From: Elusimicrobiota bacterium
Lineage (GTDB): Bacteria > Elusimicrobiota > Elusimicrobia > UBA1565 > UBA9628
Direction: 5' to 3'
Assembly (NCBI GenBank): GCA_026388095.1
Contig: JAPLKL010000018.1
Location: 38,388 to 102,387, forward strand
DNA length: 64,000 nt
Part shown: positions 1-64,000 of the stretch, in pieces
Layout of the letters: the number at the start of each line of letters is the position of its first letter
How positions within the stretch are numbered: position 1 is the stretch's first letter
Notes under the pieces: model-generated
The model's input: the letters and a program-made list of their open reading frames with translations, nothing else
The model's database searches: none
What the model was told of the DNA's origin: nothing
Program-made: the position numbers and the translations under genes

Positions 1-3147
<3,147 letters not shown>

Positions 3148-3151
<4 letters not shown>

Positions 3152-4104
3152 CTTCGCCCCCCTGTCCTGGCCATGTCCCGCAGGACCCGCCGCGCCGCGG
3201 AGTCCGGGTCCGTGCGCCGGCTGGCCAGGTCCTCCAGGAGCTTGCGCAGAGTTCCTTCGCTCTTCAGCCTTTCCGAGAGCAGCTCTTTGCAGCCGGTCTC
3301 CAGCCGCTCCAGGAAAGCCGCCCGGGCCATGCCGCGCGAGCGCTCCGCCCACCCCCCGCCGGCCCGCAGCGCGCAGCGGTGCGCGCCGACGCACCCGAAG
3401 AGCCGGCCGATCCCGGCGCCGGAGAGCGCGCAAGTCTTGACCACTTCGCACGCCTTGCCTTCCAGCGCCCAGCGCAGGCCCCGCAGCAGAGCCTCGCAGC
3501 CCGGCCGATCGCATTTATTGACCACATAGATGTCGCCGATCTCCAGCACTCCCGCCTTGATGGCCTGGATCTCGTCGCCCATGCCGGGGGCCAGCACCAC
3601 CAGGACGGTATGCGCCGCGCCGGCCACCTTGACCCCGTCCTGCCCCACGCCCGCGGTCTCGACGAGGATGAGGTCCTTGCCCATGGCGTCCATGACCGTC
3701 ACGGTAGCGAAGACCGAGCGCGACAGGCCGCCCAGGCTGCCGCGGCTGGCCAAAGAGCGGATGAAGACCTTCTCGTCGCGGGCATGACGCTGCATGCGCA
3801 CGCGGTCGCCCAGCACGGCCCCGCCGCTGATGTGGCTGGTGGGGTCCACGGCCACCACGCCGACGCTGAGGCCTTGGCCGCGCGCCGAGGCGACCAAAGC
3901 GTCGGCCAAAGTGGACTTCCCGCAGCCCGCGGGCCCGGTGAGGCCCACCACGTGGGCCCGGCCCGCCGCCGCGTAGAGCTTGCGCAAGACCGCCTGCGCG
4001 GCCGGGACGCCGTCGTCCAGGTCCCGCATAAGTCCGGCCGCGGCCCGGACCTCGCCCCGCAGCACGCGCCGCGCCCAGACCGCGCCCGTGATTTTTCGCG
4101 TCAT
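3148..4104 (-). CDS. meaB: MeaB/ArgK-type G-protein chaperone for B12 mutases
   Basis: P-loop [20 protein letters not shown] and NKCD motifs. Lies directly upstream of the carboxyltransferase and mutase genes. Confidence 0.85.
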
Positions 4105-4178
4105 TTATTGGTCAGATTATGCGCAGATTCCATCTGCACAAGCATATGGTATCATTCCACCCAGAGGCGCACAACGGC

Positions 4179-4961
4179 ATGGAATACGAGACCATAAAAC
4201 TTGAGAAGAGGGGCAAGGTCGCCGAGGTGCGGCTCAACAGGCCCGAAGTGCGCAACGCCTTCAACGCGGCCATGGTGCGCGAGGTGCGCGAGGTTTTCGC
4301 GGCCCTGGCCTCCGACGCATCGGTGCGCGCCGTCGTCATCGTGGGCGAGGGCAAGTCCTTCTGCGCGGGCGTGGACTTGAAGTGGCTCGGCGGCGGGGTG
4401 GACTTGCCGCGCGAGAAGCACCTGGCCGAGACCATGGACATCGCGCGCATGTTCCGCGCGATCTACGATCTCGACAAACCCGTGCTGGCCGGGGCCCAGG
4501 GCACGACTTTGGGCGGCGGCGTGGGCTTCCTCGGCGTGGCGGACATCGTGTTCGCGGCCCAGGACGCGGTCTTCGGCTTGAGCGAGGTCAAGATCGGCGT
4601 GGTGCCGGCCTGCATCTCGCCCTACCTCCTCCTGCGCGCGGCTCGGCCCAGCCGCCTCAAGGAGCTCTTCATCAGCGGCAAACGATTCAACGCCCAGGAA
4701 GGCCGATCCGTAGGGCTGGTGGACTACGTCGTCGAATCCGGCAAGCTCGTCCAGGAAGTCCGGGACATGGCCTCCTCCTTCCTCGATGCGGGCCCCCGGG
4801 CGCAGGGGGTCTGCAAGGAGCTCTTCCGCAGGGTGCCGGGGATGCCCCTCGACGAGGCCATGCGCTACACCGCCGAAGTCTTGGCGGACGTCAAGACGGG
4901 CGAGGAGGCTCGGCGCGGCATCGCCGCCTTCCTGCAGAAAAAGGAGATCCGCTGGGACTGA
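4179..4961 (+). CDS. enoyl-CoA hydratase/isomerase family protein (methylglutaconyl-CoA hydratase-like paralogue)
   Basis: MEYETIKLEKRGKVAEVRLNRPEVRNAF...GEGKSFCAGVDLKW...GGGVGFLG...EVKIGVVPACISPYL. Clear paralogue of the hydratase at 36644..37429. Start taken at the ATG at 4179. Confidence 0.8.
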   Translation: MEYETIKLEKRGKVAEVRLNRPEVRNAFNAAMVREVREVFAALASDASVRAVVIVGEGKSFCAGVDLKWLGGGVDLPREKHLAETMDIARMFRAIYDLDKPVLAGAQGTTLGGGVGFLGVADIVFAAQDAVFGLSEVKIGVVPACISPYLLLRAARPSRLKELFISGKRFNAQEGRSVGLVDYVVESGKLVQEVRDMASSFLDAGPRAQGVCKELFRRVPGMPLDEAMRYTAEVLADVKTGEEARRGIAAFLQKKEIRWD

Positions 4962-4992
4962 TCCGCGCGACGACGGGCCGGCGGTGCGCCGT

Positions 4993-7900
4993 TCACAGGC
5001 TGCGCCGGTACTCCCCTCCGGTCTCGAATAGAGTCCCGGTGATCTGCCCCAAAGAGCAGGCCTTGGCCGCCTCCATGAGGGCCGCGAACACGTTCTCATT
5101 GCCCAAAGCGCAGCGGCGCAGCTCCTGCAGCAGAGCCGGGGCGCGGTCCGCCTGGGCCTTGTGCAGGTCGCGCAGGGTCCGTATCTGCCGCTGCATCTCG
5201 GCCGGCGCGGCCCGGGTGACCTCCTTGGGCCGGGCGGTGGGCGAGCCGTGGGGCGAGAGGAAGGTGTTGACCCCCATGATGGGGATCTGCCCGCTGTGCT
5301 TGAGGGACTCGTAGCGCAGGGACTCCTCCTGGATCTTGCCGCGCTGGTAGGCCGTCTCCATGGCGCCCAGAGCCCCGCCGCGCTCGCTCAAGCGCTCGAA
5401 CTCGCCCAGCACGGCTTCCTCCACCAGGTCGGTGAGCTCCTCGATGATGAAGGAGCCTTGCAGGGAGTTCTGGTTCTTGGTCAGGCCGTACTCGCGGTTG
5501 ATGATGAGCTGCACGGCCAGGGCCCGGCGCACCGACTCCTCGGTCGGCGTGGTGATGGCCTCATCGTAGGCGTTGGTGTGCAAAGAGTTGCAGTTGTCGT
5601 AGATCGCGCCAAACGCCTGCAAAGTGGTGCGGATGTCGTTGAACTCGATGTCCTGGCTGTGCAGGGAGCGGCCCGAGGTCTGGCAGTGGTACTTGAGCCT
5701 CTGCGACTGCGCGTTGGCCCCGTAGCGCCGCTTCATGGCCTTGGCCCAGATGAGCCGCGCCACCCGGCCGATGACCGAATACTCCGGGTCCATGCCGCTG
5801 GAGAAGAAGAAGGACAGGTTGGGCGCGAAGGCGTCGATGGGCATGCCCCGCGAGAGGTAGTGCTCCACGTAGGTGAAGCCGTTGGCCAAGGTGAAGGCCA
5901 GCTGCGTGATGGGGTTGGCCCCGGCCTCCGCGATGTGATAGCCCGAGATGGACACGGAGTAGAAGTTGCGCACCTGGTTGGAGATGAAGTACTCCTGCAC
6001 GTCGCCCATGAGCTTGAGGGCGAAGTCGATGGCGTAGATGCAGGTGTTCTGGGCCTGGTCCTCCTTGAGGATGTCGGCCTGCACCGTGCCGCGCACCACG
6101 GCCAAGGTGTCGGCCTTGATGCGCGCGTAGACCTCGGGAGGCAGGACCTGGTCTCCGGTCATGCCCAGCAGCAGCAGGCCCAGCCCGTCGTGGCTCTCGG
6201 GGAAGCGGCCGTGGTAGGCGGGCGCCTTGAGGCCCCGGCTCCGGTAGAAGCGCGCGATCTTCTCGCGCAACTGGCGCTCCTTGCCCTCGCGCCGGATGTG
6301 CAGCTCGCACTGCTGGTCCACGGCCGCGTTCATGAAATAGGCGGCCATGACCGGGGCCGGGCCGTTGATGGTCATGGACACCGAGGTGCGCGGGTCGGCC
6401 AGGTCGAAGCCGGAGTAGAGGCGCTTGGCGTCGTCGAGGCAGGCCACGGACACGCCCGAGTTGCCCAGCTTGCCGTAGATGTCGGGCCGGAGGTCCGGGT
6501 CGGAGCCGTAAAGGGTCACGGCGTCGAAGGCGGTGGAGAGGCGCTTGGCGGCCATGCCCCGGGAGAGGTAGTGGAAGCGCCGGTTGGTCCGCTCCGGCCC
6601 GCCCTCGCCCGCGAACATGCGCGTGGGGTCCTCGCCCTCGCGCCGGAACGGGAACACCCCGGCCGCGTAGGGGAACTCGCCGGGCAGGTTCTCCTTGAGC
6701 ATCCAGCGCAGGAGGTCCCCCCAACCCTGGCAGCGCGGCAGGCCGACCTTGGGTATGCGCAGTCCGGAGAGGGACTGCTCGCCGGTCTTGACACGGACCG
6801 CCTTGCCGCGCACCTCGTAGACGAACTCCTCGCCGCGGTAGCAGGCGGCCTTATCGACCCAGCCCTCCAGGGCCTTGAGGTTGGCCGACTCGAGGCGCTG
6901 CTCCGCTTCCCGGCCCGCCGTCTCAAGGCGCCCGTCGCAAGGGACAGATTCCGCGGCCTGGCGCAGGGCCTGAACCCTCGCCGCCGCGTCGGCCTGCTCT
7001 TGCGCCCAGCGGTTGTAGCCTCGGACGGTCTGGCTGATCTCGGCCAGGTAGCGCACGCGGTCCGTGGGGATGATGGGGACGTGGTCCCGGGCCTCCTCCA
7101 CGGAGGCCCCGGCGGCCTCGAGGCCCCAGCCGGAGATGTCGGCAAGCCGCACCAGCAGGGCCCGATAGAGCCGGTCCACGCCCTGGTCCGCGAACTGGGA
7201 GGCCCGGGTCGCGAACACCGGCGCGTCCGCGCCGGCGGCCGAGCCCTGGCGGCGGCTGTAGGCGTACTGCTTCTTGACGTCGCGCAGGGCGTCGTCGGCG
7301 CCGCGCTTGTCGGCTTTGTTGATGGCCACCAGGTCGGCGTAGTCCATCATGCCGATCTTCTCGAGCTGGGTGGGGGCCCCGAACTCCGGGGTCATGACGT
7401 AGAGGGAGACGTCGCTGTGGTCCACCACCGCGGTGTCCGACTGCCCGATGCCCGGGGTCTCCAGGACGATGAGGTCGAAGCCGGCCGCCTGCAGGACCGC
7501 GAGCACGCCGTCGATGCAGGCGGGCAGGCCGGAGGCCTGGTCGCGCGTGGCCATGGAGCGCATGTAGACGCGGGGCGAGTCTATGGCGTTCATCCGGATG
7601 CGGTCGCCCAAAAGGGCCCCGCCGGTCTTGCGCTTGGAAGGGTCCACGGACACGATGGCCACGGTGCGCTCCGGGAAATCGTTGAGGAAGCGGCGCAGGA
7701 GCTCGTCTATAAGGGATGACTTGCCTGAGCCGCCCGTGCCCGTGACTCCGAGCACCGGGGCCGCCGGACCCCCGCGCGCCAGGCGCGCGAGCAGGGCTTT
7801 GGCCTCCGCCGGAGAGTCCTCCACGGCGGAGATGAGCCTGGCCAAGGCCGCCGGGTCGCGCTTGGCGATGCGCTCGGGGGTGACGGCCTTGAGCCCGCGG

Positions 7901-8367
7901 GCCGGCAGGTCGCAGGCGCGCAGGAGGTCGTTGATCATGCCCTGCAGGCCGAGTTGGCGGCCGTCGTCCGGGGAGTAGATGCGGGCCACGCCGTAGTCGT
8001 GCAGGGCCTCCATCTCCCTGGGCAGGATCACCCCGCCCCCGCCGCCGAAAACCTTGATGTGGCCGCAGCCGCGCTCGCGCAGCAGATCGAGCATGAACTT
8101 GAAGAACTCCATGTGGCCGCCCTGGTAGGAGGTCACGGCCACGGCCGCCGCGTCTTCCTGGACCGCGCAGTCCGCCACCTCGCGCGCGGAGCGGTTGTGG
8201 CCGAGGTGGATGACCTCCGCGCCGGTGGCCTGGAGTATGCGGCGCATGATGTTGATGGCCGCGTCGTGCCCGTCGAAGAGCGCGGTGGCGGTCACCACGC
8301 GGATGCGGCGCCGGGTCCGGCAAGGCTCGGTCTCGGGCCTAGGCGCGACCGCTGTCTTTGTCGTCAT
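4993..8367 (-). CDS. icmF: fused isobutyryl-CoA mutase (B12-binding domain + MeaB-like GTPase + mutase catalytic domain)
   Basis: N-terminal B12 domain ([19 protein letters not shown]). G domain ([25 protein letters not shown]). C-terminal mutase domain ([39 protein letters not shown]). The ATG at 8367 overlaps the stop of the upstream gene. Confidence 0.9.
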
Positions 8368-10268
8368 AGCGCTGCCTCCAATATCTCCGCCAGGTCCTTG
8401 ACCGCGAGGTTCTCCAGGCTCTGGTCCTTCACGCCGGTCTCCAGCATGCTCAGGCAATACGGACAGGAGGTGGCGATGACTGAAGCCTTGGTCTGGTGGA
8501 GCTGGCGCACCCGCTCATGGTTGACGCGCGGGCCTTTCTCCTCCACCCAGAAGAGGCCTCCCCCGGCGCCGCAGCAGAAGCCGGTCTCGCGGCAACGCGA
8601 GGGCTCCACGGCCTGCGCGCCGCCCACCGCTGCCAGGAGTTCCCGCGCCGGGTCGTACACGCCGTTGGCGCGGCCCAGATAGCAAGAATCGTGGATAACG
8701 ACCCGCGTGTCGGGCCCGGACTTGGGCTTGAGCTTGCCCTGCAGGACCAGGCCCTGGAGCAGTCGGGTGTGGTGCAGGACCTCGAAGCTCCCGCCGAAGT
8801 CGGGGTATTCGTTCTTGAAGGTGTTGAAGCAGTGGGGGCAAGGGGTGAGGATCTTCTTGACCTTGAGCTCGTTGAGCAGGGCCGTGTTCTGCTCGACCAA
8901 GGACTGGCCCAAAGCCTCCTCGCCGAGGCGCCGCGCGGTCTCGCCGCAGCAGAGCTCCTCCTCTCCCAGCACGGCGAACGAGACTCCGGCCTTCTTGAGC
9001 AAGGAGACCAGGCTGCGGCTGACCTTGACGGCCCGGTCGTCGAGACTGGCCGCGCAGCCGAAGTAGAGCAGGTACTCGGCCGGAGCCTGGCGCCAGAGGG
9101 GCAGGTCCAGCCCCTTGGCCCACTCCGCGCGCTTGGCCGCGCCGAGGCCCCAGGGGTTGGAGTTGTTCTCCAGGCCCTTGAAAGCGCGCCTGACCTCGGC
9201 CGGGAAGCGCGCCTGCATGAGCACCTCGCTGCGCCGCAGGGAGTTGATGCGCTGCACGTGGGAGATGCTCACCGGGCAGGCCTGCTCGCAGGCCTGGCAG
9301 GTGGTGCAGGCCCAGAACTCCTCCGGCGTGACCGAGGCGGGCGCCAACTCCTCGGGCTCCCCGCCCTTGCCGTTGATGAGGCGGCCGGCCTCGCGCTTGA
9401 GGCAGTCCTTCTGCGCGGTGATGATCTCGCGCGGAGCGAGCTTCTTGCCCACGCCGTTGGCCGGGCAGGCCTCGTTGCAGCGGCCGCACTCGGTGCAGCT
9501 GTAAAGGTCCAGGCCGTCCTTCCCAGTGAGCTGATCGACATGGGGCGTGCCGAAGACGTCTACTTTCTCGTCGGCGAGGTCGAGCTTGGTGAGCCTGCCG
9601 CCGCGATGCAGCGGCCGTAGGTAAACGTTGAAGGCGGAGGTGAGGATGTGCATGTGCTTGCCCGTGGGCAGGTAGGCCAAGAAGACCAGGATGCCTAAGC
9701 AGTGGACCCAGAGAGCGGCGTGGCCGGCCGCGGCCGGGGCCTTGCCGCTCAAAGCGGCGGAGAAGAGCATGTCGCTGAGCATGAGGGTGAGGATCATGAG
9801 CAGGACGAAGAGGGCCTCGCCGGTGTTGCGCAGGCGCTTGACGCGCTGGATGTAGCGGCGGAAAAGGGCCAAGAGGATCATGAGCGTGACCGCGATGTTG
9901 GCGCCGTCCTTGACCACGCCGTAGGCCCGGCCGAGCAGCGCGTCGGGACCGAGGAAGGGGAGGTGGAACCCGAAGCCCCCGCCCAAAGCCATGCCGAAGA
10001 GGGTGAGGGCCCGCAGGAGCAAAGCGCAGAAGCCCCAGAATATGAGGGCGTGCATGAGGCCGGGCACGGGGTCCTGGAAGAGCTTCTTCTGGCCGAGGAA
10101 GATGGTCAGGAACTCCTGGATGCGCCGGGGGTGGTCCGCGACCGGATCAGGGACCGGGGCGAGAGCCTGGAGGAGCCTGGTCTTTCGGTAGACCGCGCGG
10201 CTGAACACTGCCAGAGAGATAGGAAGGGCGATGCCTACGACGACCGCGTCGGCTGCGTGCCAATGCAT
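8364..10268 (-). CDS. membrane-bound Fe-S oxidoreductase, HdrD/GlpC/DsrK-like (candidate ETF:quinone oxidoreductase of syntroph type)
   Basis: Hydrophobic multi-helix N-terminal third. Two ferredoxin motifs, [12 protein letters not shown] and [12 protein letters not shown]. Two CCG-type Cys-rich domains (LCCGET...CPHC and FCCGAGGG...CPYC). Confidence 0.85.
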
Positions 10269-10371
10269 TTACAGTCTCGTGCGCGCGAAGTGAAATATAG
10301 CATTTTCCCCCGTTCAGGGACGCTGAGAGAAGTCACGAAAGTCCCGGCTCGGGCCCACGCGTCCGGCACAC

Positions 10372-10436
10372 ATATATCGTTCGGGATATAATCGCTTCCA
10401 CCGCTGAAGGCGAATATATCGTTGAGGATATCATCG
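10372..10436. promoter_or_regulatory. two 23-nt direct repeats, each with an internal ATATC-N6-GATAT inverted repeat; candidate operator pair
   Basis: ATATATCGTTCGGGATATAATCG at 10372-10394 and ATATATCGTTGAGGATATCATCG at 10414-10436 (20 of 23 identical, starts 42 bp apart). They sit in the A/T-rich 376-bp gap upstream of the Fe-S oxidoreductase/icmF genes. Confidence 0.35.
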
Positions 10437-10644
10437 GGCCGCTGAGCAATCGTTAAGCCCGCCGGGATCCTACGTTTTTAAAAATATTGCTGATAATATC
10501 GGCATTATTCGCATCGCGCGCGCGATGTGAATTGTGCTATGAAAATAAACAAGATTTTTTCAGAAACATAGGGAAACCCGCTCGCGCAACGCGACAATCC
10601 CGACATTATCGGCGGCGGACTGTGCAATGCGACAGAGTGCTTGA

Positions 10645-11886
10645 TCAGCCCCGGCGCAGCACCAAGGCGACCACGGTCTTGTCGTCGCCGCCCATGTTGA
10701 TGGACAGCCCGTAAGGCCGGTCCTTGGGAATGTCGATCTGGTTGGCGCCGGCCTTGCCCGTGAGTTGCTCCCACAAGGTCACGGCCTGGTGCACCCCCGT
10801 CGCTCCCGTCGGATGGCCCCAGCCCACGAGTCCGCCCGTGGTGTTGAACGGGACCTTACCTGTGCGCGCGGTCTCTCCGGCCGACACGAAGTCGGGACCT
10901 TCTCCCGGCTTGGCCAAGCCGATGGCCTCGGTGGCCAGAACACCCGCGATGGTGAAGCAGTCATGCGTCTCCACCGTGGCCAAATCCGAAGCCTTGATGC
11001 CCGCTGATTCCAGGGCCTGCGCCGCGGCGCGGCGCGTGGTCTCCAAGGCCGTCAGGTCGGCCGGCGGCTTGGTCAGATCCGCCTCCACCTGGCCCCAACC
11101 CACCACTTCCACGGCTTCATTCTTCGGTATGCCCGCGCGCTTGAGGCCCTCCTCGGAGACGATGGCGATGGCAGAGGCGCCGTCCGACACCTTGGAGCAG
11201 TCATAGACGTTCAAGTGCTCCACGAAATTCCTGGGGTCCGGCTCGGTCAAAGCCAAAGCCTCGAGGTCCTTGGTGGTGTTGTGGTGCTCCTGGGCCGTGG
11301 GGCACAGGCGCGCGTTCTCCACAGCGTTTCGGTACCAGCGCGCCATGGCCTGGCGGGTGCGCTGCCGGCCGTGCTTGGCGAAATAGGCCCCGGCCCGGTC
11401 GCTGAACTTGCCCGGGAAGAAGTAGGCGTGCCCGGCCTTGCGCTCCTGGCTCCAGCCCGCGGTGGCCAAAATGTCGGCCCCGTAGACCGCCTTGACCGTG
11501 TTCTGCACCTCCACGCCCAGGCACAGCGAAACCTCCGCGGTCTCGGCCAGCACGGACTTGATGCCTGACATCAAGGCCAGAGCGCCGGAGCAGCAAGCGC
11601 CTTCGACGCGCGTGCAGGGCTTCCAGAGCAGGGCTTCGTCGATCATGGGGATAAGGGCGGCCAGGTTGCCCTGGCTGTTGAAGCGGCCGGCCATGAAGTT
11701 GCCGATGACGCCTTCATCAACCTTCGCCGCGCCGCCGATGCGCTTCAAGACCCCCTGGCCCGCCTCCCGGATGTAGTCCTCAAGCCCGGGCCGGGGCTTC
11801 TTGGGATGGAACTCCTTGCGCCCCGAGCCCATGGACACCGTGTTGCAGCCAGCCGCCAGGAAGACCTTCCGCCGGAGCTTGTTCAT
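10645..11886 (-). CDS. thiolase (SCP-x / non-specific type acetyl-CoA C-acyltransferase)
   Basis: RVEGACCSGALAL active-site Cys region. C-terminal HDCFTIAG and GGLVGWGHPTGATG motifs. Confidence 0.85.
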   Translation of the reverse strand: MNKLRRKVFLAAGCNTVSMGSGRKEFHPKKPRPGLEDYIREAGQGVLKRIGGAAKVDEGVIGNFMAGRFNSQGNLAALIPMIDEALLWKPCTRVEGACCSGALALMSGIKSVLAETAEVSLCLGVEVQNTVKAVYGADILATAGWSQERKAGHAYFFPGKFSDRAGAYFAKHGRQRTRQAMARWYRNAVENARLCPTAQEHHNTTKDLEALALTEPDPRNFVEHLNVYDCSKVSDGASAIAIVSEEGLKRAGIPKNEAVEVVGWGQVEADLTKPPADLTALETTRRAAAQALESAGIKASDLATVETHDCFTIAGVLATEAIGLAKPGEGPDFVSAGETARTGKVPFNTTGGLVGWGHPTGATGVHQAVTLWEQLTGKAGANQIDIPKDRPYGLSINMGGDDKTVVALVLRRG

Positions 11887-13235
11887 CGTGATACCTTCGC
11901 CTTGAAGTAGTCGTTGATCGGTCCGTAGGCGTGGAAGAAGCCGGTCAGCAGGACCTTATTGACGTCCTCGGGGCCCGCGGCCACGCCGTCCTTGACCAGG
12001 TTGAGCCCGATATCCCTGGAGCGCGCGCCGTAGCGCTTGGCCAGCTCCGCGCCCAAGGAGCTCATCTTGTCGAGCTTGCCGAAGAACTCGGCCAGCGCCT
12101 TATCCTTGGCGGGAAGGCGCGCGGCCGTCTTCCAGGCCAGGGCCGGCTCGGGCAGGGGCCCGAGCTTGGCGTCGCAGACGGCCTGGAACTCCGCGAGCGG
12201 GACGTAGCGCTTGGCCTCCGGGTCATAGACCCCGGTGCTGCGGCCCTTCTCATAGCGCAAAAAACCGTCCTTCTGGGAGCCGTCGTGGTTCTGTCCGCCC
12301 CGCACGCCTAGCGCCAGCAGCTTCTCCAGGAGCGGGCTCTTCAGGTCCTGGCCGGGCAGGCGCGGGTCCATGACCTTGAGGATGCACGCGCAGACGTCGA
12401 GGCCCACGTAGTCCACGAGCTGGAAGATGCCCATGGGCCGGACCAGGAAGTCCTGGCTCACCCGGTTGACGCAGTAGGCAGCCTGCACGAAGGGCATCTC
12501 TTTCGAGAGCCTCTCCAGCTCGGAGATGCCGTGGAGCATGTCGCGCATGAAGTGCCCGTTGCCGATGAAGCCGGCCTGGTCGCGGGAATGCACCACGGTC
12601 TTGCGCAGCTTCTTGGCCAAAGCCTCGGCGAAGGCCGCCACCTCGGGCAAAGCGGCCTGGCCGCGGATGAGCTCCACGAGCTTCTGCACCGCGGGCGGGT
12701 TGTAGAAATGGAAGCCCATGATGCGGCCCTGGAGCCCAGCCTTGGCGTCGAGCTCGGAGATCGGGATCGAGGAGGTGTTGGTGAAGACCCAGGGCTGCTT
12801 GGGGTTCTCCGCCGCGACCTGCCTGAGCAGCCTGAGCTTGAGGTCCAGGTCCTCGGTCGCGGCCTCGAAGACCACGCCGGCCTCGGCCGCGGCCGCCAGC
12901 ACCGTGACGGGCCGGACCACGTCGAGCACGTCCGTGACATACTGCTCGATGATGTCCCGGTTCTCCACCAGGTCGGCCCGGTCCGCGTAGGCCCGGCGCA
13001 GGCCCACGATGCGCTTCTCCGCGGTCTTGCGCACCTGCTCGCGCAGGTACTTCATGAGCCCGGACAGGGCCTTGGGGGACAGGTCCACCGCGTGCAGCAC
13101 GTAGCAGAGGGAGCGGTTCTCAGGCTGCAAAGCCAGGTCCGCCATCTCCTGGGCCATGAGCAGCACGATGCCGCTGCCCATCTTGCCCGCGGCGCCCAGC
13201 ACCGCCACTTTTTCGAGCCTTTCAGCGTAGTCCAT
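11883..13235 (-). CDS. 3-hydroxyacyl-CoA dehydrogenase (long form)
   Basis: N-terminal Rossmann motif VAVLGAAGKMGSGI, then FHFYNPP and the C-terminal 3HCDH-like region. ATGA overlap with the thiolase gene. Confidence 0.85.
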   Translation of the reverse strand: MDYAERLEKVAVLGAAGKMGSGIVLLMAQEMADLALQPENRSLCYVLHAVDLSPKALSGLMKYLREQVRKTAEKRIVGLRRAYADRADLVENRDIIEQYVTDVLDVVRPVTVLAAAAEAGVVFEAATEDLDLKLRLLRQVAAENPKQPWVFTNTSSIPISELDAKAGLQGRIMGFHFYNPPAVQKLVELIRGQAALPEVAAFAEALAKKLRKTVVHSRDQAGFIGNGHFMRDMLHGISELERLSKEMPFVQAAYCVNRVSQDFLVRPMGIFQLVDYVGLDVCACILKVMDPRLPGQDLKSPLLEKLLALGVRGGQNHDGSQKDGFLRYEKGRSTGVYDPEAKRYVPLAEFQAVCDAKLGPLPEPALAWKTAARLPAKDKALAEFFGKLDKMSSLGAELAKRYGARSRDIGLNLVKDGVAAGPEDVNKVLLTGFFHAYGPINDYFKAKVSR

Positions 13236-13238
13236 GGT

Positions 13239-14006
13239 TCACCATTTTGGTTGACGTTTTTCCAGGAAGGCCTTCATGCCCTCGGCCCCCTCGTTGCCGA
13301 ACAAGGAGCCGAAGTCCTCCGATTCCATCGCGCAGCCCGCGTCGAAGGAGCCCAGCAGTCCCTTGCGCACCAGGCGCTTGACCAGGCGCACGGCCTTGGG
13401 GCCCTTGGCCGCGATCTTCTTGGCCAGGCCCAGAGCCTCGGGCATGAGCTGCTCGGGCGCCACCACCTTCTGCACCAGACCCAGGCGCAGGGCGTCCTCC
13501 GCCCCGACCAGTTCGCCAGTGAGCAGGAGGTAAAGGGCGTTGCCCGCGCCCACCAGCCGAGGCAGGCGCTGGGTGCCGGCATAGCCGGGGGTGAGGCCCA
13601 GGTTCACTTCGGGCTGGCCGAACTTGGCGAAGGTGCTGGCGATGCGGAAGTCGCAGGCCATGGCCAGCTCGCAGCCGCCGCCCAAAGCGAAGCCGTTGAC
13701 GGCCGCGATCACGGGCACCAGAAACTCCTCCAGACTGCGGAAGGTGCGCTGCCCGACGCGCGAGAACTCGGAGCCGGCCCGGGAGTCCTTGTCGGCCATC
13801 TCCGCGATGTCCGCGCCCGCCACGAAGGCCTTGCCCGCGCCGGTGAGGACCAGCGCGCGCAGGCCGCTGTCCTGGGACAGGCCCGCCAGGAGGTCGTCGA
13901 GCTCCTGGAAGAAGCGCGTGTTGAGGGCGTTCATGGCCTGGGGCCGGCTGATGGTCACGACTGCGACGGCTTCCTGCTTCTCGACCTTGAGTATCTCGTA
14001 GTTCAT
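13239..14006 (-). CDS. enoyl-CoA hydratase (crotonase)
   Basis: C-terminal 255 aa of track ORF 13239..14747, from MNYEILKVEKQEAVAVVTISRPQAMNALN. Contains GAGKAFVAGADIAEM and NGFALGGGCELAMACD. The ATG at 14006 overlaps the etfA stop. Confidence 0.9.
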   Translation of the reverse strand: MNYEILKVEKQEAVAVVTISRPQAMNALNTRFFQELDDLLAGLSQDSGLRALVLTGAGKAFVAGADIAEMADKDSRAGSEFSRVGQRTFRSLEEFLVPVIAAVNGFALGGGCELAMACDFRIASTFAKFGQPEVNLGLTPGYAGTQRLPRLVGAGNALYLLLTGELVGAEDALRLGLVQKVVAPEQLMPEALGLAKKIAAKGPKAVRLVKRLVRKGLLGSFDAGCAMESEDFGSLFGNEGAEGMKAFLEKRQPKW

Positions 14007-14974
14007 TTTTTCAGAGCCTTGGCCAGCTCCTCCTTGAGTACGGGCAAGACCTTGAAGAGGTCGCCCACGATGCAGAAGTCCGCCTTCTCCATGATGGCTG
14101 CGTCCTTGTCCTTGTTGACGGCGATGATGAACTTGGAGGAGCCCATGCCCGCGAAATGCTGGATGGCTCCCGAGATGCCGCAGGCGATGTAGAGCACGGG
14201 CGAGACCACCTTGCCGGTCTGCCCCACCTGATGCTTGTAGGGGATCCAGCCGGCGTCCACGGCGGCGCGCGAGGCGCCCACGGCCCCGCGCAGGGTCCGG
14301 GCCAGGTCCTCGATGAGCTTGAAGCCCTCCGGCCCGCCCACGCCGCGGCCGCCGGACACGATGACCTCGGCCTCGGTCACATCCATGACGCCTTGCGCGG
14401 CCTGGATGGCCTTGACGACCTGGGCGCGGATGCGCATGTCCTCCGGCGAGATGGCGACCACTTCCGCGGCCTGCTCGCGCTCCGCCGCGGCCGCAAATAC
14501 GTTGGGCCTCAGCGAGACCACCTTGACCGGGGCGCAGAGCTCCGTCACGGCCAGCAGCTTGCTGGAATAGACCGGCCTCACCACGGTCAGAGCCGGGCTG
14601 TCCCACTGGATCGCGGTCACGTCCGTGGCCAGGGCGGCGTCGAGCCGGGCGGCCAGGCGCGCGGCCAGGTCCCGGCCCAAAGCCGTGGCGGACACGACGT
14701 ACAGGTCCGCCCCCAGCCGGCTGCCCGCCTCGGCGACCGCGCCGCAATAGGCCTCGCTGGAATAGGCGAGGAAGCTCTCCCCGGCCGCGGCGAAGACCTT
14801 CGTGAAGCCCAGGCGGCCCAGCCCCGCGGCCGCCGACGCGTCCGCGCCGCAGACCACCGCGGCCAGGGGGACCTGCAGCTTCTCCGCGAGCCTGAGGCCC
14901 ACCGCCGCGGCCTCCCGGCTGGCCTTGCGGACCGCGCCGCCGGCCGTCTCCACCCAGACGATTATGCCTGCCAT
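14003..14974 (-). CDS. etfA: electron transfer flavoprotein alpha subunit
   Basis: C-terminal FAD-binding signature VGQTGKVVSPVLYIACGISGAIQHFAGM...IIAVNKD. Confidence 0.9.
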   Translation of the reverse strand: MAGIIVWVETAGGAVRKASREAAAVGLRLAEKLQVPLAAVVCGADASAAAGLGRLGFTKVFAAAGESFLAYSSEAYCGAVAEAGSRLGADLYVVSATALGRDLAARLAARLDAALATDVTAIQWDSPALTVVRPVYSSKLLAVTELCAPVKVVSLRPNVFAAAAEREQAAEVVAISPEDMRIRAQVVKAIQAAQGVMDVTEAEVIVSGGRGVGGPEGFKLIEDLARTLRGAVGASRAAVDAGWIPYKHQVGQTGKVVSPVLYIACGISGAIQHFAGMGSSKFIIAVNKDKDAAIMEKADFCIVGDLFKVLPVLKEELAKALKK

Positions 14975-14975
14975 G

Positions 14976-15749
14976 TCAGATCACCTTCGCCACGTGGCTG
15001 AGCCATTCGAGGCCCTGGGCCGTGACCGCCGCCGGCTCGCCCTCCGCACGCAAGCCCTTGGGGCGCGGCGGCGGGGGCTGGAGCGCGAGCACCCGACTCT
15101 TGGGCGGCCCCAGGTCCACCCCGAGCTCGGCCAGCGTCACCTTCTTGATCTCCTTGTTCTTGGAACGCTTGATGGCGAGGAGGGTCGGATAGCGGGGCTC
15201 GTTGAGGCCCTTGGAGCAGGATAAGGCCGCGGGCAGACTGGCCTCGATCTCCAAGGTCGCGCCCTCCACCTCGCGCTGCACCAGGAGCTTGTCTTCGCAG
15301 AGCTCGATCTTGGCGGCGCCCAGCACGTGGGGGATGTCGAGATACTGCGCCACGGCCGCGGCCAGGGCGTCTTCCTGCGTGTCGATCATCTCCCGGCCGC
15401 AGAGTATCAAGGAAGGGTTGAAGCCCTTGATGGCGGCGGCGAGGATGCGGCCCTGCGTGACCACGTCCGCCTGCCAGGCGGCCGGCTCGCAGATCCAGAC
15501 CGCGCGCTCCAGGCCCATGGCCAGGGCGCTGCGCAAGGCGGCCTCGGCGCGCGCCGGGCCGATGCAGAAGCCCACGGCCGACCCGCCAGCCTTCTCCGTG
15601 ATGCGCAGGGCCTCCTCGACCGCGTACTCGTCGTAGGGATTGAGGATGAACTTGATGTCCGTCTCCAGGATGGCGCCGGGCCGGGCCGGGTCCGGCTTGA
15701 CTGCGGCCTCGGTGTCCGGGACCTGCCTGAGTATGACCGCGACGTCCAT
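14976..15749 (-). CDS. etfB: electron transfer flavoprotein beta subunit (appears non-bifurcating type)
   Basis: MDVAVILRQVPDTEA...ILNPYDEYAVEEALRI. The GADTLAT-type motif seen in the EtfB at 20366 is absent here (QADVVTQ instead). Confidence 0.9.
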   Translation of the reverse strand: MDVAVILRQVPDTEAAVKPDPARPGAILETDIKFILNPYDEYAVEEALRITEKAGGSAVGFCIGPARAEAALRSALAMGLERAVWICEPAAWQADVVTQGRILAAAIKGFNPSLILCGREMIDTQEDALAAAVAQYLDIPHVLGAAKIELCEDKLLVQREVEGATLEIEASLPAALSCSKGLNEPRYPTLLAIKRSKNKEIKKVTLAELGVDLGPPKSRVLALQPPPPRPKGLRAEGEPAAVTAQGLEWLSHVAKVI

Positions 15750-15753
15750 GGCC

Positions 15754-16902
15754 TTAGGCTCCCAGCACGCTGCGGGCGATGACGAGCCTCTGGATCTCGG
15801 AGGTGCCCTCGTAGATCTCGGTGATGCGCTGGTCCCGGTAGAGCCGCTCCACCTTGTAATCCTTCATGAAGCCGTAGCCGCCGTGGATCTGCACGGCTTT
15901 ATGGCAGACGCGGTGCGCCATCTCCGAGGCGAAGAGCTTGAGCATGGCGGCCTCCTTGGTGAAGCGCGGTTTGCCCGCGTCCTTCATCCAGGCCACCCGG
16001 TAGAGCATGGTCTTGGCCAACTCGACATCGGTGGCCATGTCCGCGAGCATGAACTGCAGGACCTCCAGTTCCGCGATGGGCTTGCCGAACTGGACCCTCT
16101 CCTTGGCGTAGCGCACCGCCTCGTCCAGGGCCGCCTCCGCGATGCCCACGGCCTGGGAGGCGATGCCGATGCGGCCGCCGTCCAAGGTGGCCAGGGCGAC
16201 CTTGAGGCCCTTGCCCTCCTCGCCCAGAAGCGCGTCGGCCGGGACCCGGCAGTCATCGAACACCATCTCGGTCGTGCTCGAGGTGCGGATGCCCATCTTG
16301 TTCTCGTGCTTGCCGACCGAAAAGCCCGGCGCGTCCTTGGTGAACAGGAAGGCGTTTATGCCGGGCTTGCCTCCCGCCGGCACGTCGCTGCGGGTGAAGA
16401 CGATGATGACGTCGGCGATGCCGCCGTTGGTGGTGAAGTTCTTGGTGCCGTTGATGACGAAGCCCCCGTCCTTGCGCACGGCCGTGGCCCTCATGGAGGC
16501 GGGGTCGCTGCCCGCGCCGGCCTCGGTCAGGGAGAAGCAGCCGATCCACTCGCCGCTGGTGAGCTTGGGCAGGTACTTCTTCTTCTGGGCCTCGGTGCCG
16601 AAGTGCTCGACGGCGTCGTTGACCAAGGAGTTCTGCACCGAGACCGCCACGGCCGCGCCCGCGTCGGCCTTGCTGAACTCCACCATGGAGCCGGCGTAGG
16701 CCACGGCGCCCAAAGCCGAGCCCCCGTGCTCCTCGGCCACGGTCATTCCCAGGTAGCCCAGTTCCCCCAGCTCCTTGAGGGCCTTGAGGTTGACCTCGCC
16801 CTTCTCGTCGAGCTCGGCCACGGCCGGCGCCAGCTTGTCCTGCGCGAAGCGGCGCGCCCCGTCGATCGCCATCCGTTGCTCTGCACTGAATTCAAAATCC
16901 AT
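15754..16902 (-). CDS. acyl-CoA dehydrogenase (butyryl-CoA dehydrogenase type)
   Basis: FSLTEAGAGSDPASM...IHGGYGFMKDYKVERLYRDQRITEIYEGTSEIQRLVIA. Confidence 0.9.
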   Translation of the reverse strand: MDFEFSAEQRMAIDGARRFAQDKLAPAVAELDEKGEVNLKALKELGELGYLGMTVAEEHGGSALGAVAYAGSMVEFSKADAGAAVAVSVQNSLVNDAVEHFGTEAQKKKYLPKLTSGEWIGCFSLTEAGAGSDPASMRATAVRKDGGFVINGTKNFTTNGGIADVIIVFTRSDVPAGGKPGINAFLFTKDAPGFSVGKHENKMGIRTSSTTEMVFDDCRVPADALLGEEGKGLKVALATLDGGRIGIASQAVGIAEAALDEAVRYAKERVQFGKPIAELEVLQFMLADMATDVELAKTMLYRVAWMKDAGKPRFTKEAAMLKLFASEMAHRVCHKAVQIHGGYGFMKDYKVERLYRDQRITEIYEGTSEIQRLVIARSVLGA

Positions 16903-16961
16903 TATTCTCCTCCGAGGGGGCGATTGTAGGCGTTTTGCGGCCCTTCATGCAATGCCGAGTG

Positions 16962-19187
16962 TCATGCCGCCTGAGCGGCGGGCGCGTCGACGGGCGCGTA
17001 CTCGCGCGCGGCCTCCCGGCCGTAGAGCACGCGCAGCGCGCCCTTGGCCAGGGCCGCCATCTCGTTCTCCCCGGGATAGACGGTGACGCCGCAGCCCAGG
17101 CCGCGCAGGTAGCCCGTGACGCGCTCCACGAGCAGCCCGGAGCGGGCCATGCCCCCGGTCAGGATGACGCGGTCCAGCTTCTGCCCGTCGAAAGCGGGGA
17201 CCAAAGCGGCCGCGGCCTTGGCGATCTGATAGGCCATGGCGTCCAAGACCTCCGCTGCCTCCGCGTCCCCGGCCAGTATGCGCCTCTCGACCTCGCGCAG
17301 GTCCGCAGTGCCCAGCAGATCGATGAGTCCGCCCGCGCCCTTGATGAGCTTGCGGACTTCCGCGAAGGTGTAGCGTCCCGAGAAGAACAGCTCCGCGAAT
17401 TGCGCCTGCGGCAGGGAGCCGCAGCGCTCCGGGCTGAAGGGGCCCTCGCCGTCGAGGCCGTTGTTGGCGTCGATGTAGCGGCCCTGGAAATGGGCTCCGA
17501 TGGAGATGCCTCCGCCCAGGTGGCAGACGACCACGTTGATGCGCTCGTAGAAGGTCTCGTTCTCCTGCGCGTAGCGCCGTGCCGAGGCGATCTGGTTGAG
17601 GGCGTGGCTGATCACCTTGCGCCTGATGGCCTTGATGCCGGTGATCTTCACCCGCGCGGGCGTCTCGTCGACCACCACGGGGTCCACGATGAAGGCCGGC
17701 TTGCCGCCCAAAGCGGCGAGCTCGTGCGCGATTAGCCCGCCCAGGTTCGAGGCGTGGTCCCCATAGGTGCCGGCGCGCAGGTCGGCCAGCACGGCCTCGC
17801 CCACCCGGTAGGTGCCGTGCGGGATGGGGCGCAGCAGGCCGCCGCGGCCGCAGAAGGCGTCTATGTCGCCGGGGCCGAGCTTGGCGTCCCGCAGGGCGCG
17901 CAGCACGGCCTCCTTGCGCATGGCGTACTGCTCGGTGATCTTGCGGCCGACGAAGGGGGCCAGTTCCGACTGGGTGTGCTGCAGCTCCCGGCTGGAGGTC
18001 TCCACATCTCCTTCATAGACGGCGATCTTGGTCGAGGTCGAGCCCGGGTTGATGGCCAGGACGCGGTGGCGGCGGAAGAAAGTATCCTTGGGGGTCCGGG
18101 CCCAGCGGCCGTAGCGGTGCAGGCGCAGCACCGAGGCCTTGACCGCCAAGCGCACGTCCTCCGGGCTGCAGTCGATGGCCAGGTCCACGCCCCGGAAACC
18201 GACGCCGAAGATGACCTGGAACTTCTTGGCCGTGGGGTACCGTGAGGAATAGAGGTCGTAGAGGAGGTTGCCGGTCTCCAGGTTGGGGCAGATGATCACG
18301 TTCGTGCCGCCCGTGAGGCCCGCCTCCCCATAGAGCTCGGCGGAGCGCCGCGAGATGGCCGCGCTGATCTTCACCTCGCCCGCGATGCGGATGCCGGCGT
18401 AGCGCCGCCCGATGCGCGCGCGCTCGGCCAGCAGGCCCGGCACCAAGGCCATGGCCTGGCGGATCATGACCGGGGAAGGGCCTTCGTCCGAGCCCCGGTG
18501 CGAATAGGACACCACGGCCCCGTGGATCTCGGGCAGCACGTCCTCGGGGATGAGGTCGCGCGCCACGGCGCAGATGCCCACGGCCACGTCGGCGAGCTTC
18601 TCCGGGGTCATGGTGGCGTTGACGCCCACGTCCCCGAAGACCACGATGTTGTGGGGGTAGTAGCCCTCGGGATGCTCGTCGGGAAGGACGAACACGCCCG
18701 CCTCGCAGACCACCTTCCTTTTAGAGAGGACCTCGAGCATGGGGCGGAAGAAATCCTTGGCGCCGTGCCGGGCTCCGCCCACCACCATATCGGCGTGCCC
18801 CCGGTGCACGGCGTAGACGCCGAAGAGCCCCGGCTCCGAGACCGAGCGCTTGGCGGCGGCCAGGTCCGCCGCTTGGCTGCCGCAGCGCCGGTTCTTGAGG
18901 CAGTCGTCCGCGAACTCCGAAACCAACGCAGGGTTCCGGGAGATGTCCACGAAGGAGGACGCCGACAAGGCGAACTCCACTCGGGTGGACTCCAGGTGGG
19001 CCAGGGACTGCGCCGCCGCGGCGCGCACCGATTCCTCCGAGGCCAGGAGCACCGGCTTGATGAACCGCGCCAGATAGCAGACGGCCTCGAGCACGCGCGG
19101 GTCGTCCGGCTCGGTGAACACGACGGTGGGGCGGTCCTTCTGGAGAGAGAGGATGTGCGTGTCGAACGACTCCTCTATCCTGAACAT
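16962..19187 (-). CDS. fused phosphate butyryl/acetyltransferase (N) - butyrate kinase (C)
   Basis: 741-aa C-terminal part of track ORF 16962..20237, from MFRIEESFDTHIL. The N half resembles the PTA/PTB family. The C half begins RVLAINPGSTSTKIAVYEG and contains CHLGGGISIGAH and ILTGGMA, typical of butyrate/acetate kinases. The upstream 350 aa of the ORF is antisense to the dehydrogenase at 19230. Confidence 0.8.
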   Translation of the reverse strand: MFRIEESFDTHILSLQKDRPTVVFTEPDDPRVLEAVCYLARFIKPVLLASEESVRAAAAQSLAHLESTRVEFALSASSFVDISRNPALVSEFADDCLKNRRCGSQAADLAAAKRSVSEPGLFGVYAVHRGHADMVVGGARHGAKDFFRPMLEVLSKRKVVCEAGVFVLPDEHPEGYYPHNIVVFGDVGVNATMTPEKLADVAVGICAVARDLIPEDVLPEIHGAVVSYSHRGSDEGPSPVMIRQAMALVPGLLAERARIGRRYAGIRIAGEVKISAAISRRSAELYGEAGLTGGTNVIICPNLETGNLLYDLYSSRYPTAKKFQVIFGVGFRGVDLAIDCSPEDVRLAVKASVLRLHRYGRWARTPKDTFFRRHRVLAINPGSTSTKIAVYEGDVETSSRELQHTQSELAPFVGRKITEQYAMRKEAVLRALRDAKLGPGDIDAFCGRGGLLRPIPHGTYRVGEAVLADLRAGTYGDHASNLGGLIAHELAALGGKPAFIVDPVVVDETPARVKITGIKAIRRKVISHALNQIASARRYAQENETFYERINVVVCHLGGGISIGAHFQGRYIDANNGLDGEGPFSPERCGSLPQAQFAELFFSGRYTFAEVRKLIKGAGGLIDLLGTADLREVERRILAGDAEAAEVLDAMAYQIAKAAAALVPAFDGQKLDRVILTGGMARSGLLVERVTGYLRGLGCGVTVYPGENEMAALAKGALRVLYGREAAREYAPVDAPAAQAA

Positions 19188-19229
19188 GACGGTTTGTATT
19201 ATAACCTTTATTTTATTAAAGTAAGCCCT

Positions 19230-20363
19230 ATGGACTTCGATTTCTCGAACCCCGTCAAGATCGTGCAGCGCACCGCGCGGGACTTCGCGCGCCAGGCCGT
19301 GGCGCCTCTGGTCCCGGAGATGGAGGGATCCGGAAGATTCCCCAAGCCCCTCATCAAGCAGATGGCCGAGGTGGGCCTGCTCGGCCTGGTCACCCCGCGC
19401 CGCTACGGCGGCTCGGAGCTGGGCTTTCTGGCCCGCACCGTGGCCGTGGCCGAGATCAGCAAGGTCTCCGCGGCCGTGGGCATCGCCCTGCAGGTGCACC
19501 ACATGCAGGCCGCGGCCATCAACGACTGGGGCACCAAGGCTCAGAAGGAGAAGCACCTGCCCCGCCTGTGCCGGGGCGATTTCCTCGGGACCTGCGCGGT
19601 GACCGAGCCCACCGGCGGCTCCGACCTCCTCGGGATGGCCAGCACGGCGGCCCGCGAGCGCGGCGGCTATCTCCTCAACGGCAGCAAGTGCTACATCACC
19701 AACGCCCACCTCTGCGCCTCCCCGCTGGTCATCGCCAAGACCGGCGAGGGCTCGCGGGGCCTGAGCGCCTTCATCATCGCGAAGGGGACTCCGGGCTTCT
19801 CCCTGGGCCGCGAGGAGCGCAAGATGGGACTGCTCGGCGCCGACACCGGCTCGTTCTTCTTCAAGAACTGCCGCGTGGCGGAAGCCGACCTGGTGGGCGA
19901 CGAGGGCGAAGGCATGAAGGTGGCTCTCAAGACCATCGGCGAGGTGGGCCGGCCGGGCATGGCCGCCATCTCCCTGGGGATACTGGAGGCCGCCTTCGAC
20001 GAGGCGGTGAAGTTCTCCAAGGGCCGCACCCTCTACGGCAAGCCCATCGCCGGCCTGCAGGCCATCCAGTGGAGCGTGGCCGAGATCCTGACCGACCTGG
20101 AGACGGCCCGGCTGGTCTGCTACCGAGCCTCCTGGCTCAAGGACCAGGGGCGCGACTGCGCCGCGCCCATGACCATGGCCAAGCTCTACACCACCGAGGC
20201 CGCCCTGCGCGCCAGCCGCAAGGCCCTGGAGATCCACGGCGGCTGCGGCACCATGCTGGACTACCCGGTGCAGCGCTACTTCCGCGACGCCATGGTCTGC
20301 ATCTCGGCCGGCGGCACCACCGAGGTCGGCAAGATCGTGCTCTCTCGCGCCGCGCTCAACTAG
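19230..20363 (+). CDS. acyl-CoA dehydrogenase
   Basis: MDFDFSNPVKIVQRTARDFARQ...AVTEPTGGSDLLGM...IHGGCGTMLDYPVQRYFRDAMVCISAGGTTEVGKIVLS. Start at the ATG at 19230. Confidence 0.9.
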   Translation: MDFDFSNPVKIVQRTARDFARQAVAPLVPEMEGSGRFPKPLIKQMAEVGLLGLVTPRRYGGSELGFLARTVAVAEISKVSAAVGIALQVHHMQAAAINDWGTKAQKEKHLPRLCRGDFLGTCAVTEPTGGSDLLGMASTAARERGGYLLNGSKCYITNAHLCASPLVIAKTGEGSRGLSAFIIAKGTPGFSLGREERKMGLLGADTGSFFFKNCRVAEADLVGDEGEGMKVALKTIGEVGRPGMAAISLGILEAAFDEAVKFSKGRTLYGKPIAGLQAIQWSVAEILTDLETARLVCYRASWLKDQGRDCAAPMTMAKLYTTEAALRASRKALEIHGGCGTMLDYPVQRYFRDAMVCISAGGTTEVGKIVLSRAALN

Positions 20364-20365
20364 CC

Positions 20366-21160
20366 ATGAACATCATCGTCTGCATCAAGCCCGTGCCGGA
20401 CCCTTCCCGCTTCGACAAGCTTCGCCTCGACCCGGACACCATGCTCCTGCGCCGCGACGAGGTGCCCTCGGTCATCAACCCCCTGGACCGCAACGCCCTG
20501 GAGGCCGCGGCCGCGCTCAAGGCCCGTCACAAAGGCAGAGTCAGCGCGCTGTGCATGGCCGCGCCGGGCGCGGCGGAGCAGCTCCAGGAGGCCTTGGCCC
20601 TGGGCTGCGACCGGGCCTGCCTCCTGACCGACGCGGCTTTCGCCGGCGCCGATACCTTGGCCACGGCCCGCGTCCTGGCCGCGGCCGTGCGCAAGCTCGG
20701 AGCCTTCGATCTCATCCTCTGCGGCGCCTACACCGCCGACGGCAGCACGGGCCAGGTGGGCCCCCAACTGGCCGAGCTCCTGGGCATCCCGGACCTGACC
20801 TTCGCCCGCTCTTTGGAGGTCAAGAAGCGGAAGCTGCACGCGCACTGCCTGCGCGAGGACGGCCAAGCCGTGTGCGAGACGGACCTCCCGGCTCTAGTCA
20901 CCTTGGACCAGTCGGCCAACGTCCCGCGCTTGACCCCGCTCTCCGGCCTGCGGCCGGCCGCGGGCAGGAAGATCTCGACCTGGTCGGCCCGCGACCTGCG
21001 CCTCTCCCCCTCCTTCGTGGGGCTGGCAGGCTCGCCCACCCGCATGCTCAACATCTTCACCCCGCCGGTCAAGCGCAAGGGCGAGATGCTCCAGGGCTCG
21101 GCCGACGAGGCCGCGGCCCAGCTTTTGGAGAGGCTGCGGCGGGACAAGGCGCTATCATGA
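20366..21160 (+). CDS. etfB: electron transfer flavoprotein beta subunit (bifurcating-like motifs)
   Basis: MNIIVCIKPVPDP...INPLDRNALEAAAALK...AFAGADTLATARVL...CGAYTADGSTGQVGPQLAELLGIP...GLAGSPTRM. Starts 3 nt after the dehydrogenase stop. Confidence 0.9.
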   Translation: MNIIVCIKPVPDPSRFDKLRLDPDTMLLRRDEVPSVINPLDRNALEAAAALKARHKGRVSALCMAAPGAAEQLQEALALGCDRACLLTDAAFAGADTLATARVLAAAVRKLGAFDLILCGAYTADGSTGQVGPQLAELLGIPDLTFARSLEVKKRKLHAHCLREDGQAVCETDLPALVTLDQSANVPRLTPLSGLRPAAGRKISTWSARDLRLSPSFVGLAGSPTRMLNIFTPPVKRKGEMLQGSADEAAAQLLERLRRDKALS

Positions 21161-23619
21161 AACCCTCTCTTTGGATCTGCGTCCCGCATCAGAACGGCCG
21201 GCCCGACCCCGTCGGGCTGGAGCTGCTGGGCAAGGGCCGCGCGCTGGCCGAGAGCGCCGGCATGGTCCTGGAAGCCGTGGTCCTGGGCGCCGGAGCCGCG
21301 CCAGCGGCCAAGGCCCTCCTGGAGCACGGACCGTCCACGGTCTACGTCCTCGACGACCCGCGCCTGGAGACAGGCGGCACTCCGGTCCGGGCCTATGCGC
21401 TGGCCGAGCTGGCCAAGAGGCGCAAGCCCGAGGTCCTGCTCCTGTCCGCGCTGCGCGAGGATTCCGCCCTGGCCTCCCGCGCGGCGGCGCGCCTGGGCAC
21501 GGGCCTCAGCGCCCATTGCGTGGACCTCAAATTCGACGGCTCCAGCCTCATCCAGACCGTGCCCGGCTTCGGCGGCAACGTCATGGCCAACATCGTCTGC
21601 CCTGACCGGCGGCCGCAGATGGCGACCGTGGCGCCGGGAGTGTTCGCCCCGGTCCCCGGCCGGGCCCCGGGCGCCAAGGTCGTTCGGGAGAAGGTCTCTT
21701 TGCCGCGCGGCCTGCGCGGGGTACGGACCCTGTCGGTGCGCGCCGAGTCGGACGGCTCCGGCCCGGCCGCGCTCAAGAGCGCCCGCGTGGTGGTGGCCGG
21801 CGGGCACGGCGTGGGCTCGCGCAAGGACTGGGCCCTGCTCGAGGACCTGGCCCGCGCGCTGGGCGGCGCGGTGGGCGCGACCCGGCCGCCCGTGGATGAA
21901 GGCTGGGCCAAGACGCGGCAGATGATCGGCGCCAGCGGCATCTCCATCAAGCCCCGCCTCTACATCGGCGCGGGAATCTCCGGGATGATGCACCACACCG
22001 TGGGCATCCAGGGCGCCAAGACCATCGTGGCCGTCAACCGCGACCCCAAGGCCCCCATCTTCCAGACCGCGGACTACGGCATCGTGGGAGACCTCAAGGA
22101 GGTCATCCCGGCCCTGCTCCAGCGTCTGCGCACCGGCAAAGGCCTGGCCGCCAAGATCAAGCCCGCGGGCTGCGCGCGCACCTCCCAGTCGTACCGGGAG
22201 AGTCTGAGCAAGATGCGTCCCAACATCCACAAGTTCGGCCGCTTGATCACGGACGTGGCCTGCGATCCCCTGACCAAGCGCACCGTGGAAGGCCACGCCC
22301 AGCTCTTCGACGCGGCCCGCGACCCCAAGCATCAGGACCTCTTCACCACGACCTCCCACCTGACGGGCAAGCGCGTCTCGCGCTACCTGTCCTTGCTGCA
22401 GTCGCCCGAGGACGTCTTCGCCTTGAGCCGCATGAAGCGCGCGGCCTTCAACCTGACCGGCACCTGCACCGGAGGCCGCTGCGTGGGCGGAGCGGCCCTC
22501 AACGCCATGTGGTCCGTCACCTGGGACCTCGACCAGGCGCAGGGCACCGATTATCATCAGCGGCTGCGCCGCTGGCTGCGCGACGCCCAGGAGCGCGACA
22601 TCACCGTGGCCGGCGCGCTCACCGACCCCAAAGGCAACCGCAAGCTCCCCCCCTCCCGCCAGGCCGACCCGGACTCCTATCTGCGCGTCGTGGCCCGGCG
22701 CCAGGGCGGCGTGGTGGTGCGCGGGGCCAAGGTCATGATCTGCGGCGTGGCCGCGGCCCAGGAGATCTTCGTGATGCCGGGCACGCGCCTGAAGCGCTCG
22801 GAGGCCGACTACGCGGTGAGCTTCGTCATCCCGCGCGACGTGCCGGGCCTGACCATCGTGGAGGCGCGGCGGCCGTCCGACACGCGCGAGCAGGAGGAGG
22901 GCTTCGACAACCCCGTGGCCCGCGGCGGCATCACCCAGGCCTATCTCTTCTTCGAGGACGTGTTCGTGCCGAAGGAGCGCATCTTCCTCCACGGCGAGTA
23001 CGCCGCGGCCGAGGACGCGGTCACGCGCTTCACTTTGCCCTACCGCTCCGCCATCGGCGGCTGCGTGGCCGGGCAGGGCGACGTGATGGTCGGGGCGGCC
23101 ATCCTCATGGCCCGGGCCAACGGCCTGCAGGAGAAGGTGTTCCGCGACAAGCTGGTGCGCATGCTGGTCAACAACGAGACCACCTTCGGGGTGGGCCTGG
23201 CCGCGGCCGTGCTGGGGCGCAAGCATCCCTCGGGGAGCTGGCTGCCCGACTCCCTGATGGCCAACATCAACAAGGTCCACGTGGCCACCCTGCCCTACGA
23301 GACCAAGCGCCTGACCCAGGAGATCGCGGGCGGCATCGCGGAGACCGGCTGCATGCCCTCGGCCAAGGATTTCCTTGACGAGCGCTATGGGCACCTCATC
23401 CGCAAGTACCTCAAGGCGCACGCCCCGGCCGAGACCCGGGCCCGCATCGCGCGCCTCATCGAGTGGCTGACCATCGGCGCGGGCGTGCCGGGCTGCATGC
23501 ACGGCGGCGGCTCGCCCGACGGGGCGCGGCTCTCCGTCTTCGCCGACGCCAAGCTCAAGGAGATGGCGGACCTGGCCAAGCGCCTGGGCGGCATCTCCGA
23601 CATCTCCCTGGAGGGCTGA
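21157..23619 (+). CDS. fusion protein: EtfA (about aa 1-325) + AbfD/HpaB-family (4-hydroxybutyryl-CoA dehydratase-like) domain (about aa 342-820)
   Basis: ATG at 21157 overlaps the etfB stop (ATGA). The EtfA part has RPPVDEGWAKTRQMIGASGISIKPRLYIGAGISGMMHHTVG...IVAVNRD. After a linker (TGKGLAAKIKPAGCAR) the frame continues without a stop into GALTDPKGNRKLPPSRQADPDSYLRVVARRQGGVVVRGAK...EADYAVSFVIPRD...GCMHGGGSPDGARL, which resembles AbfD. Confidence 0.8.
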   Translation: MKPSLWICVPHQNGRPDPVGLELLGKGRALAESAGMVLEAVVLGAGAAPAAKALLEHGPSTVYVLDDPRLETGGTPVRAYALAELAKRRKPEVLLLSALREDSALASRAAARLGTGLSAHCVDLKFDGSSLIQTVPGFGGNVMANIVCPDRRPQMATVAPGVFAPVPGRAPGAKVVREKVSLPRGLRGVRTLSVRAESDGSGPAALKSARVVVAGGHGVGSRKDWALLEDLARALGGAVGATRPPVDEGWAKTRQMIGASGISIKPRLYIGAGISGMMHHTVGIQGAKTIVAVNRDPKAPIFQTADYGIVGDLKEVIPALLQRLRTGKGLAAKIKPAGCARTSQSYRESLSKMRPNIHKFGRLITDVACDPLTKRTVEGHAQLFDAARDPKHQDLFTTTSHLTGKRVSRYLSLLQSPEDVFALSRMKRAAFNLTGTCTGGRCVGGAALNAMWSVTWDLDQAQGTDYHQRLRRWLRDAQERDITVAGALTDPKGNRKLPPSRQADPDSYLRVVARRQGGVVVRGAKVMICGVAAAQEIFVMPGTRLKRSEADYAVSFVIPRDVPGLTIVEARRPSDTREQEEGFDNPVARGGITQAYLFFEDVFVPKERIFLHGEYAAAEDAVTRFTLPYRSAIGGCVAGQGDVMVGAAILMARANGLQEKVFRDKLVRMLVNNETTFGVGLAAAVLGRKHPSGSWLPDSLMANINKVHVATLPYETKRLTQEIAGGIAETGCMPSAKDFLDERYGHLIRKYLKAHAPAETRARIARLIEWLTIGAGVPGCMHGGGSPDGARLSVFADAKLKEMADLAKRLGGISDISLEG

Positions 23620-24192
23620 GTGGAATTCCACGAGACGGTCCGCGCGCGGCAGTCCGTGCGGGAGTTCAAGCCCGACCCGGTCCCGTCCGAGGTCCTGCTG
23701 CGCCTGCTGGAGGCCTTCCGGGCCGCGCCCTCCTGGGCCAATGTCCAGCCCTGGGAGCTGATCCTGGTCCAGGACCCGGAGCTCAGGCGCCGGCTGCAGC
23801 AGACCCTCTCGCCGGGCAACCCCGCCACCAAGGCCGCAGTCGAGGCGCCGGTGCTGGTCTGCGCGGTAGGCATCGCGGGGCGCTCCGGCTGGTACAAGGG
23901 CAAGCCCGTGACCGCGCGCAACGACGAGTGGATGCTCTTCGACCTGGGCATCGCCTGCGAGCACCTGGCTTTGGCCGCGGCCGCCGAGGGGCTGGGCACC
24001 GTGCATGCGGGCTACTTCGACTTCGCCAAGGCCGGGGAGATCCTCGGGGTCCCGGTCGGCCGCAGCGTGGTGGAGCTCATCCCTCTAGGCTACCCCGCGC
24101 GCCTGCCCAGGCGGGTGGAGCGCAAGCCTCTAGCCGAGTTCGTGTCCTTGGACCGCCACGGCAATCCCTTCCCCTTGCCCGCAGCGAAATGA
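23620..24192 (+). CDS. nitroreductase-family flavoprotein
   Basis: GTG start directly after the preceding TGA, with GGAGGG 6 nt upstream. RARQSVREFKPDPVPSEVLLRLLEAFRAAPSWANVQPWELILV. Confidence 0.8.
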   Translation: MEFHETVRARQSVREFKPDPVPSEVLLRLLEAFRAAPSWANVQPWELILVQDPELRRRLQQTLSPGNPATKAAVEAPVLVCAVGIAGRSGWYKGKPVTARNDEWMLFDLGIACEHLALAAAAEGLGTVHAGYFDFAKAGEILGVPVGRSVVELIPLGYPARLPRRVERKPLAEFVSLDRHGNPFPLPAAK

Positions 24193-24689
24193 AGCGGGCC
24201 TGCACCAAGAAAGGCGACGCGGGCTTCACGCGCGATTTCTCCGGCCGGCGCCTGGCCAAAGACGACCTGCGCATCTTGGCGCAGGGCAAGTTCGACGCTC
24301 TGCAGTCCGCCATCGACCTCGTGCTCCTCGACGCCCGCCGGAGGGACAAGGCCGCGCTCCAGGAGGTCCAGAAGAAACTCTGGCAAAGCGCGGGCGAGCT
24401 CGCCCGCGCCTCGCGCGCCTGCGTGCCCTGGCCCGTGACCCAGGACGACGTGGAGGCTCTCGAGAGGCACCTGGCGGGCCTGGGAGCTACCCCCCGCAAG
24501 TTCGTGCGCTTCGACACTCTGCGCGCCGTCCATTACAACGAGTGCCGGATCCGGTGCCGGGAACTGGAATCTTCCTGCACCAGGCTCCTGCGGGCCAAGA
24601 AGCTGCGGCCGGAGGTGTACAGCTACCTCAACCGGCTCTCCAGCCTGTTCTTCATGCTGGCCTGCCGGGCCTCGCGCGCCAAATCCTGA
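24189..24689 (+). CDS. ATP:cob(I)alamin adenosyltransferase, PduO type
   Basis: C-terminal 166 aa of track ORF 23463..24689. TKKGDAGFT N-terminal motif and YLNRLSSLFFMLAC near the C terminus. ATGA overlap with the nitroreductase gene. Confidence 0.8.
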   Translation: MKRACTKKGDAGFTRDFSGRRLAKDDLRILAQGKFDALQSAIDLVLLDARRRDKAALQEVQKKLWQSAGELARASRACVPWPVTQDDVEALERHLAGLGATPRKFVRFDTLRAVHYNECRIRCRELESSCTRLLRAKKLRPEVYSYLNRLSSLFFMLACRASRAKS

Positions 24690-25633
24690 TGCCGGCCCCG
24701 GTCTTCACCATAGACTGCCAGTACCTCCATCCCCGCTATGCGGCCTCCTATCTGCTCGTGGAGGGCGGCCGGGCCCTTTTCGTGGACAACAACACGGCGC
24801 GCGCCGTCCCGCTGCTGTTGGAAAGACTCGGTCAGGAAGGACTGACCCCGGAGCAGGTGGACTACGCCATCGTCACGCACGCCCATCTCGACCACGCCGC
24901 GGGCAGCCGGGCACTGGTCGACGCCTGCCCGAATGCGACGCTTCTTGCTCACCATAAGGCCGCAGGGCACATCATCGATCCTACACGCCTGATCGCCAGC
25001 GCGAAGAAAGTCTATGGAGAAAAGGCATTCGATGAGCTATACGGGGCCGTAGCAGGCGTGCCTGAGAGCCGGGTCCGCTCCATGCAAGACGGAGAAGTCC
25101 TTCGTTGGGGCGGCCGCGAGCTCACTTTTCTCCATACGCGAGGGCATGCCAACCATCATGTCTGCGTCTATGATCCGGCCTCGGGAGGAATATTCACCGG
25201 CGACGCCTTCGGGTTGGCGTATCCTGACCTGCAGAAGGGAGGATTGTTTGTTTTTCCCTCTACCAGCCCCACAGGATTCCAGCCGGCAGAGGCGCGGGCC
25301 AGCATAGAGCGCATCCTCAAGACCGGCGCCCAGCGGGCTTTCCTGCCTCATTTCGGGGAGCTTGGCGAGCTGCCGGCCGCTGCAGAGCAGCTATTCGAAC
25401 ACTTGGATTTCTCGGCCCGGCTCCTGGAGGATGCAGTCCATTCAGGCGTGAATGATGCGGAACTGGCCGGCTTTTGCGAGGCTGCCCTGCGGGAGCATTT
25501 CCGCTCTGCCCTGGAACGCTTGGGCATTGCTCAGGCCAAGACCTGGGACATGCTCAAGCTCGACATCGAGCTCAATGCCGCGGGCATCGCCCACGCGGCG
25601 CGCCGGAAACGCTCTTCCGCGCCCGGACACTGA
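24689..25633 (+). CDS. MBL-fold metallo-hydrolase
   Basis: IVTHAHLDHAAGS (HxHxDH) motif, with later HTRGHANHH and GDAF. The ATG shares 1 nt with the preceding stop. Confidence 0.8.
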   Translation: MPAPVFTIDCQYLHPRYAASYLLVEGGRALFVDNNTARAVPLLLERLGQEGLTPEQVDYAIVTHAHLDHAAGSRALVDACPNATLLAHHKAAGHIIDPTRLIASAKKVYGEKAFDELYGAVAGVPESRVRSMQDGEVLRWGGRELTFLHTRGHANHHVCVYDPASGGIFTGDAFGLAYPDLQKGGLFVFPSTSPTGFQPAEARASIERILKTGAQRAFLPHFGELGELPAAAEQLFEHLDFSARLLEDAVHSGVNDAELAGFCEAALREHFRSALERLGIAQAKTWDMLKLDIELNAAGIAHAARRKRSSAPGH

Positions 25634-25752
25634 TTGCTAGTCCAGCTTCGGCCGCAAGGCGTACACCCCCGGGTACATCCCCCCCCTTTTCCCTAGGGAA
25701 AACACCGCAGAACGGACTATAGAAACACGATGGCGGAGAGTCTATCCGACAT

Positions 25753-26574
25753 TTAAGGCCCGCACGGTTTCCCGGCGCCGTGGATGCCGCCCGGAAAGTA
25801 ACATGATTCGAGGGGCTTGGAGACCCACTTGTCGCGGCCGTTGCCGTCGTAAGCGGCCGAAGTGCGCGTCCGGCTCACTGTCCCATTGCCGAAGTCGTCG
25901 ATCATGTCCACGACGATGCTATGCGGCCGGCTCCGGCCGGGGATGAGCACGAAATAGACCAAGCCGCGGTTGAGCTCGGCCGGGCCGAAGGTGGCGTCCC
26001 GGCCGCTGGGGCTTCCATCGACCTTAGCCCTGAACGTGATGCGCTGGTTGGCCCAATAGCCGGGCATGATGGTGTGATGATAGCGGACCACGTCGGCTTG
26101 TCGCCCGTCCGTGGCGGCCGCGGTCCGGCCGTCCCAGAAGACCTCCCTGAGCGCCTGCTGCGGGGGCGCCGCAGCCGCTTGCTCGACAGGGGGGAGCCGC
26201 TCGCCGCCGGTCACCGAGACGCCGTCGACCTCCTCCCGCAAGGCTCCGGGCAGCACCATCATGGTCGAATCCGCCGGAGCGGTCTCTGGGGCCGGGGGCG
26301 CCGGCACGGCCGCCACGGCCCGGACCGGCTCAGGCCGCACCGCGACGGCAGGAGTCTTCATGCGGGAAAACCCCGTCCAGAGGAAGGCGGCTGCGACGGC
26401 CAGGAAGGCGGCCACGGCCCCGGCGGTGAGCCCGTGCCGCGGCGGCCCCGGTGCCTGGAACCGGGGCCGGGGCGTGTAGGGGTCCCGGGACATCTCCAGA
26501 GGTGCCGAGCCCGGCAAGCGCGGGCTCGGGACCGGCTTCGGGCTTTCCTGGGGGCGGGAGTCGGGCTCCTTCAT
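25753..26574 (-). CDS. hypothetical protein: Pro-rich N terminus, one predicted TM helix, unrecognised C-terminal domain
   Basis: Long ORF. Start placed at MKEPDS (26574). The TM-like stretch is LTAGAVAAFLAVAAAFLWTGF. No family recognised. Confidence 0.5.
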   Translation of the reverse strand: MKEPDSRPQESPKPVPSPRLPGSAPLEMSRDPYTPRPRFQAPGPPRHGLTAGAVAAFLAVAAAFLWTGFSRMKTPAVAVRPEPVRAVAAVPAPPAPETAPADSTMMVLPGALREEVDGVSVTGGERLPPVEQAAAAPPQQALREVFWDGRTAAATDGRQADVVRYHHTIMPGYWANQRITFRAKVDGSPSGRDATFGPAELNRGLVYFVLIPGRSRPHSIVVDMIDDFGNGTVSRTRTSAAYDGNGRDKWVSKPLESCYFPGGIHGAGKPCGP

Positions 26575-26646
26575 CGGGCTTTGGATTGTAATAGGGATAA
26601 GCACGTTTCTGAGAACATATTGGACCTTATCGTAAGCAACCATCCA

Positions 26647-28205
26647 ATCCAGGCCCCCGAGGGGGCCTGGATTCGGCTATAATACCAAAACGCCGCCGGA
26701 GTGAGCGTCCGGATCGGGTGGGATTCTTCAGGTTGACGGCGTGGAGGCAGAGCCGTGGCTACGCGGAGTGGAAATCATCCGCCGGAGGAACGTCGACTGC
26801 TTCGTATAAGTCACTTCGCGGGTCGAGCTGACACTCCTCCCCCGGCGGCCCGCACATAGCCTCGACTAATTTAGTCCGCGCGGGCATCGTCTTCGGGAAT
26901 TCCGTCGGAAGGCCAAGGTGCTCCAACAGCCGGACCAACTCCTGGTCGTTCATGATGACCGCCACAGGCACCATGGTCGCGGCGCAGCGCGGGCAGACCA
27001 ACGGGTCAACCTCGAAGACCCGGTTCAGGCAGGCGGCCCAGGAACGTACGCTCTTGCTGACCGCTTCCTTGGCCCCCTCCACTTTCTTTCGCAGACGAGC
27101 CTTGGCCGTGCCCCGGCTCGCCTCGGCCACCAGCGACGCCCGCAGCGGCGAGTTCGGCCCCAAAGCCCCGTAGTAGCGCAGAAGATTCCTGCGCGCCGGC
27201 GGGATCAGCAGACCCCAGCGCCTAAGGAATTCCACCGGCTCGAACCGCAAAGCCAAGGTCAGACCATTCTTAGGCTCGGTGCGGTAGACGACCCGGTCAT
27301 TCTTCGGCTGATACGACAACCGCTTAGGCGCGAGCGCCGGCTTGGCGCAATAGAAAAGGACGCGCTCCAGCCCCTCACGATCCCCGCCCGGCACGAACAC
27401 CTTGGCGTGCAGGGAGAAACCCGAGTTCTGCCAGGACAGCATCTCTTTAGCCATATCATCGGGGATGGCGCCCAGCCTGCGCAAGCGCCTGAGAATCTTG
27501 TGGCGCAAAGACTCGGTCATAAGCTCGATGTCCCGCTCTGACGGCTCGGCAGCGGCGTGGAACCTGAGCTTCGAGCCCAACAAGCCCGGCTCAAAGCTGA
27601 AGCGCCCCTCCGAGACCACCGCGTGCACATGCGGATGCAGATTCAGCGAACGGCCCGCGCGCTGGATGAAGTGAAGCTGGGCCGCGGCCGTGCCCGCGCA
27701 TCTCCTGCGCAGGAGACGCTCTATCTCACGGGCCAGGATGCGGCTTATCTCGCCCGGCAAAGCGGCGCTCTGGTTGACGTACCACCTCAGCCGCTTGGGA
27801 ATGGTCAAGACATATTGCCGATAGCCCACCGCGGGCAGAAGCCGGTCCGATGCGTCGGCCATGATGATCGCCGCGCGCTTGGCGTCGCAGTGCGGGCAGA
27901 AGCCCCGGCGCTTGCAGGAGAAAGCGACGAACAGGTCCTCCCCGCACTGCGGGCACCGGAAGCGCATTACGCCGAAGCGCGCGATGCCGCACTCCAAGTA
28001 CTTCTGCAAGTGCTGGAGAACGCCCACAGGCGGCCGATGACGAAGATCCTGAGGCCGCCGCAGGGCCAGCGCGAAGTCCTCGATATGGTCGAGCACCAGC
28101 CTATGCAGCGGCCCCCTGGCCGTGTCTCGCGACCGGTAGGACCCAGCCCCCGTTGCCCCCACCTACAATATACGAACGAGGGCCCGATTTGTTCCCTGGC
28201 CAGGG
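26647..28205 (-). mobile_element. IS91-family (rolling-circle, HUH) insertion sequence; boundaries approximate
   Basis: A single transposase gene. A 12-bp-stem hairpin lies about 90 bp beyond its 3' end (26647-26672). The palindrome CCCTGGCCAGGG, preceded by GTTC, lies just upstream of its 5' end (28191-28205). True ends were not determined. Confidence 0.4.
26759..28162 (-). CDS. IS91-family transposase
   Basis: N-terminal zinc-binding domain (YLECGIARFGVMRFRCPQCGEDLFVAFSCKRRGFCPHC). HUH-type motif LNLHPHVHAVVSEG. C-terminal RYYGAL and CPRC. Confidence 0.85.
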   Translation of the reverse strand: MGATGAGSYRSRDTARGPLHRLVLDHIEDFALALRRPQDLRHRPPVGVLQHLQKYLECGIARFGVMRFRCPQCGEDLFVAFSCKRRGFCPHCDAKRAAIIMADASDRLLPAVGYRQYVLTIPKRLRWYVNQSAALPGEISRILAREIERLLRRRCAGTAAAQLHFIQRAGRSLNLHPHVHAVVSEGRFSFEPGLLGSKLRFHAAAEPSERDIELMTESLRHKILRRLRRLGAIPDDMAKEMLSWQNSGFSLHAKVFVPGGDREGLERVLFYCAKPALAPKRLSYQPKNDRVVYRTEPKNGLTLALRFEPVEFLRRWGLLIPPARRNLLRYYGALGPNSPLRASLVAEASRGTAKARLRKKVEGAKEAVSKSVRSWAACLNRVFEVDPLVCPRCAATMVPVAVIMNDQELVRLLEHLGLPTEFPKTMPARTKLVEAMCGPPGEECQLDPRSDLYEAVDVPPADDFHSA

Positions 28206-28273
28206 CCACCAGCCGCCGCAGGGCACTTTACGAATCACTTTACTTATACTTTACTTATTGGTATGATATCTTC

Positions 28274-29278
28274 GTGCCCTTCACCCCCACCTTCCAGGCC
28301 ACTCCCCATCTCCTCAAGGTCTTGGAGGAGATCGCCTCCCTCAACGCCCGCATCCAGAGCGCGGCCATAGGCGTAAGCTGGATACCCAACCTCCAGAGAG
28401 AAGCCGCCGCCCGGCAGACCCACGGCTCCACGGCCATCGAAGGCAATCCCTTGACCCTGCCCGAGGTCCAAATCATCGCCAGCGGCGGCGATCTGCCCCA
28501 GGCCAAACCCCGCGCCATCCAGGAGGTCCTAAACTACCTGGCCGCCCTGCGCTTCATCGAAAAGAACGCCAAAGCCAATAAAATCGAGACCACGGACGTG
28601 CTCAAATTGCACTCGATCATGGGACAAAGGGGCGCTCTGGACCGCGAACCGATCGGCCTCTTCAGACCCTACCAGGTCAAGGTCGGCATGCACATGCCCC
28701 CCACCCCGAAGGGTGTGCCCCGCCTCATGACCGAACTGCTGGAATGGCTCAACGGCCCTGGCCGCGCTTGGCCGGCGGTCGTGAGCTCGGCCATCCTCCA
28801 TTACCAATTCGAGTTCATCCACCCCTTCGGCGACGGCAACGGCAGAGTCGGCCGAGCTTTGGCCACCTGGGAACTCTACCGCAAGCAGTTCGACACCCAC
28901 CACATCTTTGCCGTCGATGAGGTCCTCCTGGAAGACCGGCAGAGCTACTACCGCGCCCTGCATCGTGTTCAGAGCGAGGGCCAGGAATTATCCGGCTGGG
29001 TGGAATACATCGCCGAAGCCATCAACGAAGCGCTGGAGCGAACATGGAAGCGCATCCAGGCCGTCAGTGCCGCTGCCAAAGACAAGGCCCTGACGCTGAC
29101 GCCCAAACAGGAACGGCTCATCACACTGCTGCGCATTGAGCCGCTCGGCATCCAGGCGATCCAGGAGGCGCTCAAGGTCACCAAGCCAGGGGCGCATTTC
29201 ATCATCAAGCCTCTGTTGGCGGCGGGCCTGATCAAGCGTGTAGGCGGGCATAAGACCGGAAAATACGTCTTGGCCTGA
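28274..29278 (+). CDS. Fic-family protein (AMPylase type) with N-terminal inhibitory motif and C-terminal wHTH-like tail
   Basis: Fic motif HPFGDGNGRVGRAL. Inhibitory-helix-like STAIEGN near the N terminus. The start is assigned to the GTG at 28274, the only in-frame start that does not overlap the transposase gene. Confidence 0.75.
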   Translation: MPFTPTFQATPHLLKVLEEIASLNARIQSAAIGVSWIPNLQREAAARQTHGSTAIEGNPLTLPEVQIIASGGDLPQAKPRAIQEVLNYLAALRFIEKNAKANKIETTDVLKLHSIMGQRGALDREPIGLFRPYQVKVGMHMPPTPKGVPRLMTELLEWLNGPGRAWPAVVSSAILHYQFEFIHPFGDGNGRVGRALATWELYRKQFDTHHIFAVDEVLLEDRQSYYRALHRVQSEGQELSGWVEYIAEAINEALERTWKRIQAVSAAAKDKALTLTPKQERLITLLRIEPLGIQAIQEALKVTKPGAHFIIKPLLAAGLIKRVGGHKTGKYVLA

Positions 29279-29301
29279 TAACGAAGCGAGCCTGAAGGTT
29301 T

Positions 29302-30288
29302 TTAGGGCGCGATCTTGAGCACGACCTTGCCCATGGGCCCGGCGGCCAGACGGGCGAAGGCCTCGGGAAGGCGCTCGAACTCCCACTCGGAATCGACCAG
29401 CGGCGCGGCGCCGGTCTTCTTCAGCAGCTTCAGCACCGAGTCCCAGGCCGCGTGGGCTTCCCGTCCCTGATAGGCCGCCACATTCACCCCGCCGATGCGC
29501 AGCTTCCTGAAGAAGAGGCTGGCCGTATTGAACGAGGGCACGGGCCCGGCCAGCCGGCCCACGCAGGACACCTTGCCGCCGGCGCCCAAAGTCTCCAGCA
29601 CCTGGTTGAACGACTCGCCGCCGATGGTGTCCACGGCCAGATCCACCTTGCCGCCCTTGAGGAACTCCTTGACGCGCTTCGGCCACTGCGGGTCGTTGGG
29701 ATCCACGACCGACTGCGCCCCCTGCTGGCGGAGCTTCTCGGCCTTGCCCGCGTCGCGCGACATGGCGAGCACCGTATGCCCCATGGCCCGGGCCAAGTGC
29801 ACCGCGGCCACCCCCACCCCTCCGGAGGCGCCGGTGACAAGCACCGTCGACGGTGGCAACTCACCCCACATGGTCAGGGCCTGATAAGCGGTGAGATAGA
29901 CCAGCGGAGCCGCGGCGCTCTGCTGGGGACTCCAGCCGGGAGTCGGCGCGGCCAGGCAGTCCGCCGGCACCGCCGCGTACTGCGCGAACAGGCCTGGGCG
30001 GTTGACCCCCGCCTCGCCGCGCAGGATCACGCGGCGCGCTCCGCTGGCCAGGCCCTGCACGCCGGGACCCACGGCGACCACGGTCCCCAGGCCGTCGCGG
30101 CCCAGGATATGGGGCAAGACCGGGCGGGCCGGATAGAGCGCTTCGGCCAGGTAGCGGTCCGCCGGATTGAGGGAAGCGAACTCCACGCGCAGGAGCACTT
30201 CGCCTTCGCCGGGCCTGGGCTCGGCGGTCTCCCCGAGCCGGAGGTTCTGGAGCGAGCCTATCTTGTCGAGCAGCCAGGCGCGCATCAT
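29302..30288 (-). CDS. zinc-type alcohol dehydrogenase / NADPH:quinone oxidoreductase family (MDR)
   Basis: LNPADRYL, TAYQAL, and the Rossmann motif VLVTGASGGVGVAAVHLA. Confidence 0.8.
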   Translation of the reverse strand: MMRAWLLDKIGSLQNLRLGETAEPRPGEGEVLLRVEFASLNPADRYLAEALYPARPVLPHILGRDGLGTVVAVGPGVQGLASGARRVILRGEAGVNRPGLFAQYAAVPADCLAAPTPGWSPQQSAAAPLVYLTAYQALTMWGELPPSTVLVTGASGGVGVAAVHLARAMGHTVLAMSRDAGKAEKLRQQGAQSVVDPNDPQWPKRVKEFLKGGKVDLAVDTIGGESFNQVLETLGAGGKVSCVGRLAGPVPSFNTASLFFRKLRIGGVNVAAYQGREAHAAWDSVLKLLKKTGAAPLVDSEWEFERLPEAFARLAAGPMGKVVLKIAP

Positions 30289-30352
30289 GGCGAGACCTCC
30301 CCCCGGCTCAGACCGTGGAGATGCTCCATCCCCTTATTTGAATTGTCAAATT

Positions 30353-31912
30353 TCAAGACCTGACCCCCTCATGCCTGACCCCCTCATGCGGGCGCATCCA
30401 GATGGGCCTCAGATAAGGCTCCGGACGGCGCAGGCCCTTGGCCCGCTCCAATGCGGCCAGCAATATCCTGCGCATCCGGGGCGGGCTCAAGGCCCGGCCC
30501 GCCGGCGCTCCCAGCCTGCCGCGGATGAAAGCGGTCACATCTTCCGAGACCGCGGAAAAATCAACGGCCAGGCCCGCCTCGTCGCCGAGCGCATGCCGCG
30601 CCAAAGCCCGGTTGCAGAGAGCCCAATCATTGGCCTGGCCGTGCCGGAGGCAGTCCGTCAGCTCCGCCGCGGCCTCGGCGTGACGGCCCATGAGCCTGTA
30701 GGCCTCGCCCCTCCACACGCGGGACTCGATGTCCCGGGGATCCGCCGCGATGGCGGAGTCGAGGTCGGCCAAGGCTCCGCGGCAGTCCCCCAGCTTCAAG
30801 CGCGCGGCGCCGCGCCAGCCGCGAGCCCAGGAGAGGGCTCCGGACGCGACAGCCTCGTCGAGCTTGGCCAAAGCCTCGCGGTACCGCCCCAGCCACAGGA
30901 GCGCCTCGCCGTGCCACGCCATGACCTCGGCCTTGGCCAAGACGTCGGCGGCGCGCCGCGCGCGCTCGAACTCGCGCAGCGCGCCGGCCGCCTCGCCCCG
31001 GGCCAGCCTGGCCTCCGCCAGCCGGCAGCGCAGCCCCCAGTCCTCGGGCAGCAGCCGCAAGAGGCGGCGGCAGGCCCCGATGACCCAGCCGTAGTCTCCC
31101 CTGGACAGGCGGTAGGTCACGAAAGGATGATGCCGATAGACCTCGCGCGGGCTGCGGGCAGGCCCGATGCGCCGGTACTCGGCCATCACCTCCCTCAGCG
31201 TCCCGATCCGCGCCAGGAGGCTGCCGCGGCAATAGGCGTACCAGGCTCGGGACGTCTTATCCCCGCCGGCCCTGCGCAGACGCTTGAGCTCCGAGGCGCA
31301 GAAGCCCCTCAGGCCCGCCGGATCCCAAGGGCCGACCCTCTGCCACCACGGCCACTGAAAGGCGTTGGGGTTGGCCACCGTCACGGATCTCCGGAGCATG
31401 GCTTCCGCCAGCCGGAAGGCCGCGGGATAGCGGCGCGCGCACAACAGCGCCGAAAAGACCTCCGGCCACGCCTGCGCCGCGCCGCTGGGCTGCCGGGCGG
31501 CGGCCGCCTCGACGGTCTTGCGGGCCTGCGTGAGCCGGCCGGAACGGATCAGGATCCGAGCCAGCTCGTTGGGCGGCCAAGGCGATGCCGGATCGGCCAG
31601 CGCGGCCCCGCGGAAGGCCCTCTGCGCCGCGCCGCCGCGCCCGAGCCTCTCGCGCACCCGCCCCAAGGCCATGAGGCCCTCATACGACGACGCTCCCAGC
31701 CGCAGAGCGCGCAGCAGGTGCTCCTGGGCCGGCCGCAGCCGGCCGCGGCCCTCGAGGAACCTGGAGAAATCCAATTCCAGGGCTCCGGAGGCCGGGTTGG
31801 CGAGCAGAGCCCTGCGATAGGACCGCTCCGCATCCTGCGGGCGCCCCGCCTTCTCCGCGCTCCGGCCTTGGCGGAGGTCGGCCTCCCACGAGGACAGCCC
31901 AGCTCTCGCCAC
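30353..31912 (-). CDS. tetratricopeptide-repeat protein
   Basis: Repeated A-x-x-x-Y/F-x-x-A-L helical pairs throughout. GTG start 10 nt after the DUF35 gene stop, so probably co-transcribed with it. Confidence 0.6.
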   Translation of the reverse strand: MARAGLSSWEADLRQGRSAEKAGRPQDAERSYRRALLANPASGALELDFSRFLEGRGRLRPAQEHLLRALRLGASSYEGLMALGRVRERLGRGGAAQRAFRGAALADPASPWPPNELARILIRSGRLTQARKTVEAAAARQPSGAAQAWPEVFSALLCARRYPAAFRLAEAMLRRSVTVANPNAFQWPWWQRVGPWDPAGLRGFCASELKRLRRAGGDKTSRAWYAYCRGSLLARIGTLREVMAEYRRIGPARSPREVYRHHPFVTYRLSRGDYGWVIGACRRLLRLLPEDWGLRCRLAEARLARGEAAGALREFERARRAADVLAKAEVMAWHGEALLWLGRYREALAKLDEAVASGALSWARGWRGAARLKLGDCRGALADLDSAIAADPRDIESRVWRGEAYRLMGRHAEAAAELTDCLRHGQANDWALCNRALARHALGDEAGLAVDFSAVSEDVTAFIRGRLGAPAGRALSPPRMRRILLAALERAKGLRRPEPYLRPIWMRPHEGVRHEGVRS

Positions 31913-31922
31913 GGGAGCGCGG

Positions 31923-32312
31923 CTAGGCGGGGACGGCCTTGTAGCCGTAGCAGATCACCCCGGCGTGGCCCACGTCGTGGATCTTGCGGAACTCCAGGCG
32001 CAGGGGCATGCCGCTCTTGAGCTCCTCGGGCTCCACGTCCACGATCTGGACCGTGAGCCGGACCTTGTTGGAGAGCTCCACGATGCCCAGGCCGTAGGGC
32101 GCGAGCTTGGCGAAGCGCTCCGGCGCGGTGTGCACCACGGTATAGGTGAGCAGCTTGCCGTCCGTGGGCAGGCGCAGCTTGGCGAAGGCCTCCCCCCCGC
32201 AGTCCGGGCACTTGAGCCTGGGCGGGAAGAATATCTTCTTGCACTTGCGGCACTGCCCGGCTTCCAGCCGGTAGCGCTGGGGGATCTCGCGCCAGACTCT
32301 CTGCGGTTGCAT
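31923..32312 (-). CDS. DUF35 Zn-ribbon/OB-fold protein (scaffold of archaeal-type thiolase/HMG-CoA synthase complex)
   Basis: CRKCKKIFFPPRLKCPDCGG zinc ribbon followed by an OB-fold-like segment. Sits directly after the thiolase gene. Confidence 0.85.
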   Translation of the reverse strand: MQPQRVWREIPQRYRLEAGQCRKCKKIFFPPRLKCPDCGGEAFAKLRLPTDGKLLTYTVVHTAPERFAKLAPYGLGIVELSNKVRLTVQIVDVEPEELKSGMPLRLEFRKIHDVGHAGVICYGYKAVPA

Positions 32313-32313
32313 T

Positions 32314-33477
32314 CTATTTCCCCTCCCGGCCGAGTATGCTGACCACCGACGAGCCGCAGGTCCCGCCCATGTTCTGGGCCAGGCCGACGCGCGCCTTGGA
32401 GAGCTGCCTCTCCCCGGCCGCGCCGCGCAGTTGCTCCACGAGCTCCACGATCTGAGCCACGCCGGTCGCCCCGACCGGGTGCCCCTTGGACTTCAGGCCT
32501 CCGGAGGTGTTGATGGGCTTGGAGCCCTTCAGGGCCGTGTGGCCCTGCTCCGTGAACTTCCCGCCCTGCCCCGGCTTGCAGAAGCCCAAAGCCTCTATGG
32601 CGCAGATCTCGGCGATGGTGAAGCAGTCGTGCACCTCGGCGAAATCGATGTCCTTGGGCGACTTGCCCGCCATCTTGTAGGCGCGCTGAGCGGCCAGCTC
32701 GGCGGCTTCCAGGCGGGTGATGTCCTCGCGCTGGGCCAAGGCCATGGCGTCCGCGGCCTGACCCACGCCCAGGACCTTCGCCAACGGCCCCTTCTTGAGC
32801 TTGGCCGCCAGCTCCACGGGCGCCAGCACCACGGCCGCGGCCCCATCCGTGATGGGCGAGCAGTCCAGCAGGCACAGAGGCTCGGCCACCTTGACCGAGT
32901 TCATGACGTCCTGCACGCTCACCTTCATCTTGAACTGGGCGTTGGGGTTGAGCAGGCCGTTGTCATGGTTCTTGGCCGCGACCATCGCCAACTGCTCGCG
33001 GGTGGTCCCGTACTTGTCCATGTGCGCGCGCGCCATCAAGGCGTAGAGGGCCGGGAAGGTGGCGCCCTGATACGCCTCGTAGTCGAAGTCCGCGGCCGTG
33101 GACAGGGCGAAGGTGGCTCCGTCGCCGGAGAGGTCAGTCATCTTCTCCACGCCGCCGACCAAAACGAAGTCGCTGGCGCCGGAAGCGACCTCCAGGACCC
33201 CCTGGCGGAAGGCGACTCCGCCCGAGGCGCAGGCCGACTCCACCCGGGTCGCGGGCACGCCTTTAAGGCCGGTATAGTCCGCGACCAAGGCGCCCACATG
33301 CTCCTGGCTGTTGAAGAGGCCGCCGCTCATGCAGCCCACCAGCAGAGAGTCGATGCGGGGCGCCCCGGAATCCTTGATGGCCTTCAGGGCGGCTTGCGCG
33401 AAAAGGTCGCGCAAGGAAGAGCGCCACAGCTCTCCCCAGGGCGACAGGCCGACGCCTATGACCGCTACTGGTCTCAT
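32314..33477 (-). CDS. acetoacetyl-CoA thiolase, archaeal/SCP-x-like type
   Basis: [16 protein letters not shown]...[16 protein letters not shown]...HDCFTIAEI...[14 protein letters not shown]. Start at the ATG at 33477, preceded by GGAGGAG. Confidence 0.85.
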
Positions 33478-33490
33478 CTTAGTGCTCCTC

Positions 33491-33566
33491 CGGATTCGGG
33501 GACACAATACTTAATTCCGTCCCGGCGTAAGTGCGCATATGAATTAAGTATTGTGTCCCTCAATTC
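33491..33566. repeat. 76-bp MITE-like hairpin element flanked by a 10-bp direct duplication
   Basis: Perfect 19-bp inverted repeat GGGACACAATACTTAATTC (33499-33517) / GAATTAAGTATTGTGTCCC (33541-33559), extendable with one mismatch to the element ends. Flanked by AGTGCTCCTC at 33481-33490 and 33567-33576. Confidence 0.55.
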
Positions 33567-34632
33567 AGTGCTCCTCGCTCATGCGGATCTTGCCGCGCAG
33601 CTTGGCGTAGGTGCCGTACTCCAGGTACTTGCGCCGGGGGCTCAGAAGCATGTCCCAGGTCTTCTTGGCCTTGTCCTGCACCTTGGGCAATGCCGCGGTG
33701 GCCTTGAACACGAAGCCGTCGCTGCCCGCGCCCGAGCCGTAGGAGATCATCAGCACGAGGTCTCCGGGCTTGGCCACGTCGAGGACCGCGGTCATGCCCA
33801 GCGGCGAGGCTCCGGAATAGGTGTTGCCGAGCTTGGGCACCAGGCAGCCGGTCTCGATCTGCTCTTTGGAGAAGCCCGTCACCTTGCCGGCGCGGTAAGG
33901 GAACTTGCCGTTGGGCTGATGGAAGACCACGTAGCGGAAATCCTTGGGCTTCAAGCTGGCCTTCTCCATGATCTCGTTGGTGCAGGAGACCACGTGCCGG
34001 AAATAGGCTTCCTCGCCCGTAAAGCGCCCCCCGTGCTTGGGGTAGAACATGTGCTCGCGCCGCCAGAAATCCGGCGTGTCGGTCATGTAGGCGTGGGTCT
34101 CAAGGAGTTCCGCAACCAGGGCTTCCCGGCCGAAGATGAAGGCCGCGGCGCCCGCAGCCGCGGAGTACTCCAGGGCGTCTCCGGGCGCGCCCTGGGAGGT
34201 GTCGGCGCCCACGCCCATGGCGTAGCGGCAGGCGCCGGAGCGCACCAGCTGGGAGGCGATGAACATGCCCTCCGAGCCGGCCTTGCAGGCGAACTCCAGG
34301 TCCGCGGTGTGGCAGTGCGGCACCGCGCCCAAGGCCTCGGCCAATATGGTCCCGGTGGGCTTGACCGCGTAGGGGTGCGACTCGCTGCCCACGTAGATGG
34401 CGCCGATGTCCTGGGGGTCCACGGGCGCCCTCTGCAGGGCCCGGCGCGCCGCTTCCACGGACATGGTGGCCGTGTCCTGGTCCGAGGAGGGCACGGATTT
34501 CTCCTCGAGCATGAGGCCGCGCTTGTAGGCGGCCGCGTCCGCGCCCCAGACTTTCGCGATCTCTTCGGCCTTGATGCGGTTGCGCGGGATGTCCGCGCCC
34601 CAGCCGACTATGCCGACCTTCACTTCTGCCAT
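33565..34632 (-). CDS. hydroxymethylglutaryl-CoA synthase, archaeal type
   Basis: MAEVKVGIVGWGADIPRNRI...ADLEFACKAGSEGM...VVFHQPNGKFP...GNTYSGASPLGM. Confidence 0.9.
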   Translation of the reverse strand: MAEVKVGIVGWGADIPRNRIKAEEIAKVWGADAAAYKRGLMLEEKSVPSSDQDTATMSVEAARRALQRAPVDPQDIGAIYVGSESHPYAVKPTGTILAEALGAVPHCHTADLEFACKAGSEGMFIASQLVRSGACRYAMGVGADTSQGAPGDALEYSAAAGAAAFIFGREALVAELLETHAYMTDTPDFWRREHMFYPKHGGRFTGEEAYFRHVVSCTNEIMEKASLKPKDFRYVVFHQPNGKFPYRAGKVTGFSKEQIETGCLVPKLGNTYSGASPLGMTAVLDVAKPGDLVLMISYGSGAGSDGFVFKATAALPKVQDKAKKTWDMLLSPRRKYLEYGTYAKLRGKIRMSEEH

Positions 34633-34660
34633 GGAGCCTCCGGAAGGGCCTAATTACATT

Positions 34661-35163
34661 CTACTTCTTAAAAGCGATGAGGCACTGCCCCACCTCGATC
34701 TGCTTGCCCTCCACGGCCAGGACTTGCTCAACGGTGCCGGGGCGCGGGGCCTTGAACTCGAACTCGATCTTCATGGAATCGATGATGACCACGGGCTGGC
34801 CCTTCTTGACCTCGTCGCCCGGCTTGACCAGGACCTTGACCACGCGGCCGGGCAAGGGCGAGTTCATGACGGGCTCGTCGGCCTCGCCGTGGTCCCCGTC
34901 GGCCACGGAATGGGCCGCGTCCTCCTCCCGTAGATGGAAGCTCTCGCCGTCGATCTGCAGGAAGACTTCCTTGTCCCGGCGCGCCCAATCCACCACCAGC
35001 TGGCGGCCGGGCAGGCGCAGGAGGAAGCGGTTGCCGCCCAAAGAGACGGTGGAGACCTCCACCTCTGGCTGGCCTTCCAGGCGCACCAGGAAGCGCTGCC
35101 CTTCCTTGCGCACCGTGTAGGTCTGGCGCAGGGACTCGCCGGCGCGGAAGAATCGGTGCTCCA

Positions 35164-35164
<1 letters not shown>
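34661..35164 (-). CDS. biotin carboxyl-carrier protein (stand-alone C-terminal part of a methylcrotonyl-CoA carboxylase alpha chain)
   Basis: Biotinyl-lysine context VVIIDSMKIEFEFKAP. The start MEHRFF at 35164 shares 1 nt with the biotin carboxylase stop. Confidence 0.7.
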
Positions 35165-36643
<1,479 letters not shown>

Positions 36644-36657
<14 letters not shown>

Positions 36658-37429
36658 AGGGCTTCTTCTCCAAGAAAGAATGCATCCCCTTCTGCGCCTC
36701 GGCTCCGGCGCGCAGCTTGGCGATGACCTCCACTGCGTACTCCAGGGCGGCGTCGAGGCTTTGCCCGGGCACCCGCTCCAGGAGCTCTTTGACCACGGCC
36801 TGGGCGCCGGGCGCGGCCTCGGCCAGGCTGGCGGCGATGCGCTTGGCGCGGGGGATGAGCCCCTCGGGAGAGACGACCTCGTCGACCAGGCCGAGCTGGA
36901 GGGCCGCGGCCGCGTCGAAGCGCTCGCCCGAGAGCATGTAGCGGCGCAGGGCCCCAGCGGGAGCCCGGCGCAGGAGGAAGGGGGAGATGCAGGCCGGCAC
37001 CAGGCCCAGGCGCACCTCGCTGAGGCTGAAGACCGCGACGGTGGAGGCGACTGCGATGTCGCAGGCGCCCAGGAAGCCCATGCCTCCGCCTATGGCCGCG
37101 CCGTTGACCGCGGCGATGGTGGGCTTCTTCATCGAGTAGAGGGCCTTGAAGGCGTCGGCTATGGCCTGGGAGTCGCGCCGGTTCTCCGGAAGGGTATAGT
37201 CCACCACCTCCCGCATCCAGGCCAGGTCCGCGCCGGCGCAGAAGGACTTGCCCCGGCCGCTGAGCACGAGCACGCGCACCGAGCGGTCCTGGTCGATCTC
37301 CGTGAAGGCCCGGGCCAGCTCTTTGAGCAGATGGGAGTCGAAGGAATTGCGCTTCTCCGGCCGGGCCAGCCACAAGAGCATGGTCGTGCCTTCGCGCTCG
37401 AGCTCGAGGGTGCTGTAGCGGGTCGTCAT
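36644..37429 (-). CDS. methylglutaconyl-CoA hydratase (enoyl-CoA hydratase family)
   Basis: C-terminal 261 aa of track ORF 36644..37765, from [30 protein letters not shown]. Contains GRGKSFCAGADLAWM and GGGMGFLGACD. Lies between the carboxyltransferase and the biotin carboxylase. Confidence 0.85.
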
Positions 37430-39060
37430 CACATCCTGTAGAGGCTGGGCGCGAAGTCCGGTATGGGGGCGTTGAGAGACATCGCGATGGAGAGGCCCAA
37501 GGCGGTGCGGGTGTCCGCGGGGTCGAGTATCCCGTCGTCCCAGAGCCGGGCCGTGCTGTAGAGGGAGTGGCCCTCGCGCTCGTATTTCTCCAGGATGGGG
37601 CGCTTGAACTCGTCCTGCTGCTCCTGGGACATGGGCTTGCCGGCTTTCTCCTGCTGGGCGGCCTTGACCGTGCACAGGACGTTGGCCGCCTGCTCTCCAC
37701 CCATGACCGAGATGCGCGCCATGGGCCACATCCACAAGAGGCGGGGGTCGTAGGCCCGGCCGCACATGCCGTAGTTGCCGGCCCCGTAGGAGCCGCCCAT
37801 GATGATGGTGAACTTGGGCACGTTGGCGTTGGAGACCGCGGTCACCATCTTGGCACCGTCCTTGGCGATGCCGCCGCGCTCGTAGCTCTTGCCCACCATG
37901 TAGCCGGTGATGTTCTGGAAGAAGAGCAGGGGGATCTTGCGGAAGCAGCAGAGCTCGATGAAGTGAGTGGCCTTGAGCGCGCTCTCCGAGAAGAGGATGC
38001 CGTTGTTGGCGAGTATGCCCACGGGATAGCCCATGATGCGGGCCATGCCGCAGACCAAGGTGGTCCCGTAGAGCTTCTTGAACTCGTGGAAGCGGGAGCC
38101 GTCTACGATGCGGGCGATGATCTCGCGCATGTCGAACTGCTTGCGGATGTCCTTGGGGATGACGCCGTAGAGTTCCTCGGGAGCGTAGGCGGGCTCTTCA
38201 GGCGCGCAGGCGCCGATGTCGGCCCGGGGCCGGTTGCCGAGGTTCTCGACGGCGTTGCGCGCCATGCGCAAGGCCGCGGCCTCGTCGTTGGCGTAGTGGT
38301 CGGAGACTCCGGAGATCTTGCAGTGCACGTCCGCGCCGCCCAGGTCCTCGGCGGAGACGTCCTCGCCCGTGGCGGCTTTGACCAGCGGGGGTCCGGCCAG
38401 GAAGATGGTGGCCTGCTTGCGCACCATGATGGTCTCGTCGCTCATGGCCGGGATGTAGGCGCCGCCAGCCGTGCAGGAGCCGAGCACCACGGAGATCTGG
38501 GGGATGTTCTTGGCCGAGAGCTGGGCCTGGTTGAAGAAGATGCGGCCGAAGTGGTCGCGGTCCGGGAAGACTTGGTCCTGGAGCGGCAGGAAGGCGCCGC
38601 CGGAGTCCACGAGATAGACGCAGGGCAGGTTGTTCTCCAGGGCGATGTCCTGGGCGCGCAGGTGCTTTTTGACGGTGATGGGGTAGTAGGTGCCGCCCTT
38701 GACCGTGGCGTCGTTGGCGATGACCATGACGTGGCGGCCGTTGACCACGCCGATGCCGGTGACGAGGCCGGCGGCGGGCGGAGAGTCCGGGCCGTAGACT
38801 TCGCGGGCGGCCAGGCCGGAGAGCTCCAAGAAGGGGGTGTCGGGGTCGAGGAGGACTTCCAGGCGCTCGCGGACCAGGAGCTTCTTGCGGGACTTGTGGA
38901 GCTCGCGCGTGGCCTGGGGCCCGCCGAGCTTGGCCTCTTCGGAGAGGGCGCGGAACTTCTCGACCACGCCGCGGTTGTGCTCGACGTTCTCCTTGAATTG
39001 GGCGCTGGAGGTGTCTATCTGGGAGGTGAGTTTATCCATGGGACTGGCTGATTCTACCAA
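37429..39060 (-). CDS. methylcrotonyl-CoA carboxylase beta chain (carboxyltransferase)
   Basis: [19 protein letters not shown]...[14 protein letters not shown]...[10 protein letters not shown]...[16 protein letters not shown]. The TTG at 39060 has a GGGGGA Shine-Dalgarno about 4 nt upstream. Alternative ATG at 39039. Confidence 0.9.
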
Positions 39061-39277
39061 ACTTTCCCCCTTTTGCAGGCCCCGGTTCTTTGCTGTTACG
39101 CGGTTCCGACGCGAAGCGTCGGAACCCGCCCGGATGCGCGCAGCGCATCTGGGCCATTCCTCGGCTGGTCACTTCCGTTTCTTAGGAAAGCGCCGCGGAC
39201 AAGCTCAGGCCGTCTGTCGAGAGCGGGGAGAAGTGCTAGGCCGTCCGGCCAGGCGGCATTCCATAAATAGAAGATGC

Positions 39278-39305
39278 CTTGACATTGCCGTTATGACTGT
39301 TATAA
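39278..39305 (+). promoter_or_regulatory. near-consensus sigma-70 promoter of the phd/doc module
   Basis: TTGACA (39278-39283), 16-nt spacer, TATAAT (39300-39305). GGAGG lies 5 nt before the ATG at 39331. The half-sites TTATGACTG and TAATGACAG overlap the -10. Confidence 0.55.
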
Positions 39306-39330
39306 TGACAGTGTACTAACGGAGGCAGCC

Positions 39331-39558
39331 ATGGTTAAATTCCTCACCAGAGTCGGCAACAGCGAAGCACTCGTCATAGACAAGGCGATACTCTCCCTTC
39401 TTCACATATCCGAGACCACGCCCCTGGAGATCACGACAGACGGCAAAAATTTGGTCATCTCTCCGATTTCAGAACCCGGCCAGGTCAAAGAGGCGGTGAA
39501 GGCCTATCGTGCCGTGAAAAAGCGGTTCGGCCGCGCGCTGAAGCGGCTGGCGGACTAA
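39331..39558 (+). CDS. AbrB/SpoVT-fold antitoxin (Phd-like partner of Doc)
   Basis: 75 aa. VKFLTRVGNSEALVIDKAILSLL is a swapped-hairpin AbrB-like N terminus. The stop abuts the doc ATG. Confidence 0.8.
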   Translation: MVKFLTRVGNSEALVIDKAILSLLHISETTPLEITTDGKNLVISPISEPGQVKEAVKAYRAVKKRFGRALKRLAD

Positions 39559-39960
39559 ATGTCGCCGCGATTCCTCTCTCTCGCGGAAGTCCTCGAGTTC
39601 CACGAGGACTTGGTCCGCTCCTTCGGAGGGAAACCCGGCATCCGAGACCTGGCACTGTTGGAGTCCGCAGTGGCCATGCCGCAAAGCGGATCAGGGAAGG
39701 AGTACTTTCATGAGTTCCCTTTCGGAATGGCGGCGGCCTATGCATACCACATAGCCCAGAATCATGCATTCGTCGACGGGAACAAGAGGGCCGCTCTGGC
39801 AACCGCGCTGGTCTTCTTGGAGATCAATGGATATCCCGTACTGGGCGGCGAAGATGAGTTGGAGGCAGCCACCCGAAAAGTCGCCTCGGGGAAGATGGAC
39901 AAGGACGGCTTTGCAGGCATGCTTGAGAAGACCTACAGACGCTATAAGGGCGGAGCCTGA
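39559..39960 (+). CDS. doc: Doc (death-on-curing) toxin, Fic/Doc family
   Basis: Doc motif HAFVDGNKRAAL. 133 aa. Confidence 0.85.
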   Translation: MSPRFLSLAEVLEFHEDLVRSFGGKPGIRDLALLESAVAMPQSGSGKEYFHEFPFGMAAAYAYHIAQNHAFVDGNKRAALATALVFLEINGYPVLGGEDELEAATRKVASGKMDKDGFAGMLEKTYRRYKGGA

Positions 39961-40246
39961 GTTGCAGGGCATGCCCAACATTCGCATGAGCCGCCCGCTC
40001 AAGCGGTCGGCCCATGCGCCCGGCGGCGGCTCAGCGTTTCGTTCGACAGCTCTAGCATAACGGCCAGGTCGAGGATGCCCCTATTCGACATCGCTTGGAC
40101 GCCAAGTCGCCCAGCAGGGACAAAAGACTTGAAGTCCCGCATGAGAACCTCGAGTCAGGGCGTCCGGCGCCAGCCACAGCCTGTGTCCTAAAAACGGAGA
40201 GTGGCCGCCCACCCAATGGCCCAGACTCGCTGCGCTCGTCTGGGCG

Positions 40247-40271
40247 GGTCCTGCGCTAACGGCGCAGGACC
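40247..40271 (-). terminator. GC-rich hairpin 16 nt after the dehydrogenase stop; candidate terminator without an adjacent U-tract
   Basis: GGTCCTGCGC (40247-40256) / GCGCAGGACC (40262-40271), 5-nt loop. Confidence 0.3.
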
Positions 40272-40286
40272 TCGGGACGGCAACGG

Positions 40287-41447
40287 CTACTCGTAGCAGC
40301 CGATGGCGCGGGCGATGACCAGGCGCTGGATCTCCGAGGTCCCCTCGCCCACCTCGAGCAGCTTCTGGTCGCGGAAGAACCGCTCGATCTGGAACTCGCC
40401 CATGAAGCCGTAGCCCCCGAAGAGCTGCAGGCCGTGCGTCACGCACAGCCGCGCCACCTCGGCGCAGTTCAGCTTGGCCATGGCCGACTCCCGGGCGTAA
40501 GGCCGGCCCTGGTCCTTGAGCCAGCAAGCCTGGTACAGGTAGAGCCGGGCGTGCTCGATCTGCGTGGCCATGTCCGCCAGCTTGAAGGCGTTGGCCTGGA
40601 AGGTCGAGATCGCCGCGCCGAACTGCTTGCGCTGCTTGGCGTAGGCCAAAGCCAGCTCGAAGGCGCCCTGCGCGCAGCCCAGGCCCATGGCCGCGATGGA
40701 AAGCCTCCCCGCGTCCAAAGTCCCCAGCATCTGCTTGAAGCCCTCGCCCTGCTTGCCCAGCACCTGCGCGTCGGGAAGCTTCACCTTGTCGAAGTACAGC
40801 TCGCCCGTGTCCGAGGCGCGCCAGAGCAGCTTGTCGTGCATCTGCTTGGTGGTGTAGCCCGGCGTGCCCTTCTCGAGCAGGAAGCAGGTGTACTCCTTCT
40901 TGCCGTCCGCCCGCTTGCCGCTGACCGCCTGCACCGTCGCGCCCAAGGAGCAGTCCACGGTGGCGTTGGTGATGAAGACCTTGGCGCCGCTGAGCTGCCA
41001 GCCCCCGTCCACCTTCGTGGCCTTGGTCTGGGTCCCCCCCGCGTCGGAGCCCGCCTCCGGCTCGGTCAGGGCGAAGGCCCAGACATGGTCTCCCGAGCAC
41101 AGCCTGGGCAGGTACTTCTCCTTCTGCTCCGCATTGCCGAAATCGTGGATGGGCCCCACGCCCAAAGAGTTGTGCGCCGCCAAGGTCGCGGCCTGCGAGC
41201 CGTCCACCCGGGCCATCTCCTCCACCGCGATGATGTAGGAGACGTAGTCCATTCCCTGGCCGCCGTACTCCGGCTCGATCTGCATGCCGAAGAGGCCCAT
41301 CTCCCCCATGCGCTTGGTCAACTGTGCGGAGAACTCCTCCTTGCGGTCCAGGTCGTGGGCCGCCGGCCGGACCTCCTTTTCCGCGAAGGCGCGCACCGTG
41401 TCGCGGATCATCTTATGGTCTTCGGTCAGATCGAATGATAGTGGCAT
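40287..41447 (-). CDS. acyl-CoA dehydrogenase (isovaleryl-CoA dehydrogenase candidate by context)
   Basis: C-terminal 386 aa of track ORF 40287..43007, from MPLSFDLTEDHKMIRDTVRAFAEKEV. Contains ALTEPEAGSDAGG and FGGYGFMGEFQIERFFRDQKLLEVGEGTSEIQRLVIA. Confidence 0.9.
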   Translation of the reverse strand: MPLSFDLTEDHKMIRDTVRAFAEKEVRPAAHDLDRKEEFSAQLTKRMGEMGLFGMQIEPEYGGQGMDYVSYIIAVEEMARVDGSQAATLAAHNSLGVGPIHDFGNAEQKEKYLPRLCSGDHVWAFALTEPEAGSDAGGTQTKATKVDGGWQLSGAKVFITNATVDCSLGATVQAVSGKRADGKKEYTCFLLEKGTPGYTTKQMHDKLLWRASDTGELYFDKVKLPDAQVLGKQGEGFKQMLGTLDAGRLSIAAMGLGCAQGAFELALAYAKQRKQFGAAISTFQANAFKLADMATQIEHARLYLYQACWLKDQGRPYARESAMAKLNCAEVARLCVTHGLQLFGGYGFMGEFQIERFFRDQKLLEVGEGTSEIQRLVIARAIGCYE

Positions 41448-41540
41448 GGACCAAGGATATGAAATGGGCCGGAACCAAGTCAAAAAGAGCGAAGTTCCGG
41501 CCCGCAGGATTTGACATTGATTTGAGTATCGGCGATTACA

Positions 41541-43121
41541 ATGTCCAGAAAGAAGGATCCCATGCCCAGCCAGCCTGAGCCCCCGCTGCCGGAGGAGCGC
41601 TTCCGCGCCATCATGGACGGCCTGCTGGAAGGCTGCCAGGTCATCGGCCGCGACTGGCGGTACCTCTACATCAATGACGCCGCGGAGCGCCACAACCGCC
41701 GGCCCAAGGCCGAGCTCATCGGCCGGCGCTACATGGACATGTGGCCGGGCATCGAATCCACGCCGGCCTTCGCCGCCATCCGGCTCTGCCTGGAGGAAGG
41801 CACGGCCCAGAGCGTGGACAACCAGTTCACCTTCCCCGACGGGACCGCAGGGTGGTTCAAGCTGAGCATCCAGCCGGTGCCGGAGGGCGCGTTCATCCTC
41901 TCCATGGACGTCACCGAGGCCAAGTCCGCCAACGAAGCCCTGCGCGCCGCTCGCAAGGCCGCGCTCGACCTCACCGAGGACGCGGTCGCGGCGCGGGCCC
42001 GCGCGCAGGCCGCCCGCGAGGAATGGGAGCACACCTTCAACGCGGTCCCGGACCTCATCGCCGTGCTCGACGCCCGCCACCGCATCCGGCGCGTCAACAA
42101 GGCCATGGCCGACCGCCTGGGCCTCTCGCCCGGAGACTGCGTGGGCCGGGCCTGCCACGAGACGGTTCACGGGAGCTCCCACCCGTTCGGCGCCTGCCCG
42201 CACGCCCTGACCTGCTCCGACGGCAAGGAGCATTTCGCGGAGGTCCACGAGGACCGCCTGCACGGCGACTTCCTGGTCAGCACCACTCCCATCTTCGACG
42301 AGGCCGGTCGGGTGACGGGAGCCGTGCACGTGGCGCGCGACATCACCGAGGCCAAGAAAGCCGAGGCCGAGCTGCGCGAGGCCGCCAAGCTGCGCACGGA
42401 CCTCATCTCGCTGATCAACCACGAGTACGCCAACGGCCTGACCAACATGAGGCTGGCCCTGGCCCTGCTGCGCGGCACCGGCCGGCTGGACGCCAGCGCC
42501 AGCCACGCCCACGAGGTCATGCTGCGGACGTTGGATAAGCTCAAGGGCTACACCGAGAACTTCCTCAACCTGCACCGCCTGGAGTCCGGGACCTTCGACC
42601 TGTCCCTCCAGCCGACGTCCATCCGCTCCGTCCTGCTCGACGACCTGGTCACCTTGACCCCCCTGGCCGAAGCCAAGAAGCAGAGCCTGAGCCTGCAGAC
42701 CGGGTTCCCGGAGGATCTGCCGGTCGCGGTCCGGGCCGACCCCGACTGCCTCTCGCTGATCATCAACAACCTGGTCACCAACGCGGTGAAGTACACGCCC
42801 GAGGGCGGGCGCATCGCCATCCGGGTCTCCGTGGAGAAGACCGTCCCCCCGCAGGTGCGCTTCTCCATCGAGGACACCGGCATCGGCCTGTCCGCCGAAG
42901 ACCGCGAGCGCGTCCTCTCGGGCCCCTACCGCACGGAGGAGGGCAAGCAGTTGGCCAAGGGCTTCGGCGTGGGCTTGGTCCTGGTCCGCCAGCTCCTGCA
43001 GAAGCACGGCAGCCGGCTGGTAGTCGAAAGCGAGCCAGGCCGGGGCTCGCGCTTCTCCTTCTGCCTGCCCGTGTGGGCCGACGCCCCGTCTCCGAGCCCG
43101 CCTTCCAGAATGCTATCCTAG
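41541..43121 (+). CDS. cytoplasmic double-PAS sensor histidine kinase
   Basis: Two PAS-like segments (ERFRAIMDGLLEG... and EHTFNAVPDLIAVLD...). H-box LINHEYANGL. HATPase N and G boxes (NLVTNAVKYTP, DTGIGLS, GFGVGL). Alternative start at 41562. Confidence 0.8.
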   Translation: MSRKKDPMPSQPEPPLPEERFRAIMDGLLEGCQVIGRDWRYLYINDAAERHNRRPKAELIGRRYMDMWPGIESTPAFAAIRLCLEEGTAQSVDNQFTFPDGTAGWFKLSIQPVPEGAFILSMDVTEAKSANEALRAARKAALDLTEDAVAARARAQAAREEWEHTFNAVPDLIAVLDARHRIRRVNKAMADRLGLSPGDCVGRACHETVHGSSHPFGACPHALTCSDGKEHFAEVHEDRLHGDFLVSTTPIFDEAGRVTGAVHVARDITEAKKAEAELREAAKLRTDLISLINHEYANGLTNMRLALALLRGTGRLDASASHAHEVMLRTLDKLKGYTENFLNLHRLESGTFDLSLQPTSIRSVLLDDLVTLTPLAEAKKQSLSLQTGFPEDLPVAVRADPDCLSLIINNLVTNAVKYTPEGGRIAIRVSVEKTVPPQVRFSIEDTGIGLSAEDRERVLSGPYRTEEGKQLAKGFGVGLVLVRQLLQKHGSRLVVESEPGRGSRFSFCLPVWADAPSPSPPSRMLS

Positions 43122-43126
43122 GTCCG

Positions 43127-44416
43127 GTGAACCTCCTCAAAGAAGTCCTGGAGCGGCAGGTCTACCCGGCCATGGGCTGCACCGAACCGGTGACGGTGGC
43201 CCTCTGCGCCGCGCACGCCGCCAAGCTCCTGGGCGAGCCCGCCCAGGAGGGCCTATTCCTGCTCGACCCCGGCACCTACAAGAACGGGATGGGCGTGACC
43301 CTGCCCAACACCGGAGGCCGCAAAGGCAACCTCCTGGCCGCGGCCCTCGGCCTGTCCATCCCCGGGCCGGCTTTGGACATGCAGATATTCCGGGGCGTCA
43401 CGCCCGCGGCCCTGCGCAAGGCCCGGGGGCTCGTCGCCCGGCAGGCCGTCGAGCTGGGGGTCCTGCCCGGCCACCAGGGCATCCGCGTCGAGGCGCGGCT
43501 CAAAGGCCGCCGGCACAGCGTGGTCTGCGTCATCGCGGGCAGCCACACGGACCTGGTCCTGGCCGAGAGGGACGGCCGCACCATAGTCGATTCCGGCCTC
43601 GGCGCGGCCGCGCCGGACGCCCGCTACAAGGATCGCCTCAAGCGCTGCACGCTGGCGGACCTCGTGCGCCTGGCCGAGCGCATGGACGACAAAGACGCGG
43701 CCTGGCTGCGCCGCGGCGTGGAGATGAACCTGGCCGCCGCGCGGCAGGGCATGAAGCTCAAGAAGGTCGGCTTCTACCTGCAGGACCTGATGCGCAAGGG
43801 CTACCTGCTCGACGACGTCTTCTCGTCATCGAAGATCATGACCGCCTGCGCCACGGACCTGCGCATGGACGGCCGCGCCGTGCCCGTCATGTCCAGCGGC
43901 GAGAGCGGCAACCAGGGCATCGTGGCCATCCTGGTGCCCTGGAACGTGGGGCAGGCCTTCCGCGTGCCGGAGCGCACCGTGCTGCGCTCCATCGCCCTCT
44001 CCCATCTGCTCAACGCCTACGTCAAGCTCTTCACCGGCGGCCTGGCGCCCATCTGCGGCTGCGCCATCGCCGCCGGCGTGGGCGCCGCGGCGGCCATCGT
44101 GTACCAGCGCAACGGCCGCGACATCCCCGGGCTCACCCTGGCGGTCAACAACGTCATCAGCGACCTGGGCGGGATGCTCTGCGACGGGGCCAAGAGCGGC
44201 TGCGCCCTGAAGGTGGTCAGCTCCACGGACTGCGCCATCCGCTCCGCCTACATGGGCATCAACCACTACGGCATCACGGAGCAGGAAGGCTTCGTGGGCC
44301 GCAGCGCCGAGGAGACCATCCGCAACCTCGGCCGCATCTCCAGCGTGGGCATGGCCGCGGTGGACCACACCATCGTGGGCATCATGCTCGACAAGCAGGC
44401 CCGGCCCAGGTCCTGA
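43127..44416 (+). CDS. UPF0597 / L-cysteine desulfidase-like (serine dehydratase alpha-like) family protein
   Basis: AMGCTEPVTVALCAAHA near the N terminus and the later CDGAKSGCALK. Start assigned to the GTG at 43127, just after the kinase stop. Confidence 0.7.
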   Translation: MNLLKEVLERQVYPAMGCTEPVTVALCAAHAAKLLGEPAQEGLFLLDPGTYKNGMGVTLPNTGGRKGNLLAAALGLSIPGPALDMQIFRGVTPAALRKARGLVARQAVELGVLPGHQGIRVEARLKGRRHSVVCVIAGSHTDLVLAERDGRTIVDSGLGAAAPDARYKDRLKRCTLADLVRLAERMDDKDAAWLRRGVEMNLAAARQGMKLKKVGFYLQDLMRKGYLLDDVFSSSKIMTACATDLRMDGRAVPVMSSGESGNQGIVAILVPWNVGQAFRVPERTVLRSIALSHLLNAYVKLFTGGLAPICGCAIAAGVGAAAAIVYQRNGRDIPGLTLAVNNVISDLGGMLCDGAKSGCALKVVSSTDCAIRSAYMGINHYGITEQEGFVGRSAEETIRNLGRISSVGMAAVDHTIVGIMLDKQARPRS

Positions 44417-44423
44417 TCGGGCC

Positions 44424-44468
44424 TTGACGCCACGACTATACGGATGTATAATTACTCATGCGTATAGT
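44424..44468 (+). promoter_or_regulatory. sigma-70-like promoter with an embedded perfect 8-bp inverted repeat (candidate TetR operator)
   Basis: TTGACG (44424-44429), 17-nt spacer, TATAAT (44447-44452). ACTATACG (44435-44442) and CGTATAGT (44461-44468) bracket the -10. AGGAGG precedes the ATG at 44481. Confidence 0.5.
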
Positions 44469-44480
44469 TCAGGAGGCCCC

Positions 44481-45119
44481 ATGCCCAGGCCGTCGCGCAA
44501 CACCGACCAGCTCCTCATACGGGCCGGCCGCAAGCTTCTGCCGGAGACCGGCGTCTCGGGCCTGACCCTGCGCCGGGTCGCGGCCGCGGCCAAGGTCAAC
44601 CTGGGGATGTTCCACTACCACTTCGGCGGCAAGCGCGAGTTCGCGCGCCGGGTCCTGCAGGAGATCTACGAGGACTTCTTCAAGGACTTCAGCATGGAGT
44701 CGGGCGGCGCGGCCCCGGCCCTCCAGCGCCTGCGCCGGGCCCTCATCATCCTGGCCCGCTTCGCCCGGGACAACCGCAAGCTCCTCCTCGCCATCGTCCG
44801 GGACGTGCTCGAAGGAGATCCGGAGGTCACGGGCTTCGCCAAGGCCAACATCCCCCGCCACGTGGGGATCATCAGCGGCTTGGTCCAGGAGTGCCAGCGC
44901 CGAGGCGAACTGAAGAGTCTGCCCCTGCCTCTGGCATTGTCTTTCCTGCTGGGAGCCACGGCCATGCCCAACGTCGCGCTGGGCATCATCGAGAAGTCCG
45001 CGGCCAAGACCCCCTTCGGCCTGACTCTCCCGGAGCTCTTCCCGGTCTTCGCCTCTGACCAGGCCATCGCGGCCCGGGTGGACCTGGCCCTGGCCGCTTT
45101 GGCAAAGGAGGCGCCATGA
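44481..45119 (+). CDS. TetR/AcrR-family transcriptional regulator
   Basis: HTH region LTLRRVAAAAKVNLGMFHYHFGGKREF. First gene of the efflux operon. Confidence 0.85.
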   Translation: MPRPSRNTDQLLIRAGRKLLPETGVSGLTLRRVAAAAKVNLGMFHYHFGGKREFARRVLQEIYEDFFKDFSMESGGAAPALQRLRRALIILARFARDNRKLLLAIVRDVLEGDPEVTGFAKANIPRHVGIISGLVQECQRRGELKSLPLPLALSFLLGATAMPNVALGIIEKSAAKTPFGLTLPELFPVFASDQAIAARVDLALAALAKEAP

Positions 45120-46462
45120 ACGCTCTGCTCCTGGTCCTTGCCGTTCTGGGTCCATGCCGGCTCTGCGCCGAGCCGGCGCAGTTGCGCATCGGCCTGGATG
45201 CGGCCCTGGAAGCCGCGCAGCACAATTCAGCCCTCCTGCAAGCCGTTGAAGCCGACCGGCAGGCCGCCCAGAAACGCGCCTCAAGCCGGCAGAGTCTCCT
45301 TTGGCCCCGGCTCACGATGGACGCATCCTACAAGTACATCAGCGAAGTCCCGGCTTTGGCTGTGGCCGGGCGCACCCAGGCCTTGGGCGCCAACGACAAC
45401 TACTCCTTGGGTCCGACCTTGAGTTGGACTCTCTGGGATCAGGGCGTCCTGCGCGAGGCCTGGCGCTCGGCTCAGGCCGTGTCCCGGGCCCGGGACGCGG
45501 ACCTCAAAGCGACGGGGCTCCAGGTCCGCTTGAAGCTGCGCCTCGCCTATGCCCAAGCCCAGCTCGCCCTGGAGGCCGTGCGCAGTCTCGGAGATTCCCT
45601 GCGCCTGGCCCAATCCCAGCACGCGGACATCGCCAAACGTCTGCATGCCGGGGCCGCGAGCCGCACCGACTCACTCTCCGCCCACCAGGACGTGTTGGGG
45701 AGGCGGCGCCAGTACCGTCAGGCCCGCGCGGACCTGGCCGGGGCTCTGCGCGAGCTTTACGCCCTGATCGGCGAGGAGCCCGCGGCCGACCTTTCGTTGC
45801 CTCTCGACGCGTCGGCCGCGGCAGGGCTGCCGGCGGACGTGGAGCCCCCCTCCGTGACCGTCGCGCTCGACCTGCCGGAGGATTCGATGCAGTCCCTGGC
45901 CGCGGCCGAGGGTTGGCCGCAGGACCTGGCCCCCCCCGCCCTGAGCGCCTGGACGGCCCAGGCGGATTCCAGCCGCTTGGCCGCCCGCAGCCTCAGGGCC
46001 GGTCTGTGGCCCACGCTGCAGCTCAGCGCACGGACCAGCGCCGACTATCCCAACGGGCCGGTGCTGGAGACCATCAACCAGAACACCGTGGGTGTCTTCG
46101 CCAGCCTGCCCCTTTTCGAGAACGGCCGCACGCGGCGGCAGGCCGCCGAGCTCGAGGCGCAGGCCCGGGACGGCGACTGGCGGCGGGAGGCGGCCCGGCG
46201 GGACCTGGCCCGGGACTGGCTCAAGGCCAAGGACCAGCTCGCCGGCTTGAAAGCCCAGCGGGAGATCAACCGGCAGGCCGCCTCCGAGGCCCATGAGCTC
46301 TCCCGCCTCACCTACGAATCCTACAAGGCCGGGCGGGCGACCTACATCGAGGTCCAGTCCGCCAACCTGCGCGAGCTCGAAGCCCGGGTGCAATGCGCCC
46401 GGACCGACACCCAGCTCGTGATGCAGCTCGCCATCCTCGCCAGCCTTTCGGAAAAGGAGTGA
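45116..46462 (+). CDS. TolC-family outer-membrane efflux protein
   Basis: Signal-like N terminus. Two repeats of the long coiled-coil plus beta-strand pattern (LSWTLWDQG..., ...FASLPLFENG). Confidence 0.8.
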   Translation: MNALLLVLAVLGPCRLCAEPAQLRIGLDAALEAAQHNSALLQAVEADRQAAQKRASSRQSLLWPRLTMDASYKYISEVPALAVAGRTQALGANDNYSLGPTLSWTLWDQGVLREAWRSAQAVSRARDADLKATGLQVRLKLRLAYAQAQLALEAVRSLGDSLRLAQSQHADIAKRLHAGAASRTDSLSAHQDVLGRRRQYRQARADLAGALRELYALIGEEPAADLSLPLDASAAAGLPADVEPPSVTVALDLPEDSMQSLAAAEGWPQDLAPPALSAWTAQADSSRLAARSLRAGLWPTLQLSARTSADYPNGPVLETINQNTVGVFASLPLFENGRTRRQAAELEAQARDGDWRREAARRDLARDWLKAKDQLAGLKAQREINRQAASEAHELSRLTYESYKAGRATYIEVQSANLRELEARVQCARTDTQLVMQLAILASLSEKE

Positions 46463-46466
46463 TCTC

Positions 46467-47195
46467 ATGAGACCCAAAAGACTCGTCGTCGCGGGGGCCG
46501 TCGCCGTCGCTCTGCTCGCCGCCTGGAAGCTCCTCGGCGGGCGCGAGTTCCTCTACGCCGGCACCGTGGAGGCCACGGAAGTGGACATCTCCTCGCGCCT
46601 GAACTCGGTCATCGCCGCCTTCGACGCGGCCGAAGGCCGCCAGGTGCGCGCCGGGGAGTCCTTGGTGCAGCTCGCCTGCGAGGACGTCAAGCTCGCCGCA
46701 GGCATCGCGGAGCGCGACTACAAGCGCGCCCAGGAACTGCGGCGCAGCGGAGTCATGCCCCAGGAGAGCTACGACCGCTTCCTCAACAAGCGTGATGACG
46801 CGGCTTTGAGGCTCGACTGGTGCGCGATCAAGGCGCCCATGGACGCCGTGGTCCTGGCCACTTACCATGAAGCCAATGAGCTCGTCAGCCCCGGCACGAA
46901 GCTGTTGACTTTGGCCGACCTGCGCGAGGTCTGGGCCATCGTGTACGTTCCGGGGCCGCTGCTGGCCAAGCTGTCCTTGGACATGCCGGTGGAAGCGCTC
47001 CTCCCCGAGATGAAAGGCCGCGTCTTCAAGGGCCGCGTCAGCCATATCCACTCCGAGGCCGAGTTCACGCCCAAGAACGTGCAGACGCGGGAGGAACGCA
47101 CGCGGCTGGTCTTCGGCGTCAAGGTCAGGTTCCCCAACCCGGACGGGGTCCTCAAGCCCGGGATGACCGTGGAGGTGCGCCTGCCCAAGGCTTGA
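46467..47195 (+). CDS. HlyD/YbhG-like membrane-fusion protein (short form)
   Basis: N-terminal TM helix, lipoyl-like hairpin halves and C-terminal LKPGMTVEVRL. AAGGAG ribosome-binding site. Confidence 0.8.
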   Translation: MRPKRLVVAGAVAVALLAAWKLLGGREFLYAGTVEATEVDISSRLNSVIAAFDAAEGRQVRAGESLVQLACEDVKLAAGIAERDYKRAQELRRSGVMPQESYDRFLNKRDDAALRLDWCAIKAPMDAVVLATYHEANELVSPGTKLLTLADLREVWAIVYVPGPLLAKLSLDMPVEALLPEMKGRVFKGRVSHIHSEAEFTPKNVQTREERTRLVFGVKVRFPNPDGVLKPGMTVEVRLPKA

Positions 47196-47210
47196 GCTGA
47201 GGCGACCGCC

Positions 47211-47945
47211 ATGGCGATGCTCGGCATGGAAGTCCGCGGCCTGCGCAAGCGCCTGGGGCCCAACCAGGCGCTGGCCGGGGTGTCATTGGACTTCTCCGCC
47301 GGGCTCCTGCACGGCATCATCGGGCCGGACGGCGCCGGCAAGACCACGCTCCTGCGCACCCTCATCGGACTCCTGCGGCCCGACCAAGGCGAAGTCCTTT
47401 ACACGCAGGAGGGCTGGCCGGCTGACTTCGCCGCGGTCAGGCCGTTTTTGGCCTACATGCCGCAGCAGCAGAGCCTCTATCCCGACCTATCCGTGGCCGA
47501 GCACATGGACTTCTTCCGGGACCTCTACCGCCTTCCCGCCGAGGTCTACCGGGCGCGGGCCGAAGAGCTCCTGCGCATCACCAGGCTGGAGAAGTTCCGC
47601 GACCGGCGCGCCGGACAGCTTTCCGGAGGGATGTACAAGAAACTCGGATTGATGTGCGCGCTGCTGCAATCCCCGGCTGCGGTGCTCCTCGACGAACCCA
47701 CCAACGGGGTGGACCCCATCAGCCGGCGCGAGTTCTGGGAGCTGCTCTACCGCCTGGCCGAGCAGAAGGTTCTGGTGGTCATAGCCACCGCTTACATGGA
47801 CGAGGCCGAACGCTGCGCCCGGGTGCATCTGCTGGACTCCGGAGAGGTCCTGGCCAGCGGCGAGCCCCGCGCGGTCCTGCAAGAGGCCAAGACGAGCAGC
47901 TTCGAAGAGATATTCCTCAAGCGTGAGGGAGGGCCACGTGCCTGA
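47211..47945 (+). CDS. ABC transporter ATP-binding protein
   Basis: Walker A GPDGAGKTT, signature LSGGMYKK, Walker B VLLDEPT. Confidence 0.9.
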   Translation: MAMLGMEVRGLRKRLGPNQALAGVSLDFSAGLLHGIIGPDGAGKTTLLRTLIGLLRPDQGEVLYTQEGWPADFAAVRPFLAYMPQQQSLYPDLSVAEHMDFFRDLYRLPAEVYRARAEELLRITRLEKFRDRRAGQLSGGMYKKLGLMCALLQSPAAVLLDEPTNGVDPISRREFWELLYRLAEQKVLVVIATAYMDEAERCARVHLLDSGEVLASGEPRAVLQEAKTSSFEEIFLKREGGPRA

Positions 47946-48858
47946 AGCCTCCCCGGCCATCGAGACGCGGGACCTCGTCATCCGCTTCGGCGAGTTCACG
48001 GCGGTAGACGGCGTCTCCTTCACGGTTCGGCGTGGAGAGATCTTCGGCTTCCTGGGCGCCAACGGAGCCGGCAAGACCACCACCATCCGCGCCCTCTGCG
48101 GCCTCCTGGCGCCCACCTCCGGGGAAGTCCGGGTGGCCGGCCTGGATTTCTCGGACGGAGGCAACGCGATCAAGGCCAAGGTCGGCTACATGTCCCAGAG
48201 GTTCACCCTCTACAACGACCTGAGCGTGGCCGAGAACCTGGACTTCGCGGCCGGCCTGCGCAAGCTGGACCCGGAAGCGGCGCGCGCGCGCACCCGGGAG
48301 CTGCTCGGCTTCATCGGCTTCGACCATCCCCTGGACGCCATGGTGCGCGACCTGCCCGGCGGGCTCAAGCAGGAGCTGGCCCTGGCCGCAGCCATATTGC
48401 ACGACCCCGAGATCATCTTCCTCGACGAGCCGACCGCCGGGGTGGCCCCGGCCGCGCGGCAGCGGTTCTGGGGGCTCATCCGCAGGCTCACCGGCTCCGG
48501 CAAGACCGTGCTCGTCACCACCCACTACATGGACGAGGCGGAGCAGTGCGGACGCATCGCCCTCATGCGCGCGGGCCGGCTCATCGCCCTGGACGCGCCG
48601 GAGGCGCTCAAGTCCCAGGCCTTTCCCGGACCCATGCTGGAGGCGGCGGGCGAGGATCCGCAGGCGGTGGCCAAGCTAGCCGGCCACGAAGGGGTCCTCT
48701 CGGTCCAGCCCTACGGCATGCGCTGGCACCTGAGCCTCAAGGACGAGGCCGCCGCAGATAGCCTCACGGGCGTCCTCCCCCCCGGGCTCACGCTGCGGCG
48801 CATCGCGCCGTCTCTTGAGGACGTGTTCATACGCCTGGTGGAGGGAGGCGAGCGATGA
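47923..48858 (+). CDS. ABC transporter ATP-binding protein
   Basis: Walker A GANGAGKTT, signature-like LPGGLKQE, Walker B IFLDEPT. GTG start at 47923 or 47938. Confidence 0.85.
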   Translation: MREGHVPEASPAIETRDLVIRFGEFTAVDGVSFTVRRGEIFGFLGANGAGKTTTIRALCGLLAPTSGEVRVAGLDFSDGGNAIKAKVGYMSQRFTLYNDLSVAENLDFAAGLRKLDPEAARARTRELLGFIGFDHPLDAMVRDLPGGLKQELALAAAILHDPEIIFLDEPTAGVAPAARQRFWGLIRRLTGSGKTVLVTTHYMDEAEQCGRIALMRAGRLIALDAPEALKSQAFPGPMLEAAGEDPQAVAKLAGHEGVLSVQPYGMRWHLSLKDEAAADSLTGVLPPGLTLRRIAPSLEDVFIRLVEGGER

Positions 48859-49976
48859 AGGTCGATTTCTCCCCGGGCCGGGCTCTGGCCGTCGCCCGCA
48901 AGGAGATCCGCCACATCCTGCGCGATCCCTTCACTCTGGCGCTGGCCCTGGGCCTGCCCCTGGTCCTGGTCGTGTTCTTCGGCTTCGCCATAGACTTCGA
49001 CGTGCGCGACATCACGCTCGTGGTCCGCGACTCGGACAAGTCCCGCTTATCGCGGCAGTTCGCGGACATTTTCGCGAGCTCCGGGTATTTCCGGGTCGTC
49101 GAGCCGGCCCCGGGCAGCGGGGTCCTGCGCGAGCTGGACACGGCGCGCGCCAGCGGCGTCCTGCTGATCAAGCCGGACTTCGCCAGCCGCTTGGCCGGCG
49201 GACGCACGGCGCAAGCCCAGTTCGTCCTGGACGGTGCGGACAACACCCGCGCCAGCGCCATCCTGGGCTATCTGCCGGGCATACTGCGGGCGGCCCGGAG
49301 CAGGCTCGGCCAGGACGCCCCGGCCGAGCGCATCACACTGTCTACGCGGTTCCTCTACAACCACGAGCTCAACACGCGCTGGTTCGTCATCCCGGGCCTG
49401 GGGGTCATCGTCATGGGCCTGCTGGCCATCATGCTGACGGCCCTGACCGTGGCCCGCGAATGGGAGAACGGCTCCATGGAGCTCCTGCTCTCCACGCCGG
49501 TGCGGCCCTGGGAGATCATCCTGGGCAAGCTCGCTCCCTATCTGGCCTTGGGCCTGGTCGGCGCGGTGTTCATCTATCTCGCGGCGCGGCTGGGCTTCGG
49601 GGTCCCCTTCCGCGGCAGCCACCTGCTCTACTTCCTGCTCTGCCTGCTGTTCTTGACCGCGAGCCTGGCCCAGGGCCTGCTCATCTCGGTGGCGACCCGC
49701 CAGCAGCAGCTGGCCATGCAGCTCTCCATCATCACGGGCCTGCTGCCCTCGCTGCTGCTCTCCGGCTTCGTCTTCCCCATCGAGAGCATGCCGGCCTTCT
49801 TCCAGTACTTCACCTCCATCCTCTCACAGAAATGGTTCATGATGATATCGCGCGGCCTCTTCCTCCAGGGCTCCGCAGCGCTGGACCTCGCCCGGCCCAT
49901 CCTGGGGCTGAGCGTCATCGCGGCTTTCCTCCTGGCCATGGCGGCGAAACGCTTCAAGCGGGACCTGGAGCCATGA
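48855..49976 (+). CDS. ABC-2 type transporter permease (YbhS-like)
   Basis: Conserved N terminus ALAVARKEIRHILRDPFTLALAL followed by multiple TM helices. ATGA overlap. Confidence 0.85.
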   Translation: MKVDFSPGRALAVARKEIRHILRDPFTLALALGLPLVLVVFFGFAIDFDVRDITLVVRDSDKSRLSRQFADIFASSGYFRVVEPAPGSGVLRELDTARASGVLLIKPDFASRLAGGRTAQAQFVLDGADNTRASAILGYLPGILRAARSRLGQDAPAERITLSTRFLYNHELNTRWFVIPGLGVIVMGLLAIMLTALTVAREWENGSMELLLSTPVRPWEIILGKLAPYLALGLVGAVFIYLAARLGFGVPFRGSHLLYFLLCLLFLTASLAQGLLISVATRQQQLAMQLSIITGLLPSLLLSGFVFPIESMPAFFQYFTSILSQKWFMMISRGLFLQGSAALDLARPILGLSVIAAFLLAMAAKRFKRDLEP

Positions 49977-51076
49977 ACCGGACCATCCTGGCCTTCATCC
50001 GCAAGGAGCTCAGCCAGAGCCTGCGCGACCCGCGCATGCGGCTGGTCATCTTCGTGCTGCCCATCATACAGATGACCGTGTTCGGCCTGGCCATCTCGAC
50101 CGAGATACGCGGCATACGCCTGGCCGCGGTCCATGCGCCGGCGGACGCCGCCGCCCGGCAGCTGGCGGACCGGTTCTACGCCTCCGGCTGGTTCGTCCCC
50201 GCGGCCGCAGACAGCCAGGATCCCTACCGGCTCATCGCCTCAGGCCGAGCGGACGCGGTCCTGGTCGCTCCGACCGGCGGCCTGACCAAGGCCTTGGGAC
50301 GCGGCCCCGCCCCTGTGCAGCTGCTCGTCAACGCGGCCAACGCGACGAAAGCCCGCAGCATCGAGTCCTATGCCGCGGCTGTCATCTCCCAGGCGGCAGC
50401 GCCGCGCCGCCGTCCGGCAAGCGCCCCCCCTCCCGGGATCTCGCTGGACGTGCGCGTCCTCTACAACCCGGCCATGGAATCCTCCCTCTTCATGGTTCCG
50501 GGCGTGATGGGCCTGATCCTGTGCCTGGTGACCATCATCCTGACCAGCATGTCCTTGGCCAAGGAGAAGGAGCTGGGGACCTTCGAGACCATCCTCGCGG
50601 CCCCGTTGCAGACCTGGGAGATCCTGTTGGGCAAGACCATCCCCTATTTCCTCCTGGGCCTGGCCGACGCGGTCCTGATCCTGGCCGCGGCCGTGGTCAT
50701 CTTCAGCGTGCCGGTCCAGGGGCCGCTGTGGATGCTGGCCTTGGCCACGGTCGTCTTCGTCATCACCACGGTGGGCGTGGGGACATTGGTCTCGACCATA
50801 TCGGCCAACCAGCAGCAGGCCATGCTGGGCAGCTTCCTCTTCCTGTTCCCGGCCGTGCTCATGTCCGGGCTCATGTTCCCCATCGAGAACATGCCGCCGG
50901 CCATCATGTGGGTGGCGCAACTCAATCCCCTCAAGTATTTCGTGACGCTCATGCGCGACATCATGCTCAAGGGCGGCAGCGGCCAAGTCTTCGCCTACAA
51001 CCTGTCCGTGCTCGTCCTCATGGCCGTCGTCGTGGGCGCGACGAGCTACCGCCGATTCCGGCAAAGGCTGAATTGA
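49973..51076 (+). CDS. ABC-2 type transporter permease (YbhR-like)
   Basis: C-terminal part of track ORF 48815..51076, from MNRTILAFIRKELSQSLRDPRMRL. Paralogue of the preceding permease. ATGA overlap. Confidence 0.85.
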   Translation: MNRTILAFIRKELSQSLRDPRMRLVIFVLPIIQMTVFGLAISTEIRGIRLAAVHAPADAAARQLADRFYASGWFVPAAADSQDPYRLIASGRADAVLVAPTGGLTKALGRGPAPVQLLVNAANATKARSIESYAAAVISQAAAPRRRPASAPPPGISLDVRVLYNPAMESSLFMVPGVMGLILCLVTIILTSMSLAKEKELGTFETILAAPLQTWEILLGKTIPYFLLGLADAVLILAAAVVIFSVPVQGPLWMLALATVVFVITTVGVGTLVSTISANQQQAMLGSFLFLFPAVLMSGLMFPIENMPPAIMWVAQLNPLKYFVTLMRDIMLKGGSGQVFAYNLSVLVLMAVVVGATSYRRFRQRLN

Positions 51077-51088
51077 GCCGGCCGACGC

Positions 51089-51253
51089 CTACCTGCCGAC
51101 GGCCAGCATGACGCCGATCAAACAGCCCCAAAGGACGGTGACATACGGATTGCGCGTGAACGGACAGGAACCGTCAGGGCAACCCACGGCTCGATACCAT
51201 CCATAGCCGCACGCCCCTCCCCCCGCCGCAAAAAGGACCAGCCTAAGGATCAT
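51089..51253 (-). CDS. 54-aa Cys-rich small membrane protein (not in the ORF track)
   Basis: Hand translation: MILRLVLFAAGGGACGYGWYRAVGCPDGSCPFTRNPYVTVLWGCLIGVMLAVGR. GGAGG lies 8 nt upstream of the ATG. Two hydrophobic segments flank a GCxxGxCP...NP core. From memory it resembles a DUF-type small membrane protein family; unverified. Confidence 0.5.
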   Translation of the reverse strand: MILRLVLFAAGGGACGYGWYRAVGCPDGSCPFTRNPYVTVLWGCLIGVMLAVGR

Positions 51254-51301
51254 GACGCGACCTCCATCCTATCCTTTGGATGCCGGCACGGTGAAAAGGA
51301 T

Positions 51302-51526
51302 TCAGCCGACCCGGGCGAGCCGCCTGCGCAGCCGGCCGCGCAGGCCGGCGGAGAGCGCCGCGCGGGGCTGGCGCTTGAGCACCCCCACGGTCTTGCGCAG
51401 GGTGTTGATGAAGGCCACGCAGGGCTTGCAGCCCTTCATGTGCGAGTCGATGTGCCGACAGATGGCGGGGTCGAGGTCGCGGTCGAGGTAGTCGGAGAGG
51501 TGCCTCAGCATCTCCCGGCACTTCAT
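51302..51526 (-). CDS. short soluble zinc-binding (ZAS, HxxxCxxC) anti-sigma factor
   Basis: 74 aa from MKCREMLRHLSDYLD. HMKGCKPC motif and no TM segment. ATGA overlap with the ECF sigma stop. Confidence 0.7.
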   Translation of the reverse strand: MKCREMLRHLSDYLDRDLDPAICRHIDSHMKGCKPCVAFINTLRKTVGVLKRQPRAALSAGLRGRLRRRLARVG

Positions 51527-52116
51527 CGCGCCACCGCCTTGTCCAGACGGTCCCGCAGGAACAGCCGCCCGCGGTGCAGGCGGGATTTGACCGCGGCCAC
51601 GGAGAGCTTCATGACCTTGGCCGTCTCTTCGGCCGAAAGCCCCTCTATGTCGCGCAGGACCACGACCAGGCGGTAGTCCACCGGAAGGTCCGCCAAAGCG
51701 GCCTCGACCGCCTGGCGCAGGGCTTTCTTGCGGGACAGCTCTTCCGGGCCGTCGGACCAATCCCGGAATTGGTCGCCGGAGGACGGGTCCGGCTCGTCGT
51801 CATGATGATGAGGATGGTCGAGTATAGGGACCACGGGTTCCGCTCGCTTCTTGCGCAAGCGCATCCAGCAGAGGTTCGAGGCGATGCGGTAGAGCCAGGT
51901 GCCCAGGTTGGAGTCCTCGCGGAAAAGCGAGAGCTTCTTGAACGCGGTCAGGAAGGTCTCCTGGTAGACGTCCTCGGCCTCGGCGGGCATGCCGGCGCAA
52001 ACCTTGTGGGCCAGGTTGAAGATCCTGTCCTCGTAGCGGGAGACCAAGGCGGAGAACGCCTTTCCGTCACCCTTCTTGCTCCTGGCGATGAGCTCCGCCT
52101 CGGGCTCCACGCTCAC
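51523..52116 (-). CDS. ECF-type RNA polymerase sigma factor
   Basis: Region 2 (FSALVSRYEDRIFNLAHKV...DVYQETFLTAF...GTWLYRIASNLCWMRLRK). Region 4 (DYRLVVVLRDIEGLSAEETAKVMKLSVAAVKSRLHRGR). A His/Asp/Pro-rich linker lies between them. GTG start overlaps the kinase stop. Confidence 0.85.
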   Translation of the reverse strand: MSVEPEAELIARSKKGDGKAFSALVSRYEDRIFNLAHKVCAGMPAEAEDVYQETFLTAFKKLSLFREDSNLGTWLYRIASNLCWMRLRKKRAEPVVPILDHPHHHDDEPDPSSGDQFRDWSDGPEELSRKKALRQAVEAALADLPVDYRLVVVLRDIEGLSAEETAKVMKLSVAAVKSRLHRGRLFLRDRLDKAVAR

Positions 52117-53246
52117 TCCTGCGGCGCCGCGGTCTTGAGCCGGAAAGAGAAGGTGGCGCCCTGGCCCGGCTCGCTCTGCACCCAGATCATCGTGCCGTGG
52201 ATGTTGGCGATCTCCCGGGCGATGGCCAGCCCGAGCCCGGTGCCCTGCTCGTGCACCGCCACGGCCGAGTTGGCCCTGAAGTACTCGTCGAAGATCTTGC
52301 CGATCAGATGCTTCTCGATGCCGATGCCGTGGTCCTGGACGGATATGTCCACTTGGCCCGAATCGGTCGCGGCCGCGGCCGCGACCCGGATCTCGGAGCC
52401 GTCCGGAGAATAGTGGATGGCGTTCTCGAGCAAGGTCGAGAGCAGGATCAAAATCTGGTTGCGGTTGCAGCTCACCCCCACCGGCGGCAGGGGCGCCACG
52501 GCGATCCGGATCTTCCGGCTGGCGGCCAGGTCCGTGAAGTGCCGGACGGCCGAGGAGATGATGCCCTCCAGCGGGGCCTCCTCCATCTTGATGTTCTCCC
52601 GGACCACGGACTTGAGATTCGCCAATTCCAGCATCTCCTTGATGGCCTCGCTGAGCAGCATGCAGCGCTGCTGCATCTTCAAGACGATCTCCCGGGTGCG
52701 GGGCTCGATGCGGCCCACGTAGCCTTCGAGGATCAGGTCGATGTAGCTTTGGATGGCGGCGAAGGGCGCCTTGAGCTGATGGGTGGAGTGCATCAGATAG
52801 CGCGTCTTCTCGTTGTTGATCTGCTGGAGCGTCGCGTTGGCCTGCGCCAATTCCCGCGTGCGCTCCTGCACGCGGCGGTCCAATTCCAGGTTGTAGGCGC
52901 TCAGCGTGTCGGAGACGCCTTGCTGGAGGTCGAGGAGGTGGAAGATGATCTTCGCGTCCTCGGAGCCGATCACCCGCGCGTGCGGATGCTTCAAGGCCAG
53001 GATCCTGTCGTAGACCGCCTGGCTCCCGGTGGCCTCGAAGATCAGGCCCACCTTCTCGTCCCGGCAGACCGCCTCCAGGTCCTGGTCCTGCGCGATGCCG
53101 TGCTCCCGCGCGGCCTTCATGCCCGGGGCGTCGGGGTCGACGTCGCAGACGTGCCGGATGACGATGTCCGGCATCTTGAGCAAGGTCTCCAGGATGGCGG
53201 TCCCGCCTTTGCCGGCGCCCACCACGGCGATCACATCCTTCTTCAT
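52113..53246 (-). CDS. cytoplasmic histidine kinase with an N-terminal Rossmann-like domain
   Basis: MKKDVIAVVGAGKGGTAILETLL (GxGxxG), coiled coil, H-box HSTHQLKAPF, and N/G boxes (LLENAIHYSP, DHGIGI, GTGLGLAI). Alternative start at 53276. Confidence 0.8.
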   Translation of the reverse strand: MKKDVIAVVGAGKGGTAILETLLKMPDIVIRHVCDVDPDAPGMKAAREHGIAQDQDLEAVCRDEKVGLIFEATGSQAVYDRILALKHPHARVIGSEDAKIIFHLLDLQQGVSDTLSAYNLELDRRVQERTRELAQANATLQQINNEKTRYLMHSTHQLKAPFAAIQSYIDLILEGYVGRIEPRTREIVLKMQQRCMLLSEAIKEMLELANLKSVVRENIKMEEAPLEGIISSAVRHFTDLAASRKIRIAVAPLPPVGVSCNRNQILILLSTLLENAIHYSPDGSEIRVAAAAATDSGQVDISVQDHGIGIEKHLIGKIFDEYFRANSAVAVHEQGTGLGLAIAREIANIHGTMIWVQSEPGQGATFSFRLKTAAPQE

Positions 53247-53336
53247 GGCGCGATGTCCCTCCGAAAAAGCTACCATAAATACCGAAAAATTGCACAATAT
53301 TCCTTGCCGGCCGGGGCATAAGCCGGCGGAGGGCTC

Positions 53337-53750
53337 ATGAAAAAGATCTACATCGTGGATGACGACCGGAACATCGTCGAATCCATACGCATCGTCCTGG
53401 AGGCTCACGGCTACGCGGTGGCGGCCCAATACGACGAGAAGGACGTGGTCGCCAACCTCGCCGCCCAGAAGGCCGACGCCGTGATCCTCGACGTCATGTT
53501 CCCCGAGAACCCCGACGCCGGCTTCGAGATCGCCCGCCAGCTCCGCGGCGACCAGCGCACCGCGAAGGTCCCCATCCTCATGCTCTCGGCCATCAACGAG
53601 AAAGGCGTCTACGCCGGCACGTTCTCCAACAAGGACCGCGACGACTCCTGGCTGCCCATCAACCAATTCATCGAGAAGCCGATCAAGCCCAAGCAGTTGC
53701 TGCAGATCCTGGAGGCGGCCCTGAAGGGGACGCCGCAGCCGAAGGCTTGA
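53337..53750 (+). CDS. single-domain response regulator (CheY-like receiver)
   Basis: KIYIVDDD...AVILDVMFP...ILMLSA...EKPI. Divergent from the kinase gene. Confidence 0.85.
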   Translation: MKKIYIVDDDRNIVESIRIVLEAHGYAVAAQYDEKDVVANLAAQKADAVILDVMFPENPDAGFEIARQLRGDQRTAKVPILMLSAINEKGVYAGTFSNKDRDDSWLPINQFIEKPIKPKQLLQILEAALKGTPQPKA

Positions 53751-53781
53751 GCCGCCGGGCGGCCTGGAGCGGTCGGGCCCC

Positions 53782-54339
53782 ATGAGCGACCCGCAGCGCA
53801 CGCGCCGCCGGGTCCTGGCGCTCCTGTTCCTGGTCCTGCCCTTCTGCATCATCTACCTGACCGGCCTGCCCCGCGCCGTCAGCCGGGCGGTCGCGATCGG
53901 CTGCTACGTCGTCCTGGTCCCGCTGATCGCTCTTTGGTCCGGCTTGGACACGCGCACCAGCGTCTTCGGGTCCGACAGCAGGCTCAACGAACCGCAATAC
54001 GCCGGCACCGCCAAGGTCCTCGGGTTCCTCGTCCGCCTCATCTGCGTCGGCTTCGGCATCATCTTCGGCTGGCACTTCACGGCGCCGTTCAGCGGCGGCA
54101 TCTACGACTGGTGGCGCGGCGACAAGCCCGTCGCTGTCCGCGGTCCGATCCAGCGCAACCCGAGCCGCGAGGACCTGGCGCCTTTGATCCAATACATGAC
54201 GTTGGGCCCGGACCACTACTACCTGATGTTCTCCATCGAGCCTTGCCTGAAGCCCGGCGTGGAAGTCGAGATGCTCGTCCTGCGGCGCTCCCGACTCGTG
54301 CTGGAGTGCAAGCCCCTGGCGCGGGAGGCGCAGAGATGA
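53782..54339 (+). CDS. hypothetical membrane protein
   Basis: Three to four hydrophobic helices. No family recognised. Confidence 0.5.
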   Translation: MSDPQRTRRRVLALLFLVLPFCIIYLTGLPRAVSRAVAIGCYVVLVPLIALWSGLDTRTSVFGSDSRLNEPQYAGTAKVLGFLVRLICVGFGIIFGWHFTAPFSGGIYDWWRGDKPVAVRGPIQRNPSREDLAPLIQYMTLGPDHYYLMFSIEPCLKPGVEVEMLVLRRSRLVLECKPLAREAQR

Positions 54340-54872
54340 ATCGGCCGCTGACTGCGATCGTGCTCTGGGTCTGGGCGGGCTCGGCCTCTGCGGGGCAGGG
54401 TGAGCTGGCCGAGACGGTCGCGTGGTTCAAGGCTTCGGTGCCGGCCGCGCGCAAGGTCGTGGCGCCGCCCGCCAATGCCGCAGCGCTGTCCAGCGCCGCG
54501 CGGGTGGCGGTCAAAGTCTACGATGAACATCTGCCCGCGGCCTACCGCAAGGCGATCGCTAACAGCGCCCGGCCCGCCTGGAACGAGATGAATGCCTGGT
54601 ATAGGATGGCATCTCAGGAAGTCATGCTGATGGCCAAGGAGGCCGAACGGCTGAGCCAGGCCTGCAAGACGCTCGACGACAGGACGCAGGCCGGCGCGGC
54701 CGCCCAAGCCGCCCTGGAATCCGCCCGAGGCTTCCTGAGATTCATCGACGAGACCCCCTGGCCTGAGCCCCTACGCCCGCCGATGACCCACGAGGTGCGC
54801 GCGGCCCAGGTCCGGGCCATCGAGCGCTGGCGGGCGCTGGCGGACTGCTGCGCGCCGAAGCCGTCCCGGTAA
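54336..54872 (+). CDS. hypothetical secreted protein
   Basis: ATGA overlap with the preceding gene. Signal-like MNRPLTAIVLWVWAGSASA. No family recognised. Confidence 0.5.
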   Translation: MNRPLTAIVLWVWAGSASAGQGELAETVAWFKASVPAARKVVAPPANAAALSSAARVAVKVYDEHLPAAYRKAIANSARPAWNEMNAWYRMASQEVMLMAKEAERLSQACKTLDDRTQAGAAAQAALESARGFLRFIDETPWPEPLRPPMTHEVRAAQVRAIERWRALADCCAPKPSR

Positions 54873-54879
54873 AGCCTGA

Positions 54880-55563
54880 TCAAAGAACACCGCTCATCAG
54901 ATCCACGGGTTCGACAGCGACATGCTCCAGCAGTCTGTCAGACGCGATGTGGCAGCAATACCCCTCATCGATCAGCAGCTTCTTTATGAACCATGTCGTC
55001 CCATAGAGGAGCGCCGCACCCTCCTTGATGACCACTTGTTCCAAAGGCGCCAAGAGACCTTTCCCATAGCCCTTCAGAACGGCCTCTTTCTGGGTCCAGC
55101 AATCGAAAAAAAAGCCGCTGGCATGATCGGCATCATATTTCTCGCGCAGATTCGCGACCTCAGGGAGGTATCGCGAAAAAGCCCCTATATCGACAGCACG
55201 GATCTTCTCGATATCTATCCCGACCGCTCCACTGCGGGTCACTGCCAAGACCACCATTCCCCCCGAATGGGAAATACTGAATTCCGGCCCTCCCGGGATG
55301 CACGGCTTGCCATATCGGGTGACTCCCAGCGATCGCCATTTTTGCATCCCCGCATCAGGAAAGCCCATCCGCAAGGCCCTCAACAGAAGCAATCTGCCAA
55401 AAAGGGCCGCCTGCCTGTCTTGCCAACGCTTGTAGCGCAGGATCGAGGCACGGGCCCCGGGGGGCATCATGGCAAGATACTCATGCTCAAGACTGCAGGA
55501 AACAGCGCTCCCAGAACGGGCCGAATATATCTGCGCGCTATTCCCAAGTAAAGGCTTCGTCAC
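54880..55563 (-). CDS. 4'-phosphopantetheinyl transferase (Sfp type)
   Basis: GKPCIPGGPEFSISHSG, GIDIE and WTQKEAVLKGYGKGL motifs. No carrier-protein gene in the window. Confidence 0.8.
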   Translation of the reverse strand: MTKPLLGNSAQIYSARSGSAVSCSLEHEYLAMMPPGARASILRYKRWQDRQAALFGRLLLLRALRMGFPDAGMQKWRSLGVTRYGKPCIPGGPEFSISHSGGMVVLAVTRSGAVGIDIEKIRAVDIGAFSRYLPEVANLREKYDADHASGFFFDCWTQKEAVLKGYGKGLLAPLEQVVIKEGAALLYGTTWFIKKLLIDEGYCCHIASDRLLEHVAVEPVDLMSGVL

Positions 55564-55747
55564 TGTCTAAGCGGGCCGGTCGAGGCTCTTCGTCGTCGAG
55601 GTCCTGTCTGCATCCATGCTGGCCTTAAGTATCACAGACATCTCCGCTCTTGTCAAGGCGATGACGCCTGGAGTCATGCCGCTCCGCCTTCGCCGGTTGT
55701 CCCCCTCCGAAGAAAAATGTAGAATCTACCGTCGCTAATCCGCTACC

Positions 55748-55788
55748 GGTTGGGTGGCTGAGCGGTCAAAAGCAACGGTCTGTAAAAC
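55748..55788 (+). repeat. 41-nt exact copy of the 5' half of tRNA-Tyr (acceptor stem through anticodon loop); putative att remnant
   Basis: GGTTGGGTGGCTGAGCGGTCAAAAGCAACGGTCTGTAAAAC is identical to 63199-63239. Identity ends 2 nt after the anticodon loop. Confidence 0.85.
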
Positions 55789-55981
55789 TCCCTGGCCAGA
55801 TTTCCCCAATCACGTTTTTCCCTTTCTAAATCCTGTATTTTTCAACAACAGGTCAGTGAGGCTCAGTCCCCAAAAGGTGTGCCAATTGGTGTCAAAAGGG
55901 GCCAATGTGGACGCAGAGTGGACACTTTTTGGACACCAGTCCTCCCCGTAGACCGCGTCCGCATTCGTCATCATATGCCGC

Positions 55982-56380
55982 ATGTGGGAAGCGTATCGCG
56001 AGGTGGTCCAGCAGTATCCAAGGCTGCCTCTGGCCGCGGAGCGGCGGCTAATCGCCCTGGCCCAAAGAGGCGTAAAGGCGAGCCAAGATGAACTCGTCTT
56101 GCGGCATGTCGGCTTCGTGATTTGGCGGCTCTGCAAAAAGGTCTTCCGCCCGCACCTGCAGCGCCATGGAGAGGACATGCTCTCTGCGGCGATCCCGTTG
56201 CTGTATCAGAAGGTCTGGACCTACAACCTGAATTACCGGGACAGAGACGGGAACAAAAGGCCTGTCCGATTTTCGTCCTACATCTGGAAGCGCATTGATG
56301 GATTCGCTATTGATTTCTTGAGGAGCGAGAAGAGAACAGCAGTGCTCAATGAGGCGTGTCTTGCCGATGAATCCCGTTGA
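55982..56380 (+). CDS. sigma-70 region-2-only protein (no region 4)
   Basis: LAAERRLIALAQRG...ELVLRHVGFVIWRLCKKV...DMLSAAIPLLYQKV...FSSYIWKRIDGFAIDFLR parallels sigma regions 1.2 to 2.4. Paralogue at 59064. Confidence 0.6.
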   Translation: MWEAYREVVQQYPRLPLAAERRLIALAQRGVKASQDELVLRHVGFVIWRLCKKVFRPHLQRHGEDMLSAAIPLLYQKVWTYNLNYRDRDGNKRPVRFSSYIWKRIDGFAIDFLRSEKRTAVLNEACLADESR

Positions 56381-56464
56381 TTTCAGGGTTCTTCCGCCCG
56401 GCGAGGACCTTGAGCCTTGAACTGACAGACCAGAGCGCCTGTCATCTCTGCCGATGCCATTGAG

Positions 56465-57055
56465 TTATTTCCCCCCCATCTCGGAATCCGATCCCGGCAT
56501 GCACCCCCCATCGTGGTGCGCGGCATTGTCCGCCAGCCGGTTGAGCTTCACGCCGCAATGGCGGCATTCGTACTCCGGTGCGGACTGCTCAGCAGCAGCG
56601 AGTTCCTCGATGGTCCGCGGCGTGAAGTCCCACACGTCCACTCCAACGTTGATGATCCACCCGAGTCGCAGCCACTTCTCATGGACGTGTCCACATAGGA
56701 GCTTTTGCTGAGTCCGCATCGGCTTGTGCTGAAGCAGCCAGCCGTTCCATTCGAGATTTTGGTGAACCTCGCTGAAGCCCGCTTCGAGCATGCGCTGCGG
56801 GCTGCGATCATGGCTGCCGATTATGAGGACCTTCCTGGCTCCGTTGAGTCGGCCGACGATAGCTGACCAGTCTGAAGGCCTTCCCATGGCAAAATCGCCC
56901 AGGTGATAGACCGCGTCCTCCGGCCTGACCACGGCGTTCCATCGGGCGATCATCTCTCGGTCCATCTCCTCCGCGGAACTGAAGGGCCGCCCGCAGTACT
57001 TGATGATGTTGGCGTGGTTGAAGTGCGTGTCGCTGGTGAAGAAGACCTTGGCCAT
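56465..57055 (-). CDS. calcineurin-like metallophosphoesterase with a C-terminal Cys/His tail
   Basis: SDTHFNH, GDF, GSHD and GHVH motifs. Tail CRHCGVKLN...HHDGGC. Lies 9 nt downstream of abiEii. Confidence 0.8.
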   Translation of the reverse strand: MAKVFFTSDTHFNHANIIKYCGRPFSSAEEMDREMIARWNAVVRPEDAVYHLGDFAMGRPSDWSAIVGRLNGARKVLIIGSHDRSPQRMLEAGFSEVHQNLEWNGWLLQHKPMRTQQKLLCGHVHEKWLRLGWIINVGVDVWDFTPRTIEELAAAEQSAPEYECRHCGVKLNRLADNAAHHDGGCMPGSDSEMGGK

Positions 57056-57064
57056 GTGCGTCGC

Positions 57065-57973
57065 CTATAACCCCAACTTGCTCTTGAGTTCGAACAGTTG
57101 GTCCCGGTGCTTCGTCTTATTCATCTTCCGGATATTCTGCAGCTTCCATTGGATGGCCGGCATGTTTTCGATGCCCGGCAGACCCATAAGATCCCAGTCC
57201 GGCTGGCCTTCCTTGATCGAGACAAGGAATTTCCTCTCCGCGTCCGTGAGGTCGGCCCGCAAACGGACGATAAGCCTTTCACGGGTTTCAACCAACTCCT
57301 CGTACGTCACGGGCTCATCCGTCATTCCAAGGAACTCCGAATCATAGACGGCTCTCATGTCCTTGCGACTGGGATCGATGAGCTCGTGCATGGGGCGGTC
57401 GTGGCTCGCCAGGTAGACCACGAAGCCCTTCCTGATTCCCGCTGTGAGCCCTTCTCCGGCCAAGAGGAGCTTGACGTCGAAGAGGTCCCTCGGGTGCTGC
57501 CTGTCCAAAGCGGCGCAAATCTTTCCCCCATACAGGTCGGAGTCCGCCGCTATCCGGGCGAGAACCGCAAGGCCGAACTTGTTCTCGACCTTCGCCGACA
57601 GCGCACGCTCGACCGGGGGTTCGATGGTCCCCCGGATCACCGTGTTGGGTTCGATCTTGACTTGCGCGCCGTCACCCCGCACGACCAGCTTGAACAAATG
57701 GCCGGCGCTCAGGCTCTCATGGATCGCGGCGCCCGGGATGGCCTTGCCGATGCCCGCTTTGATTCTCTGGAGGGCCTCCCCGATTCCGCCGAGAGCTTCA
57801 TCTCGCGGGCTGATCGGCACATAGGTCAGATCGATGTCCACCGAGATCCGCGGCATGTCGCGCCGGAAGAAATTGATCGCGCTGCCGCCTTTGAGCGCGA
57901 AGCATGTCTCCTTGGCCACGTGCGGGAGGATGCGCAGCATCAGCCGCGCCTGTTCAAGGTACGGACTTTTCAT
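57065..57973 (-). CDS. AbiEii/DUF1814 nucleotidyltransferase toxin (type IV TA)
   Basis: FALKGGSAINFF...RISVDIDLTY NTase core. ATGA overlap with the upstream antitoxin gene. Confidence 0.8.
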   Translation of the reverse strand: MKSPYLEQARLMLRILPHVAKETCFALKGGSAINFFRRDMPRISVDIDLTYVPISPRDEALGGIGEALQRIKAGIGKAIPGAAIHESLSAGHLFKLVVRGDGAQVKIEPNTVIRGTIEPPVERALSAKVENKFGLAVLARIAADSDLYGGKICAALDRQHPRDLFDVKLLLAGEGLTAGIRKGFVVYLASHDRPMHELIDPSRKDMRAVYDSEFLGMTDEPVTYEELVETRERLIVRLRADLTDAERKFLVSIKEGQPDWDLMGLPGIENMPAIQWKLQNIRKMNKTKHRDQLFELKSKLGL

Positions 57974-58764
57974 GTCGCAGTCCTCTCCTGTTCGCGGCGC
58001 CGGAACGGCACGGTTATCAGGTACTTCGGGTCCAAGTGGCCGTGCTTAGCGAGCATACGCTTGCCTTTCCCCAGGTTGACTCTCTTGAGGTCGAGCTTAG
58101 CCGCCCAGGAATGCTCGCACAACTCGGCCAACAGGAGGAAGAGCCGCTTCGCCTTCACCGAGCGGCAGGCTTCCAACAATCCCTGCACCAACTGGGGCCT
58201 CAATGTGGTCAGGCCTTCCATCAAGAGCTTCGCCTCGTCGAATGACTCCTCCCGAGGCACCTGGTCGAGGAACTCGAGTATGGCCCGCTCCGGAGCGGAC
58301 AGCAGTATCGAGTAGCCGCTCATGTCCTTGGGAGTCAATCCTTCTTCCGGGCCGTTTTGGAACAGGTTCGTCGCGGTATGCCGGACTTTGACACCCCAAT
58401 CGCGCCTCGCAAACCACGCCGGAAGCCTTCGCCTGGGCGGGCCAAAGAGAGAAACGACCTCTCCCTGGCCCACGGGCAGATAGTGGCCATATCCTTGAAG
58501 CTGCAATGCCGTCTTGCCTCCGCCGTGGATGGGCAGGCCGAGTTGCTTCTGCACCGCATAAAGAGCGCCGGTCCACTCCACGCTTTCGTTGAGCCGCGCG
58601 TAGGCACCGCGGCCTATGCGGCGAAGCCAATGAGAGCGGCAGTAGCGATCCGCCAGTTGCCGCGATATCCCCTGTTTCTCAAGCCATGATTGAACGGCTA
58701 CAGCCCCCTTGGGCCATGTACTGAGCAGCTCTGGAAGTTTGCCGTGCTTTTCTGGATTTTTCAT
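57970..58764 (-). CDS. AbiEi-family antitoxin / transcriptional regulator
   Basis: N-terminal wHTH-like segment (VAVQSWLEKQGISRQLADRYCRSHWLRRIGRGAY). The size and position upstream of AbiEii are typical. Confidence 0.7.
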   Translation of the reverse strand: MKNPEKHGKLPELLSTWPKGAVAVQSWLEKQGISRQLADRYCRSHWLRRIGRGAYARLNESVEWTGALYAVQKQLGLPIHGGGKTALQLQGYGHYLPVGQGEVVSLFGPPRRRLPAWFARRDWGVKVRHTATNLFQNGPEEGLTPKDMSGYSILLSAPERAILEFLDQVPREESFDEAKLLMEGLTTLRPQLVQGLLEACRSVKAKRLFLLLAELCEHSWAAKLDLKRVNLGKGKRMLAKHGHLDPKYLITVPFRRREQERTAT

Positions 58765-58789
58765 GGTTAGTTTATATTTGGTCTATTGC

Positions 58790-58880
58790 GACAATCCAAG
58801 ATATACAAATAGCATTAAATGTAAACCTGCTCGATAGATTTAGTTTATTAAGAACATCATTTGACAATCCAAGATTGTCA
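58790..58880. promoter_or_regulatory. repeated GACAATCCAAGAT boxes in the abiEi promoter region (candidate operators)
   Basis: Box 1 at 58790-58802. Box 2 at 58863-58875 lies inside the perfect palindrome TGACAAT-CCAAG-ATTGTCA (58862-58880). On the minus strand TTGGAT, a 17-nt spacer and TATAAA precede the ATG at 58764. Confidence 0.4.
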
Positions 58881-59063
58881 TAAAGAGATATTATTAAACT
58901 TAGCAGATGATTATGAATCTGTCAAGAGCGCGGTCTTGCTCGATTGCGGACGGCGTCCCCGTCTGCGTCGAGTTCCCTTTATGCCGACCAGGCCGGAATG
59001 ACTTTGGCGCCGTCCGGGATGATCGCCAGGTGGCCGTGAAGCAGGCGAGCTGCTCGCTCGTAT

Positions 59064-59414
59064 TTGCTCAATAGATGGTCGGAGCCGGGCTTCTCCAGTT
59101 TGGAGATGTACCTCTGTTTGACGCATAGCTTGGCTGTTGACGGCTTCGTCATCTGGCGGCTCTGCGAGAGGGTCTTCCACCCACACCTGGAGCGCCATGG
59201 AGAAGACATGCTCTCGGCGACCATCCCGGTGCTCTATCAGAAGGTCGGGACCTACAACCTGAACTATCGGGACAGGGCCGGAAACAAACGGCCCGTCAGG
59301 TTCTCTTCCTATGTTTGGAAACGGATCGATGGGCTCGCTATCGATTTTCTGAGGCATGAGAGCCGCATGAGAGGACGGCTCAAAGAAGATTGCCTGGCCG
59401 ACAACGACGATTAG
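59064..59414 (+). CDS. sigma-70 region-2-only protein, second copy; N terminus diverged or truncated
   Basis: About 90 aa align with the 55982 gene (GFVIWRLCERVFHPHLERHGEDMLSATIPVLYQKVGTYNLNYRDRAGNKRPVRFSSYVWKRIDGLAIDFLR). Most nucleotide differences are synonymous. The start codon is uncertain (TTG at 59064 or ATG at 59106). Confidence 0.5.
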   Translation: MLNRWSEPGFSSLEMYLCLTHSLAVDGFVIWRLCERVFHPHLERHGEDMLSATIPVLYQKVGTYNLNYRDRAGNKRPVRFSSYVWKRIDGLAIDFLRHESRMRGRLKEDCLADNDD

Positions 59415-59417
59415 GGC

Positions 59418-60254
59418 TTATGCGGCTCGGGCTCGCTCGTATCCTCTTGCGAAGGCCTTAAGGAGTTCGAGCGTCGCTGCTCTCTTCTTCTTGTCCGCAT
59501 CCTCATCGAGCCCCCGGCCCGCCGCCGCGTCCATGAACGGTGAGTAGAGGTCTTGCGATTCTTTGAGGAACTTGCTGACTGCCTCCCCAGCCTCCTTGGA
59601 AGCCAGTTGCCCGACCTCTAGACCGAGCAGCGCAGCCCCAGCAGCCGCATAGTCGATGGCCTCGCCGCCCAGCCTGGCCGCGGCATCGAAGCGCCGCGGG
59701 TCTTCGGCCCCTGAGGCATAGTGCTCAAGCCAGTAGCAGATATCGACCGCGTCGTTGCGGTAGCGGACATCCTGTCGTTCTCGACGGTCTAGGAAGGCGA
59801 TGATTTTGAGCAGCATGAAGCCTGGGACCGAGATGATGGGCACCACCGGGGCTCCCTTCCTCACCTTGGCGCTGGCCGCCTCGCAGACTTCCTTGAAGCC
59901 GATGACGTTCATCTCGAATTCCGAGTCAGGCCAGCGGAACTTGCCGGCAGGAGCAACCCCTTCCCCATACGGTATGAGGTCCACCATGACCTCGCCCCTG
60001 AACAGCCGGTGCTCTATCTTGGGATGCCGCTCGAAATCCTTGGCGATGAGAGCGGCGCGGATCTTGCGGAAGGATTCCCAGTCTGGGACAGGCAAGGCGA
60101 AGTCAGCGTCGTTGGTCCTTCGAAATGCCGGGAAGTCGGCGCCGACTTCAGGACTTAGCTCCGAGATGAGCGCGCCGATAAGGACGCTTTTGACCCCAAG
60201 GCCTTCAGCGGTCTGATGGACATCCAGGACGGCCTTCTTGAGCTTGCTATCCAA
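59418..60254 (-). CDS. nucleotidyltransferase-fold protein (AbiEii-like toxin candidate)
   Basis: KSVLIGALISEL...FRRTNDADFALPV resembles an hG[GS]...DxD NTase core. Overlaps the upstream regulator-like gene by 8 nt. Confidence 0.45.
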   Translation of the reverse strand: MDSKLKKAVLDVHQTAEGLGVKSVLIGALISELSPEVGADFPAFRRTNDADFALPVPDWESFRKIRAALIAKDFERHPKIEHRLFRGEVMVDLIPYGEGVAPAGKFRWPDSEFEMNVIGFKEVCEAASAKVRKGAPVVPIISVPGFMLLKIIAFLDRRERQDVRYRNDAVDICYWLEHYASGAEDPRRFDAAARLGGEAIDYAAAGAALLGLEVGQLASKEAGEAVSKFLKESQDLYSPFMDAAAGRGLDEDADKKKRAATLELLKAFARGYERARAA

Positions 60255-61302
60255 GATTTCCCTCCGGCCCGAGCCACTTATCGTAAATCATCCGCGCGGT
60301 CTCTACTTCCCGCGGCCCCCCCTCATTCAGCAGGTCTGCATAGACCAAGAGGGGCGTGGCAAGAGGGAATTCCTGGGCTGCTTGCTTGGCTATAGCGGTA
60401 TCGGCAAAGAGTCTGAGCAAGGTCAGGTTGCCGTTTTTGTCGGGCAACAAGGGCTCCATTTTTTTCAAGTGCTGCTCTGCCTGCTCATCTACGAACAATG
60501 TGACATTGTCCGGCTCAAGATGTCCGGTCAACTGCTTTGCAGCCATGCCGCCAGTGACGGCCCAGCGCGCCTGCGTGTTCATCAGGACTTGCTGGGTAGC
60601 CCCCAAGATCACCTTCGGTTGGAATCTTCTATGCCGATACCGCCCGATCAGGCATGCCGGCCGCAGCTTGAGGGCATAGCCGCGGACAAAGGTCTCCACT
60701 AGTTCCTTTGCATCGCCGAGGCGCCGCTCCCGGCCCGGCCCCGGCAGCAGCAATCGCGCAAGCATCAGTTCCCGCATGACTTTGTGGGCCGTAGCTAGAG
60801 CGACATTGGCCTGCTCCGCGATGACGCGAAGGGGCTCCTTGAGGACCTGGGGCTGAGTCAGCAGCAAGTGACAAATCTTCAGCCCGCCAGCTTCCACGAT
60901 CCTGCCCGGCTCGGGAGCAAGGCGAGCCTCCGGGCGTTTGCCTCTGATATCGATAAGGAGCTGCGGAGGATGCCGGAAATAGGCATTTCCGAGCGTGTCT
61001 GCGAAATCGACACCGGCCTCCCGAAGCTCCTGGGCAACCGCTTCCGGAATCCATTTGGCGAGAATCACGATTCCGGCGTTCTTGCCGGCATAGGCGCGTG
61101 CCTGGAGCACGGCGTTGAGCGCCTGGGCCCTGGTGGCGATGTTCGTCTTGCATTCGCCGACCAACTCTATCCGCGGCTGGGTTGGGAGGACCAGCTTTAC
61201 GTCCGGTCCCCTTTGTCCAGTCGGCTGGATATGGGCGATGACCTGCTTGCCTAGCAAATGTCTGATATTTTCCAGGCACCCATGGATTATTTCGTTCGTC
61301 AT
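60247..61302 (-). CDS. AbiEi-like regulator candidate with an N-terminal PD-(D/E)xK-like segment and a central wHTH
   Basis: GPDVKLVL...IELVGECK (D...ExK pattern). LRVIAEQANVALATAHKVMRELMLARLL (wHTH-like). GGAG lies 5 nt upstream of the ATG at 61302. Alternative start at 61317. Confidence 0.45.
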   Translation of the reverse strand: MTNEIIHGCLENIRHLLGKQVIAHIQPTGQRGPDVKLVLPTQPRIELVGECKTNIATRAQALNAVLQARAYAGKNAGIVILAKWIPEAVAQELREAGVDFADTLGNAYFRHPPQLLIDIRGKRPEARLAPEPGRIVEAGGLKICHLLLTQPQVLKEPLRVIAEQANVALATAHKVMRELMLARLLLPGPGRERRLGDAKELVETFVRGYALKLRPACLIGRYRHRRFQPKVILGATQQVLMNTQARWAVTGGMAAKQLTGHLEPDNVTLFVDEQAEQHLKKMEPLLPDKNGNLTLLRLFADTAIAKQAAQEFPLATPLLVYADLLNEGGPREVETARMIYDKWLGPEGNLG

Positions 61303-61646
61303 ATCAGCTCCGTTCATTGTCAATGAACAGCGTAATGCATCGAACACACTTTGTCAAGGCCCTAAGCCAGCCGGGGAAACCCCACAGAACGGCGGCAGCC
61401 GCATCAAGGAACGGCCAAAGCTTGATCCTCGCCGTCCACCTGAGTTCTTGCCCCTTATCCCGCCGGTTGCCCCAATGCTACACTGTGGGCTGCAGCGCGG
61501 TATATTCCGTTATCTCTGAGGCTTCAAGGCCAGAATAGAAATTGAAGTCCAGAGTTCAGCCAAGCCTGTCGCGGCGAGTTAATCAAGCCCTAAGGCGACC
61601 CAAAACGCGACGGCCGCATCATAAGGGGCATATTGCCCACGACAAC

Positions 61647-62105
61647 TCACTCTAAACCGCGCGACAAACACGCATCCTCCATGAACTTGGCCTCAGCAGT
61701 CGCGGCGACCACGCCGCTCTGGGCTATCTCGGCTTTGAGCGCGTGCAGAGGCGGGAACGACTTGACGACCCATGCCTTGACGGTAGCAGGCTTCCCGCAA
61801 CGCACGGGAGCTACATACTTGAGGTTCAACTCGGCGGTCAGGGCGGCCAAGCCCTGGGAAAAGAGGCAGTTGGTCATGGCACTGTCGATGACCGAAGCGA
61901 TGACGCCGCCGTGAAGATAGCCCTTGTAGCCCTCGAATCGGAAGTGGCAGAAGAATTCGGATGAGACCATCCCCACCCGCTCGACCTCAAACTTCAGCTT
62001 GAACCCTACAGGGTTCTTGGTCCCGCAGAGCAGGCAGGTGTTATGAAGCGATTCCTGCGTCTTTGCGTGCAGCTTTCGCAGTCTCTCGTTATCGCCTAAT
62101 GGCAT
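61647..62105 (-). CDS. PaaI-family hotdog-fold thioesterase
   Basis: HGGVIASVIDSAM core. Start at MPLGDNE (62105) overlaps the upstream gene by 10 nt. Confidence 0.7.
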   Translation of the reverse strand: MPLGDNERLRKLHAKTQESLHNTCLLCGTKNPVGFKLKFEVERVGMVSSEFFCHFRFEGYKGYLHGGVIASVIDSAMTNCLFSQGLAALTAELNLKYVAPVRCGKPATVKAWVVKSFPPLHALKAEIAQSGVVAATAEAKFMEDACLSRGLE

Positions 62106-62812
62106 CCGCCCTTGCCATGGTGGCCGCAAGCCATCGTCGCATCAGCTTCCTTGAGCTTTCCCGCGTTGATGGCCGCGACGGTCGCTTCGACCGTGGGCTC
62201 GGTGCTGATATAGACCTTGATCCCGGCGGCGTTGAGCCCGCGGATGGCCCCCATGCCGATGCCGCCCACGGCCACGGCGTCCGGCTTGGATTCGCCCACG
62301 GCCTTGAGCGGATTGCACATGCCGTGCTCGTGCACGACATTGCCGTTGTCGATGATCTCGCATTTCAACGTCTTGCTGTCGCAGACTGTGAAATAGGGCG
62401 CGCTTCCGAAATGCCCGTAGACTTCGGCCTTGAGCCCTTCCTTGGTACCCGTCGGTATGCAGATTCTCATCGTGTTCTCCTTGCGAGTCTTCCGATTTCG
62501 GAAAGCCAGAGGCCCCCGTTGCGTGAGCCGTACCGGCCCCCCTTCTATCCTCAATGCTTTCCCGTGCGCCAACGCGTCGGCGATCTTCCGGTGGGCCGAA
62601 GCCAGGATGAGCCCCACGGTCTGCCGGGACACGTTCATCCTCCGCGCAGCATCGGCCTGCTGCAGACCGCGCAGGTCCACCAGGCGGATGGCCTCGAGTT
62701 CGTCGAGCTTCAGCCGGACTTCGTCCAGGTCGGTCAGCGGGATGCCCCGCGGCTTGAAGTAGCAGGCCTGGGGTCCGCCGTCGATGTTGCGGCATTTGAG
62801 AGGTCTTGGCAT
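62096..62812 (-). CDS. DUF134 (sigma region-4-like HTH) fused to a NifB/NifX-type FeMo-cofactor-binding-like domain
   Basis: MPRPLKCRNI...FKPRGIPL...ELEAIRLVDLRGLQQADAARRMNVSRQTVGLILASAHRKIADAL, then in frame MRICIPTGTKEGLKAEVYGHFGSAPYFTV...VAVGGIGMGAIRGLNAAGIKVY. Confidence 0.7.
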   Translation of the reverse strand: MPRPLKCRNIDGGPQACYFKPRGIPLTDLDEVRLKLDELEAIRLVDLRGLQQADAARRMNVSRQTVGLILASAHRKIADALAHGKALRIEGGPVRLTQRGPLAFRNRKTRKENTMRICIPTGTKEGLKAEVYGHFGSAPYFTVCDSKTLKCEIIDNGNVVHEHGMCNPLKAVGESKPDAVAVGGIGMGAIRGLNAAGIKVYISTEPTVEATVAAINAGKLKEADATMACGHHGKGGCH

Positions 62813-63198
62813 TATTGGCCTATGCCAATTATAGAGGATATCCAGTCAGCCGTCAACCTGGAACCGCCAGGGTGGAGCGCTGATCTTCCCCCTGATTCCC
62901 GACCAAGCTGAATTGGAGAATCCGGTGTCCTTGGATAATGCCACGGTCTTTGCGCCTAGGAGCGGGCGCAAGGAGGCAGGGCCGAGCATGCAGTTCAAGT
63001 TGCGCCGCCAATGATCCCCAACCGTTTCTCGTCGACGATTTGCGGCAGCGCTCCTATTCTGTGTATCATATCCACATTGGGCCCGTCGGCGATCGAGTGC
63101 CCGAAGTGGATACTTTTTGGACACTCGGCCAAAAATGTGAATTTTTGGCAAATTCGTAGTTGTTAAATTGTTCTTTAATTAGCAGTAGAAGTTCACAC

Positions 63199-63285
63199 GG
63201 TTGGGTGGCTGAGCGGTCAAAAGCAACGGTCTGTAAAACCGTCGGGCTACGCCCTACGCAGGTTCGAATCCTGCCCCAACCACCA
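63199..63285 (+). tRNA. tRNA-Tyr (GTA anticodon), class II with long variable arm, CCA encoded
   Basis: Hand-folded. Acceptor GGTTGGG/CCCAACC, D stem GCT/AGC, anticodon stem ACGGT/ACCGT with loop CTGTAAA, variable arm GGGCTACGCCC, T arm GCAGG-TTCGAAT-CCTGC, then A-CCA. Confidence 0.9.
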
Positions 63286-63305
63286 CTTTCGTGCGCGAGG
63301 TGAGC

Positions 63306-64000
63306 ATGGCTCTCAATATCGTCGTCTGCGTCAAGAACACGCCCTCCACGCTGGCCGTGCCGGTGGATGCGGCCACGGGCCTGCCCAAGACCGCGGGCTT
63401 GGTCTTCGCCATGAACCCCTTCGACGAGTACGCGGTCGAGGAGGCCGTGCGCATCAAGGAGAAGAACCCCGGCACCACCGTGACCGCCCTGGCCCTCGGC
63501 CCGGAATCGGACCACGCGGTCCTGCGCGACGCCATCTCCCGGGGCTGCGACGCCGGCGTCCTGCTCTCCGGGCCTGAGCTGCAGGGCGGCGACGCCTTCG
63601 CCATCAGCCGCGCCCTGGCCGCCGCGATCAAGAAGCTCAACGGCCAGAAACCCGTGCACCTGCTCCTCTTCGGCAAGAACACCAACGACGACAACTCCGG
63701 CACCGTGGGCGGCCAGGTCGCGGCCTGGCTGGACTGGCCCGGGGCGCTCTCGGTCAAGAAGATCGAGTCCATAGACGAGTCCTCGGCCGTGCTCTGGCGC
63801 ATGATGGAGGACGGCGTGGACAAGGTCAAGGTCCAGCTCCCCGCGGCCGTGGGCACGGTCAAGGAGATCAACGAGCCGCGCGTGCCTTCCCTGCGGGGCA
63901 AGATGGCGGCCAAGAAGGCCTCCATCCCCACCTGGACCGCGGCCGACCTGGCCTTGAAGCCCGAGGACGCCGGGGCGGCGGGGGCGCGCGTCAAGCTCGC
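63306..64000 (+). CDS. etfB: electron transfer flavoprotein beta subunit (third copy, classical type); 3' end runs off the right edge
   Basis: Not in the ORF track (no stop in the window). Hand translation: MALNIVVCVKNTPSTLAVPVDAATGLPKTAGLVFAMNPFDEYAVEEAVRIKEKNPG...FGKNTNDDNSGTVGGQVAAWLDWPGAL...EPRVPSLRGKMAAKKA. Confidence 0.85.
   Translation, partial: MALNIVVCVKNTPSTLAVPVDAATGLPKTAGLVFAMNPFDEYAVEEAVRIKEKNPGTTVTALALGPESDHAVLRDAISRGCDAGVLLSGPELQGGDAFAISRALAAAIKKLNGQKPVHLLLFGKNTNDDNSGTVGGQVAAWLDWPGALSVKKIESIDESSAVLWRMMEDGVDKVKVQLPAAVGTVKEINEPRVPSLRGKMAAKKASIPTWTAADLALKPEDAGAAGARVKL

Follow-up and report, generated by a model that had tools for sequence, protein, structure and literature searches.

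A conserved in-frame fusion of EtfA to an AbfD-like domain in a candidate ETF-centred acyl-CoA oxidoreductase complex

What kind of complex is encoded when the alpha subunit of an electron-transfer flavoprotein (ETF) continues in frame into a full-length flavoenzyme domain, and is such a fusion real? The question is raised by a gene string in the window, the whole stretch of 64,000 nucleotides of Elusimicrobiota DNA that was analysed. The initial annotation had proposed a four-gene module in which a conventional acyl-CoA dehydrogenase (ACAD), a bifurcating-like ETF with a fused AbfD-type enzyme, and a nitroreductase work together. In our analysis the fusion, the conservation of ACAD and EtfB beside it and the association of ETF with the AbfD-like enzyme stand, whereas AbfD chemistry, a conventional ACAD and membership of the nitroreductase do not.

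Gene organization and conserved core

The features of the locus are as follows.

19188..19229, between the two strands' genes: divergent intergenic region, 42 bp, AT-rich, between the Ptb::Buk gene (-) and the ACAD gene (+)
19230..20363, + strand: ACAD1, acyl-CoA dehydrogenase-fold protein, 377 aa, stop codon TAG
20366..21160, + strand: EtfB1, ETF small (beta) subunit, 264 aa (Pfam ETF, 1.2e-37)
21157..23619, + strand: fusion of EtfA and an HpaB/AbfD-fold domain, single open frame, 820 aa
23620..24192, + strand: nitroreductase-family protein, 190 aa, GTG start (Pfam Nitroreductase, 5.6e-27)
24189..24689, + strand: cob(I)alamin adenosyltransferase, PduO-type, 166 aa, accessory (Pfam Cob_adeno_trans, 1.8e-27)
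24689..25633, + strand: metallo-beta-lactamase-fold protein, 314 aa, accessory (Pfam Lactamase_B, 2.8e-23)

The four genes first assigned to the module, and their junctions, were confirmed from the sequence. The ACAD and EtfB genes are separated by a 2-nt gap (CC), the EtfB TGA overlaps the fusion ATG as ATGA, and the nitroreductase GTG at 23620 abuts the fusion TGA. The tight coupling was thus correctly noted, but it does not end at 24192. The nitroreductase stop overlaps the adenosyltransferase start in another ATGA, and a TGATG overlap joins the latter gene to that of the metallo-beta-lactamase-fold protein. GC3 is even (0.93-0.96) from ACAD through EtfB and the two halves of the fusion to the nitroreductase, and lower (0.72) in the metallo-beta-lactamase-fold gene. 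The 42-bp divergent region is likely the shared promoter region of the Ptb::Buk and ACAD genes; a consensus sigma-70 scan of this interval found no site.

The order ACAD1-EtfB1-fusion is found in every bacterial locus with enough flanking sequence, and in Acidobacteria-like contigs these genes form an isolated three-gene operon. The conserved core is therefore the three genes ACAD-EtfB-fusion. The nitroreductase, counted earlier as a module component, follows the fusion in the nearest Elusimicrobia relatives alone (L001-L006 and L008); loci L007, L010, L011, L014, L016, L017 and L018 lack it, and it has no NCBIfam equivalog. It is an accessory, lineage-specific operon member outside the core. 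Conservation of the PduO-type and metallo-beta-lactamase-fold genes was seen only in L001.

Genes for an IcmF-type mutase, a thiolase, Hbd, a crotonase, a second ACAD and ETF, and Ptb::Buk are found in the neighbourhood in the same organism. This gene neighbourhood points to C4 acyl-CoA metabolism in the organism.

A genuine EtfA fusion in several phyla

The fusion protein is divided as follows.

21157..22134, + strand: EtfA part, residues 1-326, domain I and FAD-binding domain II
about 22135..22176, + strand: linker, residues about 327-340, TGKGLAAKIKPAGCA region
22177..23619, + strand: AbfD-like (HpaB-fold) FAD/[4Fe-4S] domain, residues 341-820

Four Pfam domains within one open reading frame bear out the in-frame joining of EtfA to a full-length AbfD/HpaB-fold domain: ETF (6-180, 4.7e-35) and ETF_alpha (206-285, 7.9e-28) in the first half, HpaB_N (342-611, 2e-77) and HpaB (620-810, 5.6e-42) in the second. 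Homology to EtfA of solved structures ends at residue 326-328 and homology to AbfD starts at 341, leaving a linker of about 12-16 aa, in keeping with the 16 aa given originally.

It had been feared that a sequencing or assembly artefact created the fusion, for instance through loss of a stop codon or chimeric joining. All four Pfam domains occur together in proteins of about 820 aa from at least 101 clusters at 90% identity. These clusters are independent and come from different studies and assemblers, and the fusion is one continuous ORF in 14 bacterial genome loci. Its carriers include Elusimicrobia, Acidobacteria, Eisenbacteria and others. Across 102 sequences the linker is essentially fixed in length, with almost gap-free columns and a partly conserved sequence, and the uniform GC3 of the two halves likewise speaks against a chimera. 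The few split database entries (P0104, P0115), which alone could be cited for an artefact, are themselves the broken ones, with gaps inside otherwise identical synteny. The fusion is real and is maintained in several phyla, and the probability of an artefact is negligible.

The architecture is thus common, but the concern that it might already be characterized was not borne out. A literature search found no paper describing the ACAD-EtfB-fusion module, and among solved structures none spans both halves of the fusion, in agreement with the earlier statement that no ETF alpha subunit fused to a substrate-type flavoenzyme had been described. The three-gene module is apparently unstudied.

Flavin sites of the ETF subunits

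The label of a bifurcating-like ETF holds for overall similarity and fails at the flavin site. EtfB1 scores 147-201 bits against bifurcating CarD, LctB and the EtfB of C. difficile, A. fermentans and T. maritima, versus 79 bits or less against non-bifurcating ETF-beta; for the EtfA part the scores are 197-221 bits with bifurcating EtfA structures and about 105-115 with non-bifurcating ones. In EtfB1 the GSPT anchor motif is retained. Its flavin-site motif RxGV has become RDEV, the glycine being missing in all bacterial orthologues, and GRQAIDGDT has become GAYTADGST. The EtfA part reads TVPGFGG where all five bifurcating structures have TRPxFGG. This places Val135 (nt 21559-21561), invariant in 102/102 sequences, at the position of the bifurcating-flavin-site arginine that contacts N5 of FAD. 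At the electron-transfer-flavin site the arginine is retained (R243), and it is invariant along with nearby motifs. Judged by these residues, the ETF is of the bifurcating type by overall similarity only, with a remodelled bifurcating-flavin site and a preserved electron-transfer-flavin site. The bifurcating-site arginine is described as strictly conserved, and in other ETFs its removal is reported to impair FAD/AMP binding (PMC8958531), so that the cofactor content of EtfB1 is uncertain. In T. maritima EtfABCX the same arginine is required for ferredoxin reduction (PMC10734219).

The acyl-CoA dehydrogenase-fold protein

ACAD1 carries three ACAD Pfam domains and best matches 5lnx (3e-90) and C. 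difficile Bcd (5ol2_C, 1e-80) in the PDB. It is not the conventional ACAD once assumed. Gly361 (nt 20310-20312) takes the place of the usual catalytic Glu in the YEG motif, and all 15 ACAD1 orthologues beside fusions read CISAGGTTE[IV]GK instead of EIYEGTSEIQR. All NCBIfam scores of ACAD1 are far under equivalog cut-offs.

Active-site residues of the AbfD-like domain

Residues 341-813 of the fusion align with AbfD 3-489 at about 38% identity. The best PDB matches are 1u8v (3e-96) and 6vjr (6e-94), with a Foldseek TM of 0.82 normalised to 1u8v. The AF2 model is only moderate (pLDDT 76.5, pTM 0.56), has low confidence precisely at the active-site segments and gives no usable inter-domain geometry. 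The domain belongs to a clade of its own, in which fused and unfused members share 63-74% identity and to which canonical AbfD is at most 40% identical.

The cluster cysteines C437, C442 and C636 (AbfD C99, C103 and C299) are kept, as is AbfD R90, although the cluster loop is Cx4C rather than the CxxxC of AbfD. Other AbfD residues are replaced: T190 by C529, E257 by Q594, H292 by Y629, Y296 by I633, K300 by V637 and E455-S456 by G779-C780. This signature of kept and replaced residues is common to 101-102 of the 102 sequences. C732 is a further invariant cysteine, so that C529, C732 and C780 are all gained in the active-site region. The domain retains the overall FAD fold together with the three cysteines that hold the [4Fe-4S] cluster.

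Both Pfam and NCBI name the domains HpaB, and some host lineages (Acidobacteria) include aerobes. These points would suit an HpaB-type O2-dependent flavin monooxygenase that receives reduced flavin from the fused ETF and not from a separate flavin reductase. Such an enzyme is very improbable here, given 327 bits against AbfD and at most 108 against true HpaB, an NCBIfam HpaB score of 128 for a cut-off of 480, and the invariance of three Fe-S cysteines that HpaB enzymes lack.

The initial annotation raised AbfD-type chemistry on 4-hydroxybutyryl- or vinylacetyl-CoA as one possibility. A genuine 4-hydroxybutyryl-CoA dehydratase/vinylacetyl-CoA isomerase, combined with a bifurcating ETF and a normal butyryl-CoA dehydrogenase, would convert 4-hydroxybutyryl-CoA via crotonyl-CoA to butyryl-CoA with NADH-driven ferredoxin reduction. 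The best solved relatives (AbfD and the bifurcating Bcd/Car ETF complexes), the butyrate pathway in the window neighbourhood and the JGI pipelines, which label the family 4-hydroxybutyryl-CoA dehydratase, all agree with such a pathway. However, dehydratase activity of AbfD is reported to need T190, E257, Y296 and E455, and H292 is the fourth cluster ligand (bioRxiv 10.1101/2020.02.05.935528). Because these five residues are lost uniformly across the 102 members, the domain is predicted not to be a 4-hydroxybutyryl-CoA dehydratase. The altered cluster loop, the Glu-to-Gly change in ACAD1 and the valine in place of the arginine needed in T. maritima also count against this pathway, which we regard as improbable.

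With its acid/base residues gone and its cluster cysteines kept, the domain could instead be a non-converting, built-in FAD/[4Fe-4S] relay, a tethered ferredoxin or EtfX/FixX-type substitute that links ETF-ACAD1 to an external donor or acceptor. One of the three extra cysteines could complete an all-Cys cluster without an open iron site. Conservation at 64-90% identity extends over about 480 residues, substrate-channel regions and R90 among them, which is beyond the needs of a relay. Moreover, in a sister clade in Synergistaceae the gene follows a 2-oxoacid:ferredoxin oxidoreductase that makes acyl-CoA, a context suggesting that this branch of the superfamily acts on an acyl-CoA. A pure relay is unlikely on this evidence, though less so than the dehydratase pathway.

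Unfused relatives in archaea

Three archaeal loci have the order EtfB-EtfA-DUF6125-AbfD-like, in which the AbfD-like protein is unfused, has the same signature residues and is 66-68% identical to the fused domain. The proposed link between ETF and this AbfD-like subfamily is upheld by their adjacency. The archaeal ETF is of another lineage (about 30-35% identity) with the arginine kept, and the archaeal ACAD is canonical. It indicates that Val135 and the peculiarities of ACAD1 are not obligatory for the AbfD-like enzyme.

Comparison to known systems

Bcd-EtfAB/CarCDE (C. difficile 5OL2, A. woodii 6FAH, A. fermentans 4KPU) has the same gene order, ACAD-etfB-etfA, and is clearly closest to the module in its ETF subunits; the electron-transfer-flavin site and the GSPT anchor are common to both, and Bcd is close to ACAD1. 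In contrast, EtfA of the module continues at its C-terminus into a second ACAD-fold domain, of the FAD/Fe-S type. The fusion has no N-terminal ferredoxin domain, and the module differs at the arginine, the RxGV glycine and the ACAD catalytic Glu described above. AbfD itself (C. aminobutyricum 1U8V, N. maritimus 6VJR) shares the full-length fold, the cluster cysteines and R90, but in the module family the domain is either part of an ETF fusion or encoded in a cluster with ETF genes.

All three module proteins find their best or near-best NCBIfam match in Clostridium propionicum AcrABC (NF042970-NF042972), with scores far under the equivalog cut-offs (357 vs 640, 190 vs 475, 213 vs 600). This acryloyl-CoA reductase is an ACAD-ETF complex that is not known to bifurcate; unlike the module fusion, AcrA has no AbfD-like domain.

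Covalent additions to ETF subunits have precedents. CarE and LctC carry an N-terminal ferredoxin domain on EtfA, and a thermoacidophilic archaeon has a single-chain EtfB-EtfA (PMC12042025); both cases show that ETF subunits tolerate covalent redox modules. These additions are small electron-transfer modules or a partner subunit, whereas in the module EtfA ends in a substrate-type flavoenzyme of 480 aa. As cited in PMC12042025, the multidomain butyryl-CoA dehydrogenase of Fusobacterium nucleatum contains EtfA domain II (Bystrom and Wolthers 2024), likewise joining an ETF flavin domain covalently to an ACAD-fold enzyme for hard-wired flavin-to-flavin transfer. By that account it embeds domain II only; the module has a complete EtfA with an EtfB partner, an AbfD-family fusion and a separate ACAD.

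Proposed model

We propose, with about an even chance of being right, that ACAD1, EtfB1 and the EtfA::AbfD-like protein form a single acyl-CoA oxidoreductase complex centred on the ETF, which has two ACAD-fold partners. The flexible C-terminus of EtfA is in contact with Bcd in the D-state of Bcd-EtfAB (PMC5691135), so an ACAD-fold domain fused there would occupy the place of the dehydrogenase partner. The short linker, fixed in length, would suspend the AbfD-like domain from the C-terminus of the mobile EtfA domain II. The domain II electron-transfer FAD would swing between free ACAD1, docked like Bcd in Bcd-EtfAB, and the tethered AbfD-like FAD/[4Fe-4S] centre, and single electrons would pass between the two via this FAD. 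Redox conversion of one short-chain acyl-CoA at ACAD1 could thereby be linked to a second redox step, radical or Fe-S-assisted, in the AbfD-like site. It should be mentioned that no catalytic base can be recognised in either ACAD1 or the AbfD-like domain, and one or both of these redox partners may therefore not turn over acyl-CoA at all. Taken as such a complex, the module suggests an ETF-dependent acyl-CoA redox reaction not described so far.

Gene organization and the EtfA::AbfD-like fusion

Reading of the sequence confirms the four open reading frames described in the initial annotation, together with the 2-nt gap, ATGA overlap and TGA-GTG junction between them. The string of coupled genes runs past 24192 and through two accessory genes.

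19230-20363, + strand: ACAD1, acyl-CoA dehydrogenase (ACAD)-fold protein, 377 aa, TAG stop
20366-21160, + strand: EtfB1, 264 aa, after a 2-nt gap
21157-23619, + strand: EtfA::AbfD-like fusion, 820 aa, ATGA overlap with EtfB1
23620-24192, + strand: nitroreductase-family gene, 190 aa, GTG directly after the TGA of the fusion
24189-24689, + strand: PduO-type cob(I)alamin adenosyltransferase, ATGA overlap with the nitroreductase stop
24689-25633, + strand: metallo-beta-lactamase-fold gene, TGATG overlap with the adenosyltransferase gene

Four Pfam domains follow one another in the fusion protein: ETF (residues 6-180), ETF_alpha (206-285), HpaB_N (342-611) and HpaB (620-810), with E-values between 1e-28 and 1e-77. 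Residues 4-326 align with EtfA subunits of solved structures, and residues 341-813 with residues 3-489 of the 4-hydroxybutyryl-CoA dehydratase (AbfD) of C. aminobutyricum (1U8V, 3e-96). Since the EtfA homology ends at 326 and the AbfD homology starts at 341, the linker is about 12-16 residues long (nt ~22135-22176), in agreement with the ~16 aa estimated earlier. The third-position GC is 0.93-0.96 for ACAD1, EtfB1, both halves of the fusion, its linker and the nitroreductase gene, in a window of ~68% GC.

That the fusion is an assembly artefact is extremely improbable. Among 5.8 billion proteins searched, all four Pfam domains occur together in at least 101 clusters (formed at 90% identity, 815-877 aa in length), which are 64-100% identical to the window protein and drawn from NCBI, JGI, ENA and Logan assemblies. 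Their hosts include Elusimicrobia, Acidobacteria/Vicinamibacteria, Candidatus Eisenbacteria and unclassified bacteria, and the closest relative (89% identity) is from a groundwater Elusimicrobia MAG, which makes an Elusimicrobiota origin of the window very probable. Both halves lie in one open frame at 14 bacterial loci in a scan of species-representative genomes, and the linker columns are nearly gap-free and partly conserved in the alignment of 102 family members. The ETF_alpha plus HpaB architecture, for which the initial annotation had proposed a database search, is therefore present in several phyla. No description of an EtfA-AbfD/HpaB fusion was found in the literature search and no solved structure of this architecture in the PDB, where Foldseek matched AbfD and EtfA only separately, with no structure covering both halves.

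Two database entries, P0115 and P0104, were considered as stand-alone close homologues and rejected: in each, the gene is the fusion in identical synteny, miscalled through a frameshift or truncation. They give no evidence of unfused forms in bacteria. The fusion gene is also interrupted in two long ENA contigs with otherwise intact synteny (L017, 9475-10001; L019, 6905-8001), where the N-terminal ETF part is missing or out of frame. These interruptions are probably assembly frameshifts, and the source of spurious "stand-alone" HpaB-domain proteins in the databases.

Membership of the module

Wherever a bacterial locus extends far enough upstream, the fusion is directly preceded by orthologues of ACAD1 (64-89% identity) and EtfB1 (50-89%). 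In two long Acidobacteria-like contigs, these three core genes form an isolated operon amid unrelated genes. The nitroreductase, which had been counted as part of the module, lies downstream of the fusion in 7 Elusimicrobia loci only, those closest to the window, and was found neither at the 7 other bacterial loci nor at the archaeal loci. It is a lineage-specific passenger outside the core. The adenosyltransferase and metallo-beta-lactamase-fold genes are common only to the window and its closest relative, locus L001. By analogy with the F. nucleatum chain, the metallo-beta-lactamase-fold gene was considered as a flavodiiron protein; this was rejected, as it has no flavodoxin domain and is kept only in L001.

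A scan for promoters and terminators around the operon gave nothing useful. An IS91-family transposase gene (Y2_Tnp and Zn_Tnp_IS91 domains; 26759-28162, - strand) is located just downstream of the operon. In a Candidatus Eisenbacteria locus (L007, 6841-7818), the EtfB orthologue carries three insertions of 24, 19 and ~19 aa, rich in Gly, Thr, Arg and Lys.

The AbfD-like domain

The C-terminal half of the fusion has the HpaB_N and HpaB fold (Pfam, 2e-77 and 5.6e-42), with phmmer E-values of 3e-96 to 1U8V and 6e-94 to 6VJR and a Foldseek TM of 0.82 normalised to 1u8v. To compare active sites, the 1U8V numbering was rebuilt from the printed alignment and checked against known residues. The cluster cysteines C99, C103 and C299 of AbfD are kept as C437, C442 and C636 in 101-102 of the 102 sequences, and R90 is kept as well. 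C732 is a further invariant cysteine of the domain. An HpaB-type monooxygenase fed by the ETF is another reading of a half with this fold; we regard it as very improbable.

The differences from AbfD are at the catalytic residues. In AbfD, H292 is the fourth cluster ligand, and T190, E257, Y296 and E455 are needed for dehydratase activity (bioRxiv 10.1101/2020.02.05.935528). In the fusion family, H292 is replaced by tyrosine (Tyr629; 101/102 members), T190 by C529, E257 by Q594, Y296 by I633, K300 by V637 and the pair E455-S456 by G779-C780 (each in 101-102 of 102). The cluster loop is also one residue longer, reading Cx4C instead of CxxxC. In contrast, canonical AbfD sequences from the same search retain the full R-C-C-T-E-H-Y-C-K-E-S-A set. 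With H292, T190, E257, Y296 and E455 all replaced, the AbfD assignment breaks down at the chemistry-defining residues. Judged by these residues the domain is not AbfD, and its Fe-S/FAD scaffold is predicted to be retained. AbfD-type chemistry on 4-hydroxybutyryl- or vinylacetyl-CoA, which the initial annotation had suggested as a possibility, is thus unlikely across the family, and its model of a dehydratase coupled to a bifurcating Bcd is improbable.

An AF2 model of the fusion, computed from a 43-sequence alignment, has a pLDDT of 76.5 and a pTM of 0.56. The pLDDT drops under 50 at segments 634-643 and 713-786, where C636, C732 and C780 lie. Tyr629 and the new cysteines are candidates for closing the fourth iron site.

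It was also observed that the active site is very diverse throughout the Fe-S-bearing AbfD superfamily (proteins P0125-P0267). In many of the clusters formed at 50% identity, the Cys triad and H292 are conserved while E257, Y296, K300 and E455 vary, and few have the full canonical AbfD set. Given this diversity, many genes named "4-hydroxybutyryl-CoA dehydratase" probably encode other enzymes.

The ETF subunits

For both ETF subunits, the scores against the five solved bifurcating ETFs exceed those against canonical ETFs by a factor of two to three. The EtfA part gives 197-221 bits against the bifurcating proteins and ~105-115 against canonical ones; the corresponding values for EtfB1 are 147-201 and at most 79 bits. 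The bifurcating flavin site was examined at the arginine of the TRPxFGG motif, equivalent to C. difficile (Cd) R136, T. maritima (Tm) R140 and Rpa R165. R136 of C. difficile EtfA contacts N5 of the bifurcating FAD and has been called strictly conserved (PMC5691135), and R140 of T. maritima EtfABCX is required for ferredoxin reduction (PMC10734219). Non-bifurcating ETFs keep the equivalent arginine too, and in them FAD/AMP binding is impaired when its charge is lost (PMC8958531). In the fusion family this residue is valine (Val135) in all 102 sequences. R243, the arginine of the electron-transfer-flavin site, is invariant together with its flanking residues, which align with SRAxVD/TRPGIE of solved bifurcating EtfAs.

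The small subunit was compared at the motifs RxGV and G..SPTxV, defined as in PMC10734219. EtfB1 keeps the GSPT anchor. Its RxGV motif reads RDEV, and every bacterial orthologue has Glu, Asp, Gln or Lys in place of the glycine; GRQAIDGDT reads G(A/G)YS(A/L)DGST. The ETF appears to be of the bifurcating type by descent, with an altered bifurcating-flavin site. The earlier description of EtfB and the ETF as "bifurcating-like" is hence half right: it agrees with the similarity scores, but not with Val135 in place of Arg. A claim that the second ETF of the window, EtfA2/EtfB2, is non-bifurcating was dropped because its scores are ambiguous (207 vs 176 bits).

ACAD1

ACAD1 has the three ACAD domains (Pfam PF02771, PF02770 and PF00441), and its alignment with short-chain ACADs and Bcd covers the full length. 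It had been taken for a conventional ACAD, an assignment contradicted by the active site: the catalytic Glu of YEG(T/S)xE is Gly361 in ACAD1 (CISAGGTTEVGK; ISAGGTTE), and glycine replaces it in all 15 orthologues found beside fusions. The second ACAD of the window (15754-16902) and the archaeal ACAD keep EIYEGTSE. An invariant Glu is present in a (G/S)E(V/A/T)GR motif beside a 1-aa insertion in helix G of ACAD1, two positions off what we take to be the catalytic base of IVD. The invariant residue is thus near, not at, the position of the relocated catalytic Glu of the IVD/LCAD type. The helix-G Glu might act as a substitute base. None of the three core proteins has an equivalog in NCBIfam; closest are the models of the acryloyl-CoA reductase AcrABC, with scores far below their cut-offs (357 vs 640, 190 vs 475 and 213 vs 600 bits).

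Unfused archaeal arrangement and sister clades

At three archaeal loci (Thermoplasmatales SM1-50, archaeon LFW-68_2 and a Logan contig), the AbfD-like protein is a separate 485-aa chain, 66-68% identical to the fused domain and with the same signature residues. It is encoded in a conserved cluster with genes for ACAD, AMP-forming acyl-CoA ligase, EtfB, EtfA and DUF6125, adjoining a B12-dependent acyl-CoA mutase set. When the library was clustered at 50% identity, the AbfD-like subfamily proved compact, comprising P0092 (fusions), P0121 (unfused, 63%) and the sister clade P0122 (45%), with the generic AbfD superfamily at 40% or below. P0122 has Y292 and I296, and the extra cysteines are absent. 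In a Synergistaceae MAG (L021, 2038-6462), its gene comes directly after three 2-oxoacid:ferredoxin oxidoreductase genes and has neither ETF nor ACAD neighbours. The ETF link is therefore confined to the fusion/P0121 clade. The occurrence of this link in both fused and unfused form within one AbfD-like clade is the strongest computational evidence that the ETF and the AbfD-like enzyme cooperate.

DUF6125, a cysteine-rich protein of 176-179 aa, is encoded between etfA and the AbfD-like gene at all three archaeal loci (L012, 8953-9483; L013, 2702-3241; L020, 7467-7997), and could form an additional subunit in the unfused system. The literature search found no paper mentioning it. Genes for a methylmalonyl-CoA-mutase-family large subunit, a B12-binding subunit, MeaB and a CobA-type adenosyltransferase lie beside the AbfD-like/ETF cluster in L012 (2377-3807) and L020 (1-2741). 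The window parallels these archaeal B12 neighbours, having an IcmF mutase and the PduO-type adenosyltransferase nearby.

Genomic neighbourhood

A 42-bp AT-rich spacer separates the ACAD1 operon from diverging genes on the - strand.

16962-19187, - strand: Ptb::Buk fusion, 741-aa single ORF, PTA_PTB (residues 16-312) plus a butyrate/acetate kinase-like C-terminal half
15754-16902, - strand: canonical ACAD (ACAD2)
14976-15749, - strand: EtfB2
14003-14974, - strand: EtfA2
same cluster, - strand: crotonase, 3-hydroxyacyl-CoA dehydrogenase (Hbd) and thiolase
8364-10268, - strand: CCG/4Fe-4S Fe-S oxidoreductase, a type that receives electrons from ETF
4993-8514, - strand: IcmF-type fused acyl-CoA mutase, 1173 aa, B12-binding, MeaB and mutase parts

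The neighbourhood is one of C4 acyl-CoA ((iso)butyrate) metabolism. IcmF, the Fe-S oxidoreductase, thiolase, Hbd, crotonase, EtfA2/B2 and ACAD2 make up a complete (iso)butyrate-type cluster. Several Elusimicrobia loci (L001-L003 and L006) also carry the Ptb::Buk fusion, with 70-89% identity to that of the window. Together with the archaeal B12 mutase, the C4 neighbourhood hints at short-chain acyl-CoA substrates for the module, a weak hint because the Acidobacteria-like operons are without such neighbours.

Possible mechanism

By analogy with known ETF complexes, the ETF may move electrons between ACAD1 and the tethered AbfD-like domain, a general model to which we give an even chance. In the D-state of Bcd-EtfAB, the C-terminal end of EtfA lies against the dehydrogenase (PMC5691135). 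Because of this position, and because the fold of AbfD is that of ACADs, the tethered domain would be well placed as a second docking partner. The swinging electron-transfer FAD domain would then dock also with the AbfD-like domain, and the ETF would pass single electrons between the flavin of ACAD1 and the FAD/[4Fe-4S] centre of the AbfD-like domain. F. nucleatum, as cited in PMC12042025, offers a precedent for an ETF domain covalently joined to an ACAD. That the AbfD-like domain, with its predicted Fe-S/FAD scaffold and replaced AbfD residues, would be an electron relay only is rather unlikely.

A more far-reaching reading is a self-contained, flavin-based bifurcating or confurcating machine, with its low-potential branch ending at the tethered FAD/[4Fe-4S] radical enzyme and not at free ferredoxin. 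We consider this reading unlikely. If it were correct, an exergonic reaction at ACAD1 (reduction of an enoyl-CoA or oxidation of an acyl-CoA) would directly drive an otherwise unfavourable one-electron (ketyl/radical) step on a second acyl-CoA at the AbfD-like site, and the changes of Arg to Val and Gly to Glu at the bifurcating-flavin site would be adaptations to the tethered acceptor.

Significance

For flavin-based electron bifurcation, and for the transfer of electrons out of ACADs, the best-understood models are ETF complexes. The module described here would be an ETF-linked acyl-CoA oxidoreductase complex with a class of ETF partner not seen before, an AbfD-family Fe-S flavoenzyme joined to the mobile flavin domain. 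Its sequences depart simultaneously from three conserved catalytic features regarded as "strictly conserved" rules, namely the Arg of the ETF bifurcating-flavin site, the catalytic Glu of ACAD, and the His ligand and acid/base set of AbfD. Broken together, they offer a natural experiment on the purpose of those residues.

The databases name the fusion family generically or as 4-hydroxybutyryl-CoA dehydratase, and the latter label is misleading. That enzyme is the marker of the 4-hydroxybutyrate CO2-fixation cycles, and mislabelling by annotation pipelines could lead to overestimates when carbon fixation is predicted from metagenomes. The module itself probably carries out a new acyl-CoA reaction in abundant uncultured lineages of groundwater, soil and sediment: Elusimicrobia, Acidobacteria, Eisenbacteria and Thermoplasmatota.

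Follow-up and report, generated by a model that had tools for sequence, protein, structure and literature searches.

An archaeal-type HMG-CoA synthase trio in an MCC operon of an uncultured freshwater Elusimicrobiota bacterium: a possible HMG-CoA hub

Organization of the operon

The stretch of DNA analysed (64,000 nt, hereafter the window, to which all coordinates refer unless prefixed G000:C57 or L008) belongs to an uncultured freshwater Elusimicrobiota bacterium. The families of the operon genes were assigned by combining Pfam and NCBIfam profiles with sequence matches to the PDB. Eight minus-strand genes were found in the order MCC beta subunit, crotonase-type hydratase, biotin carboxylase (BC), BT-BCCP, HMG-CoA synthase (HMGCS), thiolase, DUF35 protein, and TPR protein, which confirmed the gene order originally predicted, with all eight genes in place. 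They are tightly spaced, with intergenic distances from −31 to +87 nt, and judged by this spacing they form a single transcription unit. A literature search returned no published description of a cluster joining the thiolase/HMGCS/DUF35 trio to MCC.

The MCC beta subunit, a carboxyltransferase (37429..39060, minus strand; Carboxyl_trans 502 bits), matched P. aeruginosa 3u9r_B over its full length with 778 bits and human MCCB with 752 bits, compared with 459 bits for geranyl-CoA carboxylase (GCC) beta and at most 283 bits for PCC beta. Its stop is overlapped by the start (GTG/ATG) of a gene encoding a crotonase-family hydratase of 262 aa (36644..37432, minus strand; ECH_1 183 bits), presumed to be the 3-methylglutaconyl-CoA hydratase. 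This protein scores beneath every equivalog cut-off, its top NCBIfam match being the AtuE-like NF004227 (234 bits, cut-off 426), and LiuC 5jbx reached 104 bits versus 173 bits for the best PDB match; the equivalent position in other phyla is occupied by a crotonase of 260–288 aa. MCC alpha is not a single BC-BT-BCCP polypeptide, as it is split into an ATP-grasp biotin carboxylase of 497 aa (35164..36657, minus strand; Biotin_carb_N, CPSase_L_D2, and Biotin_carb_C) and a BT-BCCP of 177 aa (34661..35194, minus strand; Biotin_lipoyl 63.5 bits), the latter scoring 27.6 bits against BT_MCC_alpha, under the cut-off of 31. The two genes overlap by 31 nt. The identical split was observed in all seven loci examined from other phyla, each with a separate BC ORF of 498–529 aa, and a separate BT-BCCP ORF of about 180 aa, usually overlapping the BC gene, recurs there.

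The HMGCS (33565..34632, minus strand) exceeded the cut-offs of both TIGR00748 (501 bits vs. 353) and NF003274 (515 vs. 244), matched 6esq_I over its full length with 438 bits, and is identical to it in the aligned motifs SESHPY, EFACKAG, and FHQPNGKF, which we take to carry the catalytic Glu, Cys, and His. The score against the bacterial MvaS-type model TIGR01835 was 117 bits, with a cut-off of 360. It is the sole HMGCS of the genome, in which tblastn detected no second copy, only a 22%-identical FabH-like paralogue. The adjoining gene encodes an SCP-x-type acetoacetyl-CoA thiolase (32314..33507, minus strand; NF004720 523 bits vs. 420) whose translation likely starts at residue 11, near 33477; it matched 7yvy_A (384 bits) and 6esq_A (359 bits) and scored 517 bits against the Methanothermococcus thermolithotrophicus equivalog NF053570, under the cut-off of 600. 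The DUF35 scaffold protein (31923..32312, minus strand), composed of a zinc ribbon and an OB fold (zf-ChsH2 and OB_ChsH2_C, both over their cut-offs), matched 6esq_E with 101 bits and retains the CxxC...CxxC zinc-ribbon cysteines. The TIGR00748 score and the 6esq matches bear out the archaeal-type identity proposed for the trio, and its three proteins would be expected to form a channelling complex. In the HMGCS and MCC beta trees, the window's genes group with those of the same order, which argues that the cluster is native to its lineage.

Flanking genes

An acyl-CoA dehydrogenase (ACAD) had been placed upstream of the operon. The gene does lie upstream (40287..41447, minus strand; three ACAD Pfam domains), but it is not contiguous with the operon, as a terminator-like hairpin (40199–40214) and a plus-strand antitoxin/toxin cassette with its own promoter (39279..39960) intervene; together with promoter-like sites at the ACAD gene (41435–41483), this layout marks a separate transcription unit. 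The cassette comprises an AbrB/MazE-like antitoxin ORF of 75 aa (39331–39558, plus strand) abutting a Doc/Fic toxin (39559–39960, plus strand; Fic/DOC Pfam 54.9 bits), and its promoter agrees with the sigma-70 consensus at 12 of 12 positions plus TG. In the same-genus genome G005, genes for an MFS transporter and for two unknown proteins occupy the corresponding gap. The ACAD, presumed to catalyse the isovaleryl-CoA dehydrogenase step, scored 338 bits against Bcd/SCAD (butyryl/short-chain) and 258 bits against isovaleryl-CoA dehydrogenase (IVD) structures, and its orthologues in G005 and G006 of the same genus (87–90% identity) show conserved synteny with the MCC operon.

At the other end, the TPR gene (30353..31912, minus strand; TPR Pfam families) lies 10 nt downstream of DUF35 and is probably co-transcribed with the trio. 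Among 80 related loci, none showed a homologue of this gene next to the trio, which leaves it outside the conserved module, and a caspase-domain gene takes its position in the related genome G038. The medium-chain dehydrogenase/reductase (MDR) gene (29302..30288, minus strand; ADH_zinc_N and ADH_N), quinone-oxidoreductase-like and scoring 150 bits against the PIG3 family (cut-off 297), is likewise absent beside the trio in related loci. The window also holds an IcmF-like mutase, ETF, a CCG iron-sulfur oxidoreductase, further ACADs, and a fused Ptb-Buk, and as a whole it may represent a branched-chain acyl-CoA catabolic supercluster.

HMG-CoA lyase and mevalonate genes in the genome

Neither the operon nor the window encodes an HMG-CoA lyase, so the original prediction holds literally on this point. 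Its further claim, that the trio stands in place of a lyase, does not hold for this genome. The contig and strand of the operon also carry a canonical lyase gene (G000:C57:36585-37499; NF004283 304 bits vs. 246), about 0.9 kb ahead of the window's first base and 32.8 kb downstream of DUF35, which supplies half of the contrary evidence named beforehand, a lyase both encoded and co-expressed elsewhere. This lyase gene belongs to an operon with overlaps of 4 to 37 nt between neighbouring genes, composed of a PCC-beta-like carboxyltransferase (1586–3514, minus strand; from the tblastn paralogue map), a methylmalonyl-CoA mutase running off the window edge (3–1589, minus strand; NCBIfam mutase C-terminal domain), and, at its end, an epimerase (TIGR03081 148 bits) and the lyase (together G000:C57:36585-38000).

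An archaeal-type lower mevalonate operon of eight genes is found on another contig, C62 (L008:2983-10524, minus strand), in the order IDI2-HMGR-MK-UbiX-UbiD-AcnX large-AcnX small-IPK, with an HMGR of class II. The predicted enzyme functions make the lower pathway complete in gene content. The operon contains no synthase gene, and the trio is placed apart from it, in the transcript with MCC. The order and sequence of the mevalonate operon are conserved in G005, G006, G009, and G036, the last of which has a second, stand-alone trio. The MEP genes Dxs, DXR, IspG, and IspH are also present. In one review, Chloroflexota members are the only bacteria mentioned as holders of an archaeal-type mevalonate pathway (PMC13001223). 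Within the same order, the trio occurs in 4 of 10 genomes bearing the reductase versus none of 31 without it, and all four holders also carry the mevalonate operon. Six relatives, including G005 (99% complete), G026 (97%), and G006 (93%), keep that operon without any HMGCS; mevalonate in this lineage is therefore not strictly dependent on the trio.

LeuA and IlvC were not found in the genome, which suggests that MCC is probably catabolic in this organism; the bacterium apparently cannot synthesize branched-chain amino acids and would have to import all of them, leucine included.

Conservation of the linkage

The gene arrangement is not due to chance, since the trio adjoins MCC in 42 of 80 loci from more than ten phyla, with a cluster order conserved at 62–76% identity. 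Of thirty genomes with this linkage, 18 carry neither the lyase nor HMG-CoA reductase; the lyase is present in 2 and the reductase in 10. Complete chromosomes are found among the holders that lack both (G041, CP070742.1; G045, CP070825.1), and DXR is present in 37 of 40 trio-holding genomes. In the order of the source organism, the lyase is missing from three of the four trio holders versus 2 of 29 MCC-bearing non-holders. Thirteen relatives carry the lyase directly after the genes for MCC beta (CT) and the hydratase (ECH), as CT-ECH-lyase; the G038 operon reads CT-ECH-BC-BCCP-trio and that of G005 CT-ECH-BC-BCCP-PtbBuk-lyase. Because the linkage recurs, most holders lack lyase and reductase, DXR is common, and the lyase is missing from most trio holders of the order, the wider pattern of gene content favours a mevalonate-independent role for this type of cluster. 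The proposed functional tie between the trio and the leucine module is thus upheld by a linkage kept across phyla, with most holders elsewhere lacking both enzymes.

Interpretation

We consider that in this organism the operon works as an HMG-CoA hub and not as a lyase-free pathway, a reading to which we assign a probability of about one half. Imported leucine would be converted through isovaleryl-CoA and 3-methylcrotonyl-CoA to HMG-CoA by MCC and the hydratase, and the trio would join the same HMG-CoA pool to acetyl-CoA; the further outlets, encoded elsewhere, would be the canonical lyase and the HMG-CoA reductase of the mevalonate operon. The complex thus sits at a four-way junction here and does not replace the lyase. 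The presence of the lyase, a mevalonate operon without a synthase, and a sole HMGCS lead to HMG-CoA as a hub at which the trio would at least supply mevalonate. As the trio includes the only HMG-CoA synthase of the genome, its forward run is taken as its sure job, and it probably makes HMG-CoA from acetyl-CoA to feed mevalonate synthesis when little leucine carbon is available. During induced leucine breakdown it could conceivably also carry net reverse flux (HMG-CoA + 2 CoA to 3 acetyl-CoA), although we lean slightly against this; the two roles are not exclusive. Counting against the hub, a trio running forward while MCC and lyase are active would create a ketogenic futile cycle. The trio is also co-transcribed with catabolic MCC, not with mevalonate genes, both here and in over ten phyla.

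That co-transcription with an ATP-dependent MCC is also the starting point for the reading of the original prediction, in which the main job of the trio is the reverse one, turning HMG-CoA from leucine or isovalerate and 2 CoA into 3 acetyl-CoA, with the lyase as a parallel outlet. The thioester lost as free acetoacetate through the lyase would then be kept, for about one extra ATP per leucine. The gene order mirrors the order of catabolic reactions, the linkage is conserved across phyla while both known HMG-CoA consumers are missing from most holders, MCC genes in related operons are followed by either the trio or the lyase (G038, G005, and the 13 relatives), and leucine flux in this apparent branched-chain amino acid auxotroph is probably catabolic. 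Thiolysis is strongly favourable and able to pull an unfavourable HMGCS reversal, and citrate synthase, another hydrolytic Claisen enzyme, sets a precedent by running backwards in vivo. However, no HMGCS is known to run backwards physiologically, the intact lyase of this genome makes reversal unnecessary, each of the order's four trio holders carries the mevalonate operon as well, and one third of the cross-phylum holders combine the reductase with a single HMGCS copy, so that at least there the trio must run forward. We regard reversal as the main job as unlikely; reverse operation may occur in this genome, where it is unneeded. For the cluster type as a whole, we consider it conceivable, though less likely than not, that the trio runs backwards in vivo, from leucine-derived HMG-CoA to 3 acetyl-CoA without a lyase and with a thioester saved, and that in this Elusimicrobiota lineage it does so alongside or alternating with the lyase, at a hub that also feeds archaeal-type mevalonate from leucine. 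If this is so, leucine/isovalerate catabolism in anaerobic, mostly uncultured phyla would have a widespread ending that is so far undescribed.

The original prediction also offered a myxobacterial-like route from acetyl-CoA to isovaleryl-CoA. Such an anabolic route would pass through HMG-CoA, 3-methylglutaconyl-CoA, and 3-methylcrotonyl-CoA and could serve the synthesis of iso-branched lipids or, with a reductive carboxylation, of leucine. It came out as the weakest of the proposed readings and we judge it improbable. Genomes without lyase and reductase do require a through route, the second gene downstream encodes an MDR-family reductase, a CoA-transferase pair is present on contig C49, and a second way to leucine would be useful given the absent LeuA. 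Yet the retained ATP-grasp BC subunit fits carboxylation and not decarboxylation, the only CoA_trans pair of the genome is unlinked and nearer to glutaconate CoA-transferase (GctA 129 bits vs. AibA 74), neither MDR nor TPR is conserved with the cluster, the HMGCS is of the archaeal and not the MvaS type, IlvC is missing as well, and imported leucine yields isovaleryl-CoA anyway. It is still harder to credit that the linkage is a relic of the past, or that the trio acts on other acyl-CoAs, with no HMG-CoA role in the operon. Repurposed bacterial HMGS/ACAT/DUF35 complexes such as PhlACB do exist (PMC12960953), and the terminal branch of the window's HMGCS is long (0.45 vs. a median of 0.16), but the protein exceeds curated equivalog cut-offs and keeps the archaeal motifs, PhlA reaches just 186 bits, and a cluster order maintained at such identity across phyla argues for selection.

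Comparison with known systems

Like the Pseudomonas cluster for leucine/isovalerate utilisation (liuRABCDE) and the CT-ECH-lyase operons found in relatives, the operon combines MCC beta, a crotonase, BC, and BCCP with a nearby ACAD. It differs from the liu cluster in the division of the alpha subunit between two overlapping ORFs, and no LiuR-type regulator was seen at this cluster; the BCCP gene is followed here by the trio, whereas in G005 it is followed by Ptb-Buk and then the lyase. In the alternative isovaleryl-CoA pathway of Myxococcus xanthus (MvaS, LiuC, AibA/B, AibC), too, branched C5 acyl-CoA metabolism is tied to an HMG-CoA synthase together with a LiuC-like hydratase, but here an archaeal-type synthase complex takes the place of MvaS and a biotin carboxylase that of AibA/B, without linked AibA/B.

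With the thiolase/HMGCS/DUF35 complex of M. thermolithotrophicus (6ESQ/6ET9), the trio shares full-length matches (438, 359, and 101 bits), the adjacency of the three genes, the HMGCS motifs, and all four cysteines of the zinc ribbon. Among PDB matches, the 6ESQ chains rank first for the synthase and for DUF35, and second for the thiolase. In contrast, the host is a bacterium, the genes are co-transcribed with MCC and the hydratase and not with mevalonate genes, and the complex is predicted by homology only. Finally, the mevalonate operon stands apart from the archaeal (trans-anhydromevalonate phosphate) pathway in its host phylum, Elusimicrobiota, in its missing synthase, and in the co-occurrence of MEP genes, but it has the same components, namely MK, both AcnX subunits, UbiD-like and UbiX-like proteins, IPK, IDI2, and a class II HMGR, gathered in one operon.

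Gene Content of the MCC–Trio Operon

Eight closely packed genes occupy positions 30353–39060 of the minus strand, in the order given in the original prediction. These encode the beta subunit (carboxyltransferase, CT) of methylcrotonyl-CoA carboxylase (MCC; 37429–39060), a hydratase-type crotonase of 262 aa (ECH; 36644–37432) whose start overlaps the stop of the preceding gene, biotin carboxylase (BC; 35164–36657), a BT-BCCP protein (34661–35194) whose gene has a 31-nt overlap with that of BC, HMG-CoA synthase (HMGCS; 33565–34632), thiolase (32314–33507), a DUF35 protein (31923–32312), and a TPR protein (30353–31912). The carboxyltransferase is a true MCC beta orthologue, scoring 778 bits against the Pseudomonas aeruginosa MCC, compared with 459 against geranyl-CoA carboxylase and at most 283 against propionyl-CoA carboxylase. 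The archaeal type proposed for the synthase, thiolase, and DUF35 trio was confirmed: HMGCS exceeds the cut-offs of both curated archaeal-type equivalogs, and the three proteins match all three chains of the solved Methanothermococcus thermolithotrophicus complex (PDB 6ESQ; HMGCS 438, thiolase 359, and DUF35 101 bits). The synthase and DUF35 have their best PDB matches in this complex and the thiolase its second best, and both the motifs of the synthase and all four cysteines of the zinc ribbon are retained. The MCC alpha subunit (34661–36657) is split into a BC of about 500 aa and a BT-BCCP protein of about 180 aa, usually with an overlap of about 31 nt, and the same split was present in all seven trio-linked loci examined from other phyla (L011, L013, L017, L020, L026, L049, and L057). 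The TPR gene and a nearby MDR gene were rejected as module members, neither being conserved beside the trio in other loci.

The acyl-CoA dehydrogenase gene (ACAD; 40287–41447, minus strand) does lie upstream of the operon as predicted but is not contiguous with it: ACAD is followed by a terminator-like hairpin, and the gap is filled by a plus-strand antitoxin/Doc toxin cassette (39279–39960) with a predicted TTGACA-16-TATAAT promoter, a perfect sigma-70 consensus. The ACAD sequence resembles butyryl-CoA dehydrogenases more closely than it does isovaleryl-CoA dehydrogenase, and its orthologues (87–90% identity) adjoin the MCC operon in two genomes of the same genus. The trio-TPR-MDR block is followed immediately downstream, at 26759–29278, by genes for an IS91-family transposase (Y2_Tnp plus zinc-binding domain) and a large protein with a Fic domain. 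Despite these flanking genes, a recent foreign origin of the trio was not supported: its third-position GC equals that of its neighbours.

Genomic Setting and Host Metabolism

The remainder of the window forms a supercluster for branched-chain acyl-CoA catabolism, encoding an IcmF-like mutase, both ETF subunits (alpha and beta), a CCG iron-sulfur oxidoreductase, a thiolase, a hydroxyacyl-CoA dehydrogenase, additional ACADs, and a phosphotransbutyrylase-butyrate kinase fusion (Ptb-Buk), so that the catabolic direction is the natural one for MCC in this genome (G000). The IcmF-like protein, a fused B12 mutase/MeaB GTPase, adjoins the CCG-domain oxidoreductase and the ACAD-ETF set (4993–10268, minus strand), the same set of genes that serves ETF-to-quinone electron transfer in syntrophic fatty-acid oxidisers. 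The Ptb-Buk fusion forms an ORF of about 730 aa at 16995–19187 (minus strand), as it does at L128:12539–14752 in a comparison locus.

No HMGL-like domain occurs within the 64-kb window, in agreement with the original prediction, but the proposal that the trio stands in place of an HMG-CoA lyase is wrong for G000, where a genome-wide search returned a canonical lyase on the same contig and strand. This 304-aa protein (304 bits against a curated cut-off of 246) is encoded by the sole HMGL-like gene of the genome, at contig positions 36585–37499, about 0.9 kb before the first base of the window and 32.8 kb downstream of DUF35. The lyase gene overlaps that for methylmalonyl-CoA epimerase, which is preceded by a mutase and a PCC-beta-like gene reaching into the first 3.5 kb of the window.

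Neither LeuA (no HMGL-like domain besides the lyase and no LeuA_dimer) nor ketol-acid reductoisomerase was found in G000, while both families were present in 14 of 14 control genomes; given these absences, the predicted gene content implies that branched-chain amino acids must be imported. Three further genomes (G036, G038, and G045) lacked any HMGL-like domain and the reductoisomerase, and all four genomes appear to belong to branched-chain amino acid auxotrophs. The window's DNA was found in freshwater and lake metagenomes. When metatranscriptomes from one wetland and three lake runs were compared with positions 29300–41500, only short contigs matched, mostly conserved BC/CT pieces of other organisms, and an exact-protein database look-up of the HMGCS gave no record.

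An Archaeal-Type Mevalonate Operon

A second contig of G000, C62, carries an eight-gene operon (L008:2983–10524, minus strand) encoding type 2 IPP isomerase, class II HMG-CoA reductase, mevalonate kinase, a UbiX-like flavoprotein, a UbiD-like decarboxylase, both AcnX subunits, and an amino-acid-kinase-family protein, the presumed isopentenyl phosphate kinase. Together these genes are the complete set for the lower part of the archaeal route through trans-anhydromevalonate phosphate (AcnX/UbiD type). The operon contains no HMG-CoA synthase, which leaves the window's HMGCS as the sole one of a genome that is 97.6% complete and also bears the MEP genes Dxs, DXR, IspG, and IspH. The operon order is conserved in G005, G006, G009, and G036, with identity tracking kinship. 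The AcnX/UbiD type is thereby extended to Elusimicrobiota; Chloroflexota are the only bacterial group mentioned in a review as having an archaeal-type mevalonate pathway (PMC13001223). Separately, reductase matches in six MAGs (G042, G043, G057, G062, G063, and G070; L112, L114–L118), several of them labelled Zixibacteria or Ignavibacteria, lie in open frames of 773–822 aa, which suggests fusion with another domain.

Comparison within the Order and across Phyla

Among 41 genomes of the order, a true HMGCS was confined to G000, G009, G038, and G036, the last with two copies. The reductase occurs in 10 of the 41, including all four HMGCS holders, MCC beta in 33, and the lyase also in 33, being missing from G009, G036, and G038. 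In thirteen relatives, MCC beta, hydratase, and lyase stand in the canonical arrangement. G038 shares the arrangement of the window (CT-ECH-BC-BCCP-trio); matches in G049, which contains L026, coincide with those of G038 in contig number, coordinate, and score. The same-genus genome G005 (99% complete), without HMGCS of any type, has CT-ECH-BC-BCCP-PtbBuk-lyase, with a lyase 89% identical to that of G000. Its Ptb-Buk is 76.5% identical to the window's orthologue; relative to G005, a 15.5-kb block including the trio lies between BCCP and Ptb-Buk, with 17.9 kb more to the lyase. The window's gene groups with G001, G005, G006, and G038 in the MCC beta tree and with G036, G038, and G009 in the HMGCS tree, a placement that leaves inter-phylum transfer unsupported and points to a cluster native to the lineage, the trio having probably been lost in relatives that are without it. 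One of the two trios of G036 (L121:7553–10158) is near MCC beta and a hydratase, its HMGCS being 76% identical to the window's, and the other (L122:9997–12573; 53%) stands alone among housekeeping genes; G036 has the reductase, and Dxs and IspG were not found there. Furthermore, G005, G006, G026, and G029 (L126, L127) keep the mevalonate operon and MCC without an HMG-CoA synthase of whatever type. A search of G006 (93% complete) also failed to reveal Dxs and IspG, so its isoprenoids may depend on leucine-derived HMG-CoA.

Across phyla, 80 loci with an HMGCS 62–72% identical to the window's were compared, only 60 of which had sufficient flank to judge. An MCC-type carboxyltransferase adjoins the trio in 42 of the 80, with the trio preceding MCC in 39 and the window's order in two; a crotonase is present in 38 loci and BC in 35, and no mevalonate gene or lyase lies within 10 kb in any of them. 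The 40 genomes searched behind these loci, 30 with trio-MCC linkage, each hold a single HMGCS; a lyase exceeded the cut-off in two, the reductase was found in 11 (10 of them linked), DXR in 37, and neither lyase nor reductase in 18 of the 30 linked genomes, including two complete chromosomes, figures that are patterns rather than statistics, as most are MAGs of unknown completeness and relatives are not independent.

Direction of the Trio

The signals on direction pull in opposite ways, and we accordingly regard the operon as an HMG-CoA hub. A forward function in G000, with the trio serving classically as HMG-CoA synthase for mevalonate, is the safer claim: the trio provides the sole synthase for a mevalonate operon that is complete and was inherited vertically, it is confined within the order to reductase-bearing genomes, a lyase is at hand for catabolism, and we know of no precedent for HMGCS reversal. 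On the other side, a mevalonate-independent role, probably cleavage, is indicated by the placement of the trio in one predicted transcript with a catabolic MCC everywhere, by the alternation of trio and lyase after the MCC genes of related operons, by most holders elsewhere having DXR without reductase or lyase, and by the stand-alone second trio of G036. A further signal on this side is that six relatives retain the mevalonate operon without any synthase, so that the operon can apparently live on leucine-derived HMG-CoA. Splitting acetoacetyl-CoA by thiolysis yields roughly 25 kJ/mol and could pull the unfavourable HMGCS reversal, so the summed reverse reaction may be near equilibrium; citrate synthase is reversed in some anaerobes, which is a precedent. 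We regard net reverse flux through the trio during leucine breakdown as somewhat doubtful, with a probability of roughly 0.4. The myxobacterial-like anabolic route to isovaleryl-CoA, also raised in the original prediction, is the least likely, given an ATP-grasp BC subunit, no linked AibA/B decarboxylase, and a cell already supplied with leucine; the only CoA-transferase pair of G000, considered as a candidate AibA/B-type decarboxylase, is Gct-like and unlinked.

In the full-text literature, we found no paper on trio-MCC linkage or on HMGCS reversal in leucine catabolism, and the trios of bacteria figure in a 2026 paper only as acylases that have been repurposed (PMC12960953). New here are a single genome holding trio, lyase, and reductase together, close relatives with different subsets, and the connection with a mevalonate operon of archaeal type. 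G000 is thus a useful exception, and a natural comparison set for direction is provided by G038, which has the trio but not the lyase, by G005, which has the lyase but not the trio, and by the four genomes with a mevalonate operon but no synthase. If the trio is reversible in vivo, models of leucine/isovalerate turnover and ATP yields would be altered for many uncultured phyla of sediments and freshwater, and citrate synthase would no longer be the only condensing enzyme, supposed to work one way, that nature also employs for cleavage.

Follow-up and report, generated by a model that had tools for sequence, protein, structure and literature searches.

AbiE systems are type IV toxin-antitoxin and abortive-infection modules, which pair a regulator and antitoxin, AbiEi, with a nucleotidyltransferase (NTase) toxin, AbiEii. 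In AbiE operons, AbiEi exerts autoregulation via inverted repeats in the promoter. Among sigma factors, a sigma-4 domain, responsible for -35 recognition and beta-flap binding, is present in all complete members of groups 1–4. [quoted passage not shown]

The window analysed here, a stretch of 64,000 nucleotides from an Elusimicrobiota bacterium, contains two sigma-2-only genes (hereafter SIG2), each convergent with an AbiE-type gene pair. The initial annotation described this as a twice-repeated architecture, and proposed that a conserved association of this kind would define a three-component AbiE system. All the ORFs it listed were found where it had placed them, and there are indeed two sigma-like genes and two AbiE-type pairs; however, only one sigma-like gene is intact, the other is truncated, and both are located in a mosaic tRNA island.

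The tRNA-Tyr island and its AbiE modules

An intact tRNA-Tyr(GTA) gene is located at positions 63199–63285 (plus strand), and its first 41 nucleotides, together with one upstream base, constitute a 42-nt repeat that forms the right border of the island (63198–63239). The left border, at 55747–55788 (plus strand), is an exact copy of this repeat (100% identity), corresponding to the tRNA-Tyr 5' half up to the anticodon loop. Upstream of this displaced 5' half, a promoter search identified a sigma-70-type promoter, TTGTCC-17-TAGAAT (55697–55725, plus strand), which is probably the native tRNA promoter. The island spans ∼7.45 kb, and also includes, on the minus strand, genes identified by profile matches as a 4HBT thioesterase (61647–62129) and a DUF134/Nitro_FeMo-Co fusion (62096–62812). 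A 20-nt motif, AGTGGACACTTTTTGGACAC, is found ∼45 nt upstream of the start codon of the first SIG2 gene (55917–55936, plus strand), and recurs with 95% identity towards the opposite end of the island, 75 nt before tRNA-Tyr (63105–63124, plus strand); this pair is a possible arm-type protein-binding site.

Among the features by which an island can be recognized, the border tRNA repeat and an atypical composition (GC 0.58–0.60 versus 0.65–0.72) were found. ORF and profile searches detected no recombinase or integrase ORF within positions 55789–63198, and no joints, empty-site contigs or excised form of the island were present in four metagenomes. The mobility of the island is thus putative.

Module 1 comprises, as first annotated, abiEi, abiEii and a phosphoesterase gene, all on the minus strand. 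The abiEi product (57970–58764) matches both AbiEi_3_N (PF17194; 6e-32, 110 bits, cut-off 26) and AbiEi_3 (PF11459; 6.6e-49), as well as the PADLOC AbiEi model (2.6e-86). The abiEii gene (57065–57973) overlaps abiEi by 4 nt (57970–57973) and encodes an NTase toxin (PF08843, 8e-32, 111.5 bits, cut-off 22.5; PADLOC PDLC02290, 3e-117), whose GGS...DIDL motifs can be read in the translation as GGS...SVDIDL. The third gene (56465–57055), encoding a PdeM-like calcineurin-type phosphoesterase (phrog_547, 3.6e-45; TIGR04123, 2.4e-9), is located 9 nt 3' of abiEii and is probably co-transcribed with it. Besides two promoter-like sites, the AT-rich abiEi promoter region (58790–58917, minus strand) contains a perfect 17-nt palindrome, GACAATCCAAGATTGTC (58863–58879), and a half-site, GACAATCCAAG (58790–58800). 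Because AbiEi autoregulation has been published, the region of the palindrome and half-site is probably the AbiEi operator.

Module 2, also on the minus strand, had been described as an NTase-fold gene preceded by a regulator-like gene, which the domain searches bear out. The regulator and antitoxin candidate (60247–61347) possesses an AbiEi_2 domain (PF09952; 7e-18, 65.8 bits, cut-off 21), and its likely start at 61302 gives a protein of 351 aa, equal to the homologue length. It overlaps by 8 nt the gene for the NTase (59418–60254), a divergent AbiEii/NTP_transf_8-like toxin candidate with a DxD motif in TNDADFAL. The AbiEii match of this NTase is weak (PF08843, 3.9e-4, 20.9 bits, under the 22.5 cut-off; PADLOC AbiEii, 9e-4), and an iterative local HMM grouped it with NTP_transf_8/AbiEii-weak NTases, which always follow AbiEi_2 genes. 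The AbiE modules of the window are themselves ordinary.

The SIG2 genes

ORF, profile and fold evidence indicates that SIG2 copy 1 (55982–56380, plus strand) is intact, and encodes a protein of 132 aa with sigma regions 1.2–2.4 only. The initial annotation had left open whether such ORFs would match an unrelated family in HMM searches; the Pfam and NCBIfam matches obtained are weak (Sigma70_r2 at E 0.011, below the cut-off), with no model of either database passing and no match among the PADLOC models, but they are to sigma region 2, with which the fold and profile-profile comparisons agree. With hhalign, SIG2 is aligned to full-length sigma factors at 99.5% and E 2.9e-22, over residues 1–121 and regions 1.2–2.4. 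The AlphaFold model has a pLDDT of 91, and its top PDB matches in Foldseek are almost all sigma factors. Almost no variation is seen within the family in a segment F-S-S-Y-I-W-K-R-I-D-G and in a G-E-D patch. No Sigma70_r4 match was found in SIG2 proteins by profile search, and they end ∼10–40 residues past region 2.4, in a C-terminal tail that is variable and modeled with low confidence. On this sequence and model evidence, the SIG2 ORFs are homologous to sigma-70 region 2 and lack region 4.

Copy 2 (59138–59414, plus strand), delimited by a repeat and a profile match, is a 5'-truncated remnant corresponding to family profile positions 41–125. Its open frame runs back to 59064 via unrelated sequence; the ∼42 residues conserved at the N-terminus of the family (region 1.2/2.1) are absent, and no remnant of these was found upstream. 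The attribution of regions 1.2–2.4 to both genes is thus correct for copy 1 but not for copy 2, while the absence of region 4 applies to both. The stop of copy 2 (59414) is, as noted initially, 3 nt from that of the module 2 NTase gene (59418), and each copy lies directly against the 3' end of a convergently oriented gene. The SIG2 genes thus face the two AbiE operons and are not co-transcribed with them; expression of SIG2 seems to start from a short promoter or leader of its own. A ∼30-nt leader is conserved in common with another locus (L018), and in one SIG2 clade TGTATAAT is found ∼10 nt ahead of the ATG.

The second gene had also been regarded as a paralogue of the first, with both under purifying selection. 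The copies do have in common an ungapped 224-nt repeat of 82% identity (56107–56330 and 59138–59361), and over 76 codons they show 29 synonymous and 16 non-synonymous differences, with a dN/dS of 0.09. However, dS is ∼1.06, near saturation, and a gene from another metagenome is closer to copy 1 (dS 0.42) than copy 2 is. Judged by this divergence, the two copies are old xenologues, long diverged, and not the product of a local duplication. The purifying-selection signal is mostly older than their co-residence, and is no proof that the truncated copy is still functional.

Distribution and neighbourhoods of the SIG2 family

SIG2 proteins form a family of more than 300 members, ∼125–160 aa in length and 42–85% identical, in Elusimicrobiota and Omnitrophota MAGs, with a minimum identity of 42% and a median of 58% across phyla. 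Searches of 50,697 phage records and of 2.9 million viral contigs gave no homologue. In at least six loci SIG2 is present as tandem, truncated or chimeric copies, and immediate neighbours are heterogeneous, housekeeping genes among them.

A census of the neighbourhoods of 87 other dereplicated SIG2 genes, 52 of these with full flanks, was performed using a radius of 3 kb. Recombinase, primase and relaxase genes are 5.8 times denser within 3 kb of SIG2 than at 3–10 kb (p = 5.5e-5), and tRNA genes 1.7 times (p = 0.07). Direct repeats of tRNA fragments bracket SIG2 in L018, L035 and L082, the first being a tRNA-Tyr 5'-half duplication of the same kind as in the window.

Co-occurrence with AbiE beyond this locus, for which the initial annotation had proposed a search, does exist: an AbiE-like gene is present near 11 of the 87 genes (13%; 5 of the 52 with full flanks). 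For ∼87% of family members there is none within 3 kb, and Fic/DOC genes are commoner (21/87, 24%). Either type is found near 30 of the 87 (34%), or 22 of the 52 (42%), which is high for pure co-residence. AbiE-like NTases are locally enriched 3.6-fold (p = 0.018) and Fic 4.6-fold (p = 3e-4). AbiE-associated SIG2 genes are spread across ∼7 clades, and in the window's own clade four of five members have an AbiE-like gene nearby. SIG2 and AbiE converge in the window and L001, diverge in L019, and are co-directional, with SIG2 3' of abiEii, in L025, L035, L071 and L047. Gaps of 11–39 nt to the abiEii-like gene in L025, L035 and L071, and stop/start overlaps with Fic in five loci, look operon-like; in all, such spacing with a toxin-type gene is found in at least nine loci.

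The conserved association that was proposed is contradicted by the low co-occurrence, the variable orientation, the greater frequency of Fic, and an enrichment of mobility genes that is at least as strong. Both AbiE families, as well as Fic_N-type Fic proteins, are complete in themselves and abundant where SIG2 is absent. Full-length homologues of the module 1 AbiEii are found on 312 plasmids, in a collection without any SIG2, and close relatives of module 2 keep the AbiEi_2 partner while SIG2 is absent in three of four independent contexts. Since these AbiE types are widespread in the absence of SIG2, the results do not support a dedicated AbiE system of three components; neither the expected co-occurrence nor a fixed gene order and orientation was observed. 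SIG2 represents a genuine protein family, confined to genomic islands of these phyla, rather than a dedicated third AbiE component, and convergent placement beside toxin-antitoxin modules should not be taken as the mark of a three-gene system. SIG2 may have a facultative link to Fic/AbiE cargo.

Proposed interpretation

The interpretation I favour, with a probability of about 0.55, is that positions 55789–63239 constitute a mosaic, integrase-less tRNA-Tyr island, containing two self-sufficient AbiE pairs and SIG2 as an autonomous island-borne RNA-polymerase-binding factor, with no three-gene unit. The island would have inserted in the tRNA-Tyr anticodon loop of a probable Elusimicrobiota genome, and its two AbiE-class pairs, each internally overlapping and with its own upstream region, would act independently. 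SIG2, typical of such islands, would descend from sigma-70 and have been reduced to the sigma-2 domain; by homology it is predicted to dock on the beta' clamp helices of RNA polymerase, may contact -10-like DNA, and could act either as a competitor of the host sigma or as a minimal specificity factor for the promoters of island genes. The arrangement of a sigma gene facing an AbiE pair would have arisen when two cargo units with SIG2 accreted or recombined, copy 2 later losing its 5' end. The tight packing of SIG2 with toxin-type genes in several loci, the proportion located near Fic or AbiE, the AbiE-like neighbours in the window's SIG2 clade, and an island with no integrase or empty site sit less easily with this interpretation.

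It is possible, if rather unlikely, that SIG2 is instead a modular transcription component in facultative partnership with nucleotide-transferring toxins (AbiEii NTases and class II Fic AMPylases), switching on their expression in stress or infection or linking their action to RNA polymerase, the window then holding one working unit and one decayed. The local enrichment of both partners, the operon-like spacing and the scatter over many clades are in its favour, as is the diversity of the Fic neighbours (median identity 28%, against ∼58% for SIG2), which, with SIG2 so steady, points to repeated independent juxtaposition. However, most SIG2 genes have neither neighbour type, gene order and orientation are not conserved, the toxins manage without SIG2, the window copies are not co-transcribed with AbiE, and mobility genes are equally or more enriched, as expected from shared residence on small islands. 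The more ambitious form of this proposal is doubtful, namely that SIG2 is an undescribed, horizontally spreading sigma-2-only RNA-polymerase-binding module, recruited repeatedly in Elusimicrobiota and Omnitrophota beside Fic AMPylases and AbiEii NTases, where it would be an optional third component coupling toxin expression or action to transcription.

I consider it improbable that SIG2 is a stand-alone conflict gene of defence islands, blocking the access of phage sigma factors or appropriators to the beta' clamp helices, or else a mobile element's host-takeover factor, with AbiE, Fic, DpnI, Mrr and AAA_14/DUF4143 as fellow residents. Neighbourhoods rich in Mrr, GIY-YIG, M78 peptidase-HTH, DpnI, Fic, methyltransferases, AAA_14/DUF4143 and AEP-TOTE primase-helicase would agree with such a role, and the very high cross-phylum conservation fits contact with a conserved host machine; yet SIG2 matches no PADLOC model, is absent from the phage and viral collections, and in many cases lies beside housekeeping operons (ZnuABC, DUF134/FeMo-co clusters, SpoVG, IspE).

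Finally, that SIG2 forms half of a split sigma, with its sigma-4 partner encoded nearby or elsewhere in the genome, is very unlikely despite the published precedent (PMC7826278), an overlapping 78-aa HTH_17 gene that follows SIG2 in its closest relative (P0004, 85% identity), and an HTH protein with a weak Sigma70_r4_2 match directly downstream in L039, as no upstream or downstream partner is conserved across 89 SIG2 genes, HTH_17 is confined to the P0004 lineage, and the window copies abut convergent 3' ends with no HTH gene between.

Comparison with known systems

Module 1 resembles described AbiE systems in having both defining domains above the Pfam thresholds, an AbiEi with an N-terminal winged-helix and a C-terminal AbiEi domain, an AbiEii NTase with pol-beta-type motifs, the bicistronic 4-nt overlap and a palindromic candidate operator (a putative binding site), and differs in the extra phosphoesterase gene at its 3' end. 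Module 2 has the AbiEi_2 regulator overlapping the NTase gene, a pairing conserved in its relatives, but its NTase does not reach the gathering cut-off for AbiEii. A sigma-like gene is neither required by nor consistently present with either pair. The flanking direct repeat of a tRNA segment, the deviating GC, the toxin-antitoxin and defence cargo and the tandem, mosaic structure are those of islands integrated in tRNA genes, although here the 5' half of the tRNA is duplicated, where the 3' part is usual, and no integrase is found inside.

Unlike in SigO-RsoA, no recurrent sigma-4 or HTH gene adjoins SIG2. T4 gp55 is phage-encoded, with a sliding-clamp-binding tail and a co-activator; SIG2 is not encoded in the phage and viral collections searched, its tail is variable and of low model confidence, and no clamp-binding tail or gp33-like partner was identified. 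Should SIG2 bind the beta' clamp helices, it could be regarded as a cellular, island-borne counterpart of gp55 or as a natural sigma competitor, and would give easy access to the ways in which mobile islands tap or throttle host transcription.

In contrast to complete sigma-70 factors, SIG2 proteins (125–160 aa) have no regions 3 and 4, and contain an 8-residue insertion between the region 2.2- and 2.3-like helices. They form a tight, separate family, with canonical sigma factors appearing only in the tail of an exhaustive search; the ∼130-aa "sigma factor" calls in these poorly studied phyla correspond to a distinct entity, a compact and very strongly conserved sigma-factor truncation. Its predicted fold nevertheless matches the sigma-2 domain of sigma-S (5IPL_F) and region 2 of sigma-E (2MAP/4LUP), with a query-normalised TM of 0.55–0.62 and an rmsd of 2–4 Å over ∼110 columns, and the conserved aromatic/basic segment resembling regions 2.3–2.4 is present in both.

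A probable mosaic island in tRNA-Tyr

The initial annotation described an architecture repeated twice, in which a gene encoding sigma region 2 only accompanies an AbiE-like pair. All the open reading frames it proposed are present, and the observation is largely real; the most likely interpretation of the repetition itself is a mosaic island in a tRNA gene, where two AbiE-class pairs of ordinary type occur together with one intact and one decayed copy of the sigma-2-only gene (hereafter SIG2). From ~55 kb to ~63 kb of the window, the GC content drops to 0.58–0.60, from 0.65–0.72. An exact 42-nt direct repeat (55747–55788 and 63198–63239) brackets this segment, and duplicates the tRNA-Tyr 5′ half as far as the anticodon loop; a full copy of tRNA-Tyr lies at 63199–63285. 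The low GC and the bracketing repeat thus place both SIG2 genes and both AbiE modules within a ~7.45 kb tRNA-Tyr island. A good sigma-70-type promoter is found upstream of the displaced left tRNA copy. No recombinase or integrase gene was found among the island ORFs; the locus is present, unchanged, in four freshwater DNA metagenomes, where no empty-site or excision joints were seen. For both the SIG2 and the NTase proteins, the closest relatives come from Elusimicrobia MAGs.

Duplication of the 5′ part of a tRNA, rather than of its 3′ part, is unusual, and is also seen in L018 (6160–6198 and 13929–14015), one of the other loci collected for carrying SIG2. A 20-nt motif, AGTGGA(C/T)ACTTTTTGGACAC, is present near both island ends (55917–55936 and 63105–63124), its left copy ~45 nt upstream of the start codon of SIG2 copy 1; in a circular form the two would flank the crossover, in the manner of arm-type recombinase or RDF sites. 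The island also contains a fused DUF134/Nitro_FeMo-Co gene (62096–62812). Just outside it, an ECF-type sigma factor forming the C-terminal part of a long ORF (51523–53319; sigma part 51523–52100, minus strand), a histidine-kinase-like ORF and a response-regulator receiver gene (53337–53750, plus strand) were assigned from their translations only, and look like ordinary chromosomal regulators.

The two AbiE-class modules

Module 1, on the minus strand, consists of abiEi (57970–58764; AbiEi_3_N, 6e-32; AbiEi_3, 6.6e-49), abiEii (57065–57973; PF08843, 8e-32; PADLOC PDLC02290, 3e-117) and a calcineurin-type phosphoesterase gene (56465–57055; TIGR04123 PdeM, 2.4e-9; phrog_547, 3.6e-45). The first two overlap by 4 nt, and 9 nt separate abiEii from the phosphoesterase gene. 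The region upstream of abiEi is AT-rich, with two promoter-like sites, and includes a perfect 17-nt palindrome, GACAATCCAAGATTGTC (58863–58879), as well as a half-site (58790–58800). These likely form an AbiEi operator, in keeping with published accounts of operators through which AbiEi regulates its own expression.

In module 2, also on the minus strand, an AbiEi_2-domain gene (60247–61347; PF09952, 7e-18) and an NTase gene (59418–60254) share an 8-nt overlap. The start at 61302 chosen in the initial annotation is the likely one for the former, giving 351 aa, the same as in homologues. The NTase possesses a DxD motif and matches AbiEii weakly (3.9e-4, slightly below the gathering score); it clusters with NTases that without exception follow AbiEi_2 genes.

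In three unrelated loci (window, 56465–57055; L006, 9941–10642; L098, 3849–4706), a metallophosphoesterase gene lies 3′ of an AbiE-like antitoxin/NTase pair, and enzymes of this kind may be a recurring accessory of such modules. No homology is detectable among these three phosphoesterases, and a relationship between that of the window and the Metallophos gene beside the L006 pair was rejected, the similarity not being significant.

Contigs from a soil metatranscriptome (run X8) are roughly 90–97% (mostly ~95–97%) identical to positions 56480–59112, spanning the phosphoesterase gene, abiEii, abiEi and the upstream region, and diverge past 59112. The end of the match at this point indicates that a module 1 variant occurs in a second environment with no truncated SIG2 beside it. 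This variant is possibly transcribed; the RNA fragments match it only, and are uninformative on SIG2. Metatranscriptome contigs from the lake samples themselves do not reach the locus.

SIG2 copy 1 is a sigma region 2 homologue

Direct profile matches of copy 1 (55982–56380, plus strand, 132 aa) are weak (Sigma70_r2, E = 0.011; TIGR02937, 0.0014; PDB SigF profile, E = 0.21). A structure predicted from the SIG2 family alignment is confident (pLDDT 91), and nearly all of its top 50 structural matches in the PDB are sigma factors, aligned across the sigma-2 domain, for example sigma-S (5IPL_F; TM 0.62, rmsd 2.0 Å over 109 columns). When 1.84 billion representative proteins were searched exhaustively with the family profile, only 164 matched, almost all of them SIG2 family members or fragments; the tail of this list consists of full-length sigma-70-family proteins with Sigma70_r2, r3 and r4 domains, to which SIG2 residues 1–121 align in profile–profile comparison with 99.5% probability (E = 2.9e-22). 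The structural matches and this alignment show that copy 1 spans regions 1.2 to 2.4 and has no region 4, as had been proposed for both copies, and speak against membership of an unrelated family. Two segments of SIG2 are nearly invariant, G-E-D and F-S-S-Y-I-W-K-R, aligning with sigma region 2.2 and regions 2.3/2.4 respectively. A mosaic origin of copy 1 relative to the gene of another locus, L001, was considered and set aside, as the comparison shows only a mild identity dip at nt 85–126.

SIG2 copy 2 is a truncated, probably decayed xenologue

For copy 2 (98–116 aa, plus strand, to 59414), homology begins at 59138, at position 41 of the family profile. It lacks ~42 N-terminal residues, many of them nearly invariant positions, which in the structural model amount to helices 1–2 and half of helix 3, so that the region 1.2–2.4 assignment does not extend to this copy. 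A search of all frames between 58700 and 59200 for the missing N-terminus gave chance-level matches only. I infer that copy 2 is a remnant without function, its reading frame remaining open by chance where it crosses unrelated sequence. The abutting segment (58979–59137, minus strand) had been considered as the 3′ end of an XRE-type gene; it matches no Pfam family and no locus protein, and the idea of a single deletion through two divergent genes was dropped with it.

Across 76 shared codons, the two copies differ by 29 synonymous and 16 non-synonymous changes (dS 1.06, dN 0.096, dN/dS 0.09). The signal of purifying selection on both genes reported in the initial annotation mostly predates their co-residence. 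Copy 1 is nearer to a gene on an unrelated metagenome contig (dS 0.42) than to copy 2; by these distances, the copies are xenologues that diverged long ago and later came to lie together, rather than products of a local duplication.

Probable island residence of SIG2

More than 300 SIG2 homologues (about 125–160 aa) were identified, with a within-family identity of at least 42% (median 58%), in Elusimicrobiota, Omnitrophota and a few MAGs with other labels. Searches that covered 50,697 phage records, 72,556 plasmids and 2.9 million viral contigs (IMG/VR) gave no match, and a phage or plasmid origin was rejected on this ground. From 96 gathered loci, 89 SIG2 genes remained after dereplication. 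DNA similarity between the window and its closest relative (88.6% identity) is restricted to the gene, and the flanks differ on both sides. SIG2 segments are bracketed by direct repeats of tRNA fragments in L018 (tRNA-Tyr, 5′-half duplication), L035 and L082. Large serine recombinases, tyrosine integrases, DUF2924, Replic_Relax, AEP-TOTE primase-helicases and an rve transposase recur nearby, and the combined density of these mobility genes within 3 kb of SIG2 is 5.8 times that at 3–10 kb (p = 5.5e-5). At several loci, SIG2 copies are tandem, truncated, frameshifted or chimeric. The tRNA-fragment repeats, neighbouring mobility genes and rearranged copies are evidence that SIG2 sits in islands.

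Tandem copies 1–7 kb apart occur in L042 (10001–10426 and 12600–13274), L015, L053, L067 and L080. The second L042 copy is identical to the first over residues 17–71 and then fused to an AlbA_2/Schlafen-like gene, a pattern that suggests recombination within SIG2 genes. An 800–840-aa AEP-TOTE primase and SF2 helicase protein adjoins SIG2 in L018 (11178–13706), L035 (3167–5614) and L032 (4211–6592), all tRNA-bounded islands without a canonical integrase. DUF134 and Nitro_FeMo-Co (NifX-like) genes lie upstream of SIG2 in L036, L044 and L053, in places with methyltransferase, DsrE and ferredoxin genes, and ZnuA/ABC-3 metal-uptake operons lie beside it at ~6 Omnitrophota loci.

Association of SIG2 with AbiE and Fic genes

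Co-occurrence extends beyond the window. Among the 87 other SIG2 genes, 11 (13%) have an AbiE-like gene within 3 kb, 21 (24%) a Fic/DOC gene and 30 (34%) either, counts that were obtained with a simple ORF-calling routine and with iterative HMMs built locally, and are approximate, probably lower bounds. On one side, 35 of the 89 SIG2 genes have a flank of less than 3 kb; the corresponding numbers for the 52 with full flanks are 5, 18 and 22. The AbiE-like neighbours belong to differing subfamilies, in convergent, divergent or co-directional orientation. In a Pfam scan of immediate neighbours, Fic was found downstream in 8/75 and upstream in 3/77, and AbiEii upstream in 3/77; the others are heterogeneous, including ZnuABC, DUF134/Nitro_FeMo-Co/ferredoxin clusters and further housekeeping genes. 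Densities within 3 kb relative to 3–10 kb are raised 3.6-fold for AbiE-type NTases (p = 0.018) and 4.6-fold for Fic (p = 3e-4), neither exceeding the enrichment of mobility genes.

SIG2 could have been recruited repeatedly beside AbiE and Fic genes: at some loci it starts 11–39 nt after an abiEii-like gene, or its stop overlaps the Fic start; SIG2 proteins are ~58% identical whereas the adjacent Fic proteins are only ~28% identical; and an AbiE-like gene is near 4/5 members of the window's own clade. The same spacing, divergence and clade data could be explained just as well by a hot-spot for cargo next to an island gene that is itself conserved. The three-component AbiE system first proposed is unsupported, the association being neither conserved nor fixed in orientation: full-length homologues of the module 1 AbiEii (47–52% identity) are found on 312 proteobacterial plasmids, from a collection devoid of SIG2, and relatives of the module 2 NTase (53–76% identity) always keep their AbiEi_2 partner and lack SIG2 in 3/4 independent contexts, one of them among housekeeping genes.

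Comparison with known region 2 factors

The sigma-2-only gene is island-borne and so far uncharacterised; a literature search on AbiE with sigma factors, or on sigma-2-only island proteins, found nothing relevant. Conserved short leaders precede SIG2, among them TGTATAAT, which in one clade is placed ~10 nt ahead of the start codon; they are suggestive of a promoter belonging to SIG2 itself. In one SIG2 clade (L061, L067, L074, L077, L091), a conserved extended −10 element, TGTATAATAT, is situated only ~10 nt upstream of the ATG, which would imply a near-leaderless mRNA.

Split sigma factors, as SigO-RsoA, are a precedent for sigma-2 and sigma-4 on separate proteins (PMC7826278). SIG2 differs in that no conserved sigma-4 partner gene lies beside it; downstream, no conserved small partner gene was found, only three small lineage-specific groups. 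Lacking sigma-4, SIG2 could either compete with sigma factors or serve as a minimal specificity factor. T4 gp55 is a factor with sigma region 2 only, whose acidic residues bind the β′ clamp helices and which recognises a −10-like element (PMC7892883). From its homology to sigma region 2 and to gp55, SIG2 is predicted to bind the same helices.
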